Assembly: GCA_965237415.1 (NCBI GenBank)
Contig: CBDEFM010000001.1
Location: 640,001 to 704,000 of the forward strand
Origin: Alphaproteobacteria bacterium
GTDB lineage: Bacteria; Pseudomonadota; Alphaproteobacteria; UBA828
Length of the DNA: 64,000 bases
Direction: 5' to 3'
Below the pieces are notes generated by a model. The model saw only the letters and a list, made by a program, of their open reading frames with translations, searched no databases and was not told the origin of the DNA. Shown piece after piece: positions 1-64,000 of this stretch. How positions within the stretch are numbered: the first letter of the stretch is position 1; every line of letters begins with the position of its first letter. Both the position numbers and the translations under genes were made by a program.

Positions 1-1623
1 GGCGACGCCGTTGTAGCGCATCAGGAAGCGCTGCAGGGTTTCGCTGCCGATCCCGGCCTCGCCCTCCAGCGTGCGCGCCGCCGAGGCCGAGGGCGCGAGG
101 CCGCGGACCTCGTAGCCCTTCTTCTCAAGCAGCGTCCGGGCGCGGTTCAGCATGGTGGTCTTGCCGCTTCCGGCATAGCCCTGGACGCCGACCACGCGGT
201 CCTTCGTCGAGAGGATCAGCCGCACCGCATCCTTCTGGCCGTTCGTGAGAGGCCCGTTGCGGAGCGCCTTGTCGACGGCGCGCCCGCGCATCGGCACGCC
301 GCCGCGGCCCTGGCCCGCTCCCATGAGCGCGATGGTCTCCCGCTCGTCGGCGACGGCGCGCTCGGTGGTGAGCCGGTCCTCCAGCCCCGGCAGCTGCGCG
401 GCATGCAGCGTTCCGGCCGCCTCGCGCGCCGCGACCTCGCGCTCGATGTCGCCGACCTGCGCCGCGCCCGGGTTCCAGGCGAGCGCCGCGGCGAGCAGAT
501 CGGTGCGCGCGAACACCGCCTCGCGCTCCGAGAGATGCGCCACCGCCCAGGCGACGGCGCCCGCGGCCGGTCCCGGACTACGATCCGGGGCCGATCCCCG
601 GTCCGCATCAGTCCGGTCCGCCGCCGCAGCCAGCCCGGTGGGACTCGGGACGCCCGCCATCGCTTCCCGCGGAGCACCCGGTTCCTGCACCGCCGCCTCG
701 CGTTCGGCCCCGGCAACCAGCGCCTTCGCATCGAACCCGAGATCGGCGGCCTGCTTCCGCCAGATACCCGTGAGCTCGTCACGGTCGATGTCGCGTTTCG
801 CGGAACGGGTCATCAGCGCCGCCCGCTCGGCAAGCCGGGGATTGTCCGCCGGGCTCCCGAGGTTGCGCTCCGCCATCGCCGCCTGGATCTCGGCGCGGCG
901 GGTCGAGAACGCCTCGACCACGTCGCGCGAGACCCCCGCGATCTCGAAGCGTCCGTCGGCATGGGTCTTGTCGATGCCGTAACCGAGCCGCGCAAGGCCC
1001 GCCGCGAGCTCGTTCCGGTAGAGCGCGCCGAGCAGCATCTTCGAGGCGTAGAGCTTCTCGTTCGACATGCTGCGCCACTTGCCGTCGCCGGCCTTCACCA
1101 TGTTGGCGATCACCGAATGAGTGTGCAGCGCCGGATCGAAATTGCGCGAGGTGTCGTGGCGGAAGGTGGCGATGACCGTCTTCTGGTCGCCGGTGCGCAC
1201 GATGCGGCCCGTTTCCGGGTCCTTCATCCGGGTCTCGGCGACATTCTTCTCGAACCAGGCCAGCATGCGCGCGACGGCCCGGTCGTGGGCGTCAACGACG
1301 CGCGCGTCGCCGCCGACCAGCGCGGCAAGCGAGACCGATTTCGGGGCTGAGAGGGTGAGGTCGCGGCCCGGACGGTGCGCGATCTCCCCGTCCTTGCCGC
1401 GGCGCCCGAGCTGCCGCCCGGAGCCGTCCGGCACCCGGCCTTCGAGCACCGCCCGGAACATTTCGGCATCGACCGGGCCTTCGAGCCCGGCCTCGGCCGC
1501 GCCCTTCCCGGCCCAGGCGCTGGCGGCCCGGTGCTCGGCATCGTCCTTCGCGTAATAGCCGTCGCGCTCGTAGTAGGAGACGCCCTGGGCGGCCGAGGTC
1601 AGGGCGCCGATCGAGGCGACCAT
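1..1623 (-). CDS. mobF: MOBF (TrwC/TraI-type) conjugative relaxase-helicase, runs off left edge
   Basis: Not in the ORF track. Manual translation from ATG at 1623 gives MVASIGALTSAAQGVSYYERDGYYAKD (paired YY..YY), DLTLSAPKSVS, HDTSRN..PALHTHSVIAN (HUH), and near the window edge the helicase Walker A GVQGYAGSGKTT. Confidence 0.92.
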   Translation of the reverse strand, partial: MVASIGALTSAAQGVSYYERDGYYAKDDAEHRAASAWAGKGAAEAGLEGPVDAEMFRAVLEGRVPDGSGRQLGRRGKDGEIAHRPGRDLTLSAPKSVSLAALVGGDARVVDAHDRAVARMLAWFEKNVAETRMKDPETGRIVRTGDQKTVIATFRHDTSRNFDPALHTHSVIANMVKAGDGKWRSMSNEKLYASKMLLGALYRNELAAGLARLGYGIDKTHADGRFEIAGVSRDVVEAFSTRRAEIQAAMAERNLGSPADNPRLAERAALMTRSAKRDIDRDELTGIWRKQAADLGFDAKALVAGAEREAAVQEPGAPREAMAGVPSPTGLAAAADRTDADRGSAPDRSPGPAAGAVAWAVAHLSEREAVFARTDLLAAALAWNPGAAQVGDIEREVAAREAAGTLHAAQLPGLEDRLTTERAVADERETIALMGAGQGRGGVPMRGRAVDKALRNGPLTNGQKDAVRLILSTKDRVVGVQGYAGSGKTTMLNRARTLLEKKGYEVRGLAPSASAARTLEGEAGIGSETLQRFLMRYNGVA

Positions 1624-1636
1624 GCCCGGATCCGGC

Positions 1637-3766
1637 TCAGATCGTGACGCCGGGCCGCGAGCCGGCCCCGTCGTCCGCCGCGTTGTCCGCCTCGGCGCCG
1701 CTCCGTGCGGCCGCCTTGTCCCCGCGGGTCTCCGCCGCGGCTGCGGCCGTATCCCCGCCCGGAGTGGACGGGGCCGCGTCCGGCGCCGCCGGGGACGGCT
1801 CCGAACCCGAGGCGTCGCCGCCGGAGCCGTCACAGGAGGAGTCGCCGCAGGTCTTCGACCAGAATTCCAGCTCGCCCTGCGGGTCCGGCAACTCCGCTCT
1901 TATTTCCGCCGCCGCTCCCGGCGGACCTGCGTCCGGGCCGCCGTCGCGCGGCTTCGGCAAGGCCGGCGGCGGCTCCGCCTGCGGCCCGTCCTCCCGCCCA
2001 TCGTCCTCTGCGTCCCCCCGCGCGTCGTCCCGCGCCACGAAACGCTCGGCCGCCTTCGCCCGGTCGACGTAATCGAGGCGGATGGTGGCGACCGGCAGCG
2101 GGCCGGGGAAGCGGAGATAGCCGGAGAGGTTTTCGAGCCGCATGATCTCGGAGGCGAGCGCCAGCGCCCGGAGCTCGCGCTTCGGCGTGAGGGACACGCC
2201 GTCGCGGATGGTGTTGGCGCCGTAGGAGAAGCCCTCGGCGACCTCCTCGACCTCGCTGCGCCCGAGGCTGTCGGCCGACCATTGCGCGGTGTCGCGGTCG
2301 GGTGACGCCAGCACGACCCTGGTGCCGCACAACCCCGAGACGGTCTCGGCGCCGTTGCGCCCGTAGAGGTCGCGCAGGGCCGAGATGACCTGGACGCCGA
2401 GCACGAAGCAGCCGCCGAACTGGCGCGATTCGGCGAGGCCCGGCTGGAGCGACGGCACCTGGTGCAGCGTCGGCAGCTCGTCGAGGATGACCCAGATGCG
2501 CCGCCCGTCGTCCTGGGCGAGCGACAGCATCGCGTTGACCGCGATCTCCAGCCAGGTCGAGATCAGGCCGCGCAAGGACGCATGCTGGTCGCCGCGCGAG
2601 GTCAGGAACAGGTTCCCGCCGCCGTCCTCGCGCGATATCCAGTCGCGGATCGAGAACCGCCTGCCGCTATCGGGCAGGAACTCCATCGCGCTCAGATTGG
2701 CGGTCAGCATGGCGCGCACCGAGAGCGCGGTCTTCGGGTTCTCGGGATCGACGATCGACTGGGCGACCGTGCCTTCCATCGCCTCGGCGAGCGCCGTCAA
2801 GTCGGTCTTGAGCAGATGGTCGACCAGGACCTTGTTCTCGGTGACGCCGCGTTCCCACAAGACGCCGGCGCCGTTCGAGAAGAGCTGGCGGGCGGCGGTC
2901 ACCCAGAACGGGTCGACGGTGTCCTTCTGCTGCGGGATCAGGGCGGCGGCCATCATGTCGAAGTCGCGCGGGCTGCGGGCCTCGAGGAAGGGTGACCAGC
3001 GCGGCGCCCTCGCGTCGAGCGGGTTCATCAACACGTCGCGCGCCGGATCGAAGAACGACCGGGTGTAGCTCCCCATCTTGTCGTAGATGACGCAGCGCTC
3101 GCCGCGGGCGCGGATCTGGGCGACGAGGTCGGAGATCAGCACCGTCTTGCCCGAGCCGGTGGTGCCCGAGACGATGGTGTGCTGGGTCTCGGTGCGGGCC
3201 GGGTAGGGGATGCCGGCAACCCGGCAGGACCGCAGCCGCCCGGCGCCCGGCATGGCCTCCAGGAGGCGCGTCCGGGCCGGCTGCACCTGGCGCCGGAGTT
3301 CGCGCGCCGTCACCAGCTCGGCGCCCCGGATTCTGCGCCGCCGCCCGAGCTGGACGCCCCGGTACCAGAACCAGGCGAGGAACAGGGCGATGATCGCGGC
3401 GCCGGCCGCGGCGCCGCGCCAGGCGCTCGCGAACATCTCGTCCTTGATGCGCTCGCGGATCCGCCAGGCCGGGACCGAGGCGGCGATCGAGCGGATGGTC
3501 AGCACCTGCCGCCTGCCGTCGGGACGGCGGATCTCCTGGCCCGACTTGGGGTCGTAGCCGAGCGCGAGCTTGGCCTCGGCGAGCGTATACATGCCCGCCG
3601 CATACCAGTCGGCGCCGGTGGTCCGGTGCCACAGCGTCCAGGCCGGCACCGCCACCACCATGAACGCCGACAGCAGCATCGCGGCCTGGAACAGCTGGGC
3701 CCACATGCGGATGCCGTGGAAGACCGTCTGGCCGCCCCGCAGCGTGCTGCCGCCGAGACCGCGCAT
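1637..3766 (-). CDS. traD: Type IV coupling protein (TraD/TrwB family)
   Basis: Two N-terminal TM segments, Walker A GTTGSGKT, WVILDELPTL Walker B, low-complexity tail; directly upstream of the relaxase. Confidence 0.92.
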   Translation of the reverse strand: MRGLGGSTLRGGQTVFHGIRMWAQLFQAAMLLSAFMVVAVPAWTLWHRTTGADWYAAGMYTLAEAKLALGYDPKSGQEIRRPDGRRQVLTIRSIAASVPAWRIRERIKDEMFASAWRGAAAGAAIIALFLAWFWYRGVQLGRRRRIRGAELVTARELRRQVQPARTRLLEAMPGAGRLRSCRVAGIPYPARTETQHTIVSGTTGSGKTVLISDLVAQIRARGERCVIYDKMGSYTRSFFDPARDVLMNPLDARAPRWSPFLEARSPRDFDMMAAALIPQQKDTVDPFWVTAARQLFSNGAGVLWERGVTENKVLVDHLLKTDLTALAEAMEGTVAQSIVDPENPKTALSVRAMLTANLSAMEFLPDSGRRFSIRDWISREDGGGNLFLTSRGDQHASLRGLISTWLEIAVNAMLSLAQDDGRRIWVILDELPTLHQVPSLQPGLAESRQFGGCFVLGVQVISALRDLYGRNGAETVSGLCGTRVVLASPDRDTAQWSADSLGRSEVEEVAEGFSYGANTIRDGVSLTPKRELRALALASEIMRLENLSGYLRFPGPLPVATIRLDYVDRAKAAERFVARDDARGDAEDDGREDGPQAEPPPALPKPRDGGPDAGPPGAAAEIRAELPDPQGELEFWSKTCGDSSCDGSGGDASGSEPSPAAPDAAPSTPGGDTAAAAAETRGDKAAARSGAEADNAADDGAGSRPGVTI

Positions 3767-3853
3767 CAGCCCGGCCTCGCGCCGACGGGCAGGAGCGTCG
3801 GCAAGCGCCGCTCGATGGCAAGCGCCGGTCCTGCCCCCGCGGATGTTGCAACC

Positions 3854-4255
3854 CTATTCGCCGGCATCGCCGCTCTCCGCAGGCGCGGGCGCATCCCCGC
3901 CGCCCGCCGCGCGCCTGGGCGAGAGCACGTTGACCATGCCCTGGGGGCCGGCGACGACGATCTCCGTCGCCTGCCGCTCGGCGCCCTCCTTGTCCTTGTA
4001 CGCCCGCACCGCGAGGCGGCCCTCGACCAGCACCGTCGCACCCTTCCTCACCATCGTCTCGACCGCCTTGACGGCGCCGCCGTAGACCACGATCCGGTGC
4101 CATTCGGTGGCCTCGCCCGGCTGGCCGTCCTGGCGTTTCCACTTCTGTGTGGTGGCGAGGCTGAACGACGCGGCGGCCTCGCCGCTTCGCATGGTGCGGA
4201 GCTCGGGGTCGCGCCCCGCATGGCCCAGCAGCGTCACCCGGTTGATATGCAGCAT
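3854..4255 (-). CDS. ssb: Single-stranded DNA-binding protein
   Basis: INRVTLLGHAGRDPELR...TEWHRIVVYG...VLVEGRL, a typical SSB OB fold. Confidence 0.93.
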   Translation of the reverse strand: MLHINRVTLLGHAGRDPELRTMRSGEAAASFSLATTQKWKRQDGQPGEATEWHRIVVYGGAVKAVETMVRKGATVLVEGRLAVRAYKDKEGAERQATEIVVAGPQGMVNVLSPRRAAGGGDAPAPAESGDAGE

Positions 4256-4450
4256 CGATATTCTCCTTGTCGGTTATCGGGAGGATGGAACCGGTCCCAC
4301 CGGGTCCGGTGCGCGCGGATCGGACAGGAGGCAGAGACGACATGCCGACCGCGACAGCCGCGCATCCCGCGCACGGCATCGGCGACCGCGCCGCCACGAG
4401 GCGGAGGCGGGCCGGAGCCGGGGCAAAGGGGCCGGGTCGAAAGAGAGGGC

Positions 4451-4741
4451 ATGACCATGACGCGAACATCCATCGAGACCGCTCACCGCCGCACCGCCTG
4501 GCGCGCCCGCGCCGCTGTGCTGGGTCCGCTCGCCATCGCCGCTCTCGCGACCGCCGCCGCGCTCGGCTCCAACGCCGGCATGGCATACATCGCACCGCTG
4601 TGGCTGGCGGCGATCGTCTGGGCCGTGCTCGCCAGCCTCGCGGGCGCGCTCCTGCGCGGCTTCCGGAGCGGCGACTGGTCGGCGTTCGGCCGCTTCGAAC
4701 TTCCCGACGGACGGGATGACCGGATCGACTGGATACCCGGG
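4451..4741 (+). pseudogene. Small membrane protein, 3' end probably lost at the IS110 junction
   Basis: AAGAGAGGG upstream of ATG; MTMTRTSIETAH... has two hydrophobic helices; the frame reads into antisense IS110 sequence. Confidence 0.4.
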
Positions 4742-5311
4742 TCACGCGCGCCCACTGCTCGCGGAGCGTCTCCACGACCATCGCAGGCAAGCGTTCCGAC
4801 ACCCGCTCCAGGGCGCCAAGGCCATGCCTCGCCTCATCCCAGCCCACCCCTGCGGCATCACCTCGCCGTACTCGGTCAACAGCCCGCGCAGACAGTTGAT
4901 TTGCGCGGTGCGGAACTTCACGAGCTGCTGGCGCATGCGATGCAGCGCCAGGATCGCCTGCTGCTCCTCGCTCTTGATCGCAACCGCCTTAACGCCCGGC
5001 TGCTGGACCGCGGTCCAGATCGCGCGTGCGTCGTGCGAATCGTTCTTGTTGCCGCCCACGAAGGGCCGGACCATCTTCGCCGGCAGAAGCCGGACCTCGT
5101 GACCGAGGTCCCGGATCCGGCGTGCCCAGTGCTGCGAGCCACCGCACGCCTCCATCGCGACCAGGCATGGCGCAAGGTTGGCGAAGTGCTCCAGGAACTT
5201 CGCCCGCGTCAGCCGCAAGTCCACGATCTCGCCCGTCTCCATGTCGACCCAGTGCAACTGGAACACTCGCTTCGCCGTATCCACGCCGATGACCGTCCTG
5301 TTAGTGCTCAC
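4742..5311 (-). pseudogene. IS110-family transposase, N-terminal (DEDD) fragment, frameshifted and truncated
   Basis: VIGVDTAKRVFQLH...VAMEACGGSQHWAR...KNDSHDARAI; homology continues in another frame (LERVSERLP...) and stops near 4740. Confidence 0.85.
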
Positions 5312-5589
5312 CTCGGACCCTCCGGATTTCCTGGAAGGACACCGCGTCCTTCCCTCTGGGCACTCTGATGCCGTCGGCCCGAGAGGGTCCACTTCAACCC
5401 ACGCCGCCGCCGCCATCAGAAGAAGGGAGGCGTCCATTACATTTCCTCCGTTAGACAGTGGATTCCACCTTAGCGACCTGTCCGATTTTCCGCGCCCGCC
5501 TCAATCTGAGCGGCATTCGGGGCGAGTCTGCGGTAAAATGGGCTCCGGACATGTGCAGGCTTCAACATGTAGCCGCAGCTATTGGCTTT

Positions 5590-5773
5590 CCTGCTTATCC
5601 ATGAAAGTCCGCTCACCGATGCCTTGTTCCTGCTCGTGTCTAAGTCCGACGAGGTCACAACGACGTAGGCGGGAGTTGCACGGTGCGGACTCGGATATGG
5701 CACAGCGACTGGAAACCGCGATGGCTCATACGTTGCGTCTCGGCAGCCTTGCTGAGCTTCATGGATAAGCAGG
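5590..5773. mobile_element. 184-bp MITE with 16-bp perfect TIRs and 8-bp target duplication
   Basis: CCTGCTTATCCATGAA at 5590-5605, reverse complement at 5758-5773; TTGGCTTT on both flanks (5582-5589, 5774-5781). Confidence 0.8.
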
Positions 5774-5828
5774 TTGGCTTTTGACAGAACGCCTCAGTAC
5801 GTTATCCAGATAGATGACCGCCCCCTAG

Positions 5829-5937
5829 GAGCCTGCGCCGTAGGAAAATGTCCTACTATATGTAGTGATATCAGATTATTCTTTACTACTACCTATGGTG
5901 TCTGAAGGTGCCCAAAAGCGTTCTGCGGCGCAGGCTC
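5829..5937. mobile_element. 109-bp MITE, copy 1 (CTAG target)
   Basis: TIR GAGCCTGCGCCG...CGGCGCAGGCTC with CTAG on both sides; near-identical copy at 28522-28630. Confidence 0.88.
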
Positions 5938-5958
5938 CTAGCAGTAGGAATGCATGCA

Positions 5959-6882
5959 ATGAGCGACCGGAACCGATGCCCGATATGCGAGACAACGGCC
6001 CGGGAAGTTGATTCTGATGATGGCGAAAATCAGATCTTGTGGGAGTGTGCGCGTTGCGGGAAGTATTGGCTTTTCGGCTCCGGCCGCTCTCCCGTCCAGA
6101 ACAGTGACCCTGAAGGCCGCGCAAAGATTTCCGGCTTTGTATACGACCAAAACAGGAACGGCTTGGAACCAAAGCTGACGCGCGACCTGCTGGAGCAAGT
6201 AATGTCGCGCCCCCTGCCATCTATCGGTGAGCGCGCAGAGCGACTACTTACTGAGGTTGTACGATGCCAGAAGAAATTGGGCGACCATGTCGATATCTTT
6301 ATGCCGGAGTGGATTGCTGCGACACATTCTCTGGATGAATATGAGCTTGAGTTTCTCGTTCGCATGCTATCGGAACGACGCTTTATCAAGCTGTTGTCGG
6401 AAGCTGGAGAATGCGAAATTTTGCCTGATGGTCACATTGAGGCTGACAAACTCAATCGCAAAATGACGCAATCCGACAGAAGCTTCTTCGCGATGTGGTT
6501 TGATCCATGTCTCATACCTGCCTATGAACAAGGGTTTGAACTCGGAATCATGCGGGCAGGCTACAACCCGGTTGTTATGAATCGAGTGGAGCATGTGAAC
6601 CGCATTGATGACGAGATCATCGCCCGAGTAAAAACGTCACTGTTCGTTGTTGCCGATTTCACTGGGCATCGCGGGGGTGTGTATTTCGAGGCTGGATTCG
6701 CCCTCGGTTTGGGTTTACCGGTGATATGGACCTGCAGAAAAGACGACATGGAAAACCTGCATTTCGACATTCGACAATACAACACCATCGACTGGGACGA
6801 CTACGGAGACTTGGCGTCAAGGCTTCAGTACCGCATTGAGGCGACGGTTGGGAAAGGCCCCAAGGTCAGTTCAAAGTCCTGA
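5959..6882 (+). CDS. Zn-ribbon + nucleoside 2-deoxyribosyltransferase/TIR-like domain protein (putative defence effector)
   Basis: N-terminal CPIC...CARC; C-terminal SFFAMWF...IDDEII...FVVADFTGHRGGVYFEAGFALGLGLPVIW...HFDIRQYNTIDW; lower GC than the flanks. Confidence 0.75.
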   Translation: MSDRNRCPICETTAREVDSDDGENQILWECARCGKYWLFGSGRSPVQNSDPEGRAKISGFVYDQNRNGLEPKLTRDLLEQVMSRPLPSIGERAERLLTEVVRCQKKLGDHVDIFMPEWIAATHSLDEYELEFLVRMLSERRFIKLLSEAGECEILPDGHIEADKLNRKMTQSDRSFFAMWFDPCLIPAYEQGFELGIMRAGYNPVVMNRVEHVNRIDDEIIARVKTSLFVVADFTGHRGGVYFEAGFALGLGLPVIWTCRKDDMENLHFDIRQYNTIDWDDYGDLASRLQYRIEATVGKGPKVSSKS

Positions 6883-7271
6883 TCGCGGACGAAAAGGTTC
6901 GATCATCGGAAGCAGTCGTCGCCTAGCCGAGGACCTGTATGGGGCGGAGTGCGTTGCGGAGGAGTGGGACGCAAACAGCGGCGTGCGATTGCGGACGTGG
7001 CGGGTGCTGCAGAAGGCGCGGGCGCATGCCGAACGGGGCCAGGCGACATTGCGGCGGTACGGCGGGTGGACGAGTGAGTGAGCGGCGTTCGCGCTTCTGC
7101 CGGCCCCGCCGCTTCAGGGCCAAGGACGGCCAAGCCTGCGGTCGATGGATGGTCGGGTGTGGCCGGCCAAGGCGCTATGCGAGGTGGCGGGTTCCGGGCG
7201 CCTGAATGGCGTGTAAGCGTTCGTTCAGGCCGTGGAATCAGCGCGGGCGTTTCCATTCGCCCCGGTCGATT

Positions 7272-8153
7272 TTAGCGATTGAGGGTGCGTTTCCAATCCC
7301 GTCGCAGAGGCCGGAGCCAGACATCCTTCTTCGGCTTGTCATACTGCCTGTCCCGGTCGTAGCGCCCGCGTCCTTGGGTGGCTCCGACATGGATCCAGCC
7401 CGATGCCCTGTAGACCGCGCCGGTATATCGCGGGGTTTCGACGAAAGTCTCGATGAGCACCGGCGTGGTCTTGTAGCGCTCGGTCCAGTCGTCGGGCAGG
7501 CGCCGGCGGATGAGGGCGAGGATGTGCGAACCCAGGTTGGGGATCTCGATCCAGGGCAGGATCAGGAACCTCGGGTTGTCGACCACGAAGGGAAGGTTCT
7601 TCTCGCGCTTCTGCCGTGTCCATCCGATGAAGTTGTCGCGCGGGGCGAGCTTCCACGCGGCGGTGGAGAAGCCGAGCATGGCGAGTGGCCAGCCGTTTCG
7701 GTCCTGGACGGCATAGCGCATCTGGGCGCCGACCAGGGTCTTGTACCCGAGATAGTGGTAGCGGGCGACGAACTCGTTCCAGAGCTTGCCCTCGCGGGTC
7801 TCGCGCACGACGGTCCGCAGATCGAGCGGGCGGACCTCGTCGAGGGTTGTGGGGGCCGGGAACAGCGGCGGCTCGGTATCCGGGCCGAAGACGACCGGCT
7901 TTGGCCGGTGCTGCCGGCCCCTGGGCGGCGGCAGGACGATGAGGCCGTCGCGGTGCTTGGCCAGCATGGCGACCCTGGCCATCATGTCCTTGAGGCCGCC
8001 GTCGGGCTTGAACCAGGCGATGCGCCGGCAGAACTCTCTCGACAGCCCGGCGCGGGTCGGCTGCGGATCGACAGCGATCAGCGCGCGCAGCAGCGCCATT
8101 TCCCCGGCGGTGAAGTCGCGCCCGTAATAGCGGCACTCGACCTGGCCGATCAT
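7272..8153 (-). CDS. DUF4338 (DruA-like) protein
   Basis: RYYGRDFT...LSREFC...WNEFVARYHYLGYKTLVGAQMRY...VVDNPRFLILPW...LIETFVE...YRASGW; start overlaps the end of the IS66 transposase. Confidence 0.85.
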   Translation of the reverse strand: MIGQVECRYYGRDFTAGEMALLRALIAVDPQPTRAGLSREFCRRIAWFKPDGGLKDMMARVAMLAKHRDGLIVLPPPRGRQHRPKPVVFGPDTEPPLFPAPTTLDEVRPLDLRTVVRETREGKLWNEFVARYHYLGYKTLVGAQMRYAVQDRNGWPLAMLGFSTAAWKLAPRDNFIGWTRQKREKNLPFVVDNPRFLILPWIEIPNLGSHILALIRRRLPDDWTERYKTTPVLIETFVETPRYTGAVYRASGWIHVGATQGRGRYDRDRQYDKPKKDVWLRPLRRDWKRTLNR

Positions 8154-8421
8154 CCCGCTGCCATGAAGCTGTCCTGCGCTCCTCGCTCATCGACCATGGC
8201 AGCCACGGCGACAGGTCGTCCGGCGGCCGGCCGGCATTCTTGGCGCATGTTTCCAGCCACGCCTCCAGCCAGCGCAGGACGGCGATGCCGTTCAAGGCGA
8301 GGGTGCCGATCGTCGAGTACATCATCGCCGTGAACCTGGCGCCGTCCTCGCTGTCGGAGCCGAAGGACAGGCGTCTTCCGATGACCGGCCCTCTGAGGGC
8401 GCGCTCGGCCGCGTTGTTATC
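8150..8421 (-). pseudogene. IS66-like transposase C-terminal piece
   Basis: DNNAAERALRGPVIGRRLSFGSDSEDGARFTAMMYS...WLPW. Confidence 0.8.
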
Positions 8422-9727
8422 GGGCATGTTGAGCACGACGCTTGGATTCCGATCAGCGACTCGCCAGACGTTGTGGTACGAGCGCACGTCGGGACAGGGG
8501 CGTCGGAGTGCGAAGAACGGGCAGGCCGAATGGATGATGAGCTGCGAGCTCGTGTTGTTATCTGGCCGCCCCTGCGACCAGCCCGGCTGCGCTGCGAGCG
8601 CGAATCCGTAGATGTCGCACGTGCCCGTGCACTCCCTCTGCAACTGGAAGGGAGGATCCCATGCGTGTGATCGGACTGGATGTCCACCGCAGCTTCGCCC
8701 AGGTGGTGGTGCTGGAGGGAACCGAGATCGTCAAGGAAAAGCGCCTGGACCTGGAGCATGACGCTGTCGTCAAGTTCGGCCGCAGCCTCAGATCGGATGA
8801 TGAAGTCGTTCTCGAGGCGACGGGCAACACTGCGGCGATCGTCCGGCTGTTGAAACCCTTCGTCGCGAGAGTGGTGATCGCCAATGCACTCCAGGTACGC
8901 GCCATCGCCCATGCCCGGGTGAAGACCGACAAGGTCGACGCCGCCATCCTGGCGAAGCTGCATGCATCGGGCTTCTTGCCCGAGGTCTGGTCGGCGGACG
9001 ACGAGACCATCGCCCTGCGCCGCCTTGTGTCCGAGCGGGCGGCGCTGGTCCGGTCGATACGACGGAGCAAGAGCAGGGTGCAGGCCGTGCTCCACGCCAA
9101 TCTGGTTCCCAAGTATGCCGGTCACCTCTTTGGCAAGGACGGGCGCCGTTGGCTGTCTGAGGTTCCGCTCCCCGACGGCGAGAGAGCCCTGCTTGCACGC
9201 CAACTGGACCAGCTCGATTGGCTGAACGGCCCTCTCATGGTGCTGGACCGCAAGCTTGCGCGGACGGCGCTCGATGACAAACGGGCGCGTAAGCTGATGA
9301 CGGTCGCGGGGATCAGCTCGGTCGTCGCCACGGCGGTGCTGGCGTCGATCGGGGACATCTCCCGCTTCGACAGCTCCGAGAAGCTGGCGAGCTACTTCGG
9401 ACTGACACCGCGCGTGCGACAATCCGGCAATCGGCCGGCCTTCCACGGAAAGATCTCTAAACACGGGAACGCGACGGCGCGAACCATGCTGATCGAAGCC
9501 GCGTGGGTGGCCGCATCCGTTCCCGGACCGCTGCGCGCCTTCTTCCTCCGCGTCAAGGCGAAGAAGGGGATGAACGTGGCCGCGGTGGCGACAGCGCGGA
9601 AGATCGCGGTTCTGATCTGGCATCTGCTGACCAAGGACAAGCCCTACGAATGGGCCCGGCCCGCCTTCGTCGCCATGAAGATGCGCAAGCTCGAGTTGAA
9701 AGCGGGTGCGCCGCGGGCCTATGGAAA

Positions 9728-10752
9728 GGCTCAATTAGTGATTCGTATGCGTCATCGTGTTACGGCGGCGGCGAGGCAGGCCCGGTCATTGGCGCCGGGG
9801 GCGAGGCCGACGAGGTGGAACCAGCTCAGGTAGTTGTCCAGATAGCGGGTGGCGATGCCGCGGCGGGGGCGCAGGAAGTCCTTCAACCTACTGTGGCGGC
9901 TGTTCACCGTCTGCACATGCAGATCGCCCCGAACCCGTTCCCCCATCGAGCGGTTGAGTGCTTCGTGGCTCACCCCGAGCGCGGCGGCGCAAGGTGGGTA
10001 GCTCGCGCCGCCGTCGGAGACCAGCAGGGCGTCCTTCGCGACCACCGGATCGAGGGCAGCCGCGAGCGCCGCCGCATCGACCCTGGGCAGCACAGTGCTG
10101 ACCGTCGTTCCGCTGCGGTTCGCCGCCATGAGAACCGGCACCTGCTCGCGCGAGAGGCCGCGCTTCTTCGCCTTGCCGCCCCGCCGCCGTGCCTTGCGTC
10201 CCAGCCCGCGCGCACCCTTCCGGCTCTCCAGGACGTAGGTCTCGTCCGCTTCCACGATCCCCTTGAGCACCTCCGAATCGCTCCGCGCCGCCGCCAGAAA
10301 CCGGTGACGCCAGCGGAACGCCGTGCTCACCGCCACGTCGCAGCGCGCCGCCGAGGCCTTCACCGTCTCCCCCTTCGCCAGCGACGCCCCGAACGACAGC
10401 CAGCGTTCCTTGTGGTGCAAGCCCGACAGCGGCGTACCGCTCAGCGCGTTGAAGGTCCTGCCGCAGCCCTTGCACTGGTAGCGCCGCAGACCCCGCGCCA
10501 TACCGCGCGAAACCGCCCCCTCGCTCGCGCAGTGCGGACAGCGCCGGGCCTCGTCCACACCAAGCTCGATCGCGGCCTTCGATGCCTCGCCTTCGCTCCG
10601 GCCCGACAGCACCGCGAGCGCCTCGCGCCGCTGCGCGCGCGTCAGCCCGCGCGCCGCCGAAAACCACACCTGGAAACCTTTGACGTCCATAATCCAACCT
10701 CCTGACGTTCCAGGCATTCTATCGCAAATACATACGATTCGCGAATTGAGCC
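9728..10752 (-). mobile_element. IS1595-family element, complete
   Basis: TIRs GGCTCAATTAGTGATTCGTATG / GGCTCAATTCGCGAATCGTATG; 8-bp TSD TATGGAAA (9720-9727, 10753-10760). Confidence 0.9.
9752..10690 (-). CDS. IS1595-family transposase
   Basis: CPHC...CKGC zinc finger, HTH (STAFRWRHRFL), GIVEADETY, LVSDG, HVQTVNSRHSRLK...GIATRYLDNYL. Confidence 0.92.
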   Translation of the reverse strand: MDVKGFQVWFSAARGLTRAQRREALAVLSGRSEGEASKAAIELGVDEARRCPHCASEGAVSRGMARGLRRYQCKGCGRTFNALSGTPLSGLHHKERWLSFGASLAKGETVKASAARCDVAVSTAFRWRHRFLAAARSDSEVLKGIVEADETYVLESRKGARGLGRKARRRGGKAKKRGLSREQVPVLMAANRSGTTVSTVLPRVDAAALAAALDPVVAKDALLVSDGGASYPPCAAALGVSHEALNRSMGERVRGDLHVQTVNSRHSRLKDFLRPRRGIATRYLDNYLSWFHLVGLAPGANDRACLAAAVTR

Positions 10753-10932
10753 TATGGAAAAGCCGGACCCGGGCGGGACTACTGGATCAAGGAGATCCGT
10801 CATCGGGAGCTGGAACTGGTCGGCTACGCTGAAGCCGCCTACGCCAAAATGGCGGAGAACTGGCAGCCGAGACCTCCCACCGCCGCAAAAAACTGACACG
10901 AGAGCAACTTTGGGCTGTTCAACAACATCCGT

Positions 10933-11283
10933 ATCCAGCGGCACCTGGGGGCGGTCGACGAACACGCACAGCCCTTCGCGATGGTTCAGCAGCGAGCGCA
11001 GCGCCTTGCCCTCGCGCGCCTGGTCGGACAGGCCGGCGAACTCCTGTTCGGCCTGCGCGAACAGGCCGTCGAGTGCCTCCTTCAGCGTTCCCTGCGCCGC
11101 ATCGAACGCCGGCGTCTGGCGCTCAAGCCCGGGGTCGTAATGCTCCAGCCGCGCCTCGTTCAGGCGGTAGAGCAACGCGATCCGCTCGATCCATCCCTGG
11201 CGCCAGTCCGTCAGTCTCACCTGGCCGGCCGCGCACTCGATAAAATAGCGGCGCATATGGGACCAACAGAATGCAAGGGTCAA
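10933..11283 (-). pseudogene. IS66-like transposase middle piece
   Basis: LAFCWSHMRRYF...GKALRSLLNHREGLCVFVDRPQVPLD. Confidence 0.8.
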
Positions 11284-11313
11284 GCATCTGGTGCTGTGCC
11301 GGGTCGAGAAGCG

Positions 11314-13204
11314 TATAGCGCGACGATCAAGATGAGACTCCGTATTGCCTCATTCTTGGATGTTCCCGAGCTTCGAGGTGCTTGCCTCACGTCGATGTTC
11401 CCCAAGGTCACGGCTTCGCTTCACTTGTCACGGCTGTGTCCCCAGGCGTGGTGCTGGAGTTCTGGCAGCGTCGGCAGCTGTGGGTAACCGGCTTGCCGCA
11501 GCGACCTCCATGAGTCTGGCGGCGGCGAGCCGGTTATCCACAGCGGTGGCCAAGGCAAGATCGGCCTTGTCGGCTGGTGCCGGTACCACGGTGTCGGATT
11601 GGCTCGCTCCAAACACCAGGTCGTGGGCTTGCTCCTGGCGCCAGACCTGCACGCGGCGTTGCAGCGTACGCAGAAGATTGTCGGGATAACGGTCGGGATG
11701 CTTTGCCTGTAGTTGTTCGAGCAGTTGACGGCTCGTTCGCCACGGCTCGGCTTCGAACCATTCCCGCAACTGCTCGGTGACGTCAGCCAGGGGATCGGGC
11801 CTGCGGCGGCCCCGTTTCGGCTTTGCAGCGGGCCGCGCCGTCGGCCGCACATCACCATCCTTCCATGCCGTTCGCAGCCCGGCGAGAAACTCGTCGATCG
11901 GCGGCACACCGGCCGGCGCCGATTGAACCGCCACGGGCCGGTCGGCAAGATCGACCAGACGCTGTTGCGCCCGTCTCATATCCCTCAACAGGCGGATCGG
12001 ATCCAGGGTCGCGAACGGCGCGCTCACTTCGTCGCGAACGCTTTGCGGTGTGCGCTGATCCGCGAGCAGGCGTTGAAAGGGCGTTGCCGGAGGATGGTAG
12101 CGTTTACACACGTGGGCGCCGTCGCGCGTCTTGCTGGCGAGCTTGAATGAGGGCTGGAAGAAATTCACGAACAATCTCACTGTGGCGTAAAGCTGCGACA
12201 GTGCAGCCACGGCCTCCGGGCCCTCCAGGCGGCGATAGCCCACGATGCGGCGAACGATCGCGCCGTTCTTCTGCTCGACAAAGGCCTGATCGTTCTTGCG
12301 CCAGGGGCGGCAACGCGTGAACTCGATGCCGGCGTCGCGGCAATAGTCCCGCACCGTTTCGTTCATGAACACGCTGTCATTGTCGGTGTCGAACCCGAGC
12401 AGGTCGAACGGCAGGAGCCTGCGGACGGCCGTCAAGACCGCGCTCACGAGCGTGCGCTCGCGGAACAGCAAGGGAGCGCACTCCGTCCATCCCGTGGCGA
12501 TATCGGTGAGTACCAGCGTCTGGACAAAGCTCCCGCGCGTCACCGGGCCGCTGTGAGCCACCAGATCGGCCTCGGCGAACCCTGGCGGCGGATCCTGCCA
12601 GTCAGCATAGGTGCGCACCGGAATACTCCGCCGCACCGATGACGATGCGAGCGAAGATCTTCGGCGCCGCCCGCCGGCCTGCTCTCGTATGCTGCGAAGT
12701 GACCGGTCGATCGTCGCCGCACTCATGGTCAGCAAGCGGCATCGGACATCGTCGGCGAGCTCAAGATGACCATGCCGTTCCATGGCTTCGACGAGAGTGG
12801 GAAGCAGCGGCTTCAGGCGCTTCCCGCAAATGCGGTCCGACGCTTCCCACAACACAACCAGTGCCTCGCGCACCGCATCGTCGTAAAGCCGCCGGCCAGC
12901 TCGCAAGGCTGCCGCTGGGCGCGACGACGAGCCGCCTCGCAGCAATCGCATCACGTGCTTCCGGTGATAGCCCGTCACCGCCACGAATTCATCCAGAATG
13001 CGCGTCTTCTCCTCGCGTCCGCTCTCGCCATACCGCCGTGACAGCGCTGCCACAAGTTCATCCCGTGTCGCCATGCTCACCCTCCTCATACCCAAAGCCC
13101 CCGATCCATTCCCCTCGGGAGCATTTCAGATGAGGCAACGAGTCGCTCAAAAGGAGCAAATCAGGCGAGGCAATGCGGAGTCTCATCTTGATCGTCGCGC
13201 CGCA
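11314..13204 (-). mobile_element. ISNCY-like (rve integrase) element
   Basis: Long TIRs GCGCGACGATCAAGATGAGACTCCG(T/C)ATTGCCTC; 5-bp TSD AAGCG (11309-11313, 13205-13209). Confidence 0.85.
11428..13089 (-). CDS. DDE/rve transposase (ISNCY-like)
   Basis: EKTRILDEFVAVTGYHRKH...PPGFAEADLVAH...FDTDNDSVF...KNDQAFVEQKNG. Confidence 0.88.
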   Translation of the reverse strand: MRRVSMATRDELVAALSRRYGESGREEKTRILDEFVAVTGYHRKHVMRLLRGGSSSRPAAALRAGRRLYDDAVREALVVLWEASDRICGKRLKPLLPTLVEAMERHGHLELADDVRCRLLTMSAATIDRSLRSIREQAGGRRRRSSLASSSVRRSIPVRTYADWQDPPPGFAEADLVAHSGPVTRGSFVQTLVLTDIATGWTECAPLLFRERTLVSAVLTAVRRLLPFDLLGFDTDNDSVFMNETVRDYCRDAGIEFTRCRPWRKNDQAFVEQKNGAIVRRIVGYRRLEGPEAVAALSQLYATVRLFVNFFQPSFKLASKTRDGAHVCKRYHPPATPFQRLLADQRTPQSVRDEVSAPFATLDPIRLLRDMRRAQQRLVDLADRPVAVQSAPAGVPPIDEFLAGLRTAWKDGDVRPTARPAAKPKRGRRRPDPLADVTEQLREWFEAEPWRTSRQLLEQLQAKHPDRYPDNLLRTLQRRVQVWRQEQAHDLVFGASQSDTVVPAPADKADLALATAVDNRLAAARLMEVAAASRLPTAADAARTPAPRLGTQP

Positions 13205-13256
13205 AAGCGCCCGCCGAAGCTCGACCTCGACGTCTACCCGTATCTGCCAAAGGCCA

Positions 13257-14416
13257 CCGTGCCGCAGCCGAGACGGCGCGAGGAGATACGGAGGTTCCGC
13301 CAGGACCCTGACTGCCGCCTGTTCCTGTCCTCCGAGGCCGGCGGCGTTGGGCTCAACCTCCAGATTGCCGACACGGTGATCAACATGGACCAGCCTTGGA
13401 ACCCGGCCAAGCTCGACCAGCGGATCGCTCGGGCGTGGCGCAAGCATCAGCATCGCACGGTCAGGGTTTTCAACCTGGTGAGCGAGGGCACGATCGAGCA
13501 CCGGATGCTGGGGCTTCTGGAGGCGAAGCGGACCTTGGCCGAGGGCGTGCTCGACCGGCGCGGCGACCTCGCCAATATCCCGCTTCCCACGGGCAGAACG
13601 GCCTTCATGCAACGCTTGAAGGCCGTTCTTGGCCCGGACCAGACGACGAAGCCCGACGAGGCCGCCGCGCAGCCGGTGTCCCCGCGTGAGGCTCTGCGCG
13701 ACCGGCTTATCGCCGATCATGGAACTGTGCTGCAACGGATCCTGGGTCATGAGGACGGAACGGCGATCCTGGCGGTGATCGACCTTCCGCCCGGGCGGAT
13801 TGGCGCGGAGGAAGAGCGTCTGGCGGGGCTGACGGAACTCGCCGTCACGGTGATCGATCCCGCAACCCATGAGTCGATGTTGCGGCTGGCTCGATCGGGG
13901 CTGATTGCTTCGCCGACGGAAACGATGGAAGACATCTATCCCGAGCCGGGGGATCGGGAACGCGAGGACGAACGGGTGGGGCTGCTCCGAGCCCGGGCAC
14001 TCGCGGATCGTGCGAATCACAAGCTCAAGGCTGCGCAGCTACTGGCTGGCGGAGGATTCGGCGAGGAAGCACGCGCACCGGCCCTCGACGCGATCCGCCT
14101 GACTGCTGGCTGCCTGGCGGCATCGACAATGGAAGCGGAACCCGAAGACATGGATCAAGCCGCCGTCTTCCTGGCCAAATGGGAACCCGTCGAAGAAGCC
14201 GACGGTGTCGCGCTCAACGCGGTGCGGGCACTCTCCGGCGACACGACGGAACCGGATATTGTCGAGACTGCCGCTGTTTTCCTCGATGACGTGTCAAAGC
14301 GGATCTTCAGAAACGGTGGGGATGCGCTCGGCACATTGAAGCCGGTCCCTTCGCAGGGCGTCGATCACGCGTATCCCCAGTTGTCAGCCGAGGACAGGGT
14401 ATCTGACAGAGGCTAA
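13257..14416 (+). pseudogene. SNF2-family helicase, C-terminal fragment
   Basis: FRQDPDCRLFLSSEAGGVGLNLQIADTVINMDQPWNPAKLDQRIARAWR (motifs V/VI); ATPase N-terminal half absent. Confidence 0.82.
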
Positions 14417-14693
14417 ACGCCGAACGGTAACACGACACAGCCGGCAAGTAGGCACGAGAGCGCGGTGGGAACAAGAAGTGGGAACTTCGCCATCGCAAGC
14501 GCCGGTCTCGGTGGTTGCATGGGCTTGCAACAGCCGAGACAGCCATTTGCTGACGACTTCAATCTGATCCCCGCAATCCTCTACACGGCACGCAGTACGT
14601 TACCGCAGGGAGCGTGGCTGCCGCGCTCGATGCATCGTGGTCTCGGACGGCCTTGAGCACGAGCGCCCCGTCGGTGGCGGCCACAAGGGACTC

Positions 14694-14783
14694 ACGCGTC
14701 GATCACGACAGGCTGCCTGGTTTAGGGACGGCGACTGGGAACGCGTCGATCACGACAGGCTGCCTGGTTTAGGGACGGCGACT
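14694..14783. repeat. 43-bp direct duplication of the iolG 3' end
   Basis: ACGCGTCGATCACGACAGGCTGCCTGGTTTAGGGACGGCGACT at 14694-14736 and 14741-14783. Confidence 0.85.
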
Positions 14784-15766
14784 CTTCGACCGGTCTTGAG
14801 GGATTGGACGGCGGCATCAGCTATGGCGAGAGCTGCAAGACCGTCGGTGCCATCCGAATAGGCAACCTCCCTACCCCTGATGAGGTCGCAGAACGCCTCG
14901 ATTTCGAGCCGATAGGCGTCGACATAACGATCCATGAAGAAGTCGCGGAGCGGGTCGGTGGCGAACCCCGCCGCACCGGCCCGCGCGACCGTCGTGGCCA
15001 CGGGATTTCCGGCCGAGACCATGCCAAGGGAGCCGTGCACCTCGACCCGCTGGTCGTAGCCATAGGTGGCCCGGCGGGAGTTCGAGATCGCGGCGAGTCT
15101 TCCACCCTGCGAGCGCAGCATGACGGCTGCTGTATCGACATCGCCGGCGGCACCGATGGCCTCGTCGATGAGCACCGAGCCTGTCGCGGCGACCTCGACG
15201 ATTTCTTCGCTGATCAGGAACCGGGCCATGTCGAAGTCGTGGATCATCATGTCTCGAAACAACCCGCCGGAGCGTTCGACAAAGCCGATCGGCGGTGGCA
15301 CCGGATCGCGCGAGGTGATCTGCACCAGCTCGATATCGCCGATGTCCCCGCTGTCGATCACGTCGCGCAGGCACCGGAACGACGGGTCGAAGCGACGCTG
15401 GAAGCCGATCATCAATGGAACACCGCATCCTTCCGCCACGGCCACACTCCGTTGCGCCCGGGCGAGGTCGAGGGCGACCGGTTTCTCACAGAAAATGGGC
15501 TTGGCCGCTCGAGCCGCCCTCTCGATCTGATCGGCGTGCAGGTCTGTGGGCGTCGCGATCATCACGCCCTGGATGGCCGGATCGTCCAACACCTCATCGG
15601 CCGAGGCGACGCGTGCGCCGGTCAGCCGGGCGACGGTCGCGGCGGCGGCTTCGTCGGGGTCGGCGACGGCAACCAGTCGCGCATCCTCGATCCCCGCGAG
15701 CGAGCGAGCGTGAACGCGGCCGATCCGGCCGGCGCCGAGGAGCCCTAGCGCGACAGGGCCGCTCAC
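14750..15766 (-). CDS. iolG: myo-inositol 2-dehydrogenase
   Basis: GLLGAGRIG, IFCEKP, GFQRRFD, RDMMIHDFD, YGYDQRVEVHG; GTG start overlaps the iolB stop. Confidence 0.92.
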   Translation of the reverse strand: MSGPVALGLLGAGRIGRVHARSLAGIEDARLVAVADPDEAAAATVARLTGARVASADEVLDDPAIQGVMIATPTDLHADQIERAARAAKPIFCEKPVALDLARAQRSVAVAEGCGVPLMIGFQRRFDPSFRCLRDVIDSGDIGDIELVQITSRDPVPPPIGFVERSGGLFRDMMIHDFDMARFLISEEIVEVAATGSVLIDEAIGAAGDVDTAAVMLRSQGGRLAAISNSRRATYGYDQRVEVHGSLGMVSAGNPVATTVARAGAAGFATDPLRDFFMDRYVDAYRLEIEAFCDLIRGREVAYSDGTDGLAALAIADAAVQSLKTGRRVAVPKPGSLS

Positions 15767-16575
15767 GACCCGGCGTCCCGACGATAGATCCAGTCGTGAT
15801 CGGGATGGTTCCTGAAGCGCCACTGGCGCTTCGGGCCGGCCATGACGTTGAGGTAGTACATGTCGTAGCCGTAAGGCGCGCCGCACGGGTGGTGGCCGCG
15901 CGGCACGAGAACGGTGTCGCCGTCGGAGACCGCCATCGTCTCGTCCAGGTCTCCGTCCTCAGTGAAGACGCGTTGGATGCCGAACCCCTGCGGCGGGTCG
16001 ATGCGGTGATAATAGGTCTCCTCCAGATAGGTCATCTCCTTGCCCTCGTCGGCATCGTGCCGATGGGGTGGATAGCTCGACCAATTGCCCTGGGGCGTGA
16101 ACACCTCGGTGATCAGAAGGCTGTCGGCGATATCTGCGTCGTCCATGGCGATGGGGTGGATATAGCGCGTGTTGGCGCCCTTGCCGCGCTCCAGCAGGGG
16201 GATACCGGCCGGATCGATGGCCGCCGCTGCGTGTCCGCCAGCTCCCGGCGCCGAGCAGACCGCGATGGTGCAGTCCGTCTCCGCCCGAGCGGACCATGAG
16301 CTTCCGTTGGGCACGTAGACGGCATGGGGCTTCTTCCGCTCGAAGACACATATGCGTTCGCCCTGGAGGCCGAAATCGACGTCCGGCGTCGCCAGATGGG
16401 CCTTTCCCTCGACCATGACCAGGATCACCTCGCGACTGCCGGTCTCCTCGCCGGCCGTCTCGCCGGCCTCGAGCGCGTAGACGGCGAACCCGACATAGCG
16501 CCAACCGGCGTCTTCCGGCGTGATATCGATAATCTTGCCTGTCGAGCCCGAGGGTTTTCGCAAGAGACTGGTCAA
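15763..16575 (-). CDS. iolB: 5-deoxy-glucuronate isomerase
   Basis: [13 protein letters not shown]...[12 protein letters not shown]...LEETYYHR...YYLNVMAGP. Confidence 0.93.
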
Positions 16576-17480
16576 TTTGCGTGCTCCTTGTCCAAACCGG
16601 CTTCCCGCGCCATCGCGCGAAGCGTCTTCAGTGCCAATGTCTGGTAGACGACCGGGTCGCGTGCCGCCGGGTCCTGCTCGGCCTCGGTGATGAGCCAACC
16701 GGAGTAGCCGTGCCGGGCGGCTATGCGCAGGACAGCCGGGAAGTCGACGCAGCCTTCGTCGTCTCCCGGCACCGTGAACACGCCGAGCTTGACTGCCTTG
16801 AGGAACGACAGGTCCTCGGCCATCGCCTTCCGGCGAATTGCGGGGCGCACGTTCTTCGCGTGAATGTGGACGATACGATCCATGTATCGCTCGGCCAGCG
16901 CTGCCGGATCGGCACCGGCGAACGCGGCGTGCCCGGTGTCGAGCAGAAGCCATGTGCTGGGGCCGGCGTGCGCCATGAACGCCTCGATGTCCGCCCCGCT
17001 CTCGACCACGGTTCCCATATGGTGATGGTAGGCGAGGCGGATGCCGTGACCCGTGCAGTGTGCGGCGATCGCCTCCACGTCCGCGCAGAACGCGGGCCAG
17101 CGGGAGGGATCGAGCGTCGGTCGGTCAGAGAGCGGCGCGTCGAGTGCGCCGTGAACGGCGCCGGTCGTTTCGCAGGCGATGCAGGCCGAACACCCCAGCG
17201 CCTTCAGCACTTCGAGATGCGGCTCCATCTCCGCGATCTCGTCCGCGACGGATCGTTCGAGCAGTCTCAAGGAATGCCAGCCTGAGACGTAGTCCAGCCC
17301 GTAGGTGCCAAGCACCGCCTTCAGCGCCCCAGCATCGGCGGGGAACTTGTGACCCTTCTCAATCCCGTCGAAGCCGATCCGGCTGGCATCTCTCAGACAC
17401 TGTTCGAGCGGGATGTCGCCGCCGAGGCTCCGGTCGTCGTCGTTCGACCAGGCGATGGGGTTGGTGCCGTAGCGGATCAT
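16572..17480 (-). CDS. iolE: Inosose dehydratase
   Basis: [11 protein letters not shown]...YHHHMGT...LLLDTGH...FTVPGD...EAEQDP. Confidence 0.94.
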
Positions 17481-19297
17481 TGGCGCCTCTTCAGCGCCGC
17501 GTCATAGGCTTCGCGCGCCCGCACGACCTCGGCACGGTCCGAGACTTCGGGCACCGCGACGTCCCACCAGTGACCGCCGGCCCCCGTGCTCACTGCCGGG
17601 TCGGTGTCTATCACGATGACGGTGGTGCGGTCGGCCGACCGCGCCTCGCTTATGGCGGCCTCCAGGCCCTCAATGCCGTCGACATGGGTCGCGACAGCTC
17701 CCATCGAAGCGGCGTGGGCAGCGAAATCGATGACCGACGGTGCCTCGTGCCGGGCCGTATTGAGCAGGTTGTTGAAGCTCGCGCCGCCGGTGGCCCGCTG
17801 CAGCCGGTCGATGCAGCCGAAGCCGCGGTTGTCGAGCACGACCACGGTGAGCTTGAGACCGAGCATGACGCTGGTCGCAAGCTCCGAGTTCATCATCATG
17901 TAGGAGCCGTCGCCGACGATAACGACCACATCGGCGTCGGGACGCGCCATCTTGACGCCGAGACCGCCGGCGATCTCGTAGCCCATGCAGGAATAGCCGT
18001 ATTCCAGGTGATAGTCGCCCTGGCGCGGCGAGCGCCAGAGCTTGTGCAGCTCGCCGGGCATGCCGCCGGCTGCGCAGACGATCATCCCGTTGTCGCCGAT
18101 GGTTCGCTGAACGGCGCCGATCACCTGGGCGTCCGATGGCAGGACGTTATTGCCGGGCGCGCCGGTGGCCGCGTCGGCAGCGCGGTTCCAATCGGTCTTC
18201 AGCGCCTGGCTCGGCGGTGTGAAGGCGTGGTCACCCAGTGCGGCGTCGAGCTCGTCGAGGGACGTCCGCGCGTCGCCGACGACGCCGATCGCGTCGTGCT
18301 TCGTCGCATCGAAGGCTGCCGCGTTGATCGCCACCAGCCTTGCGACCGGGTTCTGGAACAGGCTCCACGAGCCGGTGGTGAAGTCCTGCAGGCGGGTGCC
18401 GATCGCTAGGATCAGATCCGCCGCCCGTGCGATTTCGTTGGCGGCTTCGGTCCCCGTCACGCCGATGGCGCCGACGCTGCACGGGTGCGACCAGGGCAAT
18501 GCCGACTTGCCGGCCTGGGTTTCGGCAACGGGGATGCCACGGCGCTCGGCGAAGGCCGCAAGCGTGTCGCAGGCTTGGGAATAGTGAACCCCGCCGCCGG
18601 CGATGACGAGCGGTGTCTTCGCCGCGCGGAGCGCCCGGACCGCGCGCTTCAGCTCGCGTGCATCGGGCCGTTGCCGGCGCATGGTCCAGGTCCGGGACTC
18701 GAAGAACGCGTCGGGATAGTCGTAGGCCTCGGTCTGGACATCCTGGCACAGAGCGAGGGTGACGGGTCCGCACTCGGCGGGGTCCACGAGCGTCGCCATC
18801 GCACGTGGCAGGGCCGACAGCAGTTGCTCGGGCCGGGCGATGCGGTCGAAGTAGCGGCTGACCGGGCGGAAGCAGTCGTTGGCGCTGACGGTTCCGTCCC
18901 CAAAATCCTCGACCTGCTGGAGGACCGGGTCGGGGAGCCGGTTGGCGAAGACGTCTCCCGGCAGGAACAGCACCGGCAGGCGATTGACGTGCGCCAGCGC
19001 CGCCGCCGTGACCATGTTGGTGGCACCCGGTCCGATGGACGACGTTACCGCCATGAGCCGCTTGCGGTTGTTGGCCTTGGCGTAGGCGATCGCGGCGTGC
19101 GCCATGCTCTGCTCGTTATGGCCACGCCAAGTGGGGAGCGAATCGCCCGCGCGGTGGAGGGCCTCGCCGAGTCCAGCGACGTTGCCATGGCCGAAGATCG
19201 CCCACACCCCGGCCACGAGCCGCTCACCGTCCTCGTTCACCTGTGCGCCCAGATAGCGGACGAGGGCCTGCGCCGCCGTCAGTCGGATCGTGCTCAT
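17477..19297 (-). CDS. iolD: 3D-(3,5/4)-trihydroxycyclohexane-1,2-dione acylhydrolase (ThDP-dependent)
   Basis: [12 protein letters not shown]...IFGHGNVAG...[10 protein letters not shown]...GDGSYMM. Confidence 0.94.
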
Positions 19298-21203
19298 GGT
19301 CGTCCCAATCCCGCGCATGCCTCGTCCCAAGCCGCGCAGAGGCCGGCGAAGGTTTCGGCCATGCGCGTTACTGCCATATCGTCGGTCATGGTACCGGCCA
19401 TCCAGGCCCGGGCGACATCGGCAAATATGGTGCGCCCAATGGCGAACCCCTTGACCAGATCGTGCCTGGCCGCAACCCGAAAGCTCGCGTGCAGGTCGTC
19501 GACGGGCGCATCCAGGCCGAGTACGAGTATGCCCCGGCAATAGGGGTCGTTGGCGGCGATCGCGTCGCACGCCAGTTGCCATGCCCTATCCAAGACCATC
19601 GGCTCCAGCTTCCACCAATCGGGGTAGACGCCGATGGCATAGAAGCGCTCGATGATCGCGGCCGTCAGCGTCTCGTCCGCCGGTCCGTACTTGGAGGGAA
19701 TGACCTCCAGCAAGAAGTCCAGATCGTTGGCGCGTGCCGCGTCGGCCAGTCGCTTGACCGTGGCCTCCTGATCGGCGCGCAGGTCGTCCGGGTCGTCCGG
19801 ACGATAGAAGCAGAGAACCTTCACCACGTGTTCGGACGGCCATTCCGCCAAGGCCGAGCCGAAATCGTCGCCGATTTCTACGGCCAGCGGTCTCGAGCCG
19901 GGCTTCTCCACCGGACGGGCGATCCAGAGGCCGGTCCCCGCCGCCGCGAAGAGCGCCGCGCGGCCGAGGCGCATGTCGCAGAGGATGCCGAAGCCCTCGC
20001 GCCCGTCGGCGACGCGAAGCGTCGCATCCAGGCAGAGGTTCTTGAATGCGCCGATGCGCTCCGGCGCCGATCCGCAGCAGGCCGCCATGTGCTCGAGCTG
20101 CGTGCGGTGATCGAAGGCGAAGACACGCATGCCTGGCCATGTCCTGGCGCGGTTGGTCGACCAGTGGATCTGCTCCAGGCGCGCATCGTGCCGCACGGCG
20201 GGCGTGGAGGGGCCATGGTCCAGGAAGTGGCGCAGCTCGATGGCGCTGGGGTAGGCCGGCGTGCAGCCGTGACGCGAGACGGCGAGCGCGCCGCAGGCAT
20301 TGGCGATGCGCAAGGTCTCGGCCCAGTCCTCGCCCGAGAGCCATCCCTTGAGCAGGCCCGCCATGAAGCCGTCGCCGGCGCCGAGCACGTTGAAGACCTC
20401 GACCATGAAGGATTCGCCGCTGATCCCCTCGTCGAGGGACGCGGGAACTGGCCCGTCGAACGCGGTGGCGCCGGCGGCACCCCGCTTGCAGACCAGGGTC
20501 GCCGCGCTCACAGCGCGCACGTTGGCCAGCGCCTCGTACGTCGCGGTCGCGCCGCCGGCGATGTGAAATTCCTCCTCCGTGCCGACGATCACGTCGAAAC
20601 GGCCGAGGATCCCTTGCAGCTTGGCCGTGACCGCCTCCGATTCGATGAAGCGGTTCTCGCCGTCGCCGTGGCCCGACAGGCCCCAGAGGTTGGGCCGGTA
20701 GTCGATGTCGAGGATGGTCTTCGCGCCGGCCGCGCGGGCCAGATCGACGGCGCGGAGGGTCGCGGCCTCGGTCCGGGGATGCGACACGTGCGTGCCGGAG
20801 GCGAGGACGCAGCGGGCCTCGGCGATGAACTCAGGGTCGATATCTTCGGGCGAGAGCGCCATGTCGGCGCAGTTCTCGCGGTAGAAGATCAGCGGGAAGC
20901 GTTCCTGATCGCGGATACCGAGCAAGACGAGCGCCGTGAGGCGCTCCGGGTCGGTGATGATACCGCGCACGTCCACCCCTTCGGCCCGCAGCTGCTCGCG
21001 GATGAAGCGCCCCATGTGCTCGTCGCCGACGCGGGTGATCACGGCCGATTTCAGGCCGAGCCGTGCCGCACCGGCCGCCGTGTTGGTGGGCGAGCCGCCG
21101 ATGTACTTGCGGAAGGTCCGCATGTCCTCCAGCCGGCCGCCCACCTGGCCGCCGTAGAGGTCGACCGACGATCGGCCGATGGATATGACATCGAGAGGAC
21201 GCA

Positions 21204-21207
<4 letters not shown>
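19294..21207 (-). CDS. iolC: 5-dehydro-2-deoxygluconokinase with C-terminal DUF2090/aldolase-like domain
   Basis: [10 protein letters not shown]...LGAGDGF...FAFDHR...PDWWKLEP...GFAIGRTIF. Confidence 0.93.
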
Positions 21208-22021
<814 letters not shown>

Positions 22022-22022
<1 letters not shown>

Positions 22023-23119
22023 TATCGCTCTCCCGTGATCAAGCGGCGGACGTAGGTGTTGAGGATCACTGCCAGCAGCAGAATGACGCCGAGGAAGACG
22101 CGGAAGAGGCTGCTCTCCACGCCGGTGAAGAAGAGCCCTTGCTGAACGACGCCGAAGATCAGCGCGCCGAGCGCAGCGCCGACCACGGAGCCGTATCCGC
22201 CGGTGAGCAGCGCGCCGCCAATCACCACGCAGATGATGGCTTCGAACTCCTTCAGCAGGCCGCGGTCCGCGGCGGCGGAGCCGAATTCCGTCACCTGGCA
22301 GGTGGCAAAGACGGTGGCGCAGAAGGCAGTGAACATGAACATCAGGATCTTGACGCGGTTCACGGGCACGCCGGTGTATCGCGCGGCCTGGGCGTCGCCG
22401 CCGGCGGCGTAGATCCAGTTGCCGAATTTCGTCCGGGTAAGTACCCAGTGCCCGACGAGGACCAGGCCGATCGCCCACACGATCAGCATGGGAACCCCGT
22501 CTACCACCGGCTCTCCCTCGCGGCGGCCGCGCGTGAAGGTGGCAATCAGGCCAAGATCGGCGAGCCAGTCGAAGAGGCCGCCGAGAATCGTGCCGCCGAA
22601 GACGGGCGCCAGCCAGTCGCCCTCCGCCGCGTCCTTCACGCCGCCGATGATGGTCTTGCGCGTGGTGGTGATGGAAATGAAGATTGTGAGCCCGCGCAGA
22701 ATATAGAGGAACGCGAGGGTGACGATGAAACTCGGCAGGCCGGTCTTGATGACGATCCAGCCGTTCAACGCGCCCAGTGCGACGGCAACGACGAAGGCCA
22801 GAATGATCCCGAGCCAGACGGGATAGCCCCAGTGGACCGAGACGATTGCGATGACGATGCCGGCGAAGCCGATCATGGAGCCGACCGAGAGGTCGAATTC
22901 GCCGGCGATCATCAGCAGGCAGGCGCCGACGGCGATGATCGCGAACTGCGCCGAGACGACGCCCCAGTTCATGATGCCTTCCGGCGAGAACATGCCGGTG
23001 TCGGACGCCACCATGAGAAAGAAGACGAAGACGAGGATCGTGCCGCAAATGGCGCCCAGTTCGGGCCGGATCATGGCGCGACGAAACGACGACATCTCCC
23101 TCAGGCGTTCGTCGGGCAT
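22022..23119 (-). CDS. Sugar (inositol) ABC transporter permease
   Basis: Many TM helices; [30 protein letters not shown]. Confidence 0.92.
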
Positions 23120-23217
23120 GGCTCCCTCCCGCAATATCCCCCGATCACAAGGCGGGAATCCGCCGCGGCGCCAGGCCGCGGCGGATCGACCCCGAGCCGG
23201 GGAAGGTCAGGACAGGA

Positions 23218-24168
23218 TCAGCGGTATTCCCCCGCGTACTGCTCGACCAGGGCGATGTTGCCCGTGGTGATGAAGCCGGGGCCGGAATTCATGTGGCCCG
23301 AGGGCACAACGCCGTAGCGCGCGAGGTTGGTGAGGATGATGACCGGCATGTAGCCCTGAAGATAGGGCTGCTGGTCGATCGCAAACGCGATCGTGCCGTC
23401 CTTGACCCCGGCGGCGATTTCGCCCGAGAGGTCGAAGGTGCCGAAATGAATCTCGCCCGAGAGGCTGAGCTCGTCCAGCGCCGCCAGCGTCGGGTGGGCC
23501 GAGGTCGGCCCCAGCGTCAGGATTCCGTTCGCATCCTCGTTGCTGTTCAAGTACGCCATCACCTTGTTCTTGATCTCGGCCGGGTCCTGACCGCTATCGA
23601 TCATCTGGTTGCCGAGCTCCACGCCAAGGGCATCGGCGTAGCCCTGGCAGCGATCGACCGAGGCCGGATTGGTGATGTAGTGATTGACGCACAGGAACTT
23701 GGTGACGCCCGCCGCCTTGGCCTTCTTGCCGGCACCGAATCCGGCGTCGTATTCCGGCTGGCCCACATGCAGCAGGGCGCCGAGCTGCTCGGATTGCTCG
23801 TGAGTGCCCGAATTGATCGTGATGACGGGAATGCCCTTGTCGACGGCATCGGTGATGGGGCCGCTGAGCACGTCGAAGTCGGCGATGGTGACGATGATGC
23901 CGTCCGGGTTGGCCGCCGACGCCTGCTCGACGATGCGGGCCATGTCGGCCAGGTCGCCGGTCGGCGGATTGCGATAGTCGACGGTCACGCCCATCTGCTC
24001 GCCGGCGATCCCGATCGCGTTCTTGATCGTGTTCCACCAGCTGTCGCTGTCCGGCGCGTGGCTGATGAGGACGAACTTTTCGCCCTCCGCCGAGGCGATT
24101 CCCGGGCTCGTGGCCAGACCGATCGCCGCCAGCGCGGCGGCTGCGAGCGCAATGACTCTGGATTTCAT
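23218..24168 (-). CDS. Sugar (inositol) ABC transporter substrate-binding protein
   Basis: Signal peptide; ISHAPDSDSWWNTIKN, DQQPYLQGY; GGGAGGAG RBS. Confidence 0.92.
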   Translation of the reverse strand: MKSRVIALAAAALAAIGLATSPGIASAEGEKFVLISHAPDSDSWWNTIKNAIGIAGEQMGVTVDYRNPPTGDLADMARIVEQASAANPDGIIVTIADFDVLSGPITDAVDKGIPVITINSGTHEQSEQLGALLHVGQPEYDAGFGAGKKAKAAGVTKFLCVNHYITNPASVDRCQGYADALGVELGNQMIDSGQDPAEIKNKVMAYLNSNEDANGILTLGPTSAHPTLAALDELSLSGEIHFGTFDLSGEIAAGVKDGTIAFAIDQQPYLQGYMPVIILTNLARYGVVPSGHMNSGPGFITTGNIALVEQYAGEYR

Positions 24169-24250
24169 GGACTCCTCCCATTTCATGTGCGCCGGAGCCG
24201 CCCGGCGGCGATTTGCGTCCACCCGGGGCTCCGGGCGCGGCTACCACAAA

Positions 24251-24266
24251 TAGAATACAAATTCCA
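24251..24266. promoter_or_regulatory. Putative IolR operator upstream of the ABC-iol operon
   Basis: Minus strand TGGAATTTGTATTCTA, a GGAA-N6-TTC(C/T) site in an AT-rich patch. Confidence 0.5.
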
Positions 24267-24294
24267 TTATTGGAAATCAAAGCGAAAAAGGTGA

Positions 24295-25128
24295 CTATGC
24301 GCCGGCGGCCTTTGCGTGGCGGCGCGCGCCGACCGAGACCGCAATCGTCATGGCGAGCGCCAGCGTCGCCGCGAGAGGGCGGAATGCGCCCACGTCGATC
24401 TCGGATACCGTCAGCGCCACGGTGCCGAGACGGCGCAGGGGGCTCACGCCGGCGTCGGTAATCGCCACCACCGACGCCCCCACCGCGCGCGCATGCGCCG
24501 CAAGATCGATGGTCTCGACGGTATAGGGGGCGAAGGAGATCGCGATCAGGACGTCGTTCCCGCGCACGCTCAGATGGCTGCTCATGCGGCCCACGTCAGC
24601 GTGGTGAACGCTCGCCGCGCCGAGCTTCTCGAATGCATAGGCCAGATAGGTCGACACCGGCATCGACCGCCGAAATCCCGCGAGGTGGATGACGTCGGCT
24701 TCGGCGATCAATTCAACGGCGGCTTCGAGATCATTTATATCCAATGAAACCAATAGATTCTCGAGCGAGGAGCGCCCCGCGGACACGAACTCGCCGAAGA
24801 GCGCCGCCGGGCTGTCGTCCGCTCTCGCGTGCAGCATATCGAGCCGGGTCGTGTAGTCGGGCCACTGCCGCTGGGCATAGGCCTCGCGAAAGAGCCGCTG
24901 CAACGCGGAGAACCCCGAGAACCCCAGCACCTGGCAGAACCGCACGAAGGCGGAAGGCTGGACCTCCGCCATCTCCGCGAGCTCCGACACCGTGGAGACC
25001 GCAATGCGGTCCGGATTGAGCAGCACGAAGGCGGCACACTGTCTGAGCCGCTTCGGCAGCTCGGCCGAGCCCTCGTGCAATCGGGCGAAGAGGGCATCGA
25101 TCGTTTCCGGAGGCTGCGAATGGTTCAT
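24295..25128 (-). CDS. iolR: RpiR/MurR-family regulator
   Basis: LPKRLRQCA...STVSELA...VQPSAFVRFCQVLGFSGF HTH plus SIS domain; heads the iol cluster. Confidence 0.88.
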   Translation of the reverse strand: MNHSQPPETIDALFARLHEGSAELPKRLRQCAAFVLLNPDRIAVSTVSELAEMAEVQPSAFVRFCQVLGFSGFSALQRLFREAYAQRQWPDYTTRLDMLHARADDSPAALFGEFVSAGRSSLENLLVSLDINDLEAAVELIAEADVIHLAGFRRSMPVSTYLAYAFEKLGAASVHHADVGRMSSHLSVRGNDVLIAISFAPYTVETIDLAAHARAVGASVVAITDAGVSPLRRLGTVALTVSEIDVGAFRPLAATLALAMTIAVSVGARRHAKAAGA

Positions 25129-25179
25129 TGCAGGCAGTTCCCAGCATCGGCTCTGGGCAACGGGGACGAACCGCAATAT

Positions 25180-25195
25180 TGGAACAAATGTTCCA
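25180..25195. promoter_or_regulatory. Putative IolR autoregulatory operator
   Basis: Palindrome TGGAACAAATGTTCCA about 50 nt upstream of the iolR start. Confidence 0.62.
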
Positions 25196-25409
25196 TTTGG
25201 TCAATTTCGTGAGAGTTGTTGGTCGCGGTCGTCCCAACGCGGTCATACGCATGTTGTCCGGCACGCTTGTTGGAGGCCAATCGGAAGATGGATCGTGTCC
25301 CGCGGAGTGGTGTAAGAGCCTCGCGTCCTACGCGGTATCCGGCGGGTTAGACCGATGGCCTCGCTCTCACAACCCGTGGAGGGTTTCCCGCACCGCTCCG
25401 GCAAGCGAT

Positions 25410-25548
25410 TCGTAGCCGCGAGGCCGACGCCTTGACGGCCTCGCGCGCCAGGTGGGCGTAACGCGCCGTCGTCTCGATGTCGCTATGGCCGAGCAGCTTG
25501 ACGATCATCGGCAGGGTTTCGCGAGGCGCCAGCGCCCGGGAAGCAAAG
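25410..25548 (-). pseudogene. Tyrosine integrase C-terminal remnant fused to the amidase
   Basis: FASRALA...LPMIVKLLGHSDIETTARYAHLAREAVKASA, homologous to the integrases at 55.6-59.7 kb. Confidence 0.78.
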
Positions 25549-26576
25549 CAGAGCCTGAGACCGTGATAATGCTCGGGCACCGAGACCTCGCTGACCTGGG
25601 CGCCGCGCTCCTCCAGCCGGCGCACCGCCGCGAACACCGATTCGTCGACCGCCGGCTCGCTCCCCGGCAGGCCGAACTCGGGCCAGGTCTCGGTCGTCTG
25701 GCCGAAGCCCTCGCTGAGCACGCCGATGCGGATTCCCTCGCAGCCCGCGCCGATGGCCGGCATGTAGTCCTGCACATAATCCGCAGGGATCACGCCCCGC
25801 TGGCGCGGATCGAGGGGGTCGGGGCCAGCCAGCACCGAGAGCATGCGGGCCGTGTTCTCAACCGTGTTCGTCATAGGCCCGATGTGGTCGAGGGTCATGT
25901 CGATCGCGAGGCACCCGGTATAGGGAATGAGGCCGAAGGTCGCCTTGTGCCCGACCACGCCGCACCAGGAGGCGGGGATGCGGATCGAGCCGCCCTGATC
26001 GCCGCCGATGGCCATGGCCACGTCGCCGGCGGCGACCGCGGCGGCGCTCCCCTTCGACGAGCCGCCGGGCGCATGGGTGGGCTTGCGCGGATTGCGCACC
26101 GGGCCGTAGCCGCTGGTGTGGCCGCCGCCGGAGAAGGAGAAGTCCGCGCAGGCCGTCTTGCCGACGATGGTGGCGCCCGCGTCGAGCAGGCGGGTCACGA
26201 TGGTGGCGTCGATGATGGGCACGTAGCCTTCGAGGGCGCGCGCGCCGTTCATCATCGGCAGGCCGGCCACGGAGACCACGTCCTTGATGCCGATCTCCTC
26301 GCCCGCGAGGGAACCCGAATCGGCGCCCTTGATCTCGGCTCGCCAGTACCAGGCGTTGTAGGGGTTCTCGTCGGGGTGCGGCCGGTAACCCGAGGTCCGC
26401 GGATAGGCGACGGCCGGGCGTTCCTCCGGCATGTCGTCGATGTGGCGCAGGCTCGCGATGGCGCCACGCATGGCGTCCCGCTGGTTGGTGAGGTCGTCGA
26501 GCGACATGTCCAACCCGAAATCCGCAGCGATCTCGGCGAGCTGATTGATGGAAGGGAGTTCCGGACCACGCGACAT
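25549..26576 (-). pseudogene. Amidase signature-family enzyme, C-terminally truncated
   Basis: IGIKD, PGGSSKGS, GGDQGGSIRIPASWCG; the C-terminal part is replaced by an integrase tail. Confidence 0.82.
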
Positions 26577-26752
26577 GGGGGCCTCGTCTCGGTTGGTGGG
26601 AGCGATCCTCGATCCTAGGCCGCCCCGATGCCACCGATTACGGCGCGCAAACGAGGTGTCGATCGCGTATGAATTGGGGTGTCGATCTTGGTAGCGGGGA
26701 GCCGACCTCGCCGCTAGTATCGCGCCTCCAACCTGTAGAGGGGTCTAGCGAA

Positions 26753-27994
26753 ATGGGTCAGATGAGCCGGCGCCACGCGCCGATTAACCTGCGTCAGAGC
26801 GGCGACTTCAACGCCAAGATGCTGCTCTCCACCCGTGTGCGAAAATCGCCTTACTTTCATCTGGCAAAGGCCGCCGGCTGCTGGTGCTACACGGTCTACA
26901 ACCGCATCTATCACCCGCGCGCCTACATTCCGCTGGAGGAAGGCGGCCTGCTGGAGGAATACAAGTACCTCACCGAGCACGTCACCATGTGGGACGTGGC
27001 CGTGGAGCGGCAGATCCAGGTCAAGGGCCCCGATGCGGAGAAGTTCGTCGACTTCGTGATCACCCGCGACGTGAAGAAGATCGAGACCGGCAAGGCGCGC
27101 TACGTCATCCTCTGCAATCTCTATGGCGGCATCATCAACGACCCGGTGCTGCTGCGCGTGGCCGACGACGAGTTCTGGTTCTCGCTCGCCGATTCCGATG
27201 TCGGCATCTACCTGCAGGGCGTGAACGCCGTCGCCAAGATGGATGTCGAGGTCAACGAGATCGACGTCTGCCCGGTGCAGATCCAGGGACCCAAGGCGCA
27301 GGACCTTATCCGCGCGCTGGTGGGCCCGGCGATCGACGACGTGCCGTACTACGGGCTGCTCCAGAACGTGGAGGTCGGCGGCTGCGAGGTGGTGATCTCG
27401 CGCTCGGGCTTCTCCGGCGAGGCGGGATACGAGATCTATCTCATCGACGCCACGATCAACGCCGACGCGATGTGGAACGCGGTGCTGGAGGCCGGCAAGC
27501 AGTTCAACCTGCGGGTCATCGCGCCGGGGCATATCCGCCGCATCGAGGCCGGCATCCTGAGCTGGGGCCAGGACATGGACATCGAGACCAACCCCTATCA
27601 GGTCGGCCTCGGCTGGCAGGTCAACTTCGACAAGGGCGACTTCATCGGCAGGGAGGCACTTGCCAGGATCAGGGACGAGGGCGTGACCGAGAAGCTGGTC
27701 GGGCTCCGCATGGGCGGCAAGCCCATCACCTGGTACCCGGCGGACTTCTACATCGTGCGCGACGGGGCGACCGACGTCGGCTACGTCACCAGCGCCTTCT
27801 GGTCGCCGGCGCAGAACTCTAACATCGCGCTCGCCATGCTGCCGATCGGCTACAGCGAGGTCGGCACCAGGCTCACCGTGGAGCTGGACAAGCAATACGC
27901 AGACGCGCCGGTGGACGCCGAGGTGGTGGAGACGCCGTTCAAGCCCTCGGATTCGCCCGGCAGCGGCTACCTGCTCACCGGCTCCAAGCTCTGA
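26753..27994 (+). CDS. GcvT-family aminomethyltransferase/demethylase
   Basis: RVRKSPY...TVYNR...VTMWDVAVERQIQVKGPDA...SRSGFSGEAGYE...RRIEAGILSWG. Confidence 0.85.
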   Translation: MGQMSRRHAPINLRQSGDFNAKMLLSTRVRKSPYFHLAKAAGCWCYTVYNRIYHPRAYIPLEEGGLLEEYKYLTEHVTMWDVAVERQIQVKGPDAEKFVDFVITRDVKKIETGKARYVILCNLYGGIINDPVLLRVADDEFWFSLADSDVGIYLQGVNAVAKMDVEVNEIDVCPVQIQGPKAQDLIRALVGPAIDDVPYYGLLQNVEVGGCEVVISRSGFSGEAGYEIYLIDATINADAMWNAVLEAGKQFNLRVIAPGHIRRIEAGILSWGQDMDIETNPYQVGLGWQVNFDKGDFIGREALARIRDEGVTEKLVGLRMGGKPITWYPADFYIVRDGATDVGYVTSAFWSPAQNSNIALAMLPIGYSEVGTRLTVELDKQYADAPVDAEVVETPFKPSDSPGSGYLLTGSKL

Positions 27995-28521
27995 GCGCCG
28001 CGCCTGACGGGATCGCCCCGCCCTGCCCTGCATACGGGCGGGGCGTCCGTTCGGCGCGCGCCGGCGCTGAGCATTCCGAGGGGCCGTGAGCGCCGCGCCG
28101 CGGGCCGAGCGGCTGCGCGACCACTTCGTCGGCTGGCAGTGCCGCATCCGCGCCGACGCCATGCGGCGCCGGGAGGGCCGGCCGACGCTCGGCATGCGGC
28201 CGCAGGCGCTGAGTGCGGCGGGCGAAGAGCTTGCGCCGGCCGTGACCACGCTCCTCGTGCGGAAGGAGGCGGAGGCTTTCGCGCCCGAGTTCCGCCATCT
28301 GGCGCGGCGCACCCACGAACCGCGGGCGATGCGCGAGGCGGCGCTCGCGCTGCTGGCGGAGCGCTACTACCAATATGCGCGGGATTTTTCGGGCCTGCTG
28401 ACCGCGACCTTCGCGGCCGAATCTCCGCTCGCCGCAACGCTCGCGCACGAGGGGCGCTGCGTGCTCTCCTTCGCCCAGGACGGCCAGCGCTACGCGCTGC
28501 CCTGCGCTGTGGCCTTGCTAG

Positions 28522-28630
28522 GAGCCTGCGCCGTAGGAAAATTGCCTACTATATGTAGTGGTGTCAGATTATTCTTTACTACTACCTATGGTGTCTGAAG
28601 GTGCCCAAAAGCGTTCTGCGGCGCAGGCTC
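28522..28630. mobile_element. 109-bp MITE, copy 2
   Basis: Near-identical to 5829-5937; CTAG at 28518-28521 and 28631-28634. Confidence 0.88.
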
Positions 28631-28631
28631 C

Positions 28632-29784
28632 TAGTGTGATGTCCCAGAGATAGATGATATATTTATGGGCAGTTTCCTGTCAGGAGTCTGCCCATGCCCC
28701 GTGGTCGCCCCATCGAACCCGTCGTTCTCACGGACGACGAGAAAGATCGGCTCCTCAGCCTCGCCAACTCTCGCTCCTTGCCTCATGGAGTGGTGCGGCG
28801 TGCGCAAATCGTTCTCGCCTGCGCCCAGGGCGAGGCGAACGCCTCGATCGCCCGGCGCATGCGCCTGAGCGATGCCACCGTTGGCAAGTGGCGCAAGCGC
28901 TATCGCATGCAAGGGATCGAGGGGTTGCACGATGAACTGCGCCCGGGCCGGCCCAGAACCCATGACGATGAACGGGTCGCCGAGGTCATCAACACCGCGC
29001 TCCAGACCAAACCACCCGATGGCGCCACCCATTGGAGCGTGCGCGCCATGGCCGAGCAAAGCGGCGTCTCCAAGAGCACCGTGCAACGCTGGTTCAGTCT
29101 GTTCGCCATCCAACCCCACCGCCAGCGCTACTTCAAGCTCTCCAACGACCCCTTCTTCGTCGAGAAGGTGCGCGATATCGTCGGCCTCTATCTCAACCCG
29201 CCCGACCACGCCGTCGTGCTCTGTGTCGACGAGAAAACCCAGGTCCAGGCGCTCAACCGCACCCAACCGATGCTGCCGATGGGGCTGGGCTACGTCGAAG
29301 GGGTCACCCACGATTACGTCCGTCACGGCACCACCACCCTGTTCGCCGCCCTCGACATCGCCACCGGACAGGTCATCACCCAGTGCAAGAAGCGCCATCG
29401 CCACCAGGAGTTTCTCGCCTTCCTGCGCCACATCGACGCCAACCTCCCCGAACCCTTCGACGTTCACCTCATCGCCGACAACTACGCCACCCACAAGTAC
29501 CCGAAGGTCAGAGCCTGGCTCGCAAGGCGACCGCGATACCACATCCACTACACACCCACCTATGCCTCGTGGCTCAACCAGGTCGAGCGCTGGTTCGGCA
29601 TCATCACTCAAACCGCCATTCGACGCGGCTCGTTCTCCAACGTCAGCGAACTGGTGAACAAGATCGATCTCTTCGTCCACCACTACAACGCCAAAGCCAC
29701 TCCCTTCATGTGGACCGCAACCGCAGACTCAATACTCGCAAAAGTCCAGAGACTTTGCTCATATATCTCTGGGACACAACACTA
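28632..29784 (+). mobile_element. IS630-family element
   Basis: TIRs TAGTGTGATGTCCCAGAGATAGATG / TAGTGTTGTGTCCCAGAGATATATG; inserted at CTAG. Confidence 0.88.
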
Positions 29785-29785
29785 G
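28694..29785 (+). CDS. IS630-family transposase
   Basis: [54 protein letters not shown]. Confidence 0.94.
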
Positions 29786-30105
29786 GGGCCGACGACTCGC
29801 ACCGCGAGGAAACCTGGTGGCACAACGCGTTGTTCAACCCGTCGCTGCCGCCGGACGTCCCCGTCCTCGCCTTCGCGCCCCGCTGGCTGGAAGCAACCGC
29901 CGATCCCGGGCCGGACGGGCGGCGATAGCAGCTGGCTGGTTCGCCGCCGTCGCCAGCGGTGGAGCAAGCCGCAGCGTCATTGCGCGTTCGCTCGCCACAC
30001 GCCGAAAGGAAGGGAAACGACCGATGCCGGAGCCGGTCTCAGACAAGACATCCATGTTCGACCGTGCCATTCCCGTGCTCGCTTCGCTGGAGATCGCGAC
30101 CTCGC

Positions 30106-31543
30106 GGAGCTATGGCCGAGAGTGGGTGACGGGCTGAGAGAAGGAGGTGGCGTATTGTGGGGGGTGACGAAGCCTCCCGGTCTCCAAGCAAGGAGTGATA
30201 CGCCATGACGGAAGAGATAGTGTTGTCGCGCTGCACCATCCAGGGGTGACGGCCGATCCGCTGACCGAAGTACTCCGCGCCGGAGCTCGCGAGCTCCTGG
30301 CACAGGCCATTGAAGCGGAGGTTGCCGCCGTGCTGGCGGCGCATGAACATCTGAAGACCGAAGACGGCCGCCGGCGCCTGGTGCGTCATGGCCACGGGCC
30401 GGAACGGGCGATCCTGACTGGGTCATGGCCACGGGCCGGAACGGGCGATCCTGACTGGCATTGGTCCTGTGTCTGTGCGGCGCCCGAAGGTCCGGGACCG
30501 TGGCAGCGTCGGAGGAGAGCGCATCCGTTTCACGTCGGCCATTCTGCCCCGTTTCGCGCGGCGGACGCGGTCGCTGGATGCGGTTTTGCCGACGCTCTAC
30601 CTTCGTGGCGTGTCCAGCGGGGACTTCCAGGAGGCGCTGGAGGCGTTGCTCGGCAAGGACGCCTCTGGCTTGTCGGCGCAGGTGATCGGCCGCCTGAAGG
30701 CGGAGTGGGAGGCCGAGCACGAGCGCTGGCGCCGGCGCGACCTGTCGGCCCGACGCTACGTCTACATGTGGGCCGATGGCATCTATCTCCAGGGTCGGCT
30801 GGAGGACGAGAAGCAATGCATTCTGGTCCTCGTCCTCATCGGCGCCACGCCTGAGGGACGCAAGGAACTCGTGGGCTTCCAGGCGGGGGTGCGCGAGAGC
30901 GCCCAGAGCTGGCGTGAGTTGCTGGCATGCCTGCGCGGGCGCGGGCTCACGATTGGTCCCGAGCTCGCCATCGGCGATGGCGCTCTGGGCTTCTGGAGGG
31001 CGCTGGAGGAGATCTTTCCCGACACCCGCCGCCAGCGCTGCTGGGTCCACAAGACAGCCAATGTCTTGAACAAGCTGGCGAAGTCGCGACAAACGGCCGC
31101 CAAAGCTGCCCTGCATGATATCTGGATGGCGGATGGCCGCGCCGAGGCCGAGAGGGCGATGAATACTTTCGCCGCCAAGTACGACGCCACATACCCCCAA
31201 GCCGTCGCCTGCTTGACAAAGGACCGCGACGCCTTGCTGGCCTTCTACGACTTCCCGGCCGAGCACTGGCGGCATATCAGGACGACCAATCCAATCGAAA
31301 GCGTCTTCGCTACCGTCCGCCACCGCACCGTGCGCACCAAGGGCTGCTTGTCTCACGGGACAACTCTGGCCATGGTCTTCAAGCCGATCACCACCGCCAG
31401 CAAGACCTGGCGGCGGCTCATGGGAAACAATCGGTTGCCCAAGGTCATCGAAGGTGTGAGATTCAAAGACGGTATGCAGGTCGACGAAACCAAAACTCGC
31501 GCCGCCGCCTGATCACGCCGTCACCCAAAATCGGGCATAACTC
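30106..31543 (+). mobile_element. IS256-family element
   Basis: TIRs GAG(C/T)TATG(G/C)CCGA...TGGGTGACGG; 8-bp TSD GACCTCGC (30098-30105, 31544-31551). Confidence 0.88.
30205..31512 (+). pseudogene. IS256 transposase frameshifted by a 37-bp tandem duplication
   Basis: DPLTEVLRAGARELL...; VYMWADG, LAIGDGALGFW, QRCWVHK, RTTNPIES; duplication at 30385-30421/30422-30458. Confidence 0.85.
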
Positions 31544-32012
31544 GACCTCGCTCGACTTCTTCCACAAGCTCGGTTTCGAAACGCACAACTTCGGCGACCA
31601 CAACTACGGTATCGCCGTCCGCGAGCACATCGAGATCCACTTCTGGCTTTGCACCGACAGGCACGTTGCCGAGAACACCTCCCGCTACGTCCGTGTGCCG
31701 TGTCGAACGCCGGCGTCTGGCGCTCAAGCCCGGCGCCGTAATGCTCCAGCCGCGCCTCGTTCAGGCGGTAGATCGACGCGATCCGCTCGATCCATCCCCG
31801 GCACCATTCCGTCAGGCTGACCTGGCCGGCCGCGCACTCGATAAAATCGCGCCGTTGATGAGACCAGCAGAACGCAAGGGTCACCAGCCCCCCGCGAAGG
31901 CGAGCGAGCCGCTTGTAGGCGCTATAGCGGTCGCAGACGATGACCGTGTGGAGGAGGGCCGCCGCGAACAGCTTCTCCGCCGCTTCGGCGCTGCGCGAAG
32001 GGTCGATATGGA

Positions 32013-33942
32013 GTGCGCCAGGCTAACTGGTGCAGTGCAGCCGGTGAAAGTCCGGCGGGAAAGGAGAAGGCTAGCCACCACTTCCACCCCGAGTCATGGG
32101 CCGTCATCCGCGAGGATGGGGGTTAAGCGTTGACAGGGGCGCGTGCGGGCAGGGCTATTGAGCACCGAAAGAGACTCATCCGGGATGCCGAGGCTTTTTC
32201 CATAGGCCGAAGGTAGCATCTGGTCCACCGATATGGCGACTGGGGGGACAGAATCCCGCGGTGTCTAAGAACCCATGCACGTACGTACGCACTGCACCGG
32301 GACCTGGGAGGTCTCTATGCCATCCCGCTGTCGTGGCGGGGTCGCTGAGGAAAGGAGGAATCCGTAACCGATGATGCACGGCATGGAGAAGTCAGACTCG
32401 GGAATAGTAGCTGTGAAGCCGGCGAACAAAGGGATGAGAGTCCCGGCGGAGTCGATGGAGCGAAGGACCGAGCCCAAGGGGAATCTGGAAGGCCAAAGCA
32501 CGCGCCGGACACAGGACCGGGAAAGCGTGACACAGGCGGCTGACCGGATACGGCGATTTGTACAACGGGAGCCACGGGAGCGTCTGACGACGCTTCTCCA
32601 CCATGTCACGGTCGAAGCGCTGCGCTGGGCGTTCTTCGCGTTGAAGAGGAACGCAGCGGCAGGCGCGGATGGCATGACGTGGCGGATGTACGAGGAAGGG
32701 CTGGAAGGCCGTCTAGCCGACCTTCACGACCGCGTGCACTCGGGAGCGTACCGGGCGACGCCATCACGGCGGGTGAATATTCCGAAACCGGATGGCGGCA
32801 CACGACCGCTCGGCGTCGCGGCCATAGAGGACAAGATAGTCCAGAAGGCTGTGGCGGAGATAATCCTGACGCCGATTTACGAGGCGGAGTTCCTGGGGTT
32901 CAGCTATGGGTTCCGGCCCGGGCGTGGGGCGCATGATGCGCTCGACGCGCTCGCGGCTGGCATCAAACGGCGCAAGGTCAACTGGGTGGTGGACTGTGAC
33001 ATCCGTGCATTCTTCGACAACGTGTCGAGGAACTGGCTGGTCCGGTTTCTCGAACACCGCATCGCGGACAAGCGGGTTATCAGGCTCATCATCAAGTGGT
33101 TGAACGCTGGCGTCATGGAAGATGGAGAGTGGCGGGACAACCTGCGGGGGACGCCGCAAGGCTCGGTGGCTTCACCGGTCTTGGCGAACATCTACCTGCA
33201 CTATGTCCTCGACTTGTGGTTCCAGAAGAAGTGGCGCAGCCATGAGGTCGAAGGCGACGCAATCATCGTGCGGTACGCCGATGATTTCGTGGTGGGTTTT
33301 CAGCACAAGCGGGACGCGGAGCGCTTCCTGAACGCCGTAAAGGAACGGTTCGAAAGCCTCGAACTGGACACACACCCCGACAAGACCCGGCTCATCGAGT
33401 TCGGGCGGTTTGCCCTGAAAGACCGTCGGCAACGAGGGCAGGGCAGACCGGAGACCTTCGACTTTCTGGGCTTCACGCACTACTGCGCGAAGGACAGACG
33501 AGGGAGATTCCAGTTGGGGCGCAAACCGGTCGCGAGGCGGATGAGCCGGACACTGAAGCGGATTAAGGAGGCGCTACGCAGGCGGATGCACTGCAAGTCC
33601 AAGGAGACGGCAAGATGGCTGGGGAAGGTGCTCGACGGATGGCTCAACTACTACGCAATCCCGAACAGCTACCGATACCTCGACCGTTTTACTATCCGCC
33701 TGAAGCGACTGTGGTTGCGCACGCTACGCCTACGGTCGCAGAAGGACCGCACGACATGGGCCGATATCACGGCACTGACCAAGACCCATTGGCCCAAGCT
33801 GGAAATCCGACACCCGTGGCCGGACCAACGATTTGCCGTCAGCGCTATGCGGGGCGGAACCCAAGGGAGGAGCCGGATGCCCTAGCGGGCCTGTCCGGAT
33901 CTGTGCGGGGGGGCGCTGGGCAACCAGCGTCCCTACCGCGAT
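32013..33942 (+). mobile_element. Group II intron inserted antisense into the IS66-like transposase
   Basis: 5' GTGCG at 32013; domain V GAGCCGGATGCCCTAGCGGGCCTGTCCGGATC and domain VI ending CCGCGAT at 33942; exons rejoin in frame. Confidence 0.9.
32371..33885 (+). CDS. ltrA: Group II intron reverse transcriptase/maturase (no endonuclease domain)
   Basis: IPKPDGGTRPLG, FSYGFRPGR, GTPQGS, RYADDF, FDFLGF, maturase X domain. Confidence 0.94.
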   Translation: MMHGMEKSDSGIVAVKPANKGMRVPAESMERRTEPKGNLEGQSTRRTQDRESVTQAADRIRRFVQREPRERLTTLLHHVTVEALRWAFFALKRNAAAGADGMTWRMYEEGLEGRLADLHDRVHSGAYRATPSRRVNIPKPDGGTRPLGVAAIEDKIVQKAVAEIILTPIYEAEFLGFSYGFRPGRGAHDALDALAAGIKRRKVNWVVDCDIRAFFDNVSRNWLVRFLEHRIADKRVIRLIIKWLNAGVMEDGEWRDNLRGTPQGSVASPVLANIYLHYVLDLWFQKKWRSHEVEGDAIIVRYADDFVVGFQHKRDAERFLNAVKERFESLELDTHPDKTRLIEFGRFALKDRRQRGQGRPETFDFLGFTHYCAKDRRGRFQLGRKPVARRMSRTLKRIKEALRRRMHCKSKETARWLGKVLDGWLNYYAIPNSYRYLDRFTIRLKRLWLRTLRLRSQKDRTTWADITALTKTHWPKLEIRHPWPDQRFAVSAMRGGTQGRSRMP

Positions 33943-35755
33943 AGTAGACGGCATCGCTGCTGACCGAGGTCCACAGCCAGGCGCGGCTCGACCGGTCTTC
34001 CCCGCGAAGCTCTTGCACGCGCCAGCTGGTTTCGTCGGCATGGCGCAGCGCCGCCTTGTCCTGGTGCGCGAGGATCGCCCCGGCGACTGGCTCGAACAGT
34101 GGCACGAAGCGGAGCATGCTGTCGGCGAGCGTGCCGGGAGAGATCGGCAGCCCCCGGTCGGACAGCCACGCGGCGACCCGCTTGAGCGGGCGGTAGCAGG
34201 CATAGCGTTCGAACAGGACGCAGGCCCACACGCTGATTCCGTAGGGCGTGTTGCGGAACAACCGCGGCACCGGGGGCGCCGACACTTCGATCGGCGACGA
34301 CGCGCAGCCGCAGGCCCGGCGCCAGCGCGGACGGCGGATCACACGCTTGTGGGCCTTGACGTCGATCTCGACGAGCGGGGAGATATCGGCGCCGATCGCC
34401 GCATAGGGCTTGCCGCAACAGGAGCACACACGCGCCTCCTTCGGCGGGTTGATCTCCTCCTCGCGCTCCTCGAGCCCGGGCCGTCGGGTACGGCCATGGC
34501 CTGGGGCGCCGCGCTGCTGGCCGCGCGGGCGTCCGGAACGCGGCGTCTCCTGCTTCTCGCTCTTTCGGCCGAACAGCGCCTTCGACAGCACCGCCCCGGT
34601 CGCGCGAAGCCTGGCAAGCTGCGCTTCCAGCGTCTGGATCCGATTCCACGACGCCTTCGCGCCCTTGCGCAGCCGGGCGTTCTCCCTGGACAGCGATTTG
34701 ATCGTGGCCTTCTGGCGCCGCGATCTCCGCAATGCCCTGCGCAGGTCGGCATCCGCAATGGACAGCGACTTCGACAGCGTCTTCCTGACCGCTCGAAGCC
34801 CGGCAAGCTCGGACTCAAGCGCCTTTCTGATTGCACGAAGTTTGGCAGGCTGAACCTCCAGCGACGCTTGCCGCCTCTCCAACTTCCGCACGGTCCTGCG
34901 CAGCCGGGCGTTCTCCTTGCCGAACGACGTGATCGTGGCCTTCTGGCGCCGAGATCTCCTCAGGGCTGTACGAAGTTGAGCAGCCTCGTCGCACGACAAC
35001 TTTGACAGCGTCGCCCCGGTCGCGCGAAGCTTGGTAAGCCGCGCCTTCAATTTGTCCTTTTGGGCCTCGGACACGTTCAGAGCAACGCGCAGCCGGTAGC
35101 CCTCGCCGGACAAGGATTTCACCGCGTCCTTCTGGTCGCGCAGTCGCCTCAGTTCCGCAACAAGACGAACGATCTCGCGGTTCTGCGATCCGATCGTCTC
35201 CTTGTGGGTTTCCGCGCCCTGCAAATCCTTGCGCAACTCACGGACCTCGTACTCCAGCAACCCGGCCTTCGCCGCCCGGGCCTGCGCCACCTTCAGAGCC
35301 TTGCGCAGCTGGTTGACCTCCGTGAGCGACACAACCGGGGGCTGCCTGGCGGCCTCGATGCGGGATTCCGAAGGCCGCTGCTCAAACCGCGTCACTTCCG
35401 CCTTCGATGATTGCGCGGCCTTCACCGCGCGACGCAGTTCCTTCACCTCGACGCGGGACGCCTCCAGCTTGCCCCGACAGCTGTCGAGCTGCCACTTGAA
35501 AGAACCCGCCCGGGAACGAGCATCCACATCTGACCGGCGCAGCTCTTCACAGCGTGCTTCGGCCGCGTCCGCCCGCGCCCGTTCCCGCTCCGCACGGGCG
35601 TGCTGCCGCTCGTACAGCGAACGCCAGTCGCGCGGCTGCTGCTCCAGCACGGACGCAGGGAACGACCAACCTGCATCGTCACCATCGGCCTGCGTCAGCG
35701 CTGCGCCAATATCTTCGTCGAGAACCGCCATGCGCTCAACGATAGCCCATGGCAA
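33943..35755 (-). pseudogene. IS66-like transposase N-terminal part with long coiled coil
   Basis: Repeated coiled-coil units, LFGRKSEK, GQQRGAPGHGR, CSCC, LRHADETSWRV; the continuation at 31700-32012 has a frameshift near 31890. Confidence 0.82.
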
Positions 35756-35853
35756 AACGCGTTACCAGCCCAATTTTAGAGTTCATCCCGACATGGATGA
35801 TGAGCCCAACGTCGGCCTATACCGGCCCGACCGAACCTTTACCGCGATGGCCG

Positions 35854-37610
35854 CTACTGCTCGTCCGGCCGCGCCATGCGGTAGCCGGCGCCGCGCGCGG
35901 TGACGATCCAGGCCGGCGCGTTGGGGTCGTCGCCGAGCTTCTCGCGCAGCTTCTTGACGAAGGCGCGCACCAGCTTCGGGTTGGCGCGGTTGCGCTCGCG
36001 CCAGACCTGGCGCCGGATGGCGTCGTAGGTCGAGACCCGGTCGCCGGCCTGCGAGAGCACGCGCAGCAGCTCGAACTCGGTGGCGGTCAGCTCCACAGGG
36101 TTGCCGGCGACGGTCACCCGGCGCCGGGCGTAGTCGATGGCGAGGTCCCCCAGCACGTAGGGCTCGGGCTCGGCGCGCCCGCGCAGCGCCGCCCGGACCC
36201 GCGCCGCGAGCTCGGTCGGCGAGAAGGGCTTGACGATGTAGTCGACGGCGCCGGCCTCGAGCGCCCGCGCGATCGTCTCGTCCCTGCCGTAGCCGGAGAT
36301 GAAGATCACCGGCAGGTCGGCGAGCGCGGGGACCTGCGCCATCAGCTCGATGCCGTCGGTCCCGGGCAGCATCAGGTCGAGCAGGACCAGCGCCGGCTTC
36401 TCGGTCCCGATGATGTGCGACAGGTCGCGATGGTCGCCGGTCGCGAGCGGGGCGTAGCCGGCTTGCGTGAGCGCGTCGCGGACATAGCGCAGCGTCTGCG
36501 GGTCGTCGTCGACCACGAGGATGCGCACCGGCCCGGCGTCGTCGCGCAGGGCGCGCGACGGGCTCGTGCCGGCGGCCGCCGCCTCTGCCAGCGGCAGCGT
36601 GAAGGTGAAGCGGGCGCCCCGCCCGGCGCCGGCGCTCTCGGCCCGGATGCGCCCGCCATGGGCCTCGACCAGCCCCTTGCAGATGGCGAGGCCGAGGCCC
36701 GTGCCGATGCCGGGTTCGCCCTCGCCCTCGCCGGGCTGGCCCTCGCCGGCGGGGGCGGGTGCGCGGGCGGCGTCGTATTTGCGGAACAGATGCGCGAGGC
36801 GGTCCGGCGCCACGCCCCGGCCCTCGTCGGAAACCGAGATCGCGACCTGCACCCCGTCGCGCGCCGCCTCGATCCGGATCGGCGTCGACACCGGCGCGTG
36901 GCGCGCGGCGTTGGACAGCAGGTTGTTCAGCACCTGCACAATGCGCTCCCGGTCGGCCATCGCCCAGGGCAGGTCCGGCGGCAGGTCGATGACGAGGGTG
37001 TGCCGGCCGCCGCCGGACAGGAACGTGGTGCGCGCCCGGTCGACCAGCGCCGCGACCTCCGAGGGCTCCGGCGCCACCGACAGCGTGCCCGCGTCGATGC
37101 TCCCGGCGTCGAGCAGGTCGGCGATGAGGCCGCTCATGCGGTCGGCCTGCTCGTCGATGATGCGGAAGAACTGCCGGATCTCGGCCGCACCGTAGAGCCG
37201 CGCGGCGCCGAGCACCGTGGCGGTCGAGCCCTTGATCGAGGTCAGCGGCATGCGCAGCTCGTGGCTCACCATGCCGAGGAACTCCGCCCGCATGCGCTCC
37301 AGCTCCTGGAGCGGCGCGAGGTCCTGCATGGTGACCACCACCGAGGCGACGGCGCCGGCCCCGGCATCGGTCGGCGCCGCGTGGATCGGCGTCGCGTTGA
37401 TCAGCGTGGTGATGCTGCGCCCGTCGGGAACCGAGAGCTCGACCTCCTCGGCGCGCACCGTCTCGGCGCTGCTCAGCGCGCCCGAGAGCGGGAACCGGTC
37501 GAGCGCGATCTCGCGCCCGTCGGCGCGCCGGCAGGTGATCACCTGGAGCAGGTCCTCGGCGCTGCGGCCCGGCATGCGCAGGCTCTCCACCAGCCGCGTC
37601 GCCTCCCGGA
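35854..37610 (-). pseudogene. Hybrid sensor kinase-response regulator (PAS-HisKA-HATPase-REC-wHTH), 5'-truncated
   Basis: FLGMVSHELRMPL, NLLSNA, GTGLGL, ILVVDDD, LLDLMLP, YIVKPF, LTATEFELL; the upstream part of the 843-aa ORF looks non-coding. Confidence 0.8.
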
Positions 37611-38956
37611 CCAAGGCCCTCGGAGGTGGCGCCTGTGGTGTCTCGCTTGCGCGGGGCACTTGTGCGGTGATCAGGTCAGCGCAGAGCGCCGGCCGGGCCG
37701 GTCGGTGACCAAGGCCACACGGGGACTGAACCGAGCCGCACCCCCCTGAGCGCCGGGGGTCCCGCTCCCATTGGGAAAACTTATGGGCGTTGAAGGAAAA
37801 CGATATTGGAAATGATCCCGGAGCTTCGCTAGATTGCATCCACCCGATGGGGATCTGGTTGAAGCCGAGGAAGGACCGATGCTGCAAGGGATGATGACCG
37901 TGAATGACCGACGCCTCCGGATGGCCCTCACGGGGCTCGCCATGGCCGTCATGGTCGTCGTCATCGTCGTCGCCGGCATCGAACCGGCGCTGGCCTTTGG
38001 CTGCAGCAGGTGACCGCACCTTCGCTGGTTCAGGCCGCGTCGGACAGGCCCCCTTGCCGGTCCGGCGGTGGACGCGTCCGATACGGTAGCCCGGAAACTC
38101 GAACGCTCCTCCCGGGCATCTTCGGGGCGGCAGAGGTCGCGGCCAAGTGGCACACCGACGGCTGGATGCGCTCGCAGATGCGGCGCTGGATCGCGAAGGC
38201 CAAGGCCCTCGTCGACGGCGGCTGGCGCGACCTGGTGCCCCGCTACGTGTCCGACGAGTGACGGGAATGGGCAGGTCGTCGCGAAGCACGGAATCGAGGC
38301 TGCTTGCGGAGCGATGCGGCAGCGGGAAACGAGGGGCAACTGCGTCAGGCCGCCGTCGGATTACGAAAGCGATAGCTCCGGCCATACACGTTCGGTCGGG
38401 ACACCGAACCTACGCTGGCTCCGACGTCATCCTCACGGCCCCACTGAACGGCTACAAAGCGGATCACGGCCCGATCGCAGGGTTGGGGACAATGGCAAGC
38501 GTTCGGTCGCGCCGGGATGGGGCGGGCCTCAGCGCCGGCCGAATGACGAATGACGCCGAGTTCAACGGCGTGATCGCCAGGGAAAAATGCTGTCGGGCAC
38601 TGGGAATGCCTGACGCTCCTGCCAGCGCGGAGGGTAACGGAGCCAGTGGGCCGGACAGGCCCCGTTCGGAAAGGACACCGGACTGCCGCTGCGCCGGCGC
38701 CGCCATCCCGGCGCGACCGAACGCATACAGATCGGCGGCCAGTAACCGTTCGACGGCCGGGGGAGGGCGATGACGACACGCCGGACCAGCCAGGTCGCAG
38801 CGGGGAGAACACGGAAACGCCGTTGTCTCCAGGTAGCCCGCGAGCCGATGACCGAAGTGTTTCGGGTCGCGAGAGGAGCGTCCGTCAGTTCGCCCGTGGA
38901 AGGCGGCGACCAGGGTGCCGGAGCCGGCGCCCTCTCGTACCGTTCATGCGGGCAGG

Positions 38957-39964
38957 TCATCGGAAGGGGCCGGGAAACAGCCACGGGGCAATCCTGAGGC
39001 CGTTCCGGTCGACCCGGTCGGCGGTAATCCCGTTCGACAACTCGTCGTCGATACATTCCGTCGCGATTTGCATGGCTTCCAGAAGGGGGCCGCGCCGATC
39101 GATGTCATGCTCCCAGAGAAGAGCCTCTTTCGAATCGAGTACGGCAGCACGTTCAGCCATCACCTTCGGATGGGTGTGCAGCCATCGCAGAAACGGGATG
39201 GCATCGGGCGTTTCGCGCCAGAGCTCGCCGCATTGTTCCGCATACTCCTTCGCCAGGTCTGGACCGGCGAAGTTCGTGCCATGCCAAATGCCGACCGGCA
39301 TGGGCGCGGGGTTTCCGCAGAGGATTTCCGGGATATAGACATTCTCGACGAACCCGCGCCTGAGACTGGTTGCGGCCGCCGCGTGCCGGCCCTGCCGGAA
39401 TTGCAACAGCGCCATCTCATACCAGTAAGGCGGATACTCCGCCGCCTCCGTCTCGAACAGGGACTGGGCCCGCTCTTCCTGACCGGTGCGCAGGTACTCG
39501 GAGCCGATGATGTAGCGGATGCCCTGGTTGTCATCGGGGTTCCATGCCAGCATCCGCTCCATGATCGCTATGGCCTCGGTGGCGTTGCCCAGTTGCAGAT
39601 GGCAAAGGGCAGCCCCGTGAGCCGCGCGAAGAAAGGGACGGTTCTCCAGGAACTTCCACTCGATGAATTCCTGGAAGTCCGGGGGAATGAGTTCCGTCCC
39701 CAGCGAATAGCCCCGCATGCAGGACTCCAGTGCGCGTTTGAAGGTTCCCCGGTCATACAGCGCGTTTCCGAGATGCGCATGGCCGTCGATGAACCAGGGA
39801 TGGCGTTCGACCAAGTCTTCCAGCGCCTTGACATACCAGGATGTGGAAGGCCGGTCGGCCCCTCGCCGCTCCAGGAGATCGTCGAGTTCCTCGACGACGC
39901 CGTCATACCCCGGTGGATATACGAAGACGGCGACGTCTTCGTGCATTTCAAGGGTGATCGTCAT
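38957..39964 (-). CDS. TPR-repeat protein
   Basis: HPWFIDGHAHLG...W..LENRPFLRA...LAWNPDDNQGIRY...N.YIPEIL. Confidence 0.75.
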   Translation of the reverse strand: MTITLEMHEDVAVFVYPPGYDGVVEELDDLLERRGADRPSTSWYVKALEDLVERHPWFIDGHAHLGNALYDRGTFKRALESCMRGYSLGTELIPPDFQEFIEWKFLENRPFLRAAHGAALCHLQLGNATEAIAIMERMLAWNPDDNQGIRYIIGSEYLRTGQEERAQSLFETEAAEYPPYWYEMALLQFRQGRHAAAATSLRRGFVENVYIPEILCGNPAPMPVGIWHGTNFAGPDLAKEYAEQCGELWRETPDAIPFLRWLHTHPKVMAERAAVLDSKEALLWEHDIDRRGPLLEAMQIATECIDDELSNGITADRVDRNGLRIAPWLFPGPFR

Positions 39965-40562
39965 CGCCCGTTCTCGCCGGATTCGGACCGGGGTTTCGTT
40001 TCCGGCTCCAGCGCCCGGACGGCCGCCATGGCGATCGTCACGGCGAGGTCCGTGCTCAGCGTTGCGATTCGTCTTCCGGGATTCTCGATCATGCGAATTT
40101 GATGGCGCAATCGAAGATCGCAGTCAACGCAGCCCAGCCACGAAACCTGACAATCACAGATATCGAGTCAGCAACCGGGGTTGTCGCTTTGGGTTCGGCG
40201 TCGTCGTCGGTCTGTCCATGAACAGCGCCTGTGAACCTTCCGGCCAATAACCGGAGATGCACAGGTCAAGATCCTACCTCCGCAACCTCATATACCCCGT
40301 TATGCCAACAGGATAGCTGGGTATTTCATTTTCCGTCCCCGAGCTGATTGCCTGGCCGTAAGCATACTGTAAGCGGAGTCAATGCATCGTGGGGCCGGGC
40401 TGTGACCGCGCGTGGCAACGTCGCCCGCGGAATTTTCCTGCGTTCACACGCATGGCGCCGCATGGCCAGCCCGCCGCCGGGGTCGCAACCTGAAAGCGGG
40501 GGTCCCCGGTGCGCGCGGCTGGCTGCGCCGGTCGGTCTGCGCGCGCCAGGTCGGTAAACCGG

Positions 40563-40618
40563 GGCGGTGCTTACGGCGGGCTGGCGGTGCTTACGGCGGG
40601 CTGGCGGTGCTTACGGCG
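40563..40618. repeat. 20-bp tandem repeat, about 3 units
   Basis: GGCGGTGCTTACGGCGGGCT x2.8 with no spacers. Confidence 0.85.
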
Positions 40619-40679
40619 ACCGGTATTGCGCCGGTGGCCACGAGACGTTGGCGGCCACCCACCCGGTTCCGCCCACTGT

Positions 40680-40930
40680 CGGATACCCTGGTTGTCATCG
40701 GAGTTCCACGCCAGAATCTTCTCCATCATCGTCACCGCTTCCCGGGATCGGCCCAGCCGCGGATGGCAAAGGACCGCCCCGCGAGCCGCGCGAAGAAGCG
40801 GGCGGTTCTCCAGAGTTCGCATTCGATGAATTCCTGGAAGTCCGGCGGAATGAGTTCCGCCCGCAGCGCATTGCCCCGCATGCAGGATCCGGTGCGCGTT
40901 TGAACTTTCCCTGGTCGTACAGTGCGTATG
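40680..40930 (-). pseudogene. Degenerate partial copy of the TPR gene
   Basis: Shares ALYDQGKFKRA, ELIPPDFQEFIE, LENRP, LAWNSDDNQGIR with 39520-39770. Confidence 0.8.
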
Positions 40931-41230
40931 GGGCCCACGACCGGGCCATCAGACTCCTCCGGAGCGGTGGGCGGTCATTTCCGTGTGTACGGATCCGCCG
41001 GCGGCCGAGGGCGCCGGCGCTGCCCGTATGTCCTCTGGGCATCGAATTCGACCCAATCGGCATTGGCATTTTCGGTTTCCGGTCGTTAATCGATTCGGTC
41101 CTTGGCGCCGCGGTGGCGGCGTCGAGAACCGGCAGACAGGACCATGACCGGGAGACTATCGGGAAGGGCCTGGGCGAAAGCCTTCGGCCGCGCGCGGGCG
41201 GCGGGACGGGCCGGGCGGCGGCGTAGCGCG

Positions 41231-41749
41231 ATGGACGTGGTCGTCGTCGAATCGCCCGCCAAGGCGCGGACAATCCGCAAGCTTCTCGGCAGCGGGTACC
41301 GGGTGCTGGCGACCAGCGGCCATGTCAGCGACCTGCCGGCCAGGGCGGGCTCGGTCGATCCCGAGGACGGTTTCGCGATGGTCTACGAGACCGGGCGCCG
41401 GGCGGCGCGGGCGCTCGCGGCCATCCGGGCGGCACTCGCGGATGCTGGCCGCCTGGTCCTGGCGACCGACCCCGACCGCGAGGGCGAGGCGATCGCCTGG
41501 CAGGTGCTGACCTGGCTGCGGGAGCGGGACGCGATCGGGGAGACGCCGGTCGCGCGCGTCGTCTTCCACGAGATCACCCCCGGAGCCGTGCGGGACGCGA
41601 TGGCGCATCCGCGCGAAATCGACCTGGACCTGGTGCGGGCGCAGCAGGCACGCCGGGCGCTGGACTACCGTGCCGGCCTCTCCGACAATGCGGACGAGGG
41701 CCTTGCCACCGGAGACTTCGACAACACCGGGTTGGACGGGGCCGGTTAA
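41231..41749 (+). pseudogene. topA: DNA topoisomerase I N-terminal (TOPRIM) fragment
   Basis: VVVESPAKARTI...GHVSDL...LATDPDREGEAIAW...FHEIT...AQQARRALD; homology then ends. Confidence 0.85.
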
Positions 41750-42076
41750 GCGGTTCGGCCCTGGGGGCGATGTGGTTCATGGCAGTCTCCATGGAGGGTT
41801 GCATCGGTGCGGCGCCGGCGGCGCTCTCCGGCCGCCCCACGCCTGCCCTCCCCACGGGCCGACTCGGCCTCCTGGCGGTGCTCCGGGCAGCTGCACACCT
41901 CGATGGCGGTGCTGTGCCGCGGACCCGGGCCGAATCCGGTGCCGGCTGGGTTGACGCGGCCGGGCCGTTGGTCGAGGAATTTGCACTGTCGCGGGAAGTG
42001 GGTATTTCCGGCGGCCTGGCCATGGGGGACGCCGGAGTTCCAGGGTAGTGCGGACGAGGGAAGGCAGGAGGGTTCG

Positions 42077-43156
42077 GTGAGCGGAACGCGCGATCGCGAG
42101 GTGGCACGGTACTGGGGCGGGTTGTCCCTGCTGGTTCGGCTCTCGCAAGCCGGTACCGAACTGTCGAGCGAGGAAGTCGGCGCGCTGCTGGGGACGCGGA
42201 ATGTCAAGGGGATCGGGGCCGCGTTATCCGGGACCAGGGGCACGCTCCGCGGGGCAGGCATTCGCATGGAGGAGGCGGCAATCCGTCGGACGGTGCGCGG
42301 CCGGAGTGTCTGGACCGGCGGACCGCGGATCCGCCAGGCGATGCATGTTCTCGAACAGGAGCGCTACCGATGGACGATCGGCAGCGTACGCAACGATTCA
42401 CCGATAGAGAAGGTTCGACCCGGGGAAACGGGGCCGGTGCTCGTGCTTCGGGCGCTGAAGTCCCGGGGGAACGTCTACCGGATCGACGGCGGGATGACCG
42501 AACTGGACGAGATCCTCGACGACGACCTGTTGGAGATCGGTGACGCCCGAAGCGAAACCATCGGGGAAACCTTCGTCGCCCGGATCGAACCGGGCGAGGA
42601 CGGGCGAGAGCACCCGGTGCCGGATGGCTACGGGGAGAACGGCATCTGGGTGCGCGGCGAGCACGATTACGACGATTCTCGAGTGCCGGGCGCGATCGGG
42701 ACTGGACTTTGGTCGATCATGATCGCCTGGGTCGGCGAAGCGACCTGGGTCGAGCGCCGCCTTCCGTTCGAGGACGTGCGCCGGCAGGTGGCGATGGCAA
42801 GTGCGGAAAACAGCCGATTGTTTTCCAGGGATGCGATCGCACACTGGCGGGACGTCGAGCCGGAATCGTGCTTCCGCTATGTGAACTGGATCGGCGCGCG
42901 CGGCCTCGACGGCCCGCGGCATGCGCCTCCGCTGCGCATGCGATTGCGCTGCTGGTACGAGGTCGTGATCGGGACGGCGACGGGCAGACGCATCGTTCTG
43001 CGCGAGGAAGGGCTGCGCGGCGACGACGCGCGTACGACGAGCCGGGCGATCGGACGTTGGCGCCAGTTGCAGGACAAGGCAGCCAGCGAGCCGGTAGCGT
43101 TCCGAGAGCTCCGGATCGCCAGGAAGCAGCCTCGGCCGATGCCAGCGGACCGATAG
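42077..43156 (+). CDS. Hypothetical protein (359 aa)
   Basis: AGGAGG RBS before GTG; coding-like composition; no family recognised. Confidence 0.6.
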   Translation: MSGTRDREVARYWGGLSLLVRLSQAGTELSSEEVGALLGTRNVKGIGAALSGTRGTLRGAGIRMEEAAIRRTVRGRSVWTGGPRIRQAMHVLEQERYRWTIGSVRNDSPIEKVRPGETGPVLVLRALKSRGNVYRIDGGMTELDEILDDDLLEIGDARSETIGETFVARIEPGEDGREHPVPDGYGENGIWVRGEHDYDDSRVPGAIGTGLWSIMIAWVGEATWVERRLPFEDVRRQVAMASAENSRLFSRDAIAHWRDVEPESCFRYVNWIGARGLDGPRHAPPLRMRLRCWYEVVIGTATGRRIVLREEGLRGDDARTTSRAIGRWRQLQDKAASEPVAFRELRIARKQPRPMPADR

Positions 43157-43868
43157 GGTAGGCACAGAACGGGGGGTCGGGAAGGTGGGCGAGTGGCCAA
43201 ACAGCACGAAATACGGCACAGAGCGCATAGCCACCGGTCAGGCGGTGCTCCCACAAGGATCGACGTTGACCGGGGCGACGCGGTACGGATAACTGGGGAG
43301 CTATGGCCAAAGCGCGACGGGGAATCGATGGATTGGAGGATTCGGTCACGACCCAAGGCGTCACAAACCGTCTCGATATGGAATCCGGCCGATTGCTATA
43401 CGATGACGGACGGACATGGGCTCAGCGGCCAGCCGCGGCGAAATCCCAAGAGGACAGCCGCGTTGGGGGCCGGGACGCTACTGGTCCGGATGCTCGATTG
43501 CATATGTGGCAAGGAGGTGATGTACCGCAACATCTTGATGCGGTCGACCAGGGAGGCGGCCAGAGAAACAGCCGGAATGCACCTTGAATCAGCCGCGACG
43601 CTGTCCGAAAAGGCGGAGCCACCTCAGTCGAATGAGGGTTCGGAAGCGTGGTTCCGTCAGGGAGTGGGACCGCTGACTAGTTGTCGACAACCGTCGCCCT
43701 CCCGCAGCCGCGGACCTCGCCCATGAACGAGTTGAGCTACGAAGTTGTTATCCTCGCATGGGCCGACCGGATATGTACAATCAGATTATCCAAGCCTAGC
43801 GTATGTCAACACCGAACCCGCTGCCACAGATAGCGGCGGCTACTAGAGAAGCATCTTGGAGCACTAGG

Positions 43869-45233
43869 ATGACCGTTGCACGCAACGACCAAGTCTATTT
43901 CAAAAGCCTAAGCCTCACCAACGTACGTTCATTTGGCGAGACGCAACAGCTCGATATGACCGATGCAGATGGCCGACCGGCTCAGTGGACTCTAATCCTC
44001 GGTAACAACGGCGTTGGAAAGACAACACTGCTTCAATGCCTCGCATCGATGCGGCCGGTTCCTGCAGTACCCGCTAAAGAAGACACCAATGCTCCGACCC
44101 CCGAGAGAGTTGTGCCTGCCCTTCTACAGCGTGAGAACAGCGAGCTCGTTGCATTGGCACGGGTCGGCGAGGAAGAGGTGAACTTGCACGCTGCTCTCGT
44201 TGTAGGTCAACCGTTTCGTTCAAAGGCCACGAAGGCTAAAGAGGTTGTTTTCAAGGCGAACATTCGGGTTAAGAACGGAGAGCTAAAAAACGTAAAGCAA
44301 ACTTCTGTTGACATGAAGAATGCTAGCGAGCCGCTGGTTATTGGATATGGGGCGGCGCGTCACATGCATAGCAGGGGTGCTGAGGTCTTCATGCCACATC
44401 CAGACCCAACGGCATCACTGTTTGATCCTAGCGTAGAGCTTGTAGATACAAGAGATATTCTGGAACAGCTCGACTATGCGGCGGTGAAGCGACAACCTCG
44501 CGCAAAGGGTCTTCTTTCATGCATCAAGGAGGCCTTGGCAAAGCTTCTCCCGGACGTAGAAAAGGCCTCAGCAGTTAAGTTGTATGGGCCTGCGCCGCCG
44601 GGTTCCCACAACCGAAAAGCTGGCGTCCAAGTTGTGACGCCCTATGGGGAGGTTCCTTTTGAGGCGCTAAGTTTAGGCTACCAAACGATGACGGCGTGGA
44701 CAGTCGATTTGGCCTGGCGACTTACACAACATTACCCAAATGCTGATGATGCGTTGCAAATGCCGGCGATTGTTCTCATTGATGAGCTTGATCTGCACTT
44801 GCATCCACGCTGGCAGCGGGAAATACGGGATAGCATTTCGGACGCGTTTCCGCGAATTCAATTCATTGCGACTGCGCACAGCCCGTTACTGGCACAGTCA
44901 TATTTGGACCTCAACTTAGTTGTCGTGCGACAAGAAGGCGGCCAAGCAATCATCGAAAGAGATTCAAACATTGTTAGAACTTGGCGGATTGATGAAGTAG
45001 TTACCAGCGCCCTTCACGAAGTTAACTCTGTCTATTCTCCCGAGATTGGGCGTGAACTTCGGGAACGAACCAAGCTCTTGCAAAAGCGCCGTCTAACTCC
45101 AGAGAACAAGAAGCGCTTGGACGAGCTGAATAATTTGGCAGAAAAACTCGTCCCGGCAATTGATTCGGATAACCATCGGGCCCTGGATGTTATTCGGCGG
45201 GCAGCAAGCCTCTTGGATGTGAACGAGAAGTGA
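43869..45233 (+). CDS. ABC/AAA ATPase, PtuA/Septu-like
   Basis: LTNVRSF, GNNGVGKTT, LSLGYQ, VLIDELDLHLHPRWQ, QFIATAHSP. Confidence 0.85.
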   Translation: MTVARNDQVYFKSLSLTNVRSFGETQQLDMTDADGRPAQWTLILGNNGVGKTTLLQCLASMRPVPAVPAKEDTNAPTPERVVPALLQRENSELVALARVGEEEVNLHAALVVGQPFRSKATKAKEVVFKANIRVKNGELKNVKQTSVDMKNASEPLVIGYGAARHMHSRGAEVFMPHPDPTASLFDPSVELVDTRDILEQLDYAAVKRQPRAKGLLSCIKEALAKLLPDVEKASAVKLYGPAPPGSHNRKAGVQVVTPYGEVPFEALSLGYQTMTAWTVDLAWRLTQHYPNADDALQMPAIVLIDELDLHLHPRWQREIRDSISDAFPRIQFIATAHSPLLAQSYLDLNLVVVRQEGGQAIIERDSNIVRTWRIDEVVTSALHEVNSVYSPEIGRELRERTKLLQKRRLTPENKKRLDELNNLAEKLVPAIDSDNHRALDVIRRAASLLDVNEK

Positions 45234-46015
45234 TTTTGGTCATTAAGCCGGTTGCCCCTCGCTCATTGGCTGCCGGTGTCGCAGAAACCGTCACACATTG
45301 CACTGACTTCGATGCCGACCCACAGGGTTACCGAGATGGCGCAAAATCATTTTCGTTCAAGCGCTCGATATACGGCAGTGCTCGAGTAAAGAATGTCCTC
45401 AAAGGTGCTCAGAAAGAAAAGTGTTGTTTTTGTGAGGCGCGGTTCGATGCAAATTATCAGGGGGATGTCGAGCACTACCGACCTAAAGGCGCGATTGGTT
45501 CTGGAAAGACAAAGATCAAGCCGGGATATTATTGGCTGGCTTACACTTGGAACAATCTCTATTACGCGTGCGCTGACTGCAACCAGTATCGGAAGCGTGC
45601 AGCTTTTCCACTAGTTGATGAAACCAATAGAGCACTGGATCATCATGGTGCAATAGGTGACGAAGATCCACTCATCCTGGACCCGGGTGGCCCCCGCGAT
45701 CCTCGCGATCATATTCGTTTTGTTAGGGACGTGCCGACGGGGACCACTGCTGCTGGGCGAGAAACCATTGGGCGCCTAAAACTCGACCGAGAGGCACTGT
45801 GTCGAGACCGTCGAGAGCACTTTCGTATTCTTCAAGCAATGATTGACATCATTCGCCTCAACGAATTTGACGAGCGACCAGAGGCGATGCGATGCGTGCG
45901 CGATGCACGCTCAAATTTGGTGAATTATATGGAGCCAGAGGGCAAATACTCGGCCGCCGCCCGGGACTTTCTGGCCCCTTTTCGGCAATACTGGGAGGCA
46001 AGAATTCAATTGTGA
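45230..46015 (+). CDS. HNH endonuclease, PtuB-like
   Basis: KCCFCE...DVEHYRPK...YYWLAYTWNNLYYACADCNQ; GTGA overlap with the ATPase. Confidence 0.85.
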   Translation: MILVIKPVAPRSLAAGVAETVTHCTDFDADPQGYRDGAKSFSFKRSIYGSARVKNVLKGAQKEKCCFCEARFDANYQGDVEHYRPKGAIGSGKTKIKPGYYWLAYTWNNLYYACADCNQYRKRAAFPLVDETNRALDHHGAIGDEDPLILDPGGPRDPRDHIRFVRDVPTGTTAAGRETIGRLKLDREALCRDRREHFRILQAMIDIIRLNEFDERPEAMRCVRDARSNLVNYMEPEGKYSAAARDFLAPFRQYWEARIQL

Positions 46016-46489
46016 TCCGGCACGTTCGAGTCGATGTAGCCCAATTCCTTTTCAGGTCACTTTCGCTCGTAACCCGTTCGGCCGCAATTGAAACGAAATC
46101 TGCCAATATACGGCTTTCTACGGTGCAAGCTTTCAGCCCGGTTTTCTCAAACCTTGGTCCGAGACGAGGATGGTCGGCGGGTTTTTGGGTATTGGTTTGG
46201 GATGACCGTGGGCTGCGGCCGGGTGGGGGATTTGAGGCGAGCGGAGACGGCCTCCGTTTGGCGGGTGGGTTGTGTTGCGCTGTGCCTCTTTTGTTGCTGG
46301 GACGGGTTTGGCTGGGCCGCTTACGCCGCGGCGGCGGATAGTCGGTGGTGGGCGCGTTGGAACTCGCTCCGGTTAAGGACAACCGGAAACCATCGCGAAC
46401 TTGATCCGTCGCACGCTGATGCGCACCAGGGCGGCGATCTTCAGCAGCTTGAGCCGGATGGTGCCGCAGCTTGCCCTGGCGAAGCGGGT

Positions 46490-46602
46490 ACCCTCGAAGC
46501 CATCGCCGCCGGACACCCCAACAGCCGCATCGACGAACTGCTCCCCTGGAACTTCACGCCCGCGTCAACCTGAAATCCAGGTGCCGCGCCGGCACCGCTT
46601 AC
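46490..46602 (+). mobile_element. IS66 right-end remnant
   Basis: LEAIAAGHPNSRIDELLPWNF (TnpC tail) followed by ...CCGCTTAC. Confidence 0.65.
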
Positions 46603-46606
46603 GATA

Positions 46607-46830
46607 GTTCAGCGTTCAGCGCCTTCGTCAGCGTACCGATGTGGACCGACCCGCTCTTGATGATTCAGGTCTACGACCCGGTGCTCACTCCGCGCTCGGA
46701 GGCGACACTGAGCGCCATCAGCGCTTTCCTGTTCCTGTTGATCGAGCTACTGGACCACTTTGGCGCCGGGGTGCTACCCAGTGTCGGGGCGTGCTTCCAG
46801 GCGCGTGTTGGCCCCAGAATATTCAAGCGG
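46607..46830 (+). pseudogene. Degenerate fragment of a type I secretion ABC transporter (PrtD-like)
   Basis: FSAFVS..MWTDPLLMIQVYDPVLTPRSEATL...LLD...VGACFQAR resembles the PrtD N-terminus. Confidence 0.5.
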
Positions 46831-46941
46831 AAAGACAGGATACGATGATGGCGGTACTGGATGGGATTGTCGCGACGGTAGTGGAAAAAAAGCGGGCTAC
46901 GGGTCGAGGGGTTGTCGGAGAGACTTGCTCGCTCCACATAT

Positions 46942-47790
46942 TTATGACCTAGTGCTGCTAGTGTAAGGAAAATACGGTGCCAAGAATGAAGAGGCAAGCC
47001 GATACCCTGAAGTTGTCCAATTGCGAGAGCTGATAAGACGTGCCACGCCAACCATTTCCGCTTCTATAGCGCTGACACGTGCTCTTCCGAACTCCGCACT
47101 TTGTGGCCGTTGATTTACGATGTCGGCCCAAAATGCTCGAAGATTGCCGAAGACATAAATTCCATGAACAAGTCCCTGCAAAGTTCGTCTTTCTCCTTTC
47201 CACGGGGAATGTACTAAGATCTCATCGGTATTGTTCGCTATCAGCGGCTCCACTCTCTCAACCAAGGAAAGCTGAAGGTGAAGTGCTTCGTGAACGATAC
47301 TCTCCGCTAGACGCTCCACTCTGTATTGCGCGTCCACTGGTGGGCACGAAACAAAGATAGAAAAAGGCAATGCGGGGTCGCTAAAACTAATGTCGATCTC
47401 GTGGTCGTTGCTAATCAGAGGATGCAAAGACCGACACATCTCCGTGACGGTTGCATGAATTTCCTGATTGTCTTGTATTAGAACCAGTGAATCGACCAAC
47501 GTGTGCATAAACATTTTGCCTTCCAAGTCACATGCCTTGGCAAGTTGTAGACCCACGCTCTCCCAGGGTTTAGCTAAATCACCCGACAATAGCTCCACAA
47601 TCATATTTGGGCAAGGTGACGACGGTAGCCTTTCAGATGGGCTTAGGGATTTAGGGTTGGATCCACCTAGGTGCCGAGAAGTAGAGTAATGATACCAAGG
47701 AGAACATTCACCAAGAAACTCCTGCCTCAACTTCGTCGGTGCAGATGGGTGCCAGCCGCATGGCCGAGCAATTAGGTCGTAAACTGTCAT
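46942..47790 (-). CDS. HExxH-motif peptide-modifying protein (aKG-HExxH type)
   Basis: SFSDPALPFSIFVS...LAESIVHEALHLQL...SPWK..RTLQGLVHGIYVF. Confidence 0.82.
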   Translation of the reverse strand: MTVYDLIARPCGWHPSAPTKLRQEFLGECSPWYHYSTSRHLGGSNPKSLSPSERLPSSPCPNMIVELLSGDLAKPWESVGLQLAKACDLEGKMFMHTLVDSLVLIQDNQEIHATVTEMCRSLHPLISNDHEIDISFSDPALPFSIFVSCPPVDAQYRVERLAESIVHEALHLQLSLVERVEPLIANNTDEILVHSPWKGERRTLQGLVHGIYVFGNLRAFWADIVNQRPQSAEFGRARVSAIEAEMVGVARLISSRNWTTSGYRLASSFLAPYFPYTSSTRS

Positions 47791-48365
47791 CCACTGGCGG
47801 GGTAAAAGGAATACACGATCGTAAAACGCTCTCCCGAATGCACAGTGCTAACGGCATGATAAGAGTGTGGCGAAATTAGAAATGCTTGGATTGAACCATT
47901 AAAAGGCTCGATCACCTTACTTAGGGATTCAGGCTCGGGTCCTGAAAATAGCATCAAATAGCCGCCATGTTCGGGTTTCCAACCCCTATTAAGTTGAAGT
48001 AGGAGCCGATGGCTCTCTCCTCCGGGGATGAAGTCATTGTGAATACGTATGGTTTGGCCGCAAACAAGCTTATGTGCGGTGATGTCAACAGATTCGCTCA
48101 ACGATTGACCAAATAGCTGGAATAGTTGGCGACGCAGCGACGCTAGAGCGTTGGGACAAATAAGGTGTTGCAAGAAGGGAGGTACGGAGATATGGCGAAG
48201 ACTGAATTCGTACTGCTCATAGAAGTCTGTAGTGGTTGGCGTCCAAGGGGCTTTTTCTTCCAGCCAAGTAAGACATTCAACGAAATTTGATAGCATTACC
48301 GTAGGCGCAACCAGATGTTCGAAAGGAACGCTGGCGAACTCTACATTGTCAATATCAGGAAACAC
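47787..48365 (-). CDS. yhhC: 2OG-Fe(II) oxygenase of the cyclophane RiPP cluster
   Basis: DFYEQYEFSL...IRIHND...W..EHGG.L...SYHAVS...RFTIVYSF. Confidence 0.82.
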   Translation of the reverse strand: MFPDIDNVEFASVPFEHLVAPTVMLSNFVECLTWLEEKAPWTPTTTDFYEQYEFSLRHISVPPFLQHLICPNALASLRRQLFQLFGQSLSESVDITAHKLVCGQTIRIHNDFIPGGESHRLLLQLNRGWKPEHGGYLMLFSGPEPESLSKVIEPFNGSIQAFLISPHSYHAVSTVHSGERFTIVYSFYPASG

Positions 48366-48368
48366 AGA

Positions 48369-49544
48369 TCAGCTCGGCGGTTGAAATGGCACTTGGCCAA
48401 AGTCGAATTCGCCCAGTCGATCAACAGCATGATTTATTAAGAGGGCGTGGTCCTTGCAGTAGACGGAGGGGTTGTTGTAACCGTGTTCCTCGCTCCAGCG
48501 GTACAAGGGCATTCCCCCACCGCAAAGGGGGAGAAAAGGGCAGACTTTACACTCGGTGCAGGTCGGAATCTGCATAGCGGCATAAGAAAGGTACTCGTGG
48601 GAAGAAAGAACGTCATCTAAGGTGCTATTCACTATGTTCCAACAGTGATCAAAACGGTCGGCACCTTCGTAGGAGGCGCGCAGTGTGTCGTTCTTACGAA
48701 TATCACCGTTAGTCTCAACAATCAGGATGCCATGTTGGTCTTCACCAACCCCTTCCTTCTGGTTAGAGCCCCCAAGATACAGTTTTACTAAATCATCAAA
48801 TATGCGGATTGGAACACTTGATTTGTCGGAGAGGTACAAATCGAAGAGTCGCACCAACCAGTCTCCATACTCAGTGGTAGTAAAATGTGACTTACTGGGC
48901 GGGAGCCGGTCATGGTTCCCATCTTGCAACAGGAAATCCATGCTTGGGGTATCCAGTTCCTTCAAGAAAGCGTATACAGAATCGGGTGAAATAGAAGGCT
49001 GAATCACGGACAAAGTTCCAGCAAAAAGAAAATCGTGCTCTGAATGCGAGGCCAATAGGCGTATACCTCGGAGTACGGCTGAGAATGTGCTCCGGCCACG
49101 ACGGTCAAGTCTAGCAATATCATTTGCTGCGCGGGGCCCGTCTATACTGACGGATACACTTGTCCGGGTCTCTGCAAAGAGGTCCAGAAACTTCTCCGAG
49201 AGGAGGGCTCCGTTTGTTTGAATGCTGATGGGGTGACGATCAGGGTTCATTGAGGCTCGCAGCCCGCGAAGCAGTAGTGCCAAGTCCTCAAAACCTAGTA
49301 GAAGAGGCTCGCCGCCGTGCAGGACAATGGCGAATCCTGCGCGCTGATGCGCCGCATGCGCGGCTAGCCGATCCCGGACGGCCAGCAGCGTGTCGCGGCG
49401 CATGCGTTTCGGTTGGCTGCGCCAACCTGTATCTGGTCCTTGATATATGTAGCAATAGGAGCAGTCAAAGTTGCAGCGGCTAGCGGTCTTGACGAGGACT
49501 GTGTCCACACGCTTGGAGGCGGTGACGGGGTGGCTAAAGCGCAA
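48369..49544 (-). CDS. yhhB: Cyclophane-forming radical SAM/SPASM peptide maturase
   Basis: VKTASRCNFDCSYCY, LHGGEPLL, QTNG, VSIDG, SPASM CTECKVC...CGGG...YC. Confidence 0.88.
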   Translation of the reverse strand: MRFSHPVTASKRVDTVLVKTASRCNFDCSYCYIYQGPDTGWRSQPKRMRRDTLLAVRDRLAAHAAHQRAGFAIVLHGGEPLLLGFEDLALLLRGLRASMNPDRHPISIQTNGALLSEKFLDLFAETRTSVSVSIDGPRAANDIARLDRRGRSTFSAVLRGIRLLASHSEHDFLFAGTLSVIQPSISPDSVYAFLKELDTPSMDFLLQDGNHDRLPPSKSHFTTTEYGDWLVRLFDLYLSDKSSVPIRIFDDLVKLYLGGSNQKEGVGEDQHGILIVETNGDIRKNDTLRASYEGADRFDHCWNIVNSTLDDVLSSHEYLSYAAMQIPTCTECKVCPFLPLCGGGMPLYRWSEEHGYNNPSVYCKDHALLINHAVDRLGEFDFGQVPFQPPS

Positions 49545-49549
49545 AACGG

Positions 49550-49744
49550 CTACCTACCGCCGCGATTGTGTCGGTTGTGGACGCGGTCATAGCCGGCTTT
49601 GGCGTTATGCTCGTTTCGCACCTCCTCCATTAAACGAGACAGGACGGGGTGGCGCGTCGCCAGAACGGGTCGGTCCGTGCTCGGGCGATCATCAGTCGAG
49701 GGCGGTGACGAATCCAGTGACGGTTGGGCAGCATGATTGTCCAT
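49550..49744 (-). CDS. yhhA: RiPP precursor, YhhA-type (core GYDRVHNRHNRGGR)
   Basis: 64 aa; leader HPVLSRLMEEVR; three aromatic-X-Arg motifs; GGAG RBS; 5 nt upstream of the rSAM gene. Confidence 0.85.
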   Translation of the reverse strand: MDNHAAQPSLDSSPPSTDDRPSTDRPVLATRHPVLSRLMEEVRNEHNAKAGYDRVHNRHNRGGR

Positions 49745-49949
49745 GGTTTGGGCTCCAGCTTCCTTCGTGGCGGTCCGACCGAGTACTAGAATGGCGAAGA
49801 GGCCATTGGCTAGCATGGTAGTGTAATGGCTAGGATAGATGCAAGAAGGAAAGTAAATCATTGATAAAGCGGAGTTTTTCTCTTCTCATAATCGTAACTT
49901 ATTGAAAACAAACAATTCTATTTTCTATCTTGAGGGGACGCGGGCTGAG

Positions 49950-50450
49950 CCGTCGGTCGTCGGCCACGCGCCGACGCCGCTCGACCCCGCACCGAACATG
50001 GGCGCGGCGCTCGGCATCGGTGTGTGGATCAAGCGCGAAGACTGCACCGGGCTCGCCTTGGGCGGCAACAAGGTGCGCCAGCTTGAGTTCCACTTTGGCG
50101 CGGCGCAGGCGTGCGGCGCGGATACGGTGCTGGTCACCGGTGCGGTGCAGCCGAACCTGATGCGCATCGCCGCCGCGGGTGCGCACCAGGTTCGGGATGG
50201 AGGCGCACATCCAGCTCAAGGAGCGGGTGGACGGCGCCGGCGGTCCCTACCGCACATCCGGCAACCTGTTGCTCGACCAGGTGCTGGGCGCTGCGCTGCA
50301 CCCTTTCCCCGGGGGCGGGGACGAGGCGGCGGCGGACGCGGCGATGGAACGGCGCTCGCGTCGGAGAGCTGTAAGCCCTACGTCATCCACTCCGAGCCGG
50401 GGCATCCGCCGCGCCGGCGCGTGGGACGCGAAGCTGTGCCGAACATTTAG
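49950..50450 (+). pseudogene. D-cysteine desulfhydrase/ACC deaminase family, frameshifted fragment
   Basis: PTPLD...WIKREDCTGLALGGNKVRQLEF...GNLLLDQVLGA in shifting frames. Confidence 0.8.
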
Positions 50451-50588
50451 GGGCGATTCGCGAATAGCGGGAGAAGGCGGCGCGTGACGCGACATGTCGC
50501 GTCACGATATAGATTGAATCCGGTGACTATATGATTACGGATTGAAACTGAAGGCTAATAAACACAATGGTAGTAGTGAGTTAGCACG

Positions 50589-50700
50589 TTACGAAGCACA
50601 AGAGTGCCATAGGTCATGAATCGGCACATCGGATAGCTCGGCCCGCTTCCGGATGCGACGACATGGCTGTTGAAGGTGGGTGGTATGGCTGCCCCGTCCC
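50589..50700 (-). pseudogene. Integrase C-terminal remnant
   Basis: THLQQPCRRIRKRAELSDVPIHDLWHS, similar to 55800-55890. Confidence 0.65.
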
Positions 50701-50797
50701 GGGCGCGGGACGTGCCGTCCCAGGATGCGTCGGTTGACGGTGGTCTGAGCCGGTCCTATGCCCTGTCCAGCGAACGGAAGGCCGACTGGACGGGGCG

Positions 50798-51487
50798 GTG
50801 AGCGAGCGGATCGCGCGGCTGCGCATCGAGCTGCAGGAGCTGGAGCCGAAGATCTGGCGGCGCATCGACATGCCGTTGTCGACGACGCTGGAGGCGCTGC
50901 ACGAAGCGATCCAGATGACCATGGGCTGGACCTTCTCGCACCTCTGGGAATTCGACATCGACGGCCGGTGCTACGGCGATCCATCGTTCCGCGAGTTCGA
51001 CGACGAGCCGCCGGTCTACAAGGCGAAGGCCCTGCGGCTCGGCACAGTGATCGAGCGCGGAGCGGAACGGTTCGTCTACGTCTACGACTACGGCGACAAC
51101 TGGCGCCACGACGTGATCGTCGAGGAGGTGCGTCACGGCGACCCGGAAATGGAGTACCCGGCCTTCGTGGACGGGGCCCGGCGGTGTCCGCCGGAGGATG
51201 TCGGCGGCCCTGGCGGCTTCATGGACTTTCTGGAGGCGACCCTCGATCCGGCGCGCGAGGAACACCGGGACATGGTCCGTTGGTACGGCGGGCCGTTCGA
51301 TCCGATCGACTCCGACGAGGCGAGGGCCCGTTTCGGCATGGAGAACATGGCGCGGCGACGGCGCGGCCTGCTTGCCAGCCAACCACAGGAGCGGCTCGCG
51401 GCGTCCGAAACGATGAGGGCGACGTCTCGGGTGGCAGGGCGGATCGACGCGGGCGTTTTCGGTCCGGAATCGCCAGGCGACGCCTAA
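50798..51487 (+). CDS. Plasmid pRiA4b ORF-3-family protein
   Basis: LRIELQELEPKIWRRI...LHEAIQ..MGW..SHLWEF...YVYDYGDNWRH...CPPEDVGG. Confidence 0.88.
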   Translation: MSERIARLRIELQELEPKIWRRIDMPLSTTLEALHEAIQMTMGWTFSHLWEFDIDGRCYGDPSFREFDDEPPVYKAKALRLGTVIERGAERFVYVYDYGDNWRHDVIVEEVRHGDPEMEYPAFVDGARRCPPEDVGGPGGFMDFLEATLDPAREEHRDMVRWYGGPFDPIDSDEARARFGMENMARRRRGLLASQPQERLAASETMRATSRVAGRIDAGVFGPESPGDA

Positions 51488-51979
51488 GGCACTCTAGGAC
51501 AGTCTGCACTTTGAAAAAATCTGAATGCGGTTTGATGACGAAACTTGAGATATCAATAGGGATTATATTTTTTCTTGTTTGATTACAATAGATTAGTGGA
51601 TTTGTCATGAAGCATGTACTGTTTACGGTGGCGGGATTATGCGCCAGAGCGGCGGCGAGAAATTCACCATTGAATCGACGCTGTACGAAACGCCGCCATG
51701 GTACAACTACTGGATGGGGCTCTTTGCAGCCAATCACCAAGAATGGAGACAGATGGGGTTTCAGGCTATAATCCCGAAGCGGATTGCCATTTTGGCGGAA
51801 CTCGCAGAAGTCTTGCTTAAGGGTTCGATCCTCGATCAGGTAAAGTACGAATTGACGAAGGTGACTGCTGAAGGCCGCGATTTCAATTTGTGTCCGTCAC
51901 ACGATGGCTGGTACCTGATTGGTTGAACCCGACCAATTGTGTTCGGAAAGGCAGGATCGGCTCATATGGAACACGCCGT

Positions 51980-52375
51980 CTAGCTCCATCTCTCCCAAAC
52001 ACGGTCGTACCACCTGCCTTCCGATTTCGAAATCGGCAGGTGCCACATGATCGCATTCCGAACAATTGAGTAATGGCTTCTGCATGGGAACTTGACCCCG
52101 ATCGAAGGCCGCAGGGTTAGATACTCACCATCGTAGGTCAAGCTTCGAGTCTCAGGGTCCAGCGTCACGTCGACCAAACGACCACACCCGCATGGACATA
52201 GATGGGAAAGGGTGGCGAACCTCATGCTGACGTAAAGTGTGCCATTTTCCATTTCGGGTAAGTGCGGGATTGTCTCAACAAACAATGGTTTTAGTACTAT
52301 TGATTCTCGGTTCCTCACATCATAGTTTGGATAAGAATTGCGACTCTCCCGCTTTCCCCATTTCCAAAATCGCAC
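51980..52375 (-). CDS. DUF6527-family protein
   Basis: FVETIP...GTLYVSMRFATLSHLCPCGCG...LTLRPSIG...CRSHY.I. Confidence 0.82.
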   Translation of the reverse strand: MRFWKWGKRESRNSYPNYDVRNRESIVLKPLFVETIPHLPEMENGTLYVSMRFATLSHLCPCGCGRLVDVTLDPETRSLTYDGEYLTLRPSIGVKFPCRSHYSIVRNAIMWHLPISKSEGRWYDRVWERWS

Positions 52376-52376
52376 T

Positions 52377-53513
52377 TTACACCCCCCTCGGTATGAGAGA
52401 TTGTTCACTAGCACTGTAGTGTAGGCACTCTTCTCTTTGTTCCTGCCAGAATTGACCGCGCATCTTTCTCCAAGACTGAATTGCCCAGCCAGCAGCCATT
52501 GAGTAGACGTCGGGCAAGTCAAGGCTTCCATAGTCGTCCTGTCCCGCCTGGCCAACTTGAGGGATAGCATCCCTCCAAGAGGACACACCGACGTGGGCGG
52601 TTACTATCCGTAAGGAAACCTTGACTCGCCTGTCTATACGCACTGGTGAGAGTCCTACGACGACGAACGGAATTCCAGCGTTGGCCAGCGTGTCACACAC
52701 CATCATCCGGTCGTCAGCGTCGTCCACGGCCACGAAAGTGAAAGTGGACTTTTCAATGACCTCCTGCACGTTTTCAGGGCGCACCCTTACATTGTGGCCA
52801 TGTACGTCCGTATGGATGAGGGAGTAAGCCTCCTGGAACCAGTGGGCCTTCGGCCTACCGATCCAGACGTTCGGATCGAGGCCACCGGGCATGCGAAGTA
52901 TGTTCTTGGGTTCAATGCAGTCGTAGTCCCATCCATGAACCTCTCGAGGGTCGGCCTTGACAACAAAATCTGCTATCCATGCGCCGACACCACCGAGGCC
53001 GACAATCGCCACACGCTCTTGAGCTACCAGACGCCTCCACTCCCTTGCTTCTGGCAGTTGGTCACCAAGCACATCGAACGTATAGGGACGAGGAGCTGGT
53101 TCCTCCCTTGACGCAGATTGGCCAAGGAACAGCGCATATATCTGCTTGACATAATTGTTTAGTGCTTCCCAAGCATCCTCATACTCGCGGCCTTTCAGCT
53201 TGATCGAAAGAACAAGGCTGGAATGAGCCCGTCCAATCACGCCGTTGGTCAACTCATTGCCGGACCGGTCGTACAATCGTCCATCGGAGAGACCTCGTAT
53301 ATTGGCCGTGTGCAAAGCACCTTGTTGCCAGTCGTGGCTTGCTTTGAGTTCGTCCGTGTTTGATGCGGTGCCTACGCAGATGTGACACTTGCCTGCGATA
53401 TTCGGCGCGACAAAACAAGGCACGCCCAATGCACTTATTTCCAAGTCTCGACGCTCAATTGTCCACCCACGTCGCTCCGCTTCACGGCGAGCCAGTGATT
53501 CATGCTCAGACAC
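52377..53513 (-). CDS. ThiF/E1-like adenylyltransferase with N-terminal DUF6791-like domain
   Basis: VAIVGLGGVG, DYDCIEPKNILRMPG, FTFVAVDD, WRKMRG; roughly 150-aa N-terminal domain. Confidence 0.85.
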   Translation of the reverse strand: MSEHESLARREAERRGWTIERRDLEISALGVPCFVAPNIAGKCHICVGTASNTDELKASHDWQQGALHTANIRGLSDGRLYDRSGNELTNGVIGRAHSSLVLSIKLKGREYEDAWEALNNYVKQIYALFLGQSASREEPAPRPYTFDVLGDQLPEAREWRRLVAQERVAIVGLGGVGAWIADFVVKADPREVHGWDYDCIEPKNILRMPGGLDPNVWIGRPKAHWFQEAYSLIHTDVHGHNVRVRPENVQEVIEKSTFTFVAVDDADDRMMVCDTLANAGIPFVVVGLSPVRIDRRVKVSLRIVTAHVGVSSWRDAIPQVGQAGQDDYGSLDLPDVYSMAAGWAIQSWRKMRGQFWQEQREECLHYSASEQSLIPRGV

Positions 53514-53522
53514 GCACTTCCC

Positions 53523-53828
53523 CTAGGCCAGATATGAGTCGTCAATCTTGAACGACAGTTCATCAACCACGGCCATTGGTTCATCCGATGGATAGAAAAT
53601 TCCCTTTGTTCCATCTTTCGCCGTCCAGTTGATCCCCGGAAGATCACCTATGACGTGTCGATCCGGATCGAGTTTGTTCCACTGTTCGACCACTTGCGCA
53701 AAGCTAATTGTCGGCTTGTCCCACAGCACCGAGCGAGCATTGATGTAAATTGTGAACTCCTTGATGATGTCCGTTGGTTCGATTTCGATGGGGATGGGTC
53801 CATCGCCGTTACCAGGTTCTTGCACCAT
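53523..53828 (-). CDS. Ubiquitin-like (multi-ubiquitin family) protein
   Basis: FTIYINARSVLWDKPTISFAQVV...INW...G...P...VVDELSFKI, a beta-grasp pattern; GAGGAGG RBS; 9 nt from the E1 gene. Confidence 0.75.
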   Translation of the reverse strand: MVQEPGNGDGPIPIEIEPTDIIKEFTIYINARSVLWDKPTISFAQVVEQWNKLDPDRHVIGDLPGINWTAKDGTKGIFYPSDEPMAVVDELSFKIDDSYLA

Positions 53829-53848
53829 GTTGCATTCCTCCTCGTTGT

Positions 53849-54274
53849 TTAGCTATGTCTCTGTCCGTTTGCCTCTAGTGTTCTGCACGTAGGGCAAAGA
53901 GCATCCCCCGGCGGGCGGTCAAGTTGCTCAAGGAAGTTTGTCGTGGGCCACCCAGAGCAGTTCTCGACCCAATGCCACCAGCCGCCGAAGGCGGTCTGCT
54001 GTGCACGTCGATACATTCGAAGCTCCTTGCGCCCCGCGTGGGTCAACACATGCCGTCCTGCCGGTGTCTGAACCAGATGACCAACCTGTCGAATGGCGTA
54101 TCTGATGATTCCGGCGCGAGAGGTCGTGGTCGTCACAGTGGAATCGGGGTCGATATTTCGCGTCAAATCGGCGATGTGCTCGCCGATGGCCAGCATTGAG
54201 GCTAGGTCCGTCGCATTCGCCCGAAACGACAAGTTCGCTTCTTCCTTGAGGTCGTCGTCCTGCTTGTCCGCCAC
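53849..54274 (-). CDS. Hypothetical protein, RHH-like N-terminus plus C-terminal Cys/His zinc-binding module
   Basis: GGAGGG before GTG; LSFRANA...SRAGIIRYAI; WHWVENC..WP...LCPTC. Confidence 0.5.
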   Translation of the reverse strand: MADKQDDDLKEEANLSFRANATDLASMLAIGEHIADLTRNIDPDSTVTTTTSRAGIIRYAIRQVGHLVQTPAGRHVLTHAGRKELRMYRRAQQTAFGGWWHWVENCSGWPTTNFLEQLDRPPGDALCPTCRTLEANGQRHS

Positions 54275-54670
54275 CGGTTCCCTCCTGCATCGTTCGCCCA
54301 AGGATGTAGCACGTAGAAGGTTTATGTGCAACCCGGACGTACTAAGACGGACATTGGCAGACGTCGTAGTTCCAGGAAGGGGTCCATAGAGGCAGCCGCG
54401 CCGTGGTCCGTCTGAATGCGGCTCACGGCGAGGAACCGATGGTGGAAGATCGGCGCGGCAGGTAGGTAAGGCCGCGAGTGCAGTGGCAGCCCCACCCACG
54501 GCACGATTTGGCCGTCATTCTGGCCGAAGTTCACCAGCGTCCTCCTAAGGCTGCCCGCCGCGGAGAGGGCGGGGCGGGCCTCGCTGGGAGCGGGCCGGCG
54601 GTTGGGACTCCGGAGGGAGCGGTGCCGCCGTCTCTTTTTCGCCTGTTCGAAGCAGCACGGCACGACGCAG

Positions 54671-55093
54671 TCAGCGGAGCACGGTACGGCTCTTCTTAGA
54701 GCGAGCTAGTTCAAGGAAGCGGGTCTTGATCCGTGCGAGCAGTCTTGGCGGGATGAAACCGTAGCTGAAGGTGTCCGGCTGACTGGGCAGCGGAGACAGC
54801 CCGGCATTGGGCCATTCATCGATATTGTGCTCCGACACGATCACCCAGCTCGGCGCGTCGTCGAGGCCCAAGGCCTGACTGACGCGCGCCGGGACTTCGA
54901 TTCCCACGGTATCGCCCGCGGGCGGTGTATGGGTGATCGGCAGTAGAACGACGTAGCGCGGAAGAACCGCCGGATCGGCGGCTACCAGACAGGACGGACG
55001 GGTCTTGCCCTGGTCGTGACCGGCGGCGGCCTCATGCATCCAGAGGTAGTCGTAGCGGATGACCAGGCCCGGCTTCGGATCAGGAAGCGCCAC
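54671..55093 (-). CDS. PemK/MazF-like toxin
   Basis: LPDPKPGLVIRYDYLW...GKTRPSCLV...LLPITHTPP...SWVIVSE.N...W; downstream of a Phd antitoxin. Confidence 0.72.
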   Translation of the reverse strand: MALPDPKPGLVIRYDYLWMHEAAAGHDQGKTRPSCLVAADPAVLPRYVVLLPITHTPPAGDTVGIEVPARVSQALGLDDAPSWVIVSEHNIDEWPNAGLSPLPSQPDTFSYGFIPPRLLARIKTRFLELARSKKSRTVLR

Positions 55094-55185
55094 CCTTCGC
55101 TCCTGCGTCGTTCGTCGGAGGTCTTGTAGCACAGTGCAGTGACATGTGCAACAATGACATACGACGTTGGGCGTAGACGCACGTG

Positions 55186-55296
55186 CTAGCGCGATCCAGT
55201 GCGAGTAGGATCCGCCGCGCCGTGGTCCATCTGGATGCCGCTCCAGAGGCAGTCGTAGCGGACGACCAGGTCCGGCTTCGGATCGGGAAGCGGCAC
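55186..55296 (-). pseudogene. Truncated duplicate of the toxin 5' end
   Basis: VPLPDPKPDLVVRYDCLW...* parallels 55093-55040. Confidence 0.65.
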
Positions 55297-55306
55297 CGCT
55301 TCGTCG

Positions 55307-55561
55307 TTACGTCAGCAGGTCATCGAGCGGCTTGTGCTCTACATCCATCTCGGCGCGCTCCACGGCGTCGATGACCACATCGGCGGCGGCGTCTGTGCGA
55401 TGGCTGCGCTGTGCCGAAGCCCGAAGCCAGTCATATTGCTCCGCAGACATGAGCACGAACTCGCGGCGCCCATGCCGGGTTATCTCCACCGGCTCGCGCC
55501 GCGCCTCGTGCTGGAACCGGCCGAACTTGCGCTGGAACTCGAAGGCGCTCACGGTGGGCAT
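55307..55561 (-). CDS. Phd/YefM-family antitoxin
   Basis: VSAFEFQRKFG...A.REPVEITRHGR..FVLMSAEQY. Confidence 0.88.
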   Translation of the reverse strand: MPTVSAFEFQRKFGRFQHEARREPVEITRHGRREFVLMSAEQYDWLRASAQRSHRTDAAADVVIDAVERAEMDVEHKPLDDLLT

Positions 55562-55626
55562 GGCAGCCTCCCCAGGTAACAGGTACCTGCCGCAATATAC
55601 GTATTATCCGTAGAGATGAAAGCGGC

Positions 55627-56799
55627 TTATGGCGCAGTAACGAGATCGTTGTCGATGCTGTCGCCGATGCGCGCCGCGGACGCCTTCACGGTATCGCGGG
55701 CAAGGTGGGCGTACCGGGCGGTGGTCTGGACCTGGGTGTGACCGAGCAGTTTTCCGATCATCGGCAGCCCTTCGCCAAGCGCCAAAGCCCGTGAGGCGAA
55801 GGAATGGCGGAGGTCATGAATTCTCACATCGGGCAGCTCGGCCCGCGCCCGGATGCGCCGCCAAGGATGCTGCAGATCGGTGAGGTTGGAGCCAGGCAGC
55901 TTGCCAGCGATCACCCAGTGATTGTTTTCGTCTCTGGGCAGACAGGCCAGTAGCCGCACGGCTGAAGGCGCCAGCGGTACGGCGCGGCCGCCCGTCTTGG
56001 TGTCGGGTAACCGCAACTCGCCGGCGTCCAGGTCGACATAGTCCCAGCGCAGCTTCTGGATCTCGGAAAGCCGGCAGCCGGTCAGCATCAGCAATCGGAT
56101 GGCAACCACTGCCGAGCGGGTCTCGGAGCCGTCCTCGAGGATTTCATCCAGAACCTTGCCCAGGCGCTGGAATTCCTCGGCGCTCAAGAACCGTTCGCGC
56201 TTCTCCTCCTTGAACCGCTTGACGTGCAGGCAGGGGTTCGAGGCATCGGGGCGGAGGCCCCACACTTCGGCCAGGTTGAACATCTTGGACAGCACACCGA
56301 GCGTGCGGTTCGCCTGGTAGGGGGTCTTGCGCAAGCCGTGGTGTAACTCTGCGATGTCACTCCGCTGAACTTCGGTGACCTTGCGGCGACCGATCCTGGG
56401 ATCGATGAAGAGTTCGACCGATCGTCGGTACTCATAGGCGGTGCTCGGTTTGCAGTGGGCGGGGACGTATTCCTCCAAAAAGCGCACGCCAAGATCCTTC
56501 ACGGTCCCGATCTGCCGGTCTGCGTCCCGTTGCGCGGCCGGGTCGCCGCCGGACTTGACCTCGGAGAGCAGGGCCATCGCGCGCCGGCGCGCCTCTTCCG
56601 GGGAAATGGCCGTAACCGGTCCGAGGGTCATTCGGCGGACCCGACCGTTGGCGCGAAACTGGGCGACGAAGAACTTGCGGCCGGAAACCCTGACGCGCAG
56701 ACCGAATCCGGGCAGTTCCCGGTCCCAGTAGAAGCGATCCGATCCGTCGCTCTCAATGCGATCGATGACGCGTTTGGTGATCTTGATCTGTGCCGGCAT
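55627..56799 (-). CDS. P4-like tyrosine integrase (likely the ICE integrase)
   Basis: Arm domain WDRELPGFGLRV; GCRLSE, TKTG, HDLRH, LGH, RYAH all intact; starts about 220 nt from the tRNA fragment. Confidence 0.92.
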   Translation of the reverse strand: MPAQIKITKRVIDRIESDGSDRFYWDRELPGFGLRVRVSGRKFFVAQFRANGRVRRMTLGPVTAISPEEARRRAMALLSEVKSGGDPAAQRDADRQIGTVKDLGVRFLEEYVPAHCKPSTAYEYRRSVELFIDPRIGRRKVTEVQRSDIAELHHGLRKTPYQANRTLGVLSKMFNLAEVWGLRPDASNPCLHVKRFKEEKRERFLSAEEFQRLGKVLDEILEDGSETRSAVVAIRLLMLTGCRLSEIQKLRWDYVDLDAGELRLPDTKTGGRAVPLAPSAVRLLACLPRDENNHWVIAGKLPGSNLTDLQHPWRRIRARAELPDVRIHDLRHSFASRALALGEGLPMIGKLLGHTQVQTTARYAHLARDTVKASAARIGDSIDNDLVTAP

Positions 56800-57016
56800 G
56801 GCGTTCCCCGCTTCCCTCTCCGCTGGGAAGCACCATATCACGCTGGGAATCCCATGGGAATCACCAGAATTCAAAACCGGGACGTTCGCGAGCGTCGACT
56901 GGCGAGTAATATGGCATTTGACGACACCACTAAGCTACTGTAATATAGCGGTATTGTCGTAGATAGGCGGTGGCCGGCGAAGCGAGGGTCGAATTGGCGA
57001 AGGCATCCGATACAAA

Positions 57017-57060
57017 CTCATAACCTGAAGGTCGTAGGTTCAAATCCTACCCCGCAACCA
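57017..57060 (+). other. att site: 3' half of tRNA-Met (initiator type)
   Basis: CTCATAACCTGAAGGTCGTAGGTTCAAATCCTACCCCGCAACCA: CAT anticodon, T-arm and CCA, but no 5' half. Confidence 0.88.
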
Positions 57061-57295
57061 AAATGCACAAGAGAAGTCCGCTTACGATCTAGATGGCCGC
57101 ACTGCAAGCGCGTCGGGCTGAAGGACAGGGGCTGGTGCAAGCGGTCGGTCCGGCGGAACAGGTGATCGAGCAGGCTGGGGAGTGTCGTCGGGGCAGAAGT
57201 CGTGGACGCCGGCGCGTCGAAGATCGCGGTTCTGAGGGCCGGCAGACTGGGACCTACGCGTAACCCGCTTACTCATGCCACGGGAATTGAGGCGC

Positions 57296-58468
57296 CTACA
57301 GGATATCCGCCGCAATGCTGACGGCGACCCGCTCGGCGGATTCCCTGATGGAGTCCCGCGCGAGATGCGCATAGCGCGCGGTAGTCTCGACCCGGCGGTG
57401 ACCGAGGAGCCGGCCGATGATCGGCAGGCCTTCGCCGAGCGCCAGCGCCCTCGAAGCGAAGCTGTGCCTGATGTCGTGGATGCGCACGTCGCGGAGCCCG
57501 GCCCGCGCGCGGATGGTCTGCCACGCCCCGTCTATGTCGGTCATGTGCGTGCCCGGCTTGTGCCCCGGAATGACCCAGGGATTGCCGGGCTTGTGCGGCA
57601 GGGCTTGGAGAACCCGAACCGCCGCGGGCGACAGATGGACCTTGCGGGCGCCGGTTTTCGAGTCGCCCAGATGAATCTCGCGTGCATCGAGATCAACATG
57701 TTCCCATCGCAGCGTCAGGATTTCATTTCTGCGGCACCCCGTCAGCATCAACAGACGGATCGTCGAGATCGCGCCCGCCGAAGCGCCGCCCTTGGTCGAT
57801 ACCTCGTCGAGAACCTGGCCGAGGCGTGTGAACTCGGCATCGGTCAGGAACCGTTCCCGCTTACGCTCGGGGTTCTTCGGAATTGAGCGGCAAGGATTGC
57901 AGCCTTCCGAAACCATGTCCCAGCCCTCGGCAAGGCTGTACATGTGCGACAGCGTCTTGACCGCCATGTTCGCCATCGACGGGGTCTCGCAAAGGCGCTC
58001 GTGCAGCTCCATGACGTGCCTGCGCTCCACCGCCGCCAGCGGCAGCTTGCCGAGCGTCGGCACGATATGGCGGTTGACGGTGCTGCGGGTCGTCTTCGCG
58101 GTCTTCGGCTTGCAGCGATGCGCGACATGGTCTTCGAGATAGCGCCGCGCCAGGTCGGCGATCGTCGGGCCGTCGGCGAATTTCGCGGCGAGCGGCAGGG
58201 GGACCGGGTCCTCGCCCGCCTTGACCCGGGCGATGATGAGCGCCGCTCGCTGGCGCGCCTGTTCGGCGCCGAGGACCGTGTGGCGCCCGACCGTCACCCG
58301 CTTCGGCCCCTCCGGCCCCCGCGCTTGGGCAACATAGACCTTGCCCCCGGACGGATAGACCCTGATTCCGAACCCGGTCAGATCGCGGTCCCAGAACACC
58401 GTGTCGCGTTCGACGGCCAGTGCGGCCACCGTGCGGTTCGAGAGGGTCTTGTATTGCAACATCGCCAT
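57296..58468 (-). CDS. P4-like tyrosine integrase, tandem paralog 1
   Basis: WDRDLTGFGIRV; GCRRNE, SKTG, HDIRH, LGH, RYAH. Confidence 0.92.
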   Translation of the reverse strand: MAMLQYKTLSNRTVAALAVERDTVFWDRDLTGFGIRVYPSGGKVYVAQARGPEGPKRVTVGRHTVLGAEQARQRAALIIARVKAGEDPVPLPLAAKFADGPTIADLARRYLEDHVAHRCKPKTAKTTRSTVNRHIVPTLGKLPLAAVERRHVMELHERLCETPSMANMAVKTLSHMYSLAEGWDMVSEGCNPCRSIPKNPERKRERFLTDAEFTRLGQVLDEVSTKGGASAGAISTIRLLMLTGCRRNEILTLRWEHVDLDAREIHLGDSKTGARKVHLSPAAVRVLQALPHKPGNPWVIPGHKPGTHMTDIDGAWQTIRARAGLRDVRIHDIRHSFASRALALGEGLPIIGRLLGHRRVETTARYAHLARDSIRESAERVAVSIAADIL

Positions 58469-58492
58469 CGCGTTCTCCCCGACCGACCGGCT

Positions 58493-59677
58493 TCACGCCG
58501 CCTCGACGTTTTCCGATATGAGGTGGGCGCCGATGCTGTCGCCGGTGCGGGCCGCGGCGGCCTTCTCCGCGTCCTGCACGAGATGCGCGTAGCGGGCGGT
58601 GGTCCCGACCTTCGAATGGCCGAGGAGCCGGCCGATCATCGTCAGGTTTTCGCCGAGCGCCAAAGCGCGCGAGGCATGGGAATGCCTCAAGTCGTGGATG
58701 CGAACATTCTCCAGACCGGCAAGCGCCTGGATCCGGTTCCAGTAGTAGGAAAGGTCCGGCAGGCAGGCGTCGGGCTTGCGGCTCCGGATGACCCAGGGAT
58801 TGCCGTCGATCCGCTCGATGCCGTCGAGCACCTTCAGAACCGGCGTCGTCAGCGGCACCATGCGCGGGCCGACCTTGCCCTCACGGAGCCGCAACTCGCC
58901 TGCCATGCGGTCCACGTCGTCCCACCGCAGGGTAAGGATTTCGGACTTCCGGCAGCCCGTCAGCATCAACAGCCGGATTGCCGCGATCGCCGACGGCCAC
59001 ATCGATCCGTCGGCTTCCGCTTCCCGCAGGGCCGCACCGACTTCGCGGTATTCTTCCGGCGTCAGGAACCGCTCCCGGGATTGCTCGGGGTATTGGCGTA
59101 CCGCCCGGCAGGGATTGCGGTGCGGAGGCACCAGCTCCCAGGTCTGGGCCAGCGAGAACATCTTCGACAGAACCCTGACGACATGGTTGGCCATGGAAGG
59201 CGTGTCGCGGAGGCGATCGTGGAGCGCGATGACATCCTTCGACCCGACGTCCTTCACGGCCATGGTCCCGAGCGCGGGAAGGATGTGCCTGTCGATGGCA
59301 ACCCTGTACAGCTCGACGGTCTTCGGCTTGCAATGGACGGTCACGTAGGCGCGGAGGCTGCGCGCCGAGAGATCGGCGACGGTGGGCTCGGGCTGGGCCT
59401 TGGGCGGGAACGGGTCCTCGCCGCGCTTGATGCGGTCGATGACGGCCGCCGCTTCACGCCGTCTCTCGTCGATCGCGATCCCGGCAAAGGGCCCCAGCGT
59501 CACGCGCCTGGGGCCGGCGGGTCCCCGGGACTGGACGACGTAAACCTTCCGGCCGGAGGCCTGGACGCGCACACCGAACCCGGCGAGATCCCGGTCCCAG
59601 AAGACGGCGTCCTTGCCGGTGACCGGCAGGGCGCCGATGCTGCGGGTGGTGAGTCGGAGGGTGCTTCTCTTCGGCAT
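58493..59677 (-). CDS. P4-like tyrosine integrase, tandem paralog 2
   Basis: WDRDLAGFGVRV; GCRKSE, GKVG, HDLRH, LGH, RYAH. Confidence 0.92.
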   Translation of the reverse strand: MPKRSTLRLTTRSIGALPVTGKDAVFWDRDLAGFGVRVQASGRKVYVVQSRGPAGPRRVTLGPFAGIAIDERRREAAAVIDRIKRGEDPFPPKAQPEPTVADLSARSLRAYVTVHCKPKTVELYRVAIDRHILPALGTMAVKDVGSKDVIALHDRLRDTPSMANHVVRVLSKMFSLAQTWELVPPHRNPCRAVRQYPEQSRERFLTPEEYREVGAALREAEADGSMWPSAIAAIRLLMLTGCRKSEILTLRWDDVDRMAGELRLREGKVGPRMVPLTTPVLKVLDGIERIDGNPWVIRSRKPDACLPDLSYYWNRIQALAGLENVRIHDLRHSHASRALALGENLTMIGRLLGHSKVGTTARYAHLVQDAEKAAAARTGDSIGAHLISENVEAA

Positions 59678-59835
59678 TGCGATTCCCCGGCGGTCCGATG
59701 CGGCCCGGATTGTGTAAGCAAACCGCAAACGAGCGGCATCAATCTGTGGGGGTATCAGAGCGTATGTTTGGCATTGACGCAAGGGGTGGGGAACGACGGG
59801 AGTGAAAATATCACCAAAGATAACAGTCTCTTAGG

Positions 59836-60663
59836 CTACGCATGGCACTCCAAGGCATCGTTTGGCAACAGGCCGAAGATATAGCCTGTCTTTCTGTCGG
59901 GCAGGAACAGTCTGCCCTCGCGGTAGAAGCGCCATTTCAGAGTGACGATCTCGCCGGTGCGGCATCCGGTGAGCAGCAACAGCCGTATGATCGCCTCGGC
60001 CGGTGGGTACTCGGCTTCATGACGCGCAAGCACCTCGCCCAGTCGACGGATTTCCGCCGTCGAAATGAAGCGCTCCCGCCCCCGGCGACGATAGCGCTTG
60101 ATACCGGCGCACGGATTGGTTCCCTCCGGCCGGTAGCCATAGACCTCGGCTTGGCGCATGATGACCGAGAGGACGGGAGCCGAGCGGTCCGCCGCTGCCG
60201 GGGTATTGTGGAGCGCCGCGAACCAGCGGCGAACGTCGCGGGCGGTGATGTCGCCGATCGGGCGCCCCTTGAACCAGGGTAGGATTTGGTTGTGGTAGTA
60301 GCCCCGGTTAACCCTGAGCGTCGAGGGTTTCCAGTTTCGGGCGTAGCGCCGAAAAACTTCGTCGGCGACCGTCTCGAACGCGGTGTCGGGCATCGCCGCA
60401 GCCTGCGTGTCGTGTCCTTCCCGAATTTCGGCCAGCATGGTCTTGGACCTGGCGCGGGCCTCGTCTGCACGGATGGAACCGGCCTCACCGACGATCTTCC
60501 AGACTCGCCGGCCGCGGTGCTGGCTGTGGACGAAGTACCGCTTGGCGCCCGAGGGCAGGACCCTGACGCCGAAGCCCTTCAGATCGCGGTCGCGGAGGTC
60601 GTAGGCGGATTTGCGCGCCTTGAGCGCGTGGACACGGCGCTGGTCGAGGCGAACGGTTGCCAT
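59836..60663 (-). pseudogene. P4-like tyrosine integrase, tandem paralog 3, C-terminally truncated
   Basis: DRDLKGFGVRV; GCRTGE, RKTG, then homology is lost near 59885 (no HxxR or Tyr). Confidence 0.85.
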
Positions 60664-60841
60664 TGGATTCCCTCCTGCAGTCTGTTGCAGCCGGGGAGAA
60701 AACGCGGACCGATTCCGCGTCCACCGGCTAGAACAGGAGGAAAAAAGCAACTCTGTATCAGTATGTTAGCACTATAGGTGCGCGACCAGGTGTGCGTTCA
60801 GGAGATCCTGCCGCCGGAGAGATAGACGGCGGTCAGCGCCG

Positions 60842-61759
60842 TCACGGCTCCACCGGCGGCGTCGGCTGGCGCCGCGCCGCGTGGATCAGCAGCGCGACCC
60901 CCGCCAGCATCAGCACGGCGGCGGCCCAAACGTAAGCGCTGTGGCTCTCGTTGAAGAAGAGAATGCCCCAGCCGAGGCCCGCCACCACCACCACATAGTT
61001 GAACTGCGAGAAGAACACCGGCCCGGCCGCGCGGACGATGATGAGGAAGGTGATGTACATGGTGATGGTGACGCCGGCGGCGCCGAGGATCGCAAGGTCG
61101 GCGGCGGTGTCCGGCCCCGGCACCACATAGGTCTCGCCGAGCCCGATCATCACCGGCGCCAGCAGAATCGCGGCCGCCGCCACGATACCGCTCGCAAACG
61201 TCAGCACCGGCGTCTCCGGCGGGTCGATCAGGGCCGCGAGGTTGTTTGTCAGCGCGAAGGAGGCGGGCGCCAACAGTGCGAGCAAGAACCAGCCGACCAT
61301 GCCGGGCTCGGGCAGGGAAATTGCGGGGATCGTCATGAGCAGGATGCCGCCCACCCCGCACAACACGCCGATCAGGCTGAGCGCGCGGAGCCGCTCCAGC
61401 CGAAGCGTCAGCGCGATCAGATAGGTGATCGGCGGCGAGAGAATCACCACCATCGAGAGGATGCCCGTCGGCAGCTTCGGCGCGAGCCAAGTCATCAGCG
61501 CGACGGGCGCGGCGATGCCGAACAGCCCGAGCACGAAATAGGCCTTGAGGTGCCGGGCTTCCAGCCTGGGCAGGGCACGCCGCCAGGCGGCGACTATCAG
61601 CAACAGGACTGCCGCGCCGAGGGTCTGCCAGAAGGTGAAGGCGACCGGCGGCGTGCCCGCCTCGACCGCGATCTTGTTCATCGTGAAGATGAGCGGATAG
61701 ATCGCCCCGATCGTGAACAGCAGGAAGATCGGGAGAGAAAGCGGCCCGCGGCGCCGCAT
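60842..61759 (-). CDS. DMT/EamA-family transporter
   Basis: About 10 TM helices in two EamA repeats; AGPVFFSQ...GILFFNE. Confidence 0.88.
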   Translation of the reverse strand: MRRRGPLSLPIFLLFTIGAIYPLIFTMNKIAVEAGTPPVAFTFWQTLGAAVLLLIVAAWRRALPRLEARHLKAYFVLGLFGIAAPVALMTWLAPKLPTGILSMVVILSPPITYLIALTLRLERLRALSLIGVLCGVGGILLMTIPAISLPEPGMVGWFLLALLAPASFALTNNLAALIDPPETPVLTFASGIVAAAAILLAPVMIGLGETYVVPGPDTAADLAILGAAGVTITMYITFLIIVRAAGPVFFSQFNYVVVVAGLGWGILFFNESHSAYVWAAAVLMLAGVALLIHAARRQPTPPVEP

Positions 61760-61786
61760 GGAACGTGAAGGCTGGAAGGCTAGAAG

Positions 61787-62590
61787 CTAGAGGGCGGCTA
61801 CGCCGGCTGTGCGCTCAGGTTCCGCCAGAAGGCAGTCGTCCGCGAGCGGCTCAATCGGGGTGAAGTCCCGGTGCGCGATGTACTCCGGCCGCTGGAAGCG
61901 GCGGATCGCGTTGTCTACTCGATTGGCCGAGAAATAGACCGCAAGCCGGCCCCACGGCGACATGTTGGGCGCAGAACCGTGCACCAGATTGCAGTGGAAG
62001 AGCAACGCAGCGCCGGGCTCGCCCTTGGGCGCGACAATTCCCCCTTCCGCCACCAGCCGCTCGATCGTTTCGTTGTCGACGGTCCAGAGCGGATAGCTCG
62101 TGGTGTCGGTGTCGTGGCCGGCCTCGATCCGGCCCCGACGGTGCGAGCGGGGAATGAACATCAGCGGGCCGTTGAACTCGTTCACCGGATCGAGGAAGAC
62201 CGCGAGGTTCATGGCCCGGGGCTCGGCCATCAAGTCGTCCCGCGACCACGTGCCGTAATCCTGATGCCACTGCCAGACGTCGCCGTCGAAGGCGGCCTTG
62301 GCGTTCACCTTGAACTGGTGGATGTAGATGGGGCCGCCGAGGACCTGCATCGCAGGCTCGACCAGGCGCGGATGGCAGGAGAGCCGCCAGTAGATGTCGC
62401 TATAGGTGTGGACCCCGAAGGCGGTGCGCACCGCGCCGTTCCGCTCGCGCACGATCTCCGGCCCCTTGCGGGCGAAAACCGCGGGCAGCGCCGCGCGCAG
62501 CACCGCGGCCTCCGCCGCCGAGAAGAGCTCCGGCAGGAAAAGATAGCCCTCGCGGTCCAGGGTCTCGCATTGTTCGGCTGAAAGCTTCAT
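61787..62590 (-). CDS. PhyH-family Fe(II)/2OG dioxygenase (EctD/proline hydroxylase-like)
   Basis: YIHQFKVNAK..FDGDVWQWHQDYGTW..D...NGPLMFIPRSH...FHCNLVHGS..N. Confidence 0.85.
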   Translation of the reverse strand: MKLSAEQCETLDREGYLFLPELFSAAEAAVLRAALPAVFARKGPEIVRERNGAVRTAFGVHTYSDIYWRLSCHPRLVEPAMQVLGGPIYIHQFKVNAKAAFDGDVWQWHQDYGTWSRDDLMAEPRAMNLAVFLDPVNEFNGPLMFIPRSHRRGRIEAGHDTDTTSYPLWTVDNETIERLVAEGGIVAPKGEPGAALLFHCNLVHGSAPNMSPWGRLAVYFSANRVDNAIRRFQRPEYIAHRDFTPIEPLADDCLLAEPERTAGVAAL

Positions 62591-62680
62591 CGGCCGCTCC
62601 CTCCTGCGCCTCACGCGCAAATTGCGCCGACAGAGCCGGGTGCGTCAAGACGCCAAGTGCGGGCGCTACGTTGCCGCTGC

Positions 62681-63613
62681 CTAATCGGATGCTTTGCTGG
62701 CAGGGGCGGGCGGCCGGTTGACCAAGAAGAGGCCCGCGAGCATCAGGACCAGCGCAAGCCAGATCCAATAGCTGTGGCTTTCGCCGAAGAAGAGCACGCC
62801 CCAGCCGATGCCGGTAAGCGGGATCATGAAGTTGACCGTCGTAAAGAACACGGGGCCCGCGAGGCGGATGATCTCGACCATCAGGTAGAAGACGAGCGCC
62901 GTGACCCCCGCCGCGCCGGCCAGCGCCCAATCGCCGTCGGTCATCGGCCCCTCGAACCACCACCACTGGCCGGTCGCCGCCATCACGACGAACATGAATA
63001 GGGCCCCGGTCGCCAGAACGCCGCCGGCCAGCGGTAGCGCGCCGGCGGCCGGCGGCTTGAGCCACGAGATGATCAGCGCGTTCGCGACATAGAGCACCGG
63101 CGCGACGAAGCTCAGCAACACCCAGGGCGCCATGTCCGGGGTAGGAAGGCTGGTTTCGGGGACCACCACCAGCGCGACGCCGCCGACGCCGAGAACCAGC
63201 CCGACGGTGCGGATCGTGCGGAAGCGGTCCATGCGAAAGAGCGCGGCGGCCGGATACGTGAGGATGGGCGTGAGCGTCGCGCCGAGGCCCAGCACACCCG
63301 CCGGAACCTTGGGCGCGACGAAGGCCAGCACGGTGTAGGTCATGCCGAATGAGATCGTGCCGAGCGCGATGTAGCCGCGCATGTGCTCCCACGAGAGCTT
63401 GGGCAGCGTGCGGAACACCGCGCCCAGACCCAGCAGGATGAGCGCGGCACCTGTCCCCATCCAGAACACGTAGGGGATGAAGGGAATGCCGTCGGTGGTC
63501 GCCAGCCGGTTGAGAGAATAGAGGATCCCCCAGCCGAGGGCCGAGACCACCAGCAGAACTGCCGACCAGAGGAGCGCGTATGCGCCGTCGCCACGCGGTG
63601 TGGGCTCCGTCAC
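62681..63613 (-). CDS. DMT/EamA-family transporter
   Basis: About 10 TM helices; paralog of 60842-61759. Confidence 0.88.
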   Translation of the reverse strand: MTEPTPRGDGAYALLWSAVLLVVSALGWGILYSLNRLATTDGIPFIPYVFWMGTGAALILLGLGAVFRTLPKLSWEHMRGYIALGTISFGMTYTVLAFVAPKVPAGVLGLGATLTPILTYPAAALFRMDRFRTIRTVGLVLGVGGVALVVVPETSLPTPDMAPWVLLSFVAPVLYVANALIISWLKPPAAGALPLAGGVLATGALFMFVVMAATGQWWWFEGPMTDGDWALAGAAGVTALVFYLMVEIIRLAGPVFFTTVNFMIPLTGIGWGVLFFGESHSYWIWLALVLMLAGLFLVNRPPAPASKASD

Positions 63614-63629
63614 ACGCTGTCCCCCGGCT

Positions 63630-64000
63630 CTACAGCTTCATGCCGAGGGTCCTGCCTTCGTAGAAGGCCATGCTCGCGGTGCGTGCCGCGACCATGTCGC
63701 CGACGGTGTGGACCTCGATAGCGTCGGCGTCGAGTGCGCGGGCAAGCGCGTCGTCGACCGTGTTGGTGGTCGCCAGCACCAGGCTGTCGAACGCCAGCTC
63801 CCGCACGTCGCCCGTGTAAAGGTTCGCGATCGTGGCCGTGGTCCCGGCCCAGCGTGTCAGCGCATGGCTGCAAACCACCTCGACGCCCATCTTCGCGAAG
63901 CGCTCGCGCGTGCTCGGGCCGAGGTGGGAGACATCGAGCGCCTCGGCAGGCTTGTCGGACGCGGTGACGACGGTCACGTCGTGGCCTTGTTCGGCGAGGT
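63630..64000 (-). CDS. C-terminus of an NADH:flavin oxidoreductase (TMADH/OYE-like), partial
   Basis: LAEQGHDVTVVT...FDSLVLATTN...VHTVGDMVAAR...A.YEGR; runs off the right edge. Confidence 0.7.
   Translation of the reverse strand, partial: LAEQGHDVTVVTASDKPAEALDVSHLGPSTRERFAKMGVEVVCSHALTRWAGTTATIANLYTGDVRELAFDSLVLATTNTVDDALARALDADAIEVHTVGDMVAARTASMAFYEGRTLGMKL

Follow-up and report, generated by a model that had tools for sequence, protein, structure and literature searches.

A YhhABC-type triceptide cluster beside a Septu gene pair on mobile alphaproteobacterial DNA: gene content, linkage and a possible role in antiviral defence

The YhhABC cluster and its predicted product

The window, the whole 64,000-nucleotide stretch of alphaproteobacterial DNA that was analysed and to which all positions refer, contains a four-gene triceptide cluster on the minus strand at 46942-49744:

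49550..49744, minus strand: yhhA, precursor peptide of 64 aa (NF041705, 47.8 bits, cut-off 36)
48369..49544, minus strand: yhhB, radical SAM/SPASM cyclophane-forming maturase of 391 aa (NF041707, 477.3 bits, cut-off 445)
47787..48365, minus strand: yhhC, 2OG-Fe(II) oxygenase of 192 aa (NF041706, 231 bits, cut-off 150)
46942..47790, minus strand: stand-alone aKG-HExxH gene, product of 282 aa with the motif HEALH (TIGR04267, 87.1 bits, cut-off 40)

The cut-offs for all four genes are the curated NCBIfam values. The profile scores exceed them, far beyond chance, and the order yhhA-yhhB-yhhC is repeated in 48 loci of other species. An earlier note on this DNA had placed the four genes here and assigned them to a YhhA-type triceptide precursor, a 3-CyFE radical SAM enzyme, a 2OG oxygenase and an aKG-HExxH protein; the location is correct and the NCBIfam search upheld the families. 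Its description of the genes as abutting or overlapping also holds, with gaps of 5 nt between yhhA and yhhB and 3 nt between yhhB and yhhC, and an overlap of 4 nt between yhhC and the HExxH gene. The latter, present in 40 of the 48 loci, is the usual fourth gene of most such clusters and is not peculiar to the window.

The yhhA gene starts with ATG at 49744, with GGAG located 8 nt upstream. In its product the N-terminus is variable and the leader helix (HPVLSRLMEEVRNE) conserved; the core YDRVHNRHNR precedes GGR (core as read, GYDRVHNRHNRGGR; C-terminus ...AGYDRVHNRHNRGGR). The three aromatic-x-Arg triplets noticed earlier, YDR, HNR and HNR, are read in the sequence at the C-terminus. The core is nearly invariant and its pattern is kept beside homologous radical SAM genes in 45 related loci, with Y52, R54, R58, H59, N60 and R61 invariant in the alignment (A3). 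No core residue tracking the presence of the HExxH gene was found: V, T or M at position 4 occurs with and without this gene, as do the C-terminal G, GR or GQ.

The cysteines C24/C28/C31 of the radical SAM motif CxxxCxxC and C332/C335/C341/C363 near the C-terminus of YhhB are invariant among 18 homologues, and the nearest solved chain is the radical SAM domain of ChlB (9gm3, E 1e-64). In YhhC the iron triad HxD...H (H109-x-D111 and H170) and R180 are invariant among 50 homologues, and the enzyme is expected, by analogy, to be an Asp/Asn beta-hydroxylase. The fourth protein matches its family domain at residues 110-264 (TIGR04267 / IPR026337), contains H167-E168-x-x-H171 invariant in 39 homologues, and is related to ChlH (8s5f, E 2e-13). 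That it might be an aminomalonate enzyme of the SmaX type forming a pair with YhhC was ruled out, SmaX being described in the available text of PMC12186529 as an HD-domain and not an HExxH protein.

According to the passages available from PMC11002830 and PMC12186529, the characterised YhhB bonds Tyr-C3 and His-C2 to Arg-C-beta (PMC11002830), and the characterised YhhC produces erythro-beta-hydroxy-Asp (PMC12186529). The stapling and YhhC steps are taken from these homologues: YhhB would staple the core into three three-residue cyclophanes, one Tyr-C3-Arg-C-beta and two His-C2-Arg-C-beta, and YhhC would beta-hydroxylate the middle Asp/Asn residues. The stapled and hydroxylated peptide predicted by the earlier note agrees with the reported chemistry. 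[quoted passage not shown]

Taken by itself, the cluster is one more ordinary representative of the already characterised triceptide system YhhABC (Sugiyama et al., JACS 2022, described in the available portions of PMC11002830, PMC11499958 and PMC12186529), with which it shares a precursor of the Y-x-R, H-x-R, H-x-R type, a radical SAM/SPASM enzyme, a 2OG oxygenase and the order A-B-C. Compared with YhhABC as outlined in those parts of the citing papers, it adds the stand-alone aKG-HExxH gene and is tied to ptuAB. The best solved relatives, ChlB and ChlH, come from FxsB-type triceptides, where the radical SAM and aKG-HExxH parts are fused in one protein (Morishita et al., Nat Chem 2024, cited in the available text of PMC12636437). 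There too, a cyclophane synthase is paired with a 2OG hydroxylase of the HExxH type that acts on the stapled peptide, whereas the window encodes both enzymes by separate genes and has an additional classical 2OG oxygenase, YhhC.

The convergent ptuAB pair and the acquired module

A Septu gene pair faces the triceptide cluster, and the following features make up the region:

43803..45233, plus strand: ptuA, Septu ABC-type ATPase of 476 aa (PADLOC PDLC00304, 474 bits, model positions 6-440 of 444)
45230..46015, plus strand: ptuB, Septu HNH nuclease of 261 aa (PADLOC PDLC00339, 263 bits, model positions 1-254 of 261)
46016..46941, no strand: variable spacer between the convergent units, with an IS66 C-terminal remnant
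49745..50014, minus strand: conserved 270 bp upstream of yhhA, end of the shared module
43500..50014, no strand: whole low-GC module, ptuA-ptuB, spacer and HExxH-yhhC-yhhB-yhhA

The two ptu genes overlap by 4 nt and converge on the yhh genes. In alignment A2, PtuA has an invariant Walker A motif, GNNGVGKT, as well as invariant D327/H332/H334/H359 motifs; the protein matches the PtuA of the PDB (8ee4, E 2e-19), and the Cys-rich HNH residues of PtuB are conserved in alignment A4. The pair resembles Septu in its full-length PADLOC matches, its gene overlap and its intact Walker and HNH motifs.

The GC content of the module is 0.49-0.59, whereas most of the window lies at 0.65-0.74. Alignment with a locus from an Alphaproteobacteria MAG (L002) revealed two blocks 84-85% identical between different flanks; the yhh-side block, with 85% identity, spans 46981 to 50014. 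The spacer is not common to the two: in L002 it is replaced by 1.5 kb of other DNA, while in the window an ORF at 46088-46573 matches DDE_Tnp_IS66_C. ptuAB and the yhh cluster thus form one 6.5-kb horizontally acquired module. The conserved segment at 49745..50014 is presumably a promoter or regulatory region; no sigma-70 consensus site was found on the minus strand upstream of yhhA, no convincing promoter or terminator at the module, and no repeats bounding its ends.

All six reading frames (yhh, HExxH and ptuAB) are full length relative to the profiles and contain no stop codons. Metatranscriptome contigs 95-99% alike span all six genes; they derive from close relatives in one study and are not proof of transcription. 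In three of the four RNA runs yhhA pieces had the highest contig depth, a value that cannot rank genes.

The surrounding window is a mosaic region rich in IS elements and gene fragments, with the following further features:

3-1833: TrwC relaxase, at one end of the window, with SSB
1637-3766: TrwB coupling protein
32047-32273: group II intron (Rfam)
32371-33885: reverse transcriptase (RT) with a group II maturase domain, the only RT in the window
51980-53828: DUF6527/ThiF-E1/multi-ubiquitin operon, a defence-type cassette
55.6-60.8 kb: three or four tyrosine integrase genes

The location among defence-type cassettes proposed earlier is confirmed by Septu at 43803-46015 and the multi-ubiquitin operon at 51980-53828. 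That the cluster lies on an ICE is plausible: relaxase, TrwB, SSB and integrases are present, but no mating-pair genes, att sites or element ends were identified in the window. The only tRNA call, an ARAGORN tRNA-Val at 50328-50411, received no support from Rfam.

Linkage of the yhh genes to PtuAB and to defence islands

PtuA/PtuB homologues are encoded at most 6 kb from yhhB in 22 of the 48 species-level loci, belonging to several phyla. The pair is co-oriented upstream in 11 of them, divergent in six, convergent as in the window in three, and in two (L019 and L045) nested inside the cluster, with yhhC on one side and the HExxH gene on the other. PADLOC upheld the PtuA/PtuB assignments in all three loci sampled. 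In seven further loci PtuAB is replaced by an HEC-04-type ABC ATPase directly upstream, and closely related YhhBs swap between these two ATPase types only. The census of neighbours is based on our own rough gene calls, with selected neighbours scanned.

In the PtuA tree, 23 Yhh-linked proteins are split from six unlinked ones by a 100/99 branch, and none of 500 label shuffles was as good, related genomes being non-independent samples. The window PtuA falls inside the Yhh-linked clade. The six unlinked PtuAs belong to the same subfamily but stand alone; the Yhh-side PtuAs form a branch separate from them and occur, in every case sampled, only beside yhh genes; most linked loci were located via YhhB, and the in-clade cases reached from PtuA are few (L050, L051, G474 and G574). 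Two of these, L050 and L051, are linked rows found from the PtuA side in metagenomes. The metagenome scan for PtuA had yielded 72 loci, among which only L050-L054 contained full PtuA and PtuB; the rest, with a P-loop only, were dropped.

With a threshold of E<=1e-40, PtuA turned up in 4 of the 401 genomes representing the window's own phylum, counting G000, in 6 of the 401 from Acidobacteriota and in 2 of the 380 from the class to which G402 belongs; roughly 1% of the genomes sampled, or fewer, contain this subfamily. YhhB scored over the cut-off in four genomes of the Acidobacteriota sample, all four with PtuA within 2.3 kb; the same sample contained two lower-scoring PtuAs without YhhB and four sub-cut-off YhhB-like genomes without PtuA. 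ptuAB is no chance neighbour of the yhh cluster, and it is this company, rather than the cluster, that is the new point. Literature searches found no papers joining Septu or PtuA with cyclophane, triceptide, SPASM, HExxH or radical SAM.

Yhh loci without PtuAB include 11 actinobacterial loci and five three-gene loci of Gammaproteobacteria (Colwellia, Pseudomonas, Marinospirillum, Marinomonas and Moraxella), the latter with neither the HExxH gene nor ptuAB. The nearly invariant core is the same whether or not PtuAB is present, and so shows no tuning to PtuAB. No insertion specific to the Yhh-linked PtuAs, of the kind present in Ec78 PtuA, was found. A complex prediction for PtuA, PtuB and YhhA (alignments A2, A4 and A3) gave a score of 0.01, which speaks neither for nor against binding.

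PADLOC-recognised genes occur within about 6 kb in 40 of the 48 loci, and in 29 of these the PtuAB or HEC-04 ATPase is directly adjacent. Nineteen loci have neither ATPase, and 11 of them contain other PADLOC systems: Shedu, RdrB-like, RecD/McrBC, TerY-P (twice), BREX BrxHI/BrxD, PD-Lambda-2, PDC-S06 with BilD, PDC-S35, PDC-S37 and Mokosh-like. Seven loci (L022, L025, L030, L031, L034, L037 and L043) have no PADLOC gene nearby, and in one the contig is too short to judge. On two conjugative plasmids the yhh genes adjoin a kinase/PP2C/AAA set or a Piwi and SMEK pair. In L022 a three-gene yhh cassette is inserted alone in a binding-protein gene, and single loci, L005 and L018, have MFS or TonB-receptor genes nearby.

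The absence of a protease or exporter reported by the earlier note applies to the window and, as a conserved feature, to the related loci: across the 48 loci no conserved transporter, receptor, peptidase or other neighbour was found. An apparently conserved S51 peptidase was an artefact, its matches outside L049 running antisense to ptuA. Relatives of YhhB were not detected in phage records at E<=1e-20 (50,697 records).

Possible roles of the peptide

Among retrons, type I-A (Ec78/Eco7) co-opts PtuAB and type I-B has an ATPase-Toprim effector. The window PtuA and PtuB also match the PADLOC models of the retron I-A ATPase and HNH proteins, and the alternative ATPase of the seven loci matches HEC-04 and then ATPase-Toprim_I-B. 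A Toprim domain in this ATPase is unproven, being suggested by a conserved E...DGD pattern and partial PADLOC matches; its C-terminal region gave no Pfam match, and the fold predicted for the C-terminal 226 aa (A5, 7 rows; mean pLDDT 65.5) retrieved nothing from the PDB with Foldseek at E<=0.001. In the available passages of PMC12819146 and PMC12673091, retron Ec78/Eco7 co-opts PtuAB, and the msDNA sequesters PtuAB until it is cut by a phage nuclease (PMC12673091). As in types I-A and I-B, an accessory module with a special small product lies here beside a PtuAB-type ATPase-nuclease, but, unlike in type I-A, this product would be a modified peptide. The likeness is one of architecture, not of membership: no RT or retron RNA was found at 43-50 kb, and the only Rfam hit was the group II intron at 32047-32273, to which the sole RT belongs.

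A further parallel is provided by the lanthiphages, anti-phage class I lanthipeptide clusters that are enriched within defence islands and among mobile elements, are usually transporter-free and are proposed to act inside the cell; 26.6% of the defensive lanthipeptide clade lies near defence systems, compared with 5.6% of non-defensive clusters (10.1101/2024.06.26.600839, in the text available). Unlike them, Yhh peptides would contain radical SAM cyclophanes instead of lanthionines, occur in other phyla and have a specific partner system beyond general residence in islands, and their part in defence is a proposal drawn from gene neighbourhoods.

The explanation that we moderately favour is that the intact YhhABC and aKG-HExxH cluster and the convergent ptuAB form an acquired module whose peptide is intracellular and works with the dedicated PtuAB lineage in anti-phage defence. 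As neither an exporter nor a dedicated protease is encoded, the YhhA product would remain intracellular, and the mature peptide would act together with the ATPase-nuclease against phage. We infer this defence function, raised in the earlier note, and the coupling of peptide to nuclease from the conserved, specific Septu linkage and the defence-island context, which provide comparative support.

It is rather unlikely that the peptide is instead an autonomous intracellular anti-phage compound, a form of chemical defence that would accompany Septu and other systems only because selection favours the joint movement of defence genes, with neither regulatory nor physical coupling to PtuAB. Such independence is consistent with yhh cassettes standing alone beside many different defence systems, with the cassette of L022 inserted by itself, with a core that is the same whatever the neighbour, and with the lanthiphage precedent of a transporter-free RiPP acting in the cell (10.1101/2024.06.26.600839, available text). 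Co-travel, however, leaves unexplained the one PtuA lineage seen only beside yhh in every case sampled, the nesting of ptuAB between yhhC and the HExxH gene (L019, L045), and the exchange of YhhB between just PtuAB and HEC-04.

The lack of a conserved transporter, receptor or peptidase in the 48 loci, the PADLOC genes near 40 of them (29 with an adjacent ATPase) and the invariance of the core across phyla, which would be unusual for competition peptides, all argue against an ordinary secondary-metabolite triceptide (antibiotic, signal or metal-binding compound) released by general proteases and exporters, with defence neighbours explained by shared mobile DNA. This account, which we consider improbable, draws on the location of the cluster close to conjugation and integrase genes, in low-GC mobile DNA, and on the MFS or TonB-receptor genes near L005 and L018. 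Beta-hydroxy-Asp and His are good metal ligands. Other triceptides are treated as natural products in the available parts of PMC11002830 and PMC11499958. The least probable account by far is that of a silent or decaying passenger without current function: IS elements and pieces of genes abound in this mosaic region, the spacer itself holds an IS66 remnant, and the related locus L013 lacks yhhA and the 5' parts of yhhB and ptuA, but in the window the six frames are full length without stops, the catalytic residues are intact, and RNA-library contigs of close relatives span the six genes.

Within the preferred reading, of a peptide acting with its PtuAB lineage in defence, the peptide is perhaps a regulator of Septu. 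A more specific and only tentatively held version makes the stapled, hydroxylated YhhA peptide a guard of the Septu lineage, a peptide counterpart of retron msDNA that restrains PtuAB or, elsewhere, the HEC-04/OLD-like ATPase. Made continuously, it would keep the nuclease restrained; a phage that disturbed the making or the integrity of the peptide would free the nuclease, and the infection would be aborted. This arrangement would account for a PtuAB lineage never seen without yhh while yhh occurs without that lineage, for the reshuffling of the two modules between lineages, and for the invariance of the core across phyla together with the absence of an encoded exporter or protease.

Work on triceptides concerns their enzymology and treats them as natural products; Septu, for its part, is a defence system of wide occurrence. 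To our knowledge, the Yhh family has no known biological role, and the known route for adding a sensor to Septu is the retron. The phylum-spanning linkage of yhh genes to Septu suggests, at the level of gene neighbourhoods, an in-cell antiviral role of the peptide. The module is small, with six genes in 6.5 kb. If true, the partnership between a RiPP cluster and one Septu lineage would give the Yhh peptide a testable function and would add a second RiPP class to bacterial immunity after the anti-phage lanthipeptides, possibly a peptide-based nuclease regulator.

The yhh gene cluster and its family

The earlier note had proposed a triceptide cluster at 46942–49744 of the window, and both its observation and its interpretation were upheld: the region holds four packed genes, all above curated NCBIfam cut-offs and with intact catalytic residues in the three enzymes, and represents a known kind of cluster.

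49550–49744, minus strand: yhhA, triceptide precursor, 64 aa with C-terminal AGYDRVHNRHNRGGR; GGAG 8 nt ahead of the ATG
48369–49544, minus strand: yhhB, radical SAM-SPASM maturase; NCBIfam YhhB 477.3 bits (cut-off 445)
47787–48365, minus strand: yhhC, 2OG-Fe(II) oxygenase; NCBIfam YhhC 231 bits (cut-off 150)
46942–47790, minus strand: stand-alone HExxH gene; aKG-HExxH beta-hydroxylase domain 87.1 bits (cut-off 40)

YhhA scored 47.8 bits against the curated NCBIfam cut-off of 36. Across 46942–49744, yhhA and yhhB are separated by 5 nt and yhhB and yhhC by 3 nt, and yhhC overlaps the HExxH gene by 4 nt. Pfam recognized only generic Radical_SAM and 2OG domains in the cluster, with no match for the YhhA peptide or the HExxH protein. 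Homologue alignments revealed invariant CxxxCxxC and SPASM cysteines in YhhB, an invariant HxD...H in YhhC and, among 39 homologues of the HExxH protein, an invariant H167-E-x-x-H171. Among solved structures, YhhB is closest to the ChlB radical SAM domain (9gm3, E 1e-64) and the HExxH protein to ChlH (8s5f, E 2e-13).

YhhB is described as a three-residue cyclophane synthase linking Tyr-C3 and His-C2 to Arg-C-beta (PMC11002830, PMC11499958). In PMC12186529, YhhC is included in a list of Asp/Asn hydroxylases, and an erythro-beta-hydroxy-Asp standard was obtained from YhhB/C-modified YhhA. Three forms of aKG-HExxH enzymes are presented in PMC12636437, namely fused ChlB/ChlH, BpmH and PflC/PosC, the last performing hydroxylation and oxidative backbone cleavage. 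Since YhhB has been characterised, YhhC is listed as a hydroxylase and yhhA, yhhB and yhhC already carry these names in RefSeq plasmid records, the window cluster is an ordinary new member of an already known family.

YhhB relatives abound, with at least 2824 proteins reaching E ≤ 1e-20 in a set of 8000 scored candidates. With each species represented by a single genome, a scan yielded 48 loci, whose gene content was determined by searching their six-frame ORFs with the window proteins. YhhB and YhhC are present in all 48 and YhhA in 45, with one more recovered by clustering. The HExxH gene is the usual fourth gene of yhh clusters, because 40 of the 48 loci carry it and three of the eight absences (L011, L020, L044) fall at contig edges; the five true three-gene clusters are those of the gammaproteobacterial loci L021, L022, L024 and L025 and of L031 from Moraxella. 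The YhhA core, Y-[DN]-R-x-[HY]-[NH]-R-H-N-R, occurs at every locus from Streptomyces to Acidobacteriota and is preceded by a leader with a conserved helix of the PVLSRLxEEVR type. NCBIfam re-scoring of four diverse loci placed all four above cut-off.

Several loci depart from the usual layout. YhhB and YhhC are fused in a single frame in two Paracoccaceae MAGs (L015 1239–2948, L016 5959–7707), and at L039 (4023–5991) a yhhA-like ORF lies between yhhB and yhhC, not ahead of yhhB. The annotated yhhB of Novosphingobium plasmid pLA4 (L133 7007–9142) encodes 711 aa and adjoins a Piwi and SMEK pair. At L022 (5187–8565) a bare three-gene yhhABC cassette interrupts a periplasmic binding-protein gene, with Pfam Peripla_BP_5 positions 1–116 on one side and 107–360 on the other; thus, the cassette inserts as a unit.

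Linkage to Septu and other defence genes

The window also encodes both Septu components, as full-length genes:

43803–45233, convergent with the yhh genes: ptuA, ABC-type ATPase; PADLOC 474 bits
45230–46015, convergent with the yhh genes: ptuB, HNH nuclease; PADLOC 263 bits

Searches with these two proteins found PtuA/PtuB homologues within 6 kb in 22 of the 48 yhh loci; three sampled loci checked with PADLOC gave 429–465 bits for PtuA and 262–290 bits for PtuB. The order ptuA-ptuB-yhhA-B-C-HExxH on one strand is found at 11 loci, while ptuAB and yhh are divergent at six and convergent, as in the window, at three (one showing ptuB only, at a contig end). At the remaining two (L019, L045) ptuAB is nested, with yhhC on one side and the HExxH gene on the other. 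A single gap at L013 (4822–6882) takes out yhhA together with some 100 codons at the start of yhhB and roughly two thirds of the divergent ptuA, and therefore both units are disabled together. A Yhh-adjacent acidobacterial ptuA (G474:C13:55222–56574) carries one in-frame TGA, which could reflect a pseudogene or a sequencing error.

Phylogenetic analysis of PtuA included 29 rows, omitting L011 (without ptuA), L013 (a 157-aa fragment) and metagenome matches confined to the P-loop. A branch with 100/99 support separates 23 Yhh-linked PtuAs from six unlinked ones (metagenome loci L052–L054 and genomes G066, G074 and G090); one change is enough to account for the linkage label, and none of 500 shuffles equalled that. 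The linked rows L050 and L051 were discovered via the PtuA search and not via YhhB.

Both genes were rare in the genomes sampled. Among 401 genomes of the window's phylum, PtuA was detected at E ≤ 1e-40 in four, one of them G000, and YhhB over cut-off in two, G000 and G383, the latter an unpublished genome on which this one count depends; YhhB over cut-off was absent from the other three PtuA-bearing genomes of this sample. Among 401 Acidobacteriota genomes, six contain PtuA and four contain YhhB over cut-off, and in all four PtuA lies within 2.3 kb of YhhB; two lower-scoring PtuA genomes lack YhhB, and four genomes with sub-cut-off YhhB-like genes lack PtuA. In the class of G402 (380 genomes), PtuA was limited to the seed genome and one weak match. 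The genome samples include kin and are not independent, so no p-value is given for the linkage. The linkage is asymmetric: where sampled, this PtuAB lineage always lies beside yhh genes, and yhh genes often occur without PtuAB.

Seven further yhh loci (L005, L007, L008, L009, L012, L014, L018) carry a different, 515-aa ABC ATPase immediately upstream, with HEC-04 as top PADLOC match (120–129 bits) followed by ATPase-Toprim_I-B; L045 has both ATPase types. In these seven HEC-04-type proteins (at about 3.7–5.5 kb in each locus) a conserved C-terminal domain of ~215 aa contains an invariant LCED...VLDGDS and looks Toprim-like from its sequence; Pfam, folding and Foldseek gave no identity for this domain.

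Nineteen loci have neither PtuAB nor the HEC-04-type ATPase, and clear PADLOC genes lie near 11 of them.

Defence-type neighbours of yhh loci with neither PtuAB nor HEC-04
L015: Shedu (PADLOC, 451 bits)
L016: RdrB-like and KAP NTPase
L021: RecD-like and McrBC
L024: PDC-S35
L026: PD-Lambda-2_B
L029 and L032: TerY, kinase, PP2C
L033: PDC-S37
L035: PDC-S06 and BilD
L040: BrxHI and BrxD
L048: Mokosh-like

PADLOC genes were not found near seven others (L022, L025, L030, L031, L034, L037, L043), and the contig of L020 is too short to judge. Overall, 40 of the 48 loci have PADLOC-recognised neighbours in a census based on our own gene calls and a scan of selected neighbours. The pattern recurs on two conjugative plasmids. 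No YhhB relative was found at E ≤ 1e-20 in 50,697 phage records, and no further gene, transporter or peptidase is conserved across related yhh loci.

Recombination and genomic surroundings

The YhhB tree, built by a quick method, comprises 50 rows, with fragments L045 and L050 omitted. One starred clade of 18 rows consists exclusively of PtuAB-linked (11) and HEC-04-linked (7) members, the two partners interchanging between close YhhB relatives; a starred clade of 10 Acidobacteriota rows is entirely PtuAB-linked. YhhB of the window and of the alphaproteobacterial MAG locus L002 is of the ‘gamma’ type. Their PtuA clusters with those of L039, L050 and L051, while the YhhBs of L039 and L051 are placed elsewhere on the YhhB tree (the L050 fragment being omitted). 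Because PtuA and YhhB of the window and L002 group with different relatives, the yhh and ptuAB halves have been recombined yet stayed together. Both halves are 84–85% identical between the window and L002, with unrelated spacers and flanks, and the module is low in GC, at 0.49–0.59 versus 0.65–0.74 for most of the window.

Metatranscriptome contigs from four runs of one study, 95–99% alike, span ptuA, ptuB, the HExxH gene, yhhC, yhhB and yhhA, although contigs from RNA libraries are not proof of transcription. Contigs of three RNA runs match the window only in a 100-bp piece of an IS66 remnant (46390–46490) and then diverge; these derive from other copies or other organisms.

On the far side of the yhh genes, a low-GC minus-strand operon (51980–53828) encodes DUF6527, ThiF/E1-like (weak PADLOC E1-E2 matches) and multi-ubiquitin-domain proteins, and resembles a defence cassette for ubiquitin-like conjugation. 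Elsewhere in the window, PADLOC matched a low-GC ORF to a TIR effector (49 bits); this ORF adjoins a DruA-domain ORF (5908–6882 and 7272–8153), and IS110 and IS1595 transposases surround the pair. An ORF at 12998–14416 contains a helicase C-terminal domain alone, with BrxHI/DpdE/ZorD-like PADLOC matches, and probably represents a defence-helicase fragment. At 32047–33885, RNA domains of a group II intron (Rfam RF02005, 165 bits) precede the reverse transcriptase/maturase of that intron. The 84-nt tRNA-Val(tac) called by ARAGORN at 50328–50411, inside a truncated PALP-family ORF, is probably false, as Rfam gave no tRNA there at gathering score.

Possible role of the Yhh–Septu pairing

By homology, YhhB would form three cyclophanes on YhhA and YhhC would beta-hydroxylate the peptide, which the HExxH enzyme may oxidize further; the product may remain intracellular and act jointly with PtuAB. 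Retron types I-A and I-B are comparable in architecture, in that a module for a small product is joined there to the same two effector types as at the yhh loci, and in the Ec78/Eco7 retron PtuAB is described as sequestered by msDNA until a phage nuclease cuts it (PMC12819146, PMC12673091). Against a tailored peptide–PtuAB pair stand the identical YhhA core in loci without PtuAB and the failure to find a PtuA element specific to the Yhh-linked clade. In the literature searched, anti-phage lanthipeptides were the sole RiPP precedent found, and no paper was found that relevantly connects Septu/PtuA to triceptides, cyclophanes, SPASM, HExxH or radical SAM. The asymmetric linkage falls short of proof, but matches what would be expected of a peptide that restrains or arms the nuclease, and this conserved, lineage-specific Yhh–Septu coupling is the part deserving follow-up.

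Follow-up and report, generated by a model that had tools for sequence, protein, structure and literature searches.

A probable diverged Type II Bub operon on a horizontally shared cassette in a genome of the Alphaproteobacteria

Three intact genes lie in the same direction on the minus strand at positions 51980–53828 of the window, that is, the whole 64,000-nucleotide stretch of alphaproteobacterial DNA that was analyzed, as established from the ORF list and the sequence. The first, a bubA-like gene (53523..53828, minus strand), has an ATG start with AGGAGG upstream and encodes a ubiquitin-like protein (Ubl) of 101 aa. Nine nt past it, a gene with a GTG start (53513..52377, minus strand) encodes a BubBD-like fusion of 378 aa, in which an E2-like domain (aa 1–135; 53109..53513, minus strand) precedes an E1 domain of the ThiF adenylation type (aa 150–378; 52377..53066, minus strand). 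The third gene, bubE (51980..52375, minus strand), encodes a DUF6527 protein of 131 aa; its GTG start, 1 nt after the stop of the BubBD-like gene, was placed at 52375, where relatives begin aligning, while the mechanical ORF reaches 52588. Upstream of the Ubl lies a fourth gene, here called gene X (53849..54274, minus strand; 141 aa, GTG start), whose stop is separated from the Ubl start by 20 nt. The four genes form a horizontally shared cassette delimited by blastn homology (51977..54295, minus strand). An earlier, sequence-only reading had described three tightly linked genes of low GC content, and this description holds: the gaps are 9 nt and 1 nt, and GC is 0.50–0.57 across 52000–54000 versus 0.60–0.71 in most flanking bins. 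Promoter and terminator scans of the locus did no better than on shuffled sequence. Among the neighbors scanned with Pfam and PADLOC there was no JAB peptidase, CD-NTase, or separate E2, and searches of the window with Pfam and NCBIfam showed neither a CapH/CapP nor a CapW regulator adjoining the operon.

The same reading had assigned the locus to the ubiquitin-like operons of the Bub, or DUF6527, type, and profile searches bear this out. Type II Bub (6E.2) operons comprise BubA, an E2–E1 fusion, and BubE, usually without a JAB peptidase; the E2 is the N-terminal domain of the E1, and the fusion is named BubBD (10.1101/2024.11.21.623953). The reference for this type is the system of Escherichia coli ZDHYS365 (Ye, Gong, Chambers, Corbett; bioRxiv 10.1101/2024.11.21.623953). 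In the 378-aa protein, Pfam recognizes a ThiF domain at aa 164–288 (E 5.1e-13), and a PDB profile search returns Citrobacter BubCD (9ea4/9ea5/9eav; E 4.6e-8). The E1–E2 models of PADLOC match the ThiF core weakly (best E 3e-7). The E1 features comprise a Gly-rich loop (residues 172–177), Arg207, Asp264, and the crossover-loop Tyr328 (codon 52532–52530); Arg207, Asp264, and Tyr328 are invariant in 28/28 sequences and align with canonical BubBD. The E. coli counterparts of Arg207 and Tyr328 are R219 and Y342 (10.1101/2024.11.21.623953). What had first been taken for a diverged E1 tail is thus a conserved crossover-loop segment that includes the invariant Tyr328.

The 131-aa protein matches Pfam PF20137 (DUF6527) with an E of 2.8e-16. 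It has a predicted C4 zinc site (Cys60/62/64/98) and a proposed protease dyad, Ser91/His101. When the BubE proteins of the loci were aligned with those of plasmids, the four Cys and His101 were kept in 31/31 sequences, and Ser91 in 30/31. The Ser-x6-Cys-x2-His spacing equals that of residues S92/C99/H102 in Citrobacter BubE (10.1101/2024.11.21.623953).

The Ubl was modeled with AF2 (pLDDT 82.1) as a disordered N-terminus of about 24 aa that leads into one beta-grasp domain, the fold that had been proposed from the sequence. In a Foldseek search of the PDB, its top match was 9cd2_A, the multi-ubiquitin protein of E. coli ZDHYS365 (E 5e-3, prob 1.00), and the remaining matches were other beta-grasp folds. 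The 9cd2 entry is the Type II BubA of E. coli. At the sequence level, the match to Multi_ubiq of Pfam is sub-threshold (E 9.5e-5; 23 bits for a cut-off of 24.5), and sequence and profile searches of the PDB with the Ubl gave chance-level rows alone (E of at least 0.019); an hhalign comparison with the last beta-grasp domain of five plasmid Type II BubA proteins gave a probability of 95.5% (E 1.4e-8). Past the last strand, the tail has the same length as that of canonical BubA.

The Ubl ends in SYLA, its terminal residue being Ala101, and the absence of a C-terminal Gly was therefore correctly noted in the sequence-only reading. Across the clade, the terminal residue is Ala in 82/116 homologs, Ser in 27/116, and Gly in 0/116. 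The eight plasmid Type II BubA proteins are all Ser-terminal (8/8), as is the characterized E. coli BubA (Table S2; 10.1101/2024.11.21.623953), and a non-Gly end is accordingly normal for Type II Bub. A sulfur-carrier pair of the ThiS/MoaD type was considered and rejected: no Ubl homolog is Gly-ended, and the ThiF/MoeB equivalogs of NCBIfam score far below their cut-offs (e.g., 41 bits versus 159).

A model of the Ubl–E1 complex, which had been suggested as a check, supports the pairing. The prediction scored 0.83 versus 0.01 for the best control, a mark reached by 116/157 solved complexes and 2/215 mismatched pairs, although it used the analysts' own alignments and the pass may reflect solved E1–Ubl complexes (BubCD–BubA, ThiF–ThiS). 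The runs had at least 76% of contacts in common, with a partner pLDDT of at least 74. In the complex model, Ubl residues 96–101 contact the Gly-rich loop (172–177) and residues 262–264, 302, and 327–328 of the E1. The free C-terminus of the Ubl is thus the predicted reactive end, with the tail (96–101) modeled in the adenylation site.

The most consequential claim of the sequence-only reading was that the operon had no E2, and this holds in one respect: there is no stand-alone E2 ORF. However, an E2-like domain is fused at the N-terminus of the E1, and the "missing" E2 would correspond to residues 1 to ~135 of the BubBD-like protein, which have an E2-like fold in the AF2 model (pLDDT 85.7, pTM 0.81). 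When this model was compared with 48,161 chains using VIA-align, the best match was 9eav_D, the BubB of Citrobacter (rmsd 4.2, 111 aligned), with a Z of 6.8, a middling value given that, according to the tool, models without clear relatives typically peak at Z 7–8. Only 2 of the 48,161 chains reached a Z of at least 5, and below 9eav_D ranked RWD, UEV, and UBC folds, Cap2 included, at a Z of at most 5.1. Foldseek gave nothing at E ≤ 0.001 with the N-terminal model (best 0.19), and its weak list was headed by the E2 proteins Ubc3, Ubc15, Atg3, and Atg10.

The ThiF part of the proposed "ThiF E1 with a DUF6791-like domain" was confirmed, but for the DUF6791 part Pfam gave no match, even at E ≤ 10, though this family does occupy the same position in canonical relatives (4/4 BubBD proteins, E 1e-42 to 1e-56). 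An hhalign comparison of the N-terminal alignment with six canonical DUF6791 domains was non-significant (probability 0.18%, E 0.32), and the sequence and profile searches of the PDB gave this domain chance-level rows alone (E of at least 0.019). With no DUF6791 in Pfam and a non-significant E2 profile comparison, the clade is deeply diverged.

Conserved residues in the domain likewise point to an E2. The putative catalytic Ser103 (codon 53207–53205) is invariant in both sequence sets (28/28 and 21/21); His68 is at least 90% conserved in the former and invariant in the latter, and Lys105 is at least 90% conserved, being Met in a few relatives. In a MAFFT alignment, Ser103, Lys105, and His68 coincide with the Ser-x-Lys and His of six plasmid BubBD proteins, and the same correspondence is found in the hhalign alignment, itself non-significant. 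Ser103 is located just past the last strand and before a long helix, which is also where E2 active sites lie. According to the legend of Fig. S5h, mutation of K108, the counterpart of Lys105, left product formation intact (10.1101/2024.11.21.623953), which suggests that Lys105 may not matter. Two invariant cysteines were considered as catalytic residues and rejected: Cys33, which is inside a beta-strand of the model, and Cys363, neither of them being conserved in canonical BubBD. No catalytic Cys is predicted in the protein; Ser and Tyr would hold the catalytic positions of the E2 and the E1, respectively.

These data bear directly on the idea of an E2-less modifier, or of different chemistry. 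In a truly E2-less system, recognition or dimerization, not catalysis, would be the task of the N-terminal domain, and the Ubl would move in one step from the adenylate or Tyr ester of the E1 to a target, would serve as a carrier protein, or would take part in a peptide modification of the MccB/PaaA type. We consider such a system quite unlikely. It agrees with the failure of every sequence method to tie the domain to a known E2 family, with the middling structural match, and with a Ubl that does not end in Gly-Gly as classical modifiers and sulfur carriers do; moreover, the PDB profile search also returns MccB and PaaA as ThiF-domain matches (E 1.3e-5 to 2e-4). However, these two matches span the common adenylation fold only, while the best of all the chains compared is the E2 of a Bub operon, followed by UBC, RWD, and UEV folds. 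In addition, an invariant Ser sits at the position of the E2 active site, in alignment with canonical BubBD's catalytic Ser, and the domain is placed as DUF6791 is in proteins whose E1, Ubl, and BubE partners are homologous. The BubB-like fold, the family Ser/Lys/His, and the fusion layout of Type II Bub thus argue against the E2-less proposal. With its probable E2 joined to the N-terminus of the E1, the operon has the usual layout of its family and gives no sign of a new E2-free chemistry.

Homologs of these proteins are numerous, with 150 clusters for the BubBD-like protein and 116 for the Ubl. The three-gene layout that the sequence-only reading proposed to look for in other genomes does recur: the order Ubl, 378-aa ThiF protein, DUF6527 is found in 20/22 related genome loci, the exceptions being one locus cut by a contig end and one degenerate locus (L015), in which the E1 is broken and the Ubl undetectable. 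These loci would not be E2-less, however, because their E2-like domain is fused. It had also been proposed that an E2 in all homologous loci would make this copy a deletion relic; as worded, that comparison is inapplicable, because the E2-like domain is fused in all loci and a separate E2 is found in none. The same gene order is annotated in eight plasmid loci, including pRUNSL03 of Runella slithyformis, a species named as having Type II Bub in the legend of Fig. S5 (10.1101/2024.11.21.623953). Type I Bub was sought among the plasmid DUF6527 matches, and the four extra loci were two remnants and two Type II operons.

By blastn, the cassette is 80.3–85.5% identical over 2.1–2.45 kb to 13 loci, whose metagenome-assembled genomes are labeled Latescibacterota, Rhodothermales, Pseudomonadales, Arenicellales, Vicinamibacterales/Vicinamibacteria, Gemmatimonadetes, and Acidobacteria. 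The blastn homology breaks off at 51977–51992 and, in most loci, also at 54248–54295; contigs of three sequencing runs (X1, X3, and X23) diverge at 51976–51980 and 54273–54292. Neither inverted nor direct terminal repeats were convincingly present at the flanks of the cassette. In the metatranscriptome run X23, contigs 85–99% like the window cover 27/30 bins; they belong to relatives, and their origin in an RNA library does not prove transcription. The cassette is usually found within defense or mobile islands. In the window, the Septu genes PtuA/PtuB are 6 kb from the operon, and integrases and a Phd antitoxin are close by. Among 15 other loci, the flanks contain restriction-modification, Thoeris, GmrSD, Schlafen-type helicase, or SNF2 genes in nine, and transposase or rve genes in 4/15. 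This genomic company suggests a function in anti-phage defense or stress response.

Gene X belongs to the cassette. Directly upstream of the Ubl, its homologs are intact in 12/15 close loci and truncated in the other three (L013, L016, and L010), and its dN/dS is 0.24–0.39. It had no match in Pfam (E ≤ 10), NCBIfam, PADLOC, or PHROGs, only chance-level hits among PDB sequences (E of at least 0.019), and no usable match in the ESM Atlas (scores of at most 0.78, the sole lead being RHH_1 at 0.76). A profile search retrieved 110 representative proteins, most of which match profile positions ~87–136 only. The C-terminal ~50 aa form a domain with a His/Cys3 motif, which also occurs as stand-alone small proteins. 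Elsewhere, this domain follows receiver domains. The N-terminus gives the impression of a ribbon-helix-helix-like, possibly DNA-binding, fold, an impression that, in view of the weak database scores (RHH_1 0.76), comes from reading the sequence. The likeliest role of gene X, proposed with low confidence, is that of a regulator or accessory factor specific to the clade.

Finally, it is highly improbable that the cassette is a decaying, non-functional relic that has lost a partner (an E2, a JAB peptidase, or a regulator), as the degenerate L015, the three truncations of gene X, and the missing CapH/CapP or CapW might be read, since the four window genes are all intact with conserved starts and catalytic residues, all four have dN/dS values of 0.09–0.43 (24 comparisons), homologs are abundant, 0 of 72 flanking ORFs in the 15 loci match an E2 or JAB family and so nothing indicates a lost partner, and the said regulators occur in only 39% of published Bub operons.

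Taken together, the locus is very probably a diverged Type II Bub operon carried on a 2.3-kb, horizontally spread cassette within a defense and mobile island. ATP-dependent Ubl conjugation via oxyester intermediates, with BubE cleaving the conjugates, has been described for the E. coli and Citrobacter proteins (10.1101/2024.11.21.623953), and by analogy with this published biochemistry a mechanism can be proposed. The E1 domain would bind the Ubl and adenylate the terminal carboxylate of Ala101. The Ubl would then form an oxyester with the crossover-loop Tyr328 and move from there to Ser103 of the fused E2 domain, with help from His68 and possibly from Lys105, before finally being joined to a lysine of the target. 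BubE, as a zinc-stabilized Ser91/His101 peptidase, would strip the Ubl from conjugates. In this scheme, a small terminal Ala or Ser would stand in for the Gly of ubiquitin.

It is possible, if rather doubtful, that the clade represents a distinct, uncatalogued Bub subtype: a four-gene cassette with an E2 beyond DUF6791 and an Ala-ended Ubl, in which gene X is integral as a sensor or regulator or as the preferred conjugation substrate, and which moves as a unit between phyla sharing a habitat. Whatever its rank, the reading of the locus as diverged Type II Bub has several consequences. The idea of E2-free conjugation finds no support, and a wrong lead is thereby avoided. Neither the Pfam model of the E2 domain nor the PADLOC models capture this deep branch of Type II Bub, so that surveys using these profiles will undercount or mis-describe it. 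The Ala or Ser at the Ubl end, where none of 116 relatives has Gly, offers natural variation on the last-residue requirement of the Bub E1, and gene X, with its uncatalogued His/Cys3 domain, gives a handle on the control or targeting of Bub operons. Near-identical cassettes in several phyla, beside restriction, Thoeris, and Septu genes, provide circumstantial support for a role in defense or stress.

Among known systems, the ThiF/ThiS and MoeB/MoaD pairs likewise combine an adenylation domain of the ThiF family with a small beta-grasp protein that inserts its C-terminus into the adenylation site; unlike the window proteins, their carriers end in Gly-Gly and are found without an E2 domain or a DUF6527 partner. 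Bil (BilA–D) and the Cap2/Cap3 of Type II CBASS are also bacterial E1/E2 conjugation systems of defense islands, and Cap2 is also an E2–E1 fusion. However, these systems use catalytic cysteines and JAB peptidases, whereas Ser and Tyr occupy the corresponding positions in the window protein; CBASS, moreover, conjugates a CD-NTase rather than a Ubl, and no CD-NTase is present among the window neighbors.

Type I Bub (6E.1) consists of BubAB, BubCD, and BubE and has Citrobacter sp. RHBSTW-00271 as its reference (solved structures 9EA4, 9EA5, 9EA8, 9EAE, 9EAV). In common with the window operon it has the DUF6527 peptidase; its E1 is likewise of the ThiF type, with a crossover Tyr but without a catalytic Cys, and its catalytic-Ser E2 is the best structural match of the window N-terminal domain. 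In contrast, its E2 is fused to the Ubl and its JAB peptidase to the E1, and neither fusion is found in the window, where the Ubl is a stand-alone protein of 101 aa and the N-terminal domain of the E1 is E2-like and not JAB. Its Ubl is Gly-ended after cleavage, and its E2 site is Ser-His-Asp.

The closest relative is Type II Bub. A literature search on 6E.2/multiubiquitin matched only unrelated eukaryotic papers. The host taxa of the clade are absent from Table S1 of the Bub study (10.1101/2024.11.21.623953), so that the clade may fall outside the characterized Bub systems. The differences from canonical Type II Bub are that (i) the window E2 domain is not recognized as DUF6791, with a non-significant profile comparison; (ii) the window BubBD is 23–32% identical to eight plasmid BubBD proteins, mostly over the E1; (iii) the Ubl tail of the window clade ends in Ala/Ser after Tyr/His-Leu, as opposed to the canonical Thr-x-x-Ser type of end; (iv) the Ubl and E1 genes of the window do not overlap, whereas they overlap by ~26 nt in five plasmid loci; (v) a conserved fourth gene upstream replaces CapH/CapP or CapW; and (vi) the extension of the window BubE is N-terminal. 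The two nevertheless share the gene order Ubl, probable E2–E1 fusion, DUF6527 without a JAB peptidase; a Ser-x-Lys and a His in the E2, with the adenylation Arg and crossover-loop Tyr in the E1; the C4 zinc site and Ser/His dyad of BubE; and a Multi_ubiq-related Ubl with a small non-Gly end and a tail of equal length.

Three co-directional genes on the minus strand, found in both the ORF list and the sequence, form the core of the locus. The first (53828..53523; ATG start, AGGAGG upstream) encodes a 101-aa ubiquitin-like protein (Ubl) whose last four residues are SYLA; the second (53513..52377; GTG start, 9 nt past the Ubl gene) encodes a 378-aa protein, read here as an E2–E1 fusion; and the third (52375..51980; GTG start, 1 nt past the preceding stop) encodes a 131-aa protein. 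GC content over the three genes is 0.50–0.57, versus 0.60–0.71 in most flanking bins. With Pfam, ThiF matches residues 164–288 of the 378-aa protein (E 5.1e-13), DUF6527 matches the 131-aa protein (E 2.8e-16), and Multi_ubiq matches the Ubl below threshold only (E 9.5e-5). The description given by the sequence-only reading (coordinates, ThiF, DUF6527, low GC, no stand-alone E2 gene and no terminal Gly on the Ubl) was thus seen again.

Operons of the '6E/DUF6527' kind have been renamed Bub. Type I operons comprise a Ubl–E2 fusion, a JAB–E1 fusion and a DUF6527 protein, and Type II operons a Ubl (BubA), a fused E2–E1 (BubBD) and the DUF6527 family protein BubE, the JAB peptidase being usually absent (10.1101/2024.11.21.623953; 10.1101/2024.11.21.623966). 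Neither the E1 nor the E2 of Bub has a catalytic cysteine; the Ubl is held as an oxyester on a Tyr of the crossover loop (Y342 in E. coli BubBD, where the adenylation Arg is R219) and on an E2 Ser (S106, with Lys and His), and BubE is a weak Ser–His peptidase with a C4 zinc site (10.1101/2024.11.21.623953). The premise of the sequence-only reading, that Bub operons normally encode an E2, is therefore sound, but in Type II it forms the N-terminal domain of the E1 and is not a separate protein (10.1101/2024.11.21.623953). The present locus is very probably a diverged Type II Bub operon.

Residues 1–150 of the 378-aa protein have no Pfam match even at E<=10; at the same position, each of four canonical BubBD proteins from plasmids matches DUF6791 (E 1e-42 to 1e-56). 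An hhalign comparison of a 21-sequence alignment of this domain with six canonical DUF6791 domains was not significant (E 0.32), and a PDB profile search with the domain returned no meaningful match. The AF2 model of the domain is confident (pLDDT 85.7, pTM 0.81) and shows an antiparallel sheet with a helix at the N-terminus and a long one at the C-terminus. Its top match among 48,161 representative chains (VIA-align) is Citrobacter BubB (9eav_D; Z 6.8, rmsd 4.2 Å, 111 of 128 residues aligned), besides which just one chain reaches Z 5; the lower matches are mostly RWD, UEV and UBC folds, including Ubc9, Ube2W, UFC1, Atg10 and Cap2. The Foldseek list for the model is non-significant and is headed by E2 enzymes. 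Ser103 does not vary across 28 diverse homologues, in which His68 and Lys105 each reach 90% conservation or more; in the 21-sequence alignment, His68 and Ser103 are both invariant. With MAFFT, His68, Ser103 and Lys105 fall on the His and Ser-x-Lys of six plasmid BubBD proteins, one of which comes from an organism mentioned in the Fig. S5 legend of 10.1101/2024.11.21.623953, Runella slithyformis. In the model, Ser103 lies immediately past the last strand and ahead of the long helix, and its distance from the end of the aligned range appears to resemble that of S333 in BubB. Both fold and conserved-residue motif give good support to the identification of this domain as an E2, but it may or may not belong to the Pfam DUF6791 family.

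For the E1 part, the family profile picks up Citrobacter BubCD among PDB entries (E 4.6e-8); R207, D264 and Y328 are invariant in 28/28 sequences and also line up with canonical BubBD proteins. What had been taken for a diverged E1 tail is the crossover loop, and Y328, its first Tyr, is the counterpart of the catalytic crossover-loop Tyr. A complex was predicted from two copies of residues 150–378 and one Ubl. It scored 0.83, versus 0.01 for the best control, in a test whose mark is reached by 116/157 solved complexes and 2/215 mismatched pairs; because similar complexes have already been solved, this score shows likeness rather than binding. Runs had at least 76% of contacts in common, with a partner pLDDT of at least 74. 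In the predicted complex, Ubl residues 96–101 contact the Gly-rich loop (172, 174–177), 262–264, 302 and 327–328, which is the geometry expected for adenylation of a free Ubl C-terminus.

The Ubl itself was modeled by AF2 (pLDDT 82.1) as a beta-grasp fold preceded by about 24 disordered residues. Its best PDB match with Foldseek is 9cd2, the multi-ubiquitin protein of E. coli ZDHYS365, which is a Type II BubA (E 5e-3, prob 1.00), with further beta-grasp folds and the Citrobacter protein next in the list. Similarly, hhalign pairs it with the final beta-grasp domain of five BubA proteins from plasmids (prob 95.5%, E 1.4e-8), the tails being equal in length. The absence of a terminal Gly is not peculiar to this locus. 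The terminal residue is Ser in E. coli BubA (Table S2 of 10.1101/2024.11.21.623953, the accessible part of which does not discuss how Type II Ubls end) and in 8/8 plasmid Type II BubA proteins. The SYLA end is common to the window and 15 loci, and SHLS is found at five more distant loci of the same clade. The 116 homologue clusters comprise 82 with a terminal Ala, 27 with a terminal Ser, none with Gly and seven with other ends; six of these seven resemble fragments or frameshifted tails, and P0229 has a full-length tail ending in Thr. Close relatives differ solely in whether the final residue is Ala or Ser. The proposal of an E2-less system with new chemistry is thus unsupported, since an E2-like fold and motif occupy the N-terminal domain of the E1 and non-Gly ends also occur in known Type II BubA.

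In an alignment of BubE proteins from the window, related loci and plasmids, Cys60/62/64/98 and His101 are kept in 31/31 and Ser91 in 30/31. The spacing Ser-x6-Cys-x2-His is the same as that of Citrobacter S92/C99/H102 (10.1101/2024.11.21.623953).

Homologues of the 378-aa protein form 150 clusters, many of them 80–92% identical. A scan of one genome per species gave 22 loci with close relatives, and the three-gene order without a separate E2 recurs in 20 of them, one of the others being cut by a contig end and one degenerate. Together with an upstream gene, gene X, these genes form a cassette that spreads between phyla: across MAGs whose labels name several different phyla, DNA identity is 80–85% along about 2.3 kb, and homology ends at the BubE stop codon on one side and, in most loci, at 54248–54295 upstream. 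DUF6527 was found in only 2/30 other related genomes searched. Purifying selection acts on all four genes, dN/dS being 0.09–0.43 in 24 comparisons. Sequencing runs hold several diverged cassette versions, whose contigs depart from the window at 51976–51980 and 54273–54292. Over 51900–54400, DNA runs X1 and X3 each contain several contig versions, from identical to less than 90% alike, so one sample contains copies that have diverged to different extents. Contigs of relatives in one metatranscriptomic run are at best a weak hint of expression. Decay was also observed: locus L015 (2883–4268) has a frameshifted E1 joined to the BubE part in one ORF and has lost most of the Ubl, and just a gene X fragment is left at about 3400–3670 in L013, L016 and L010. 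By taxon, the hosts of this clade are missing from the 544-operon catalogue (10.1101/2024.11.21.623953), so the clade may be uncatalogued.

In the window, the neighbours include a plus-strand Septu pair at 43803–46015 (PADLOC; PtuA ATPase, 476 aa, E 1.2e-142; HNH-like PtuB, 261 aa, E 6.7e-79), with a 4-nt gene overlap and about 52% GC, and a PRiA4_ORF3 gene. A minus-strand peptide-maturation cluster (46942–49544; NCBIfam) encodes a YhhB-type cyclophane-forming radical SAM/SPASM maturase (477 bits, cut-off 445), a YhhC 2OG-Fe(II) oxygenase (231 bits, cut-off 150) and an aKG-HExxH-type beta-hydroxylase. Three tandem minus-strand tyrosine integrases (55627–59782; 415, 390 and 429 aa, each Arm-DNA-bind_3 plus Phage_integrase) are adjoined by a Phd/YefM antitoxin gene (55307–55561) and a weak PemK-like ORF (54671–55132). 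ARAGORN places an 84-nt tRNA-Val (anticodon TAC) at 50328–50411 on the minus strand, in a 70% GC stretch overlapped by a short ORF that partially matches PALP (pyridoxal-phosphate enzyme); this may be an attachment site of an island or what is left of a gene. The flanks of 15 other loci carry restriction-modification, Thoeris, GmrSD, Schlafen-type helicase or SNF2 genes in nine cases and transposase or rve genes in four, and their 72 ORFs include no E2 or JAB family match.

Gene X (54274..53849, minus strand, 141 aa) lies inside the upstream homology end of the cassette. Of 15 close loci, 12 have an intact copy and three a truncated one. Gene X matched nothing in any library searched. In 1.84 billion representatives its profile matched 110 proteins, most of them of 50–70 aa and aligned to its last ~50 residues only. 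This module has conserved Tyr-Arg-Arg, Trp-His, Cys, Trp-Pro and Cys-x2-Cys, and the small-protein family that carries it (P0247–P0346) has no Pfam model. Among 36 matches scanned, it occurs behind a receiver domain in three, an HNH domain in one and DUF2442 in one. The module is possibly a small output domain that binds zinc and has so far escaped cataloguing, and gene X might, as a tentative guess, encode a regulator or accessory factor.

Gene X is absent from both the distant SHLS-clade loci and the plasmid Type II loci. On two roseobacter plasmids (L035, 1808–2041; L046, 2340–2561), a small DUF2188 gene immediately precedes the Ubl gene of the Type II Bub operon, with a divergent HTH and ImmA/IrrE (CapH/CapP-like) pair beyond it; this upstream gene differs from gene X. 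The traits that distinguish the present operon are an E2 domain missed by current sequence models, an Ala-ended Ubl and a conserved fourth gene.
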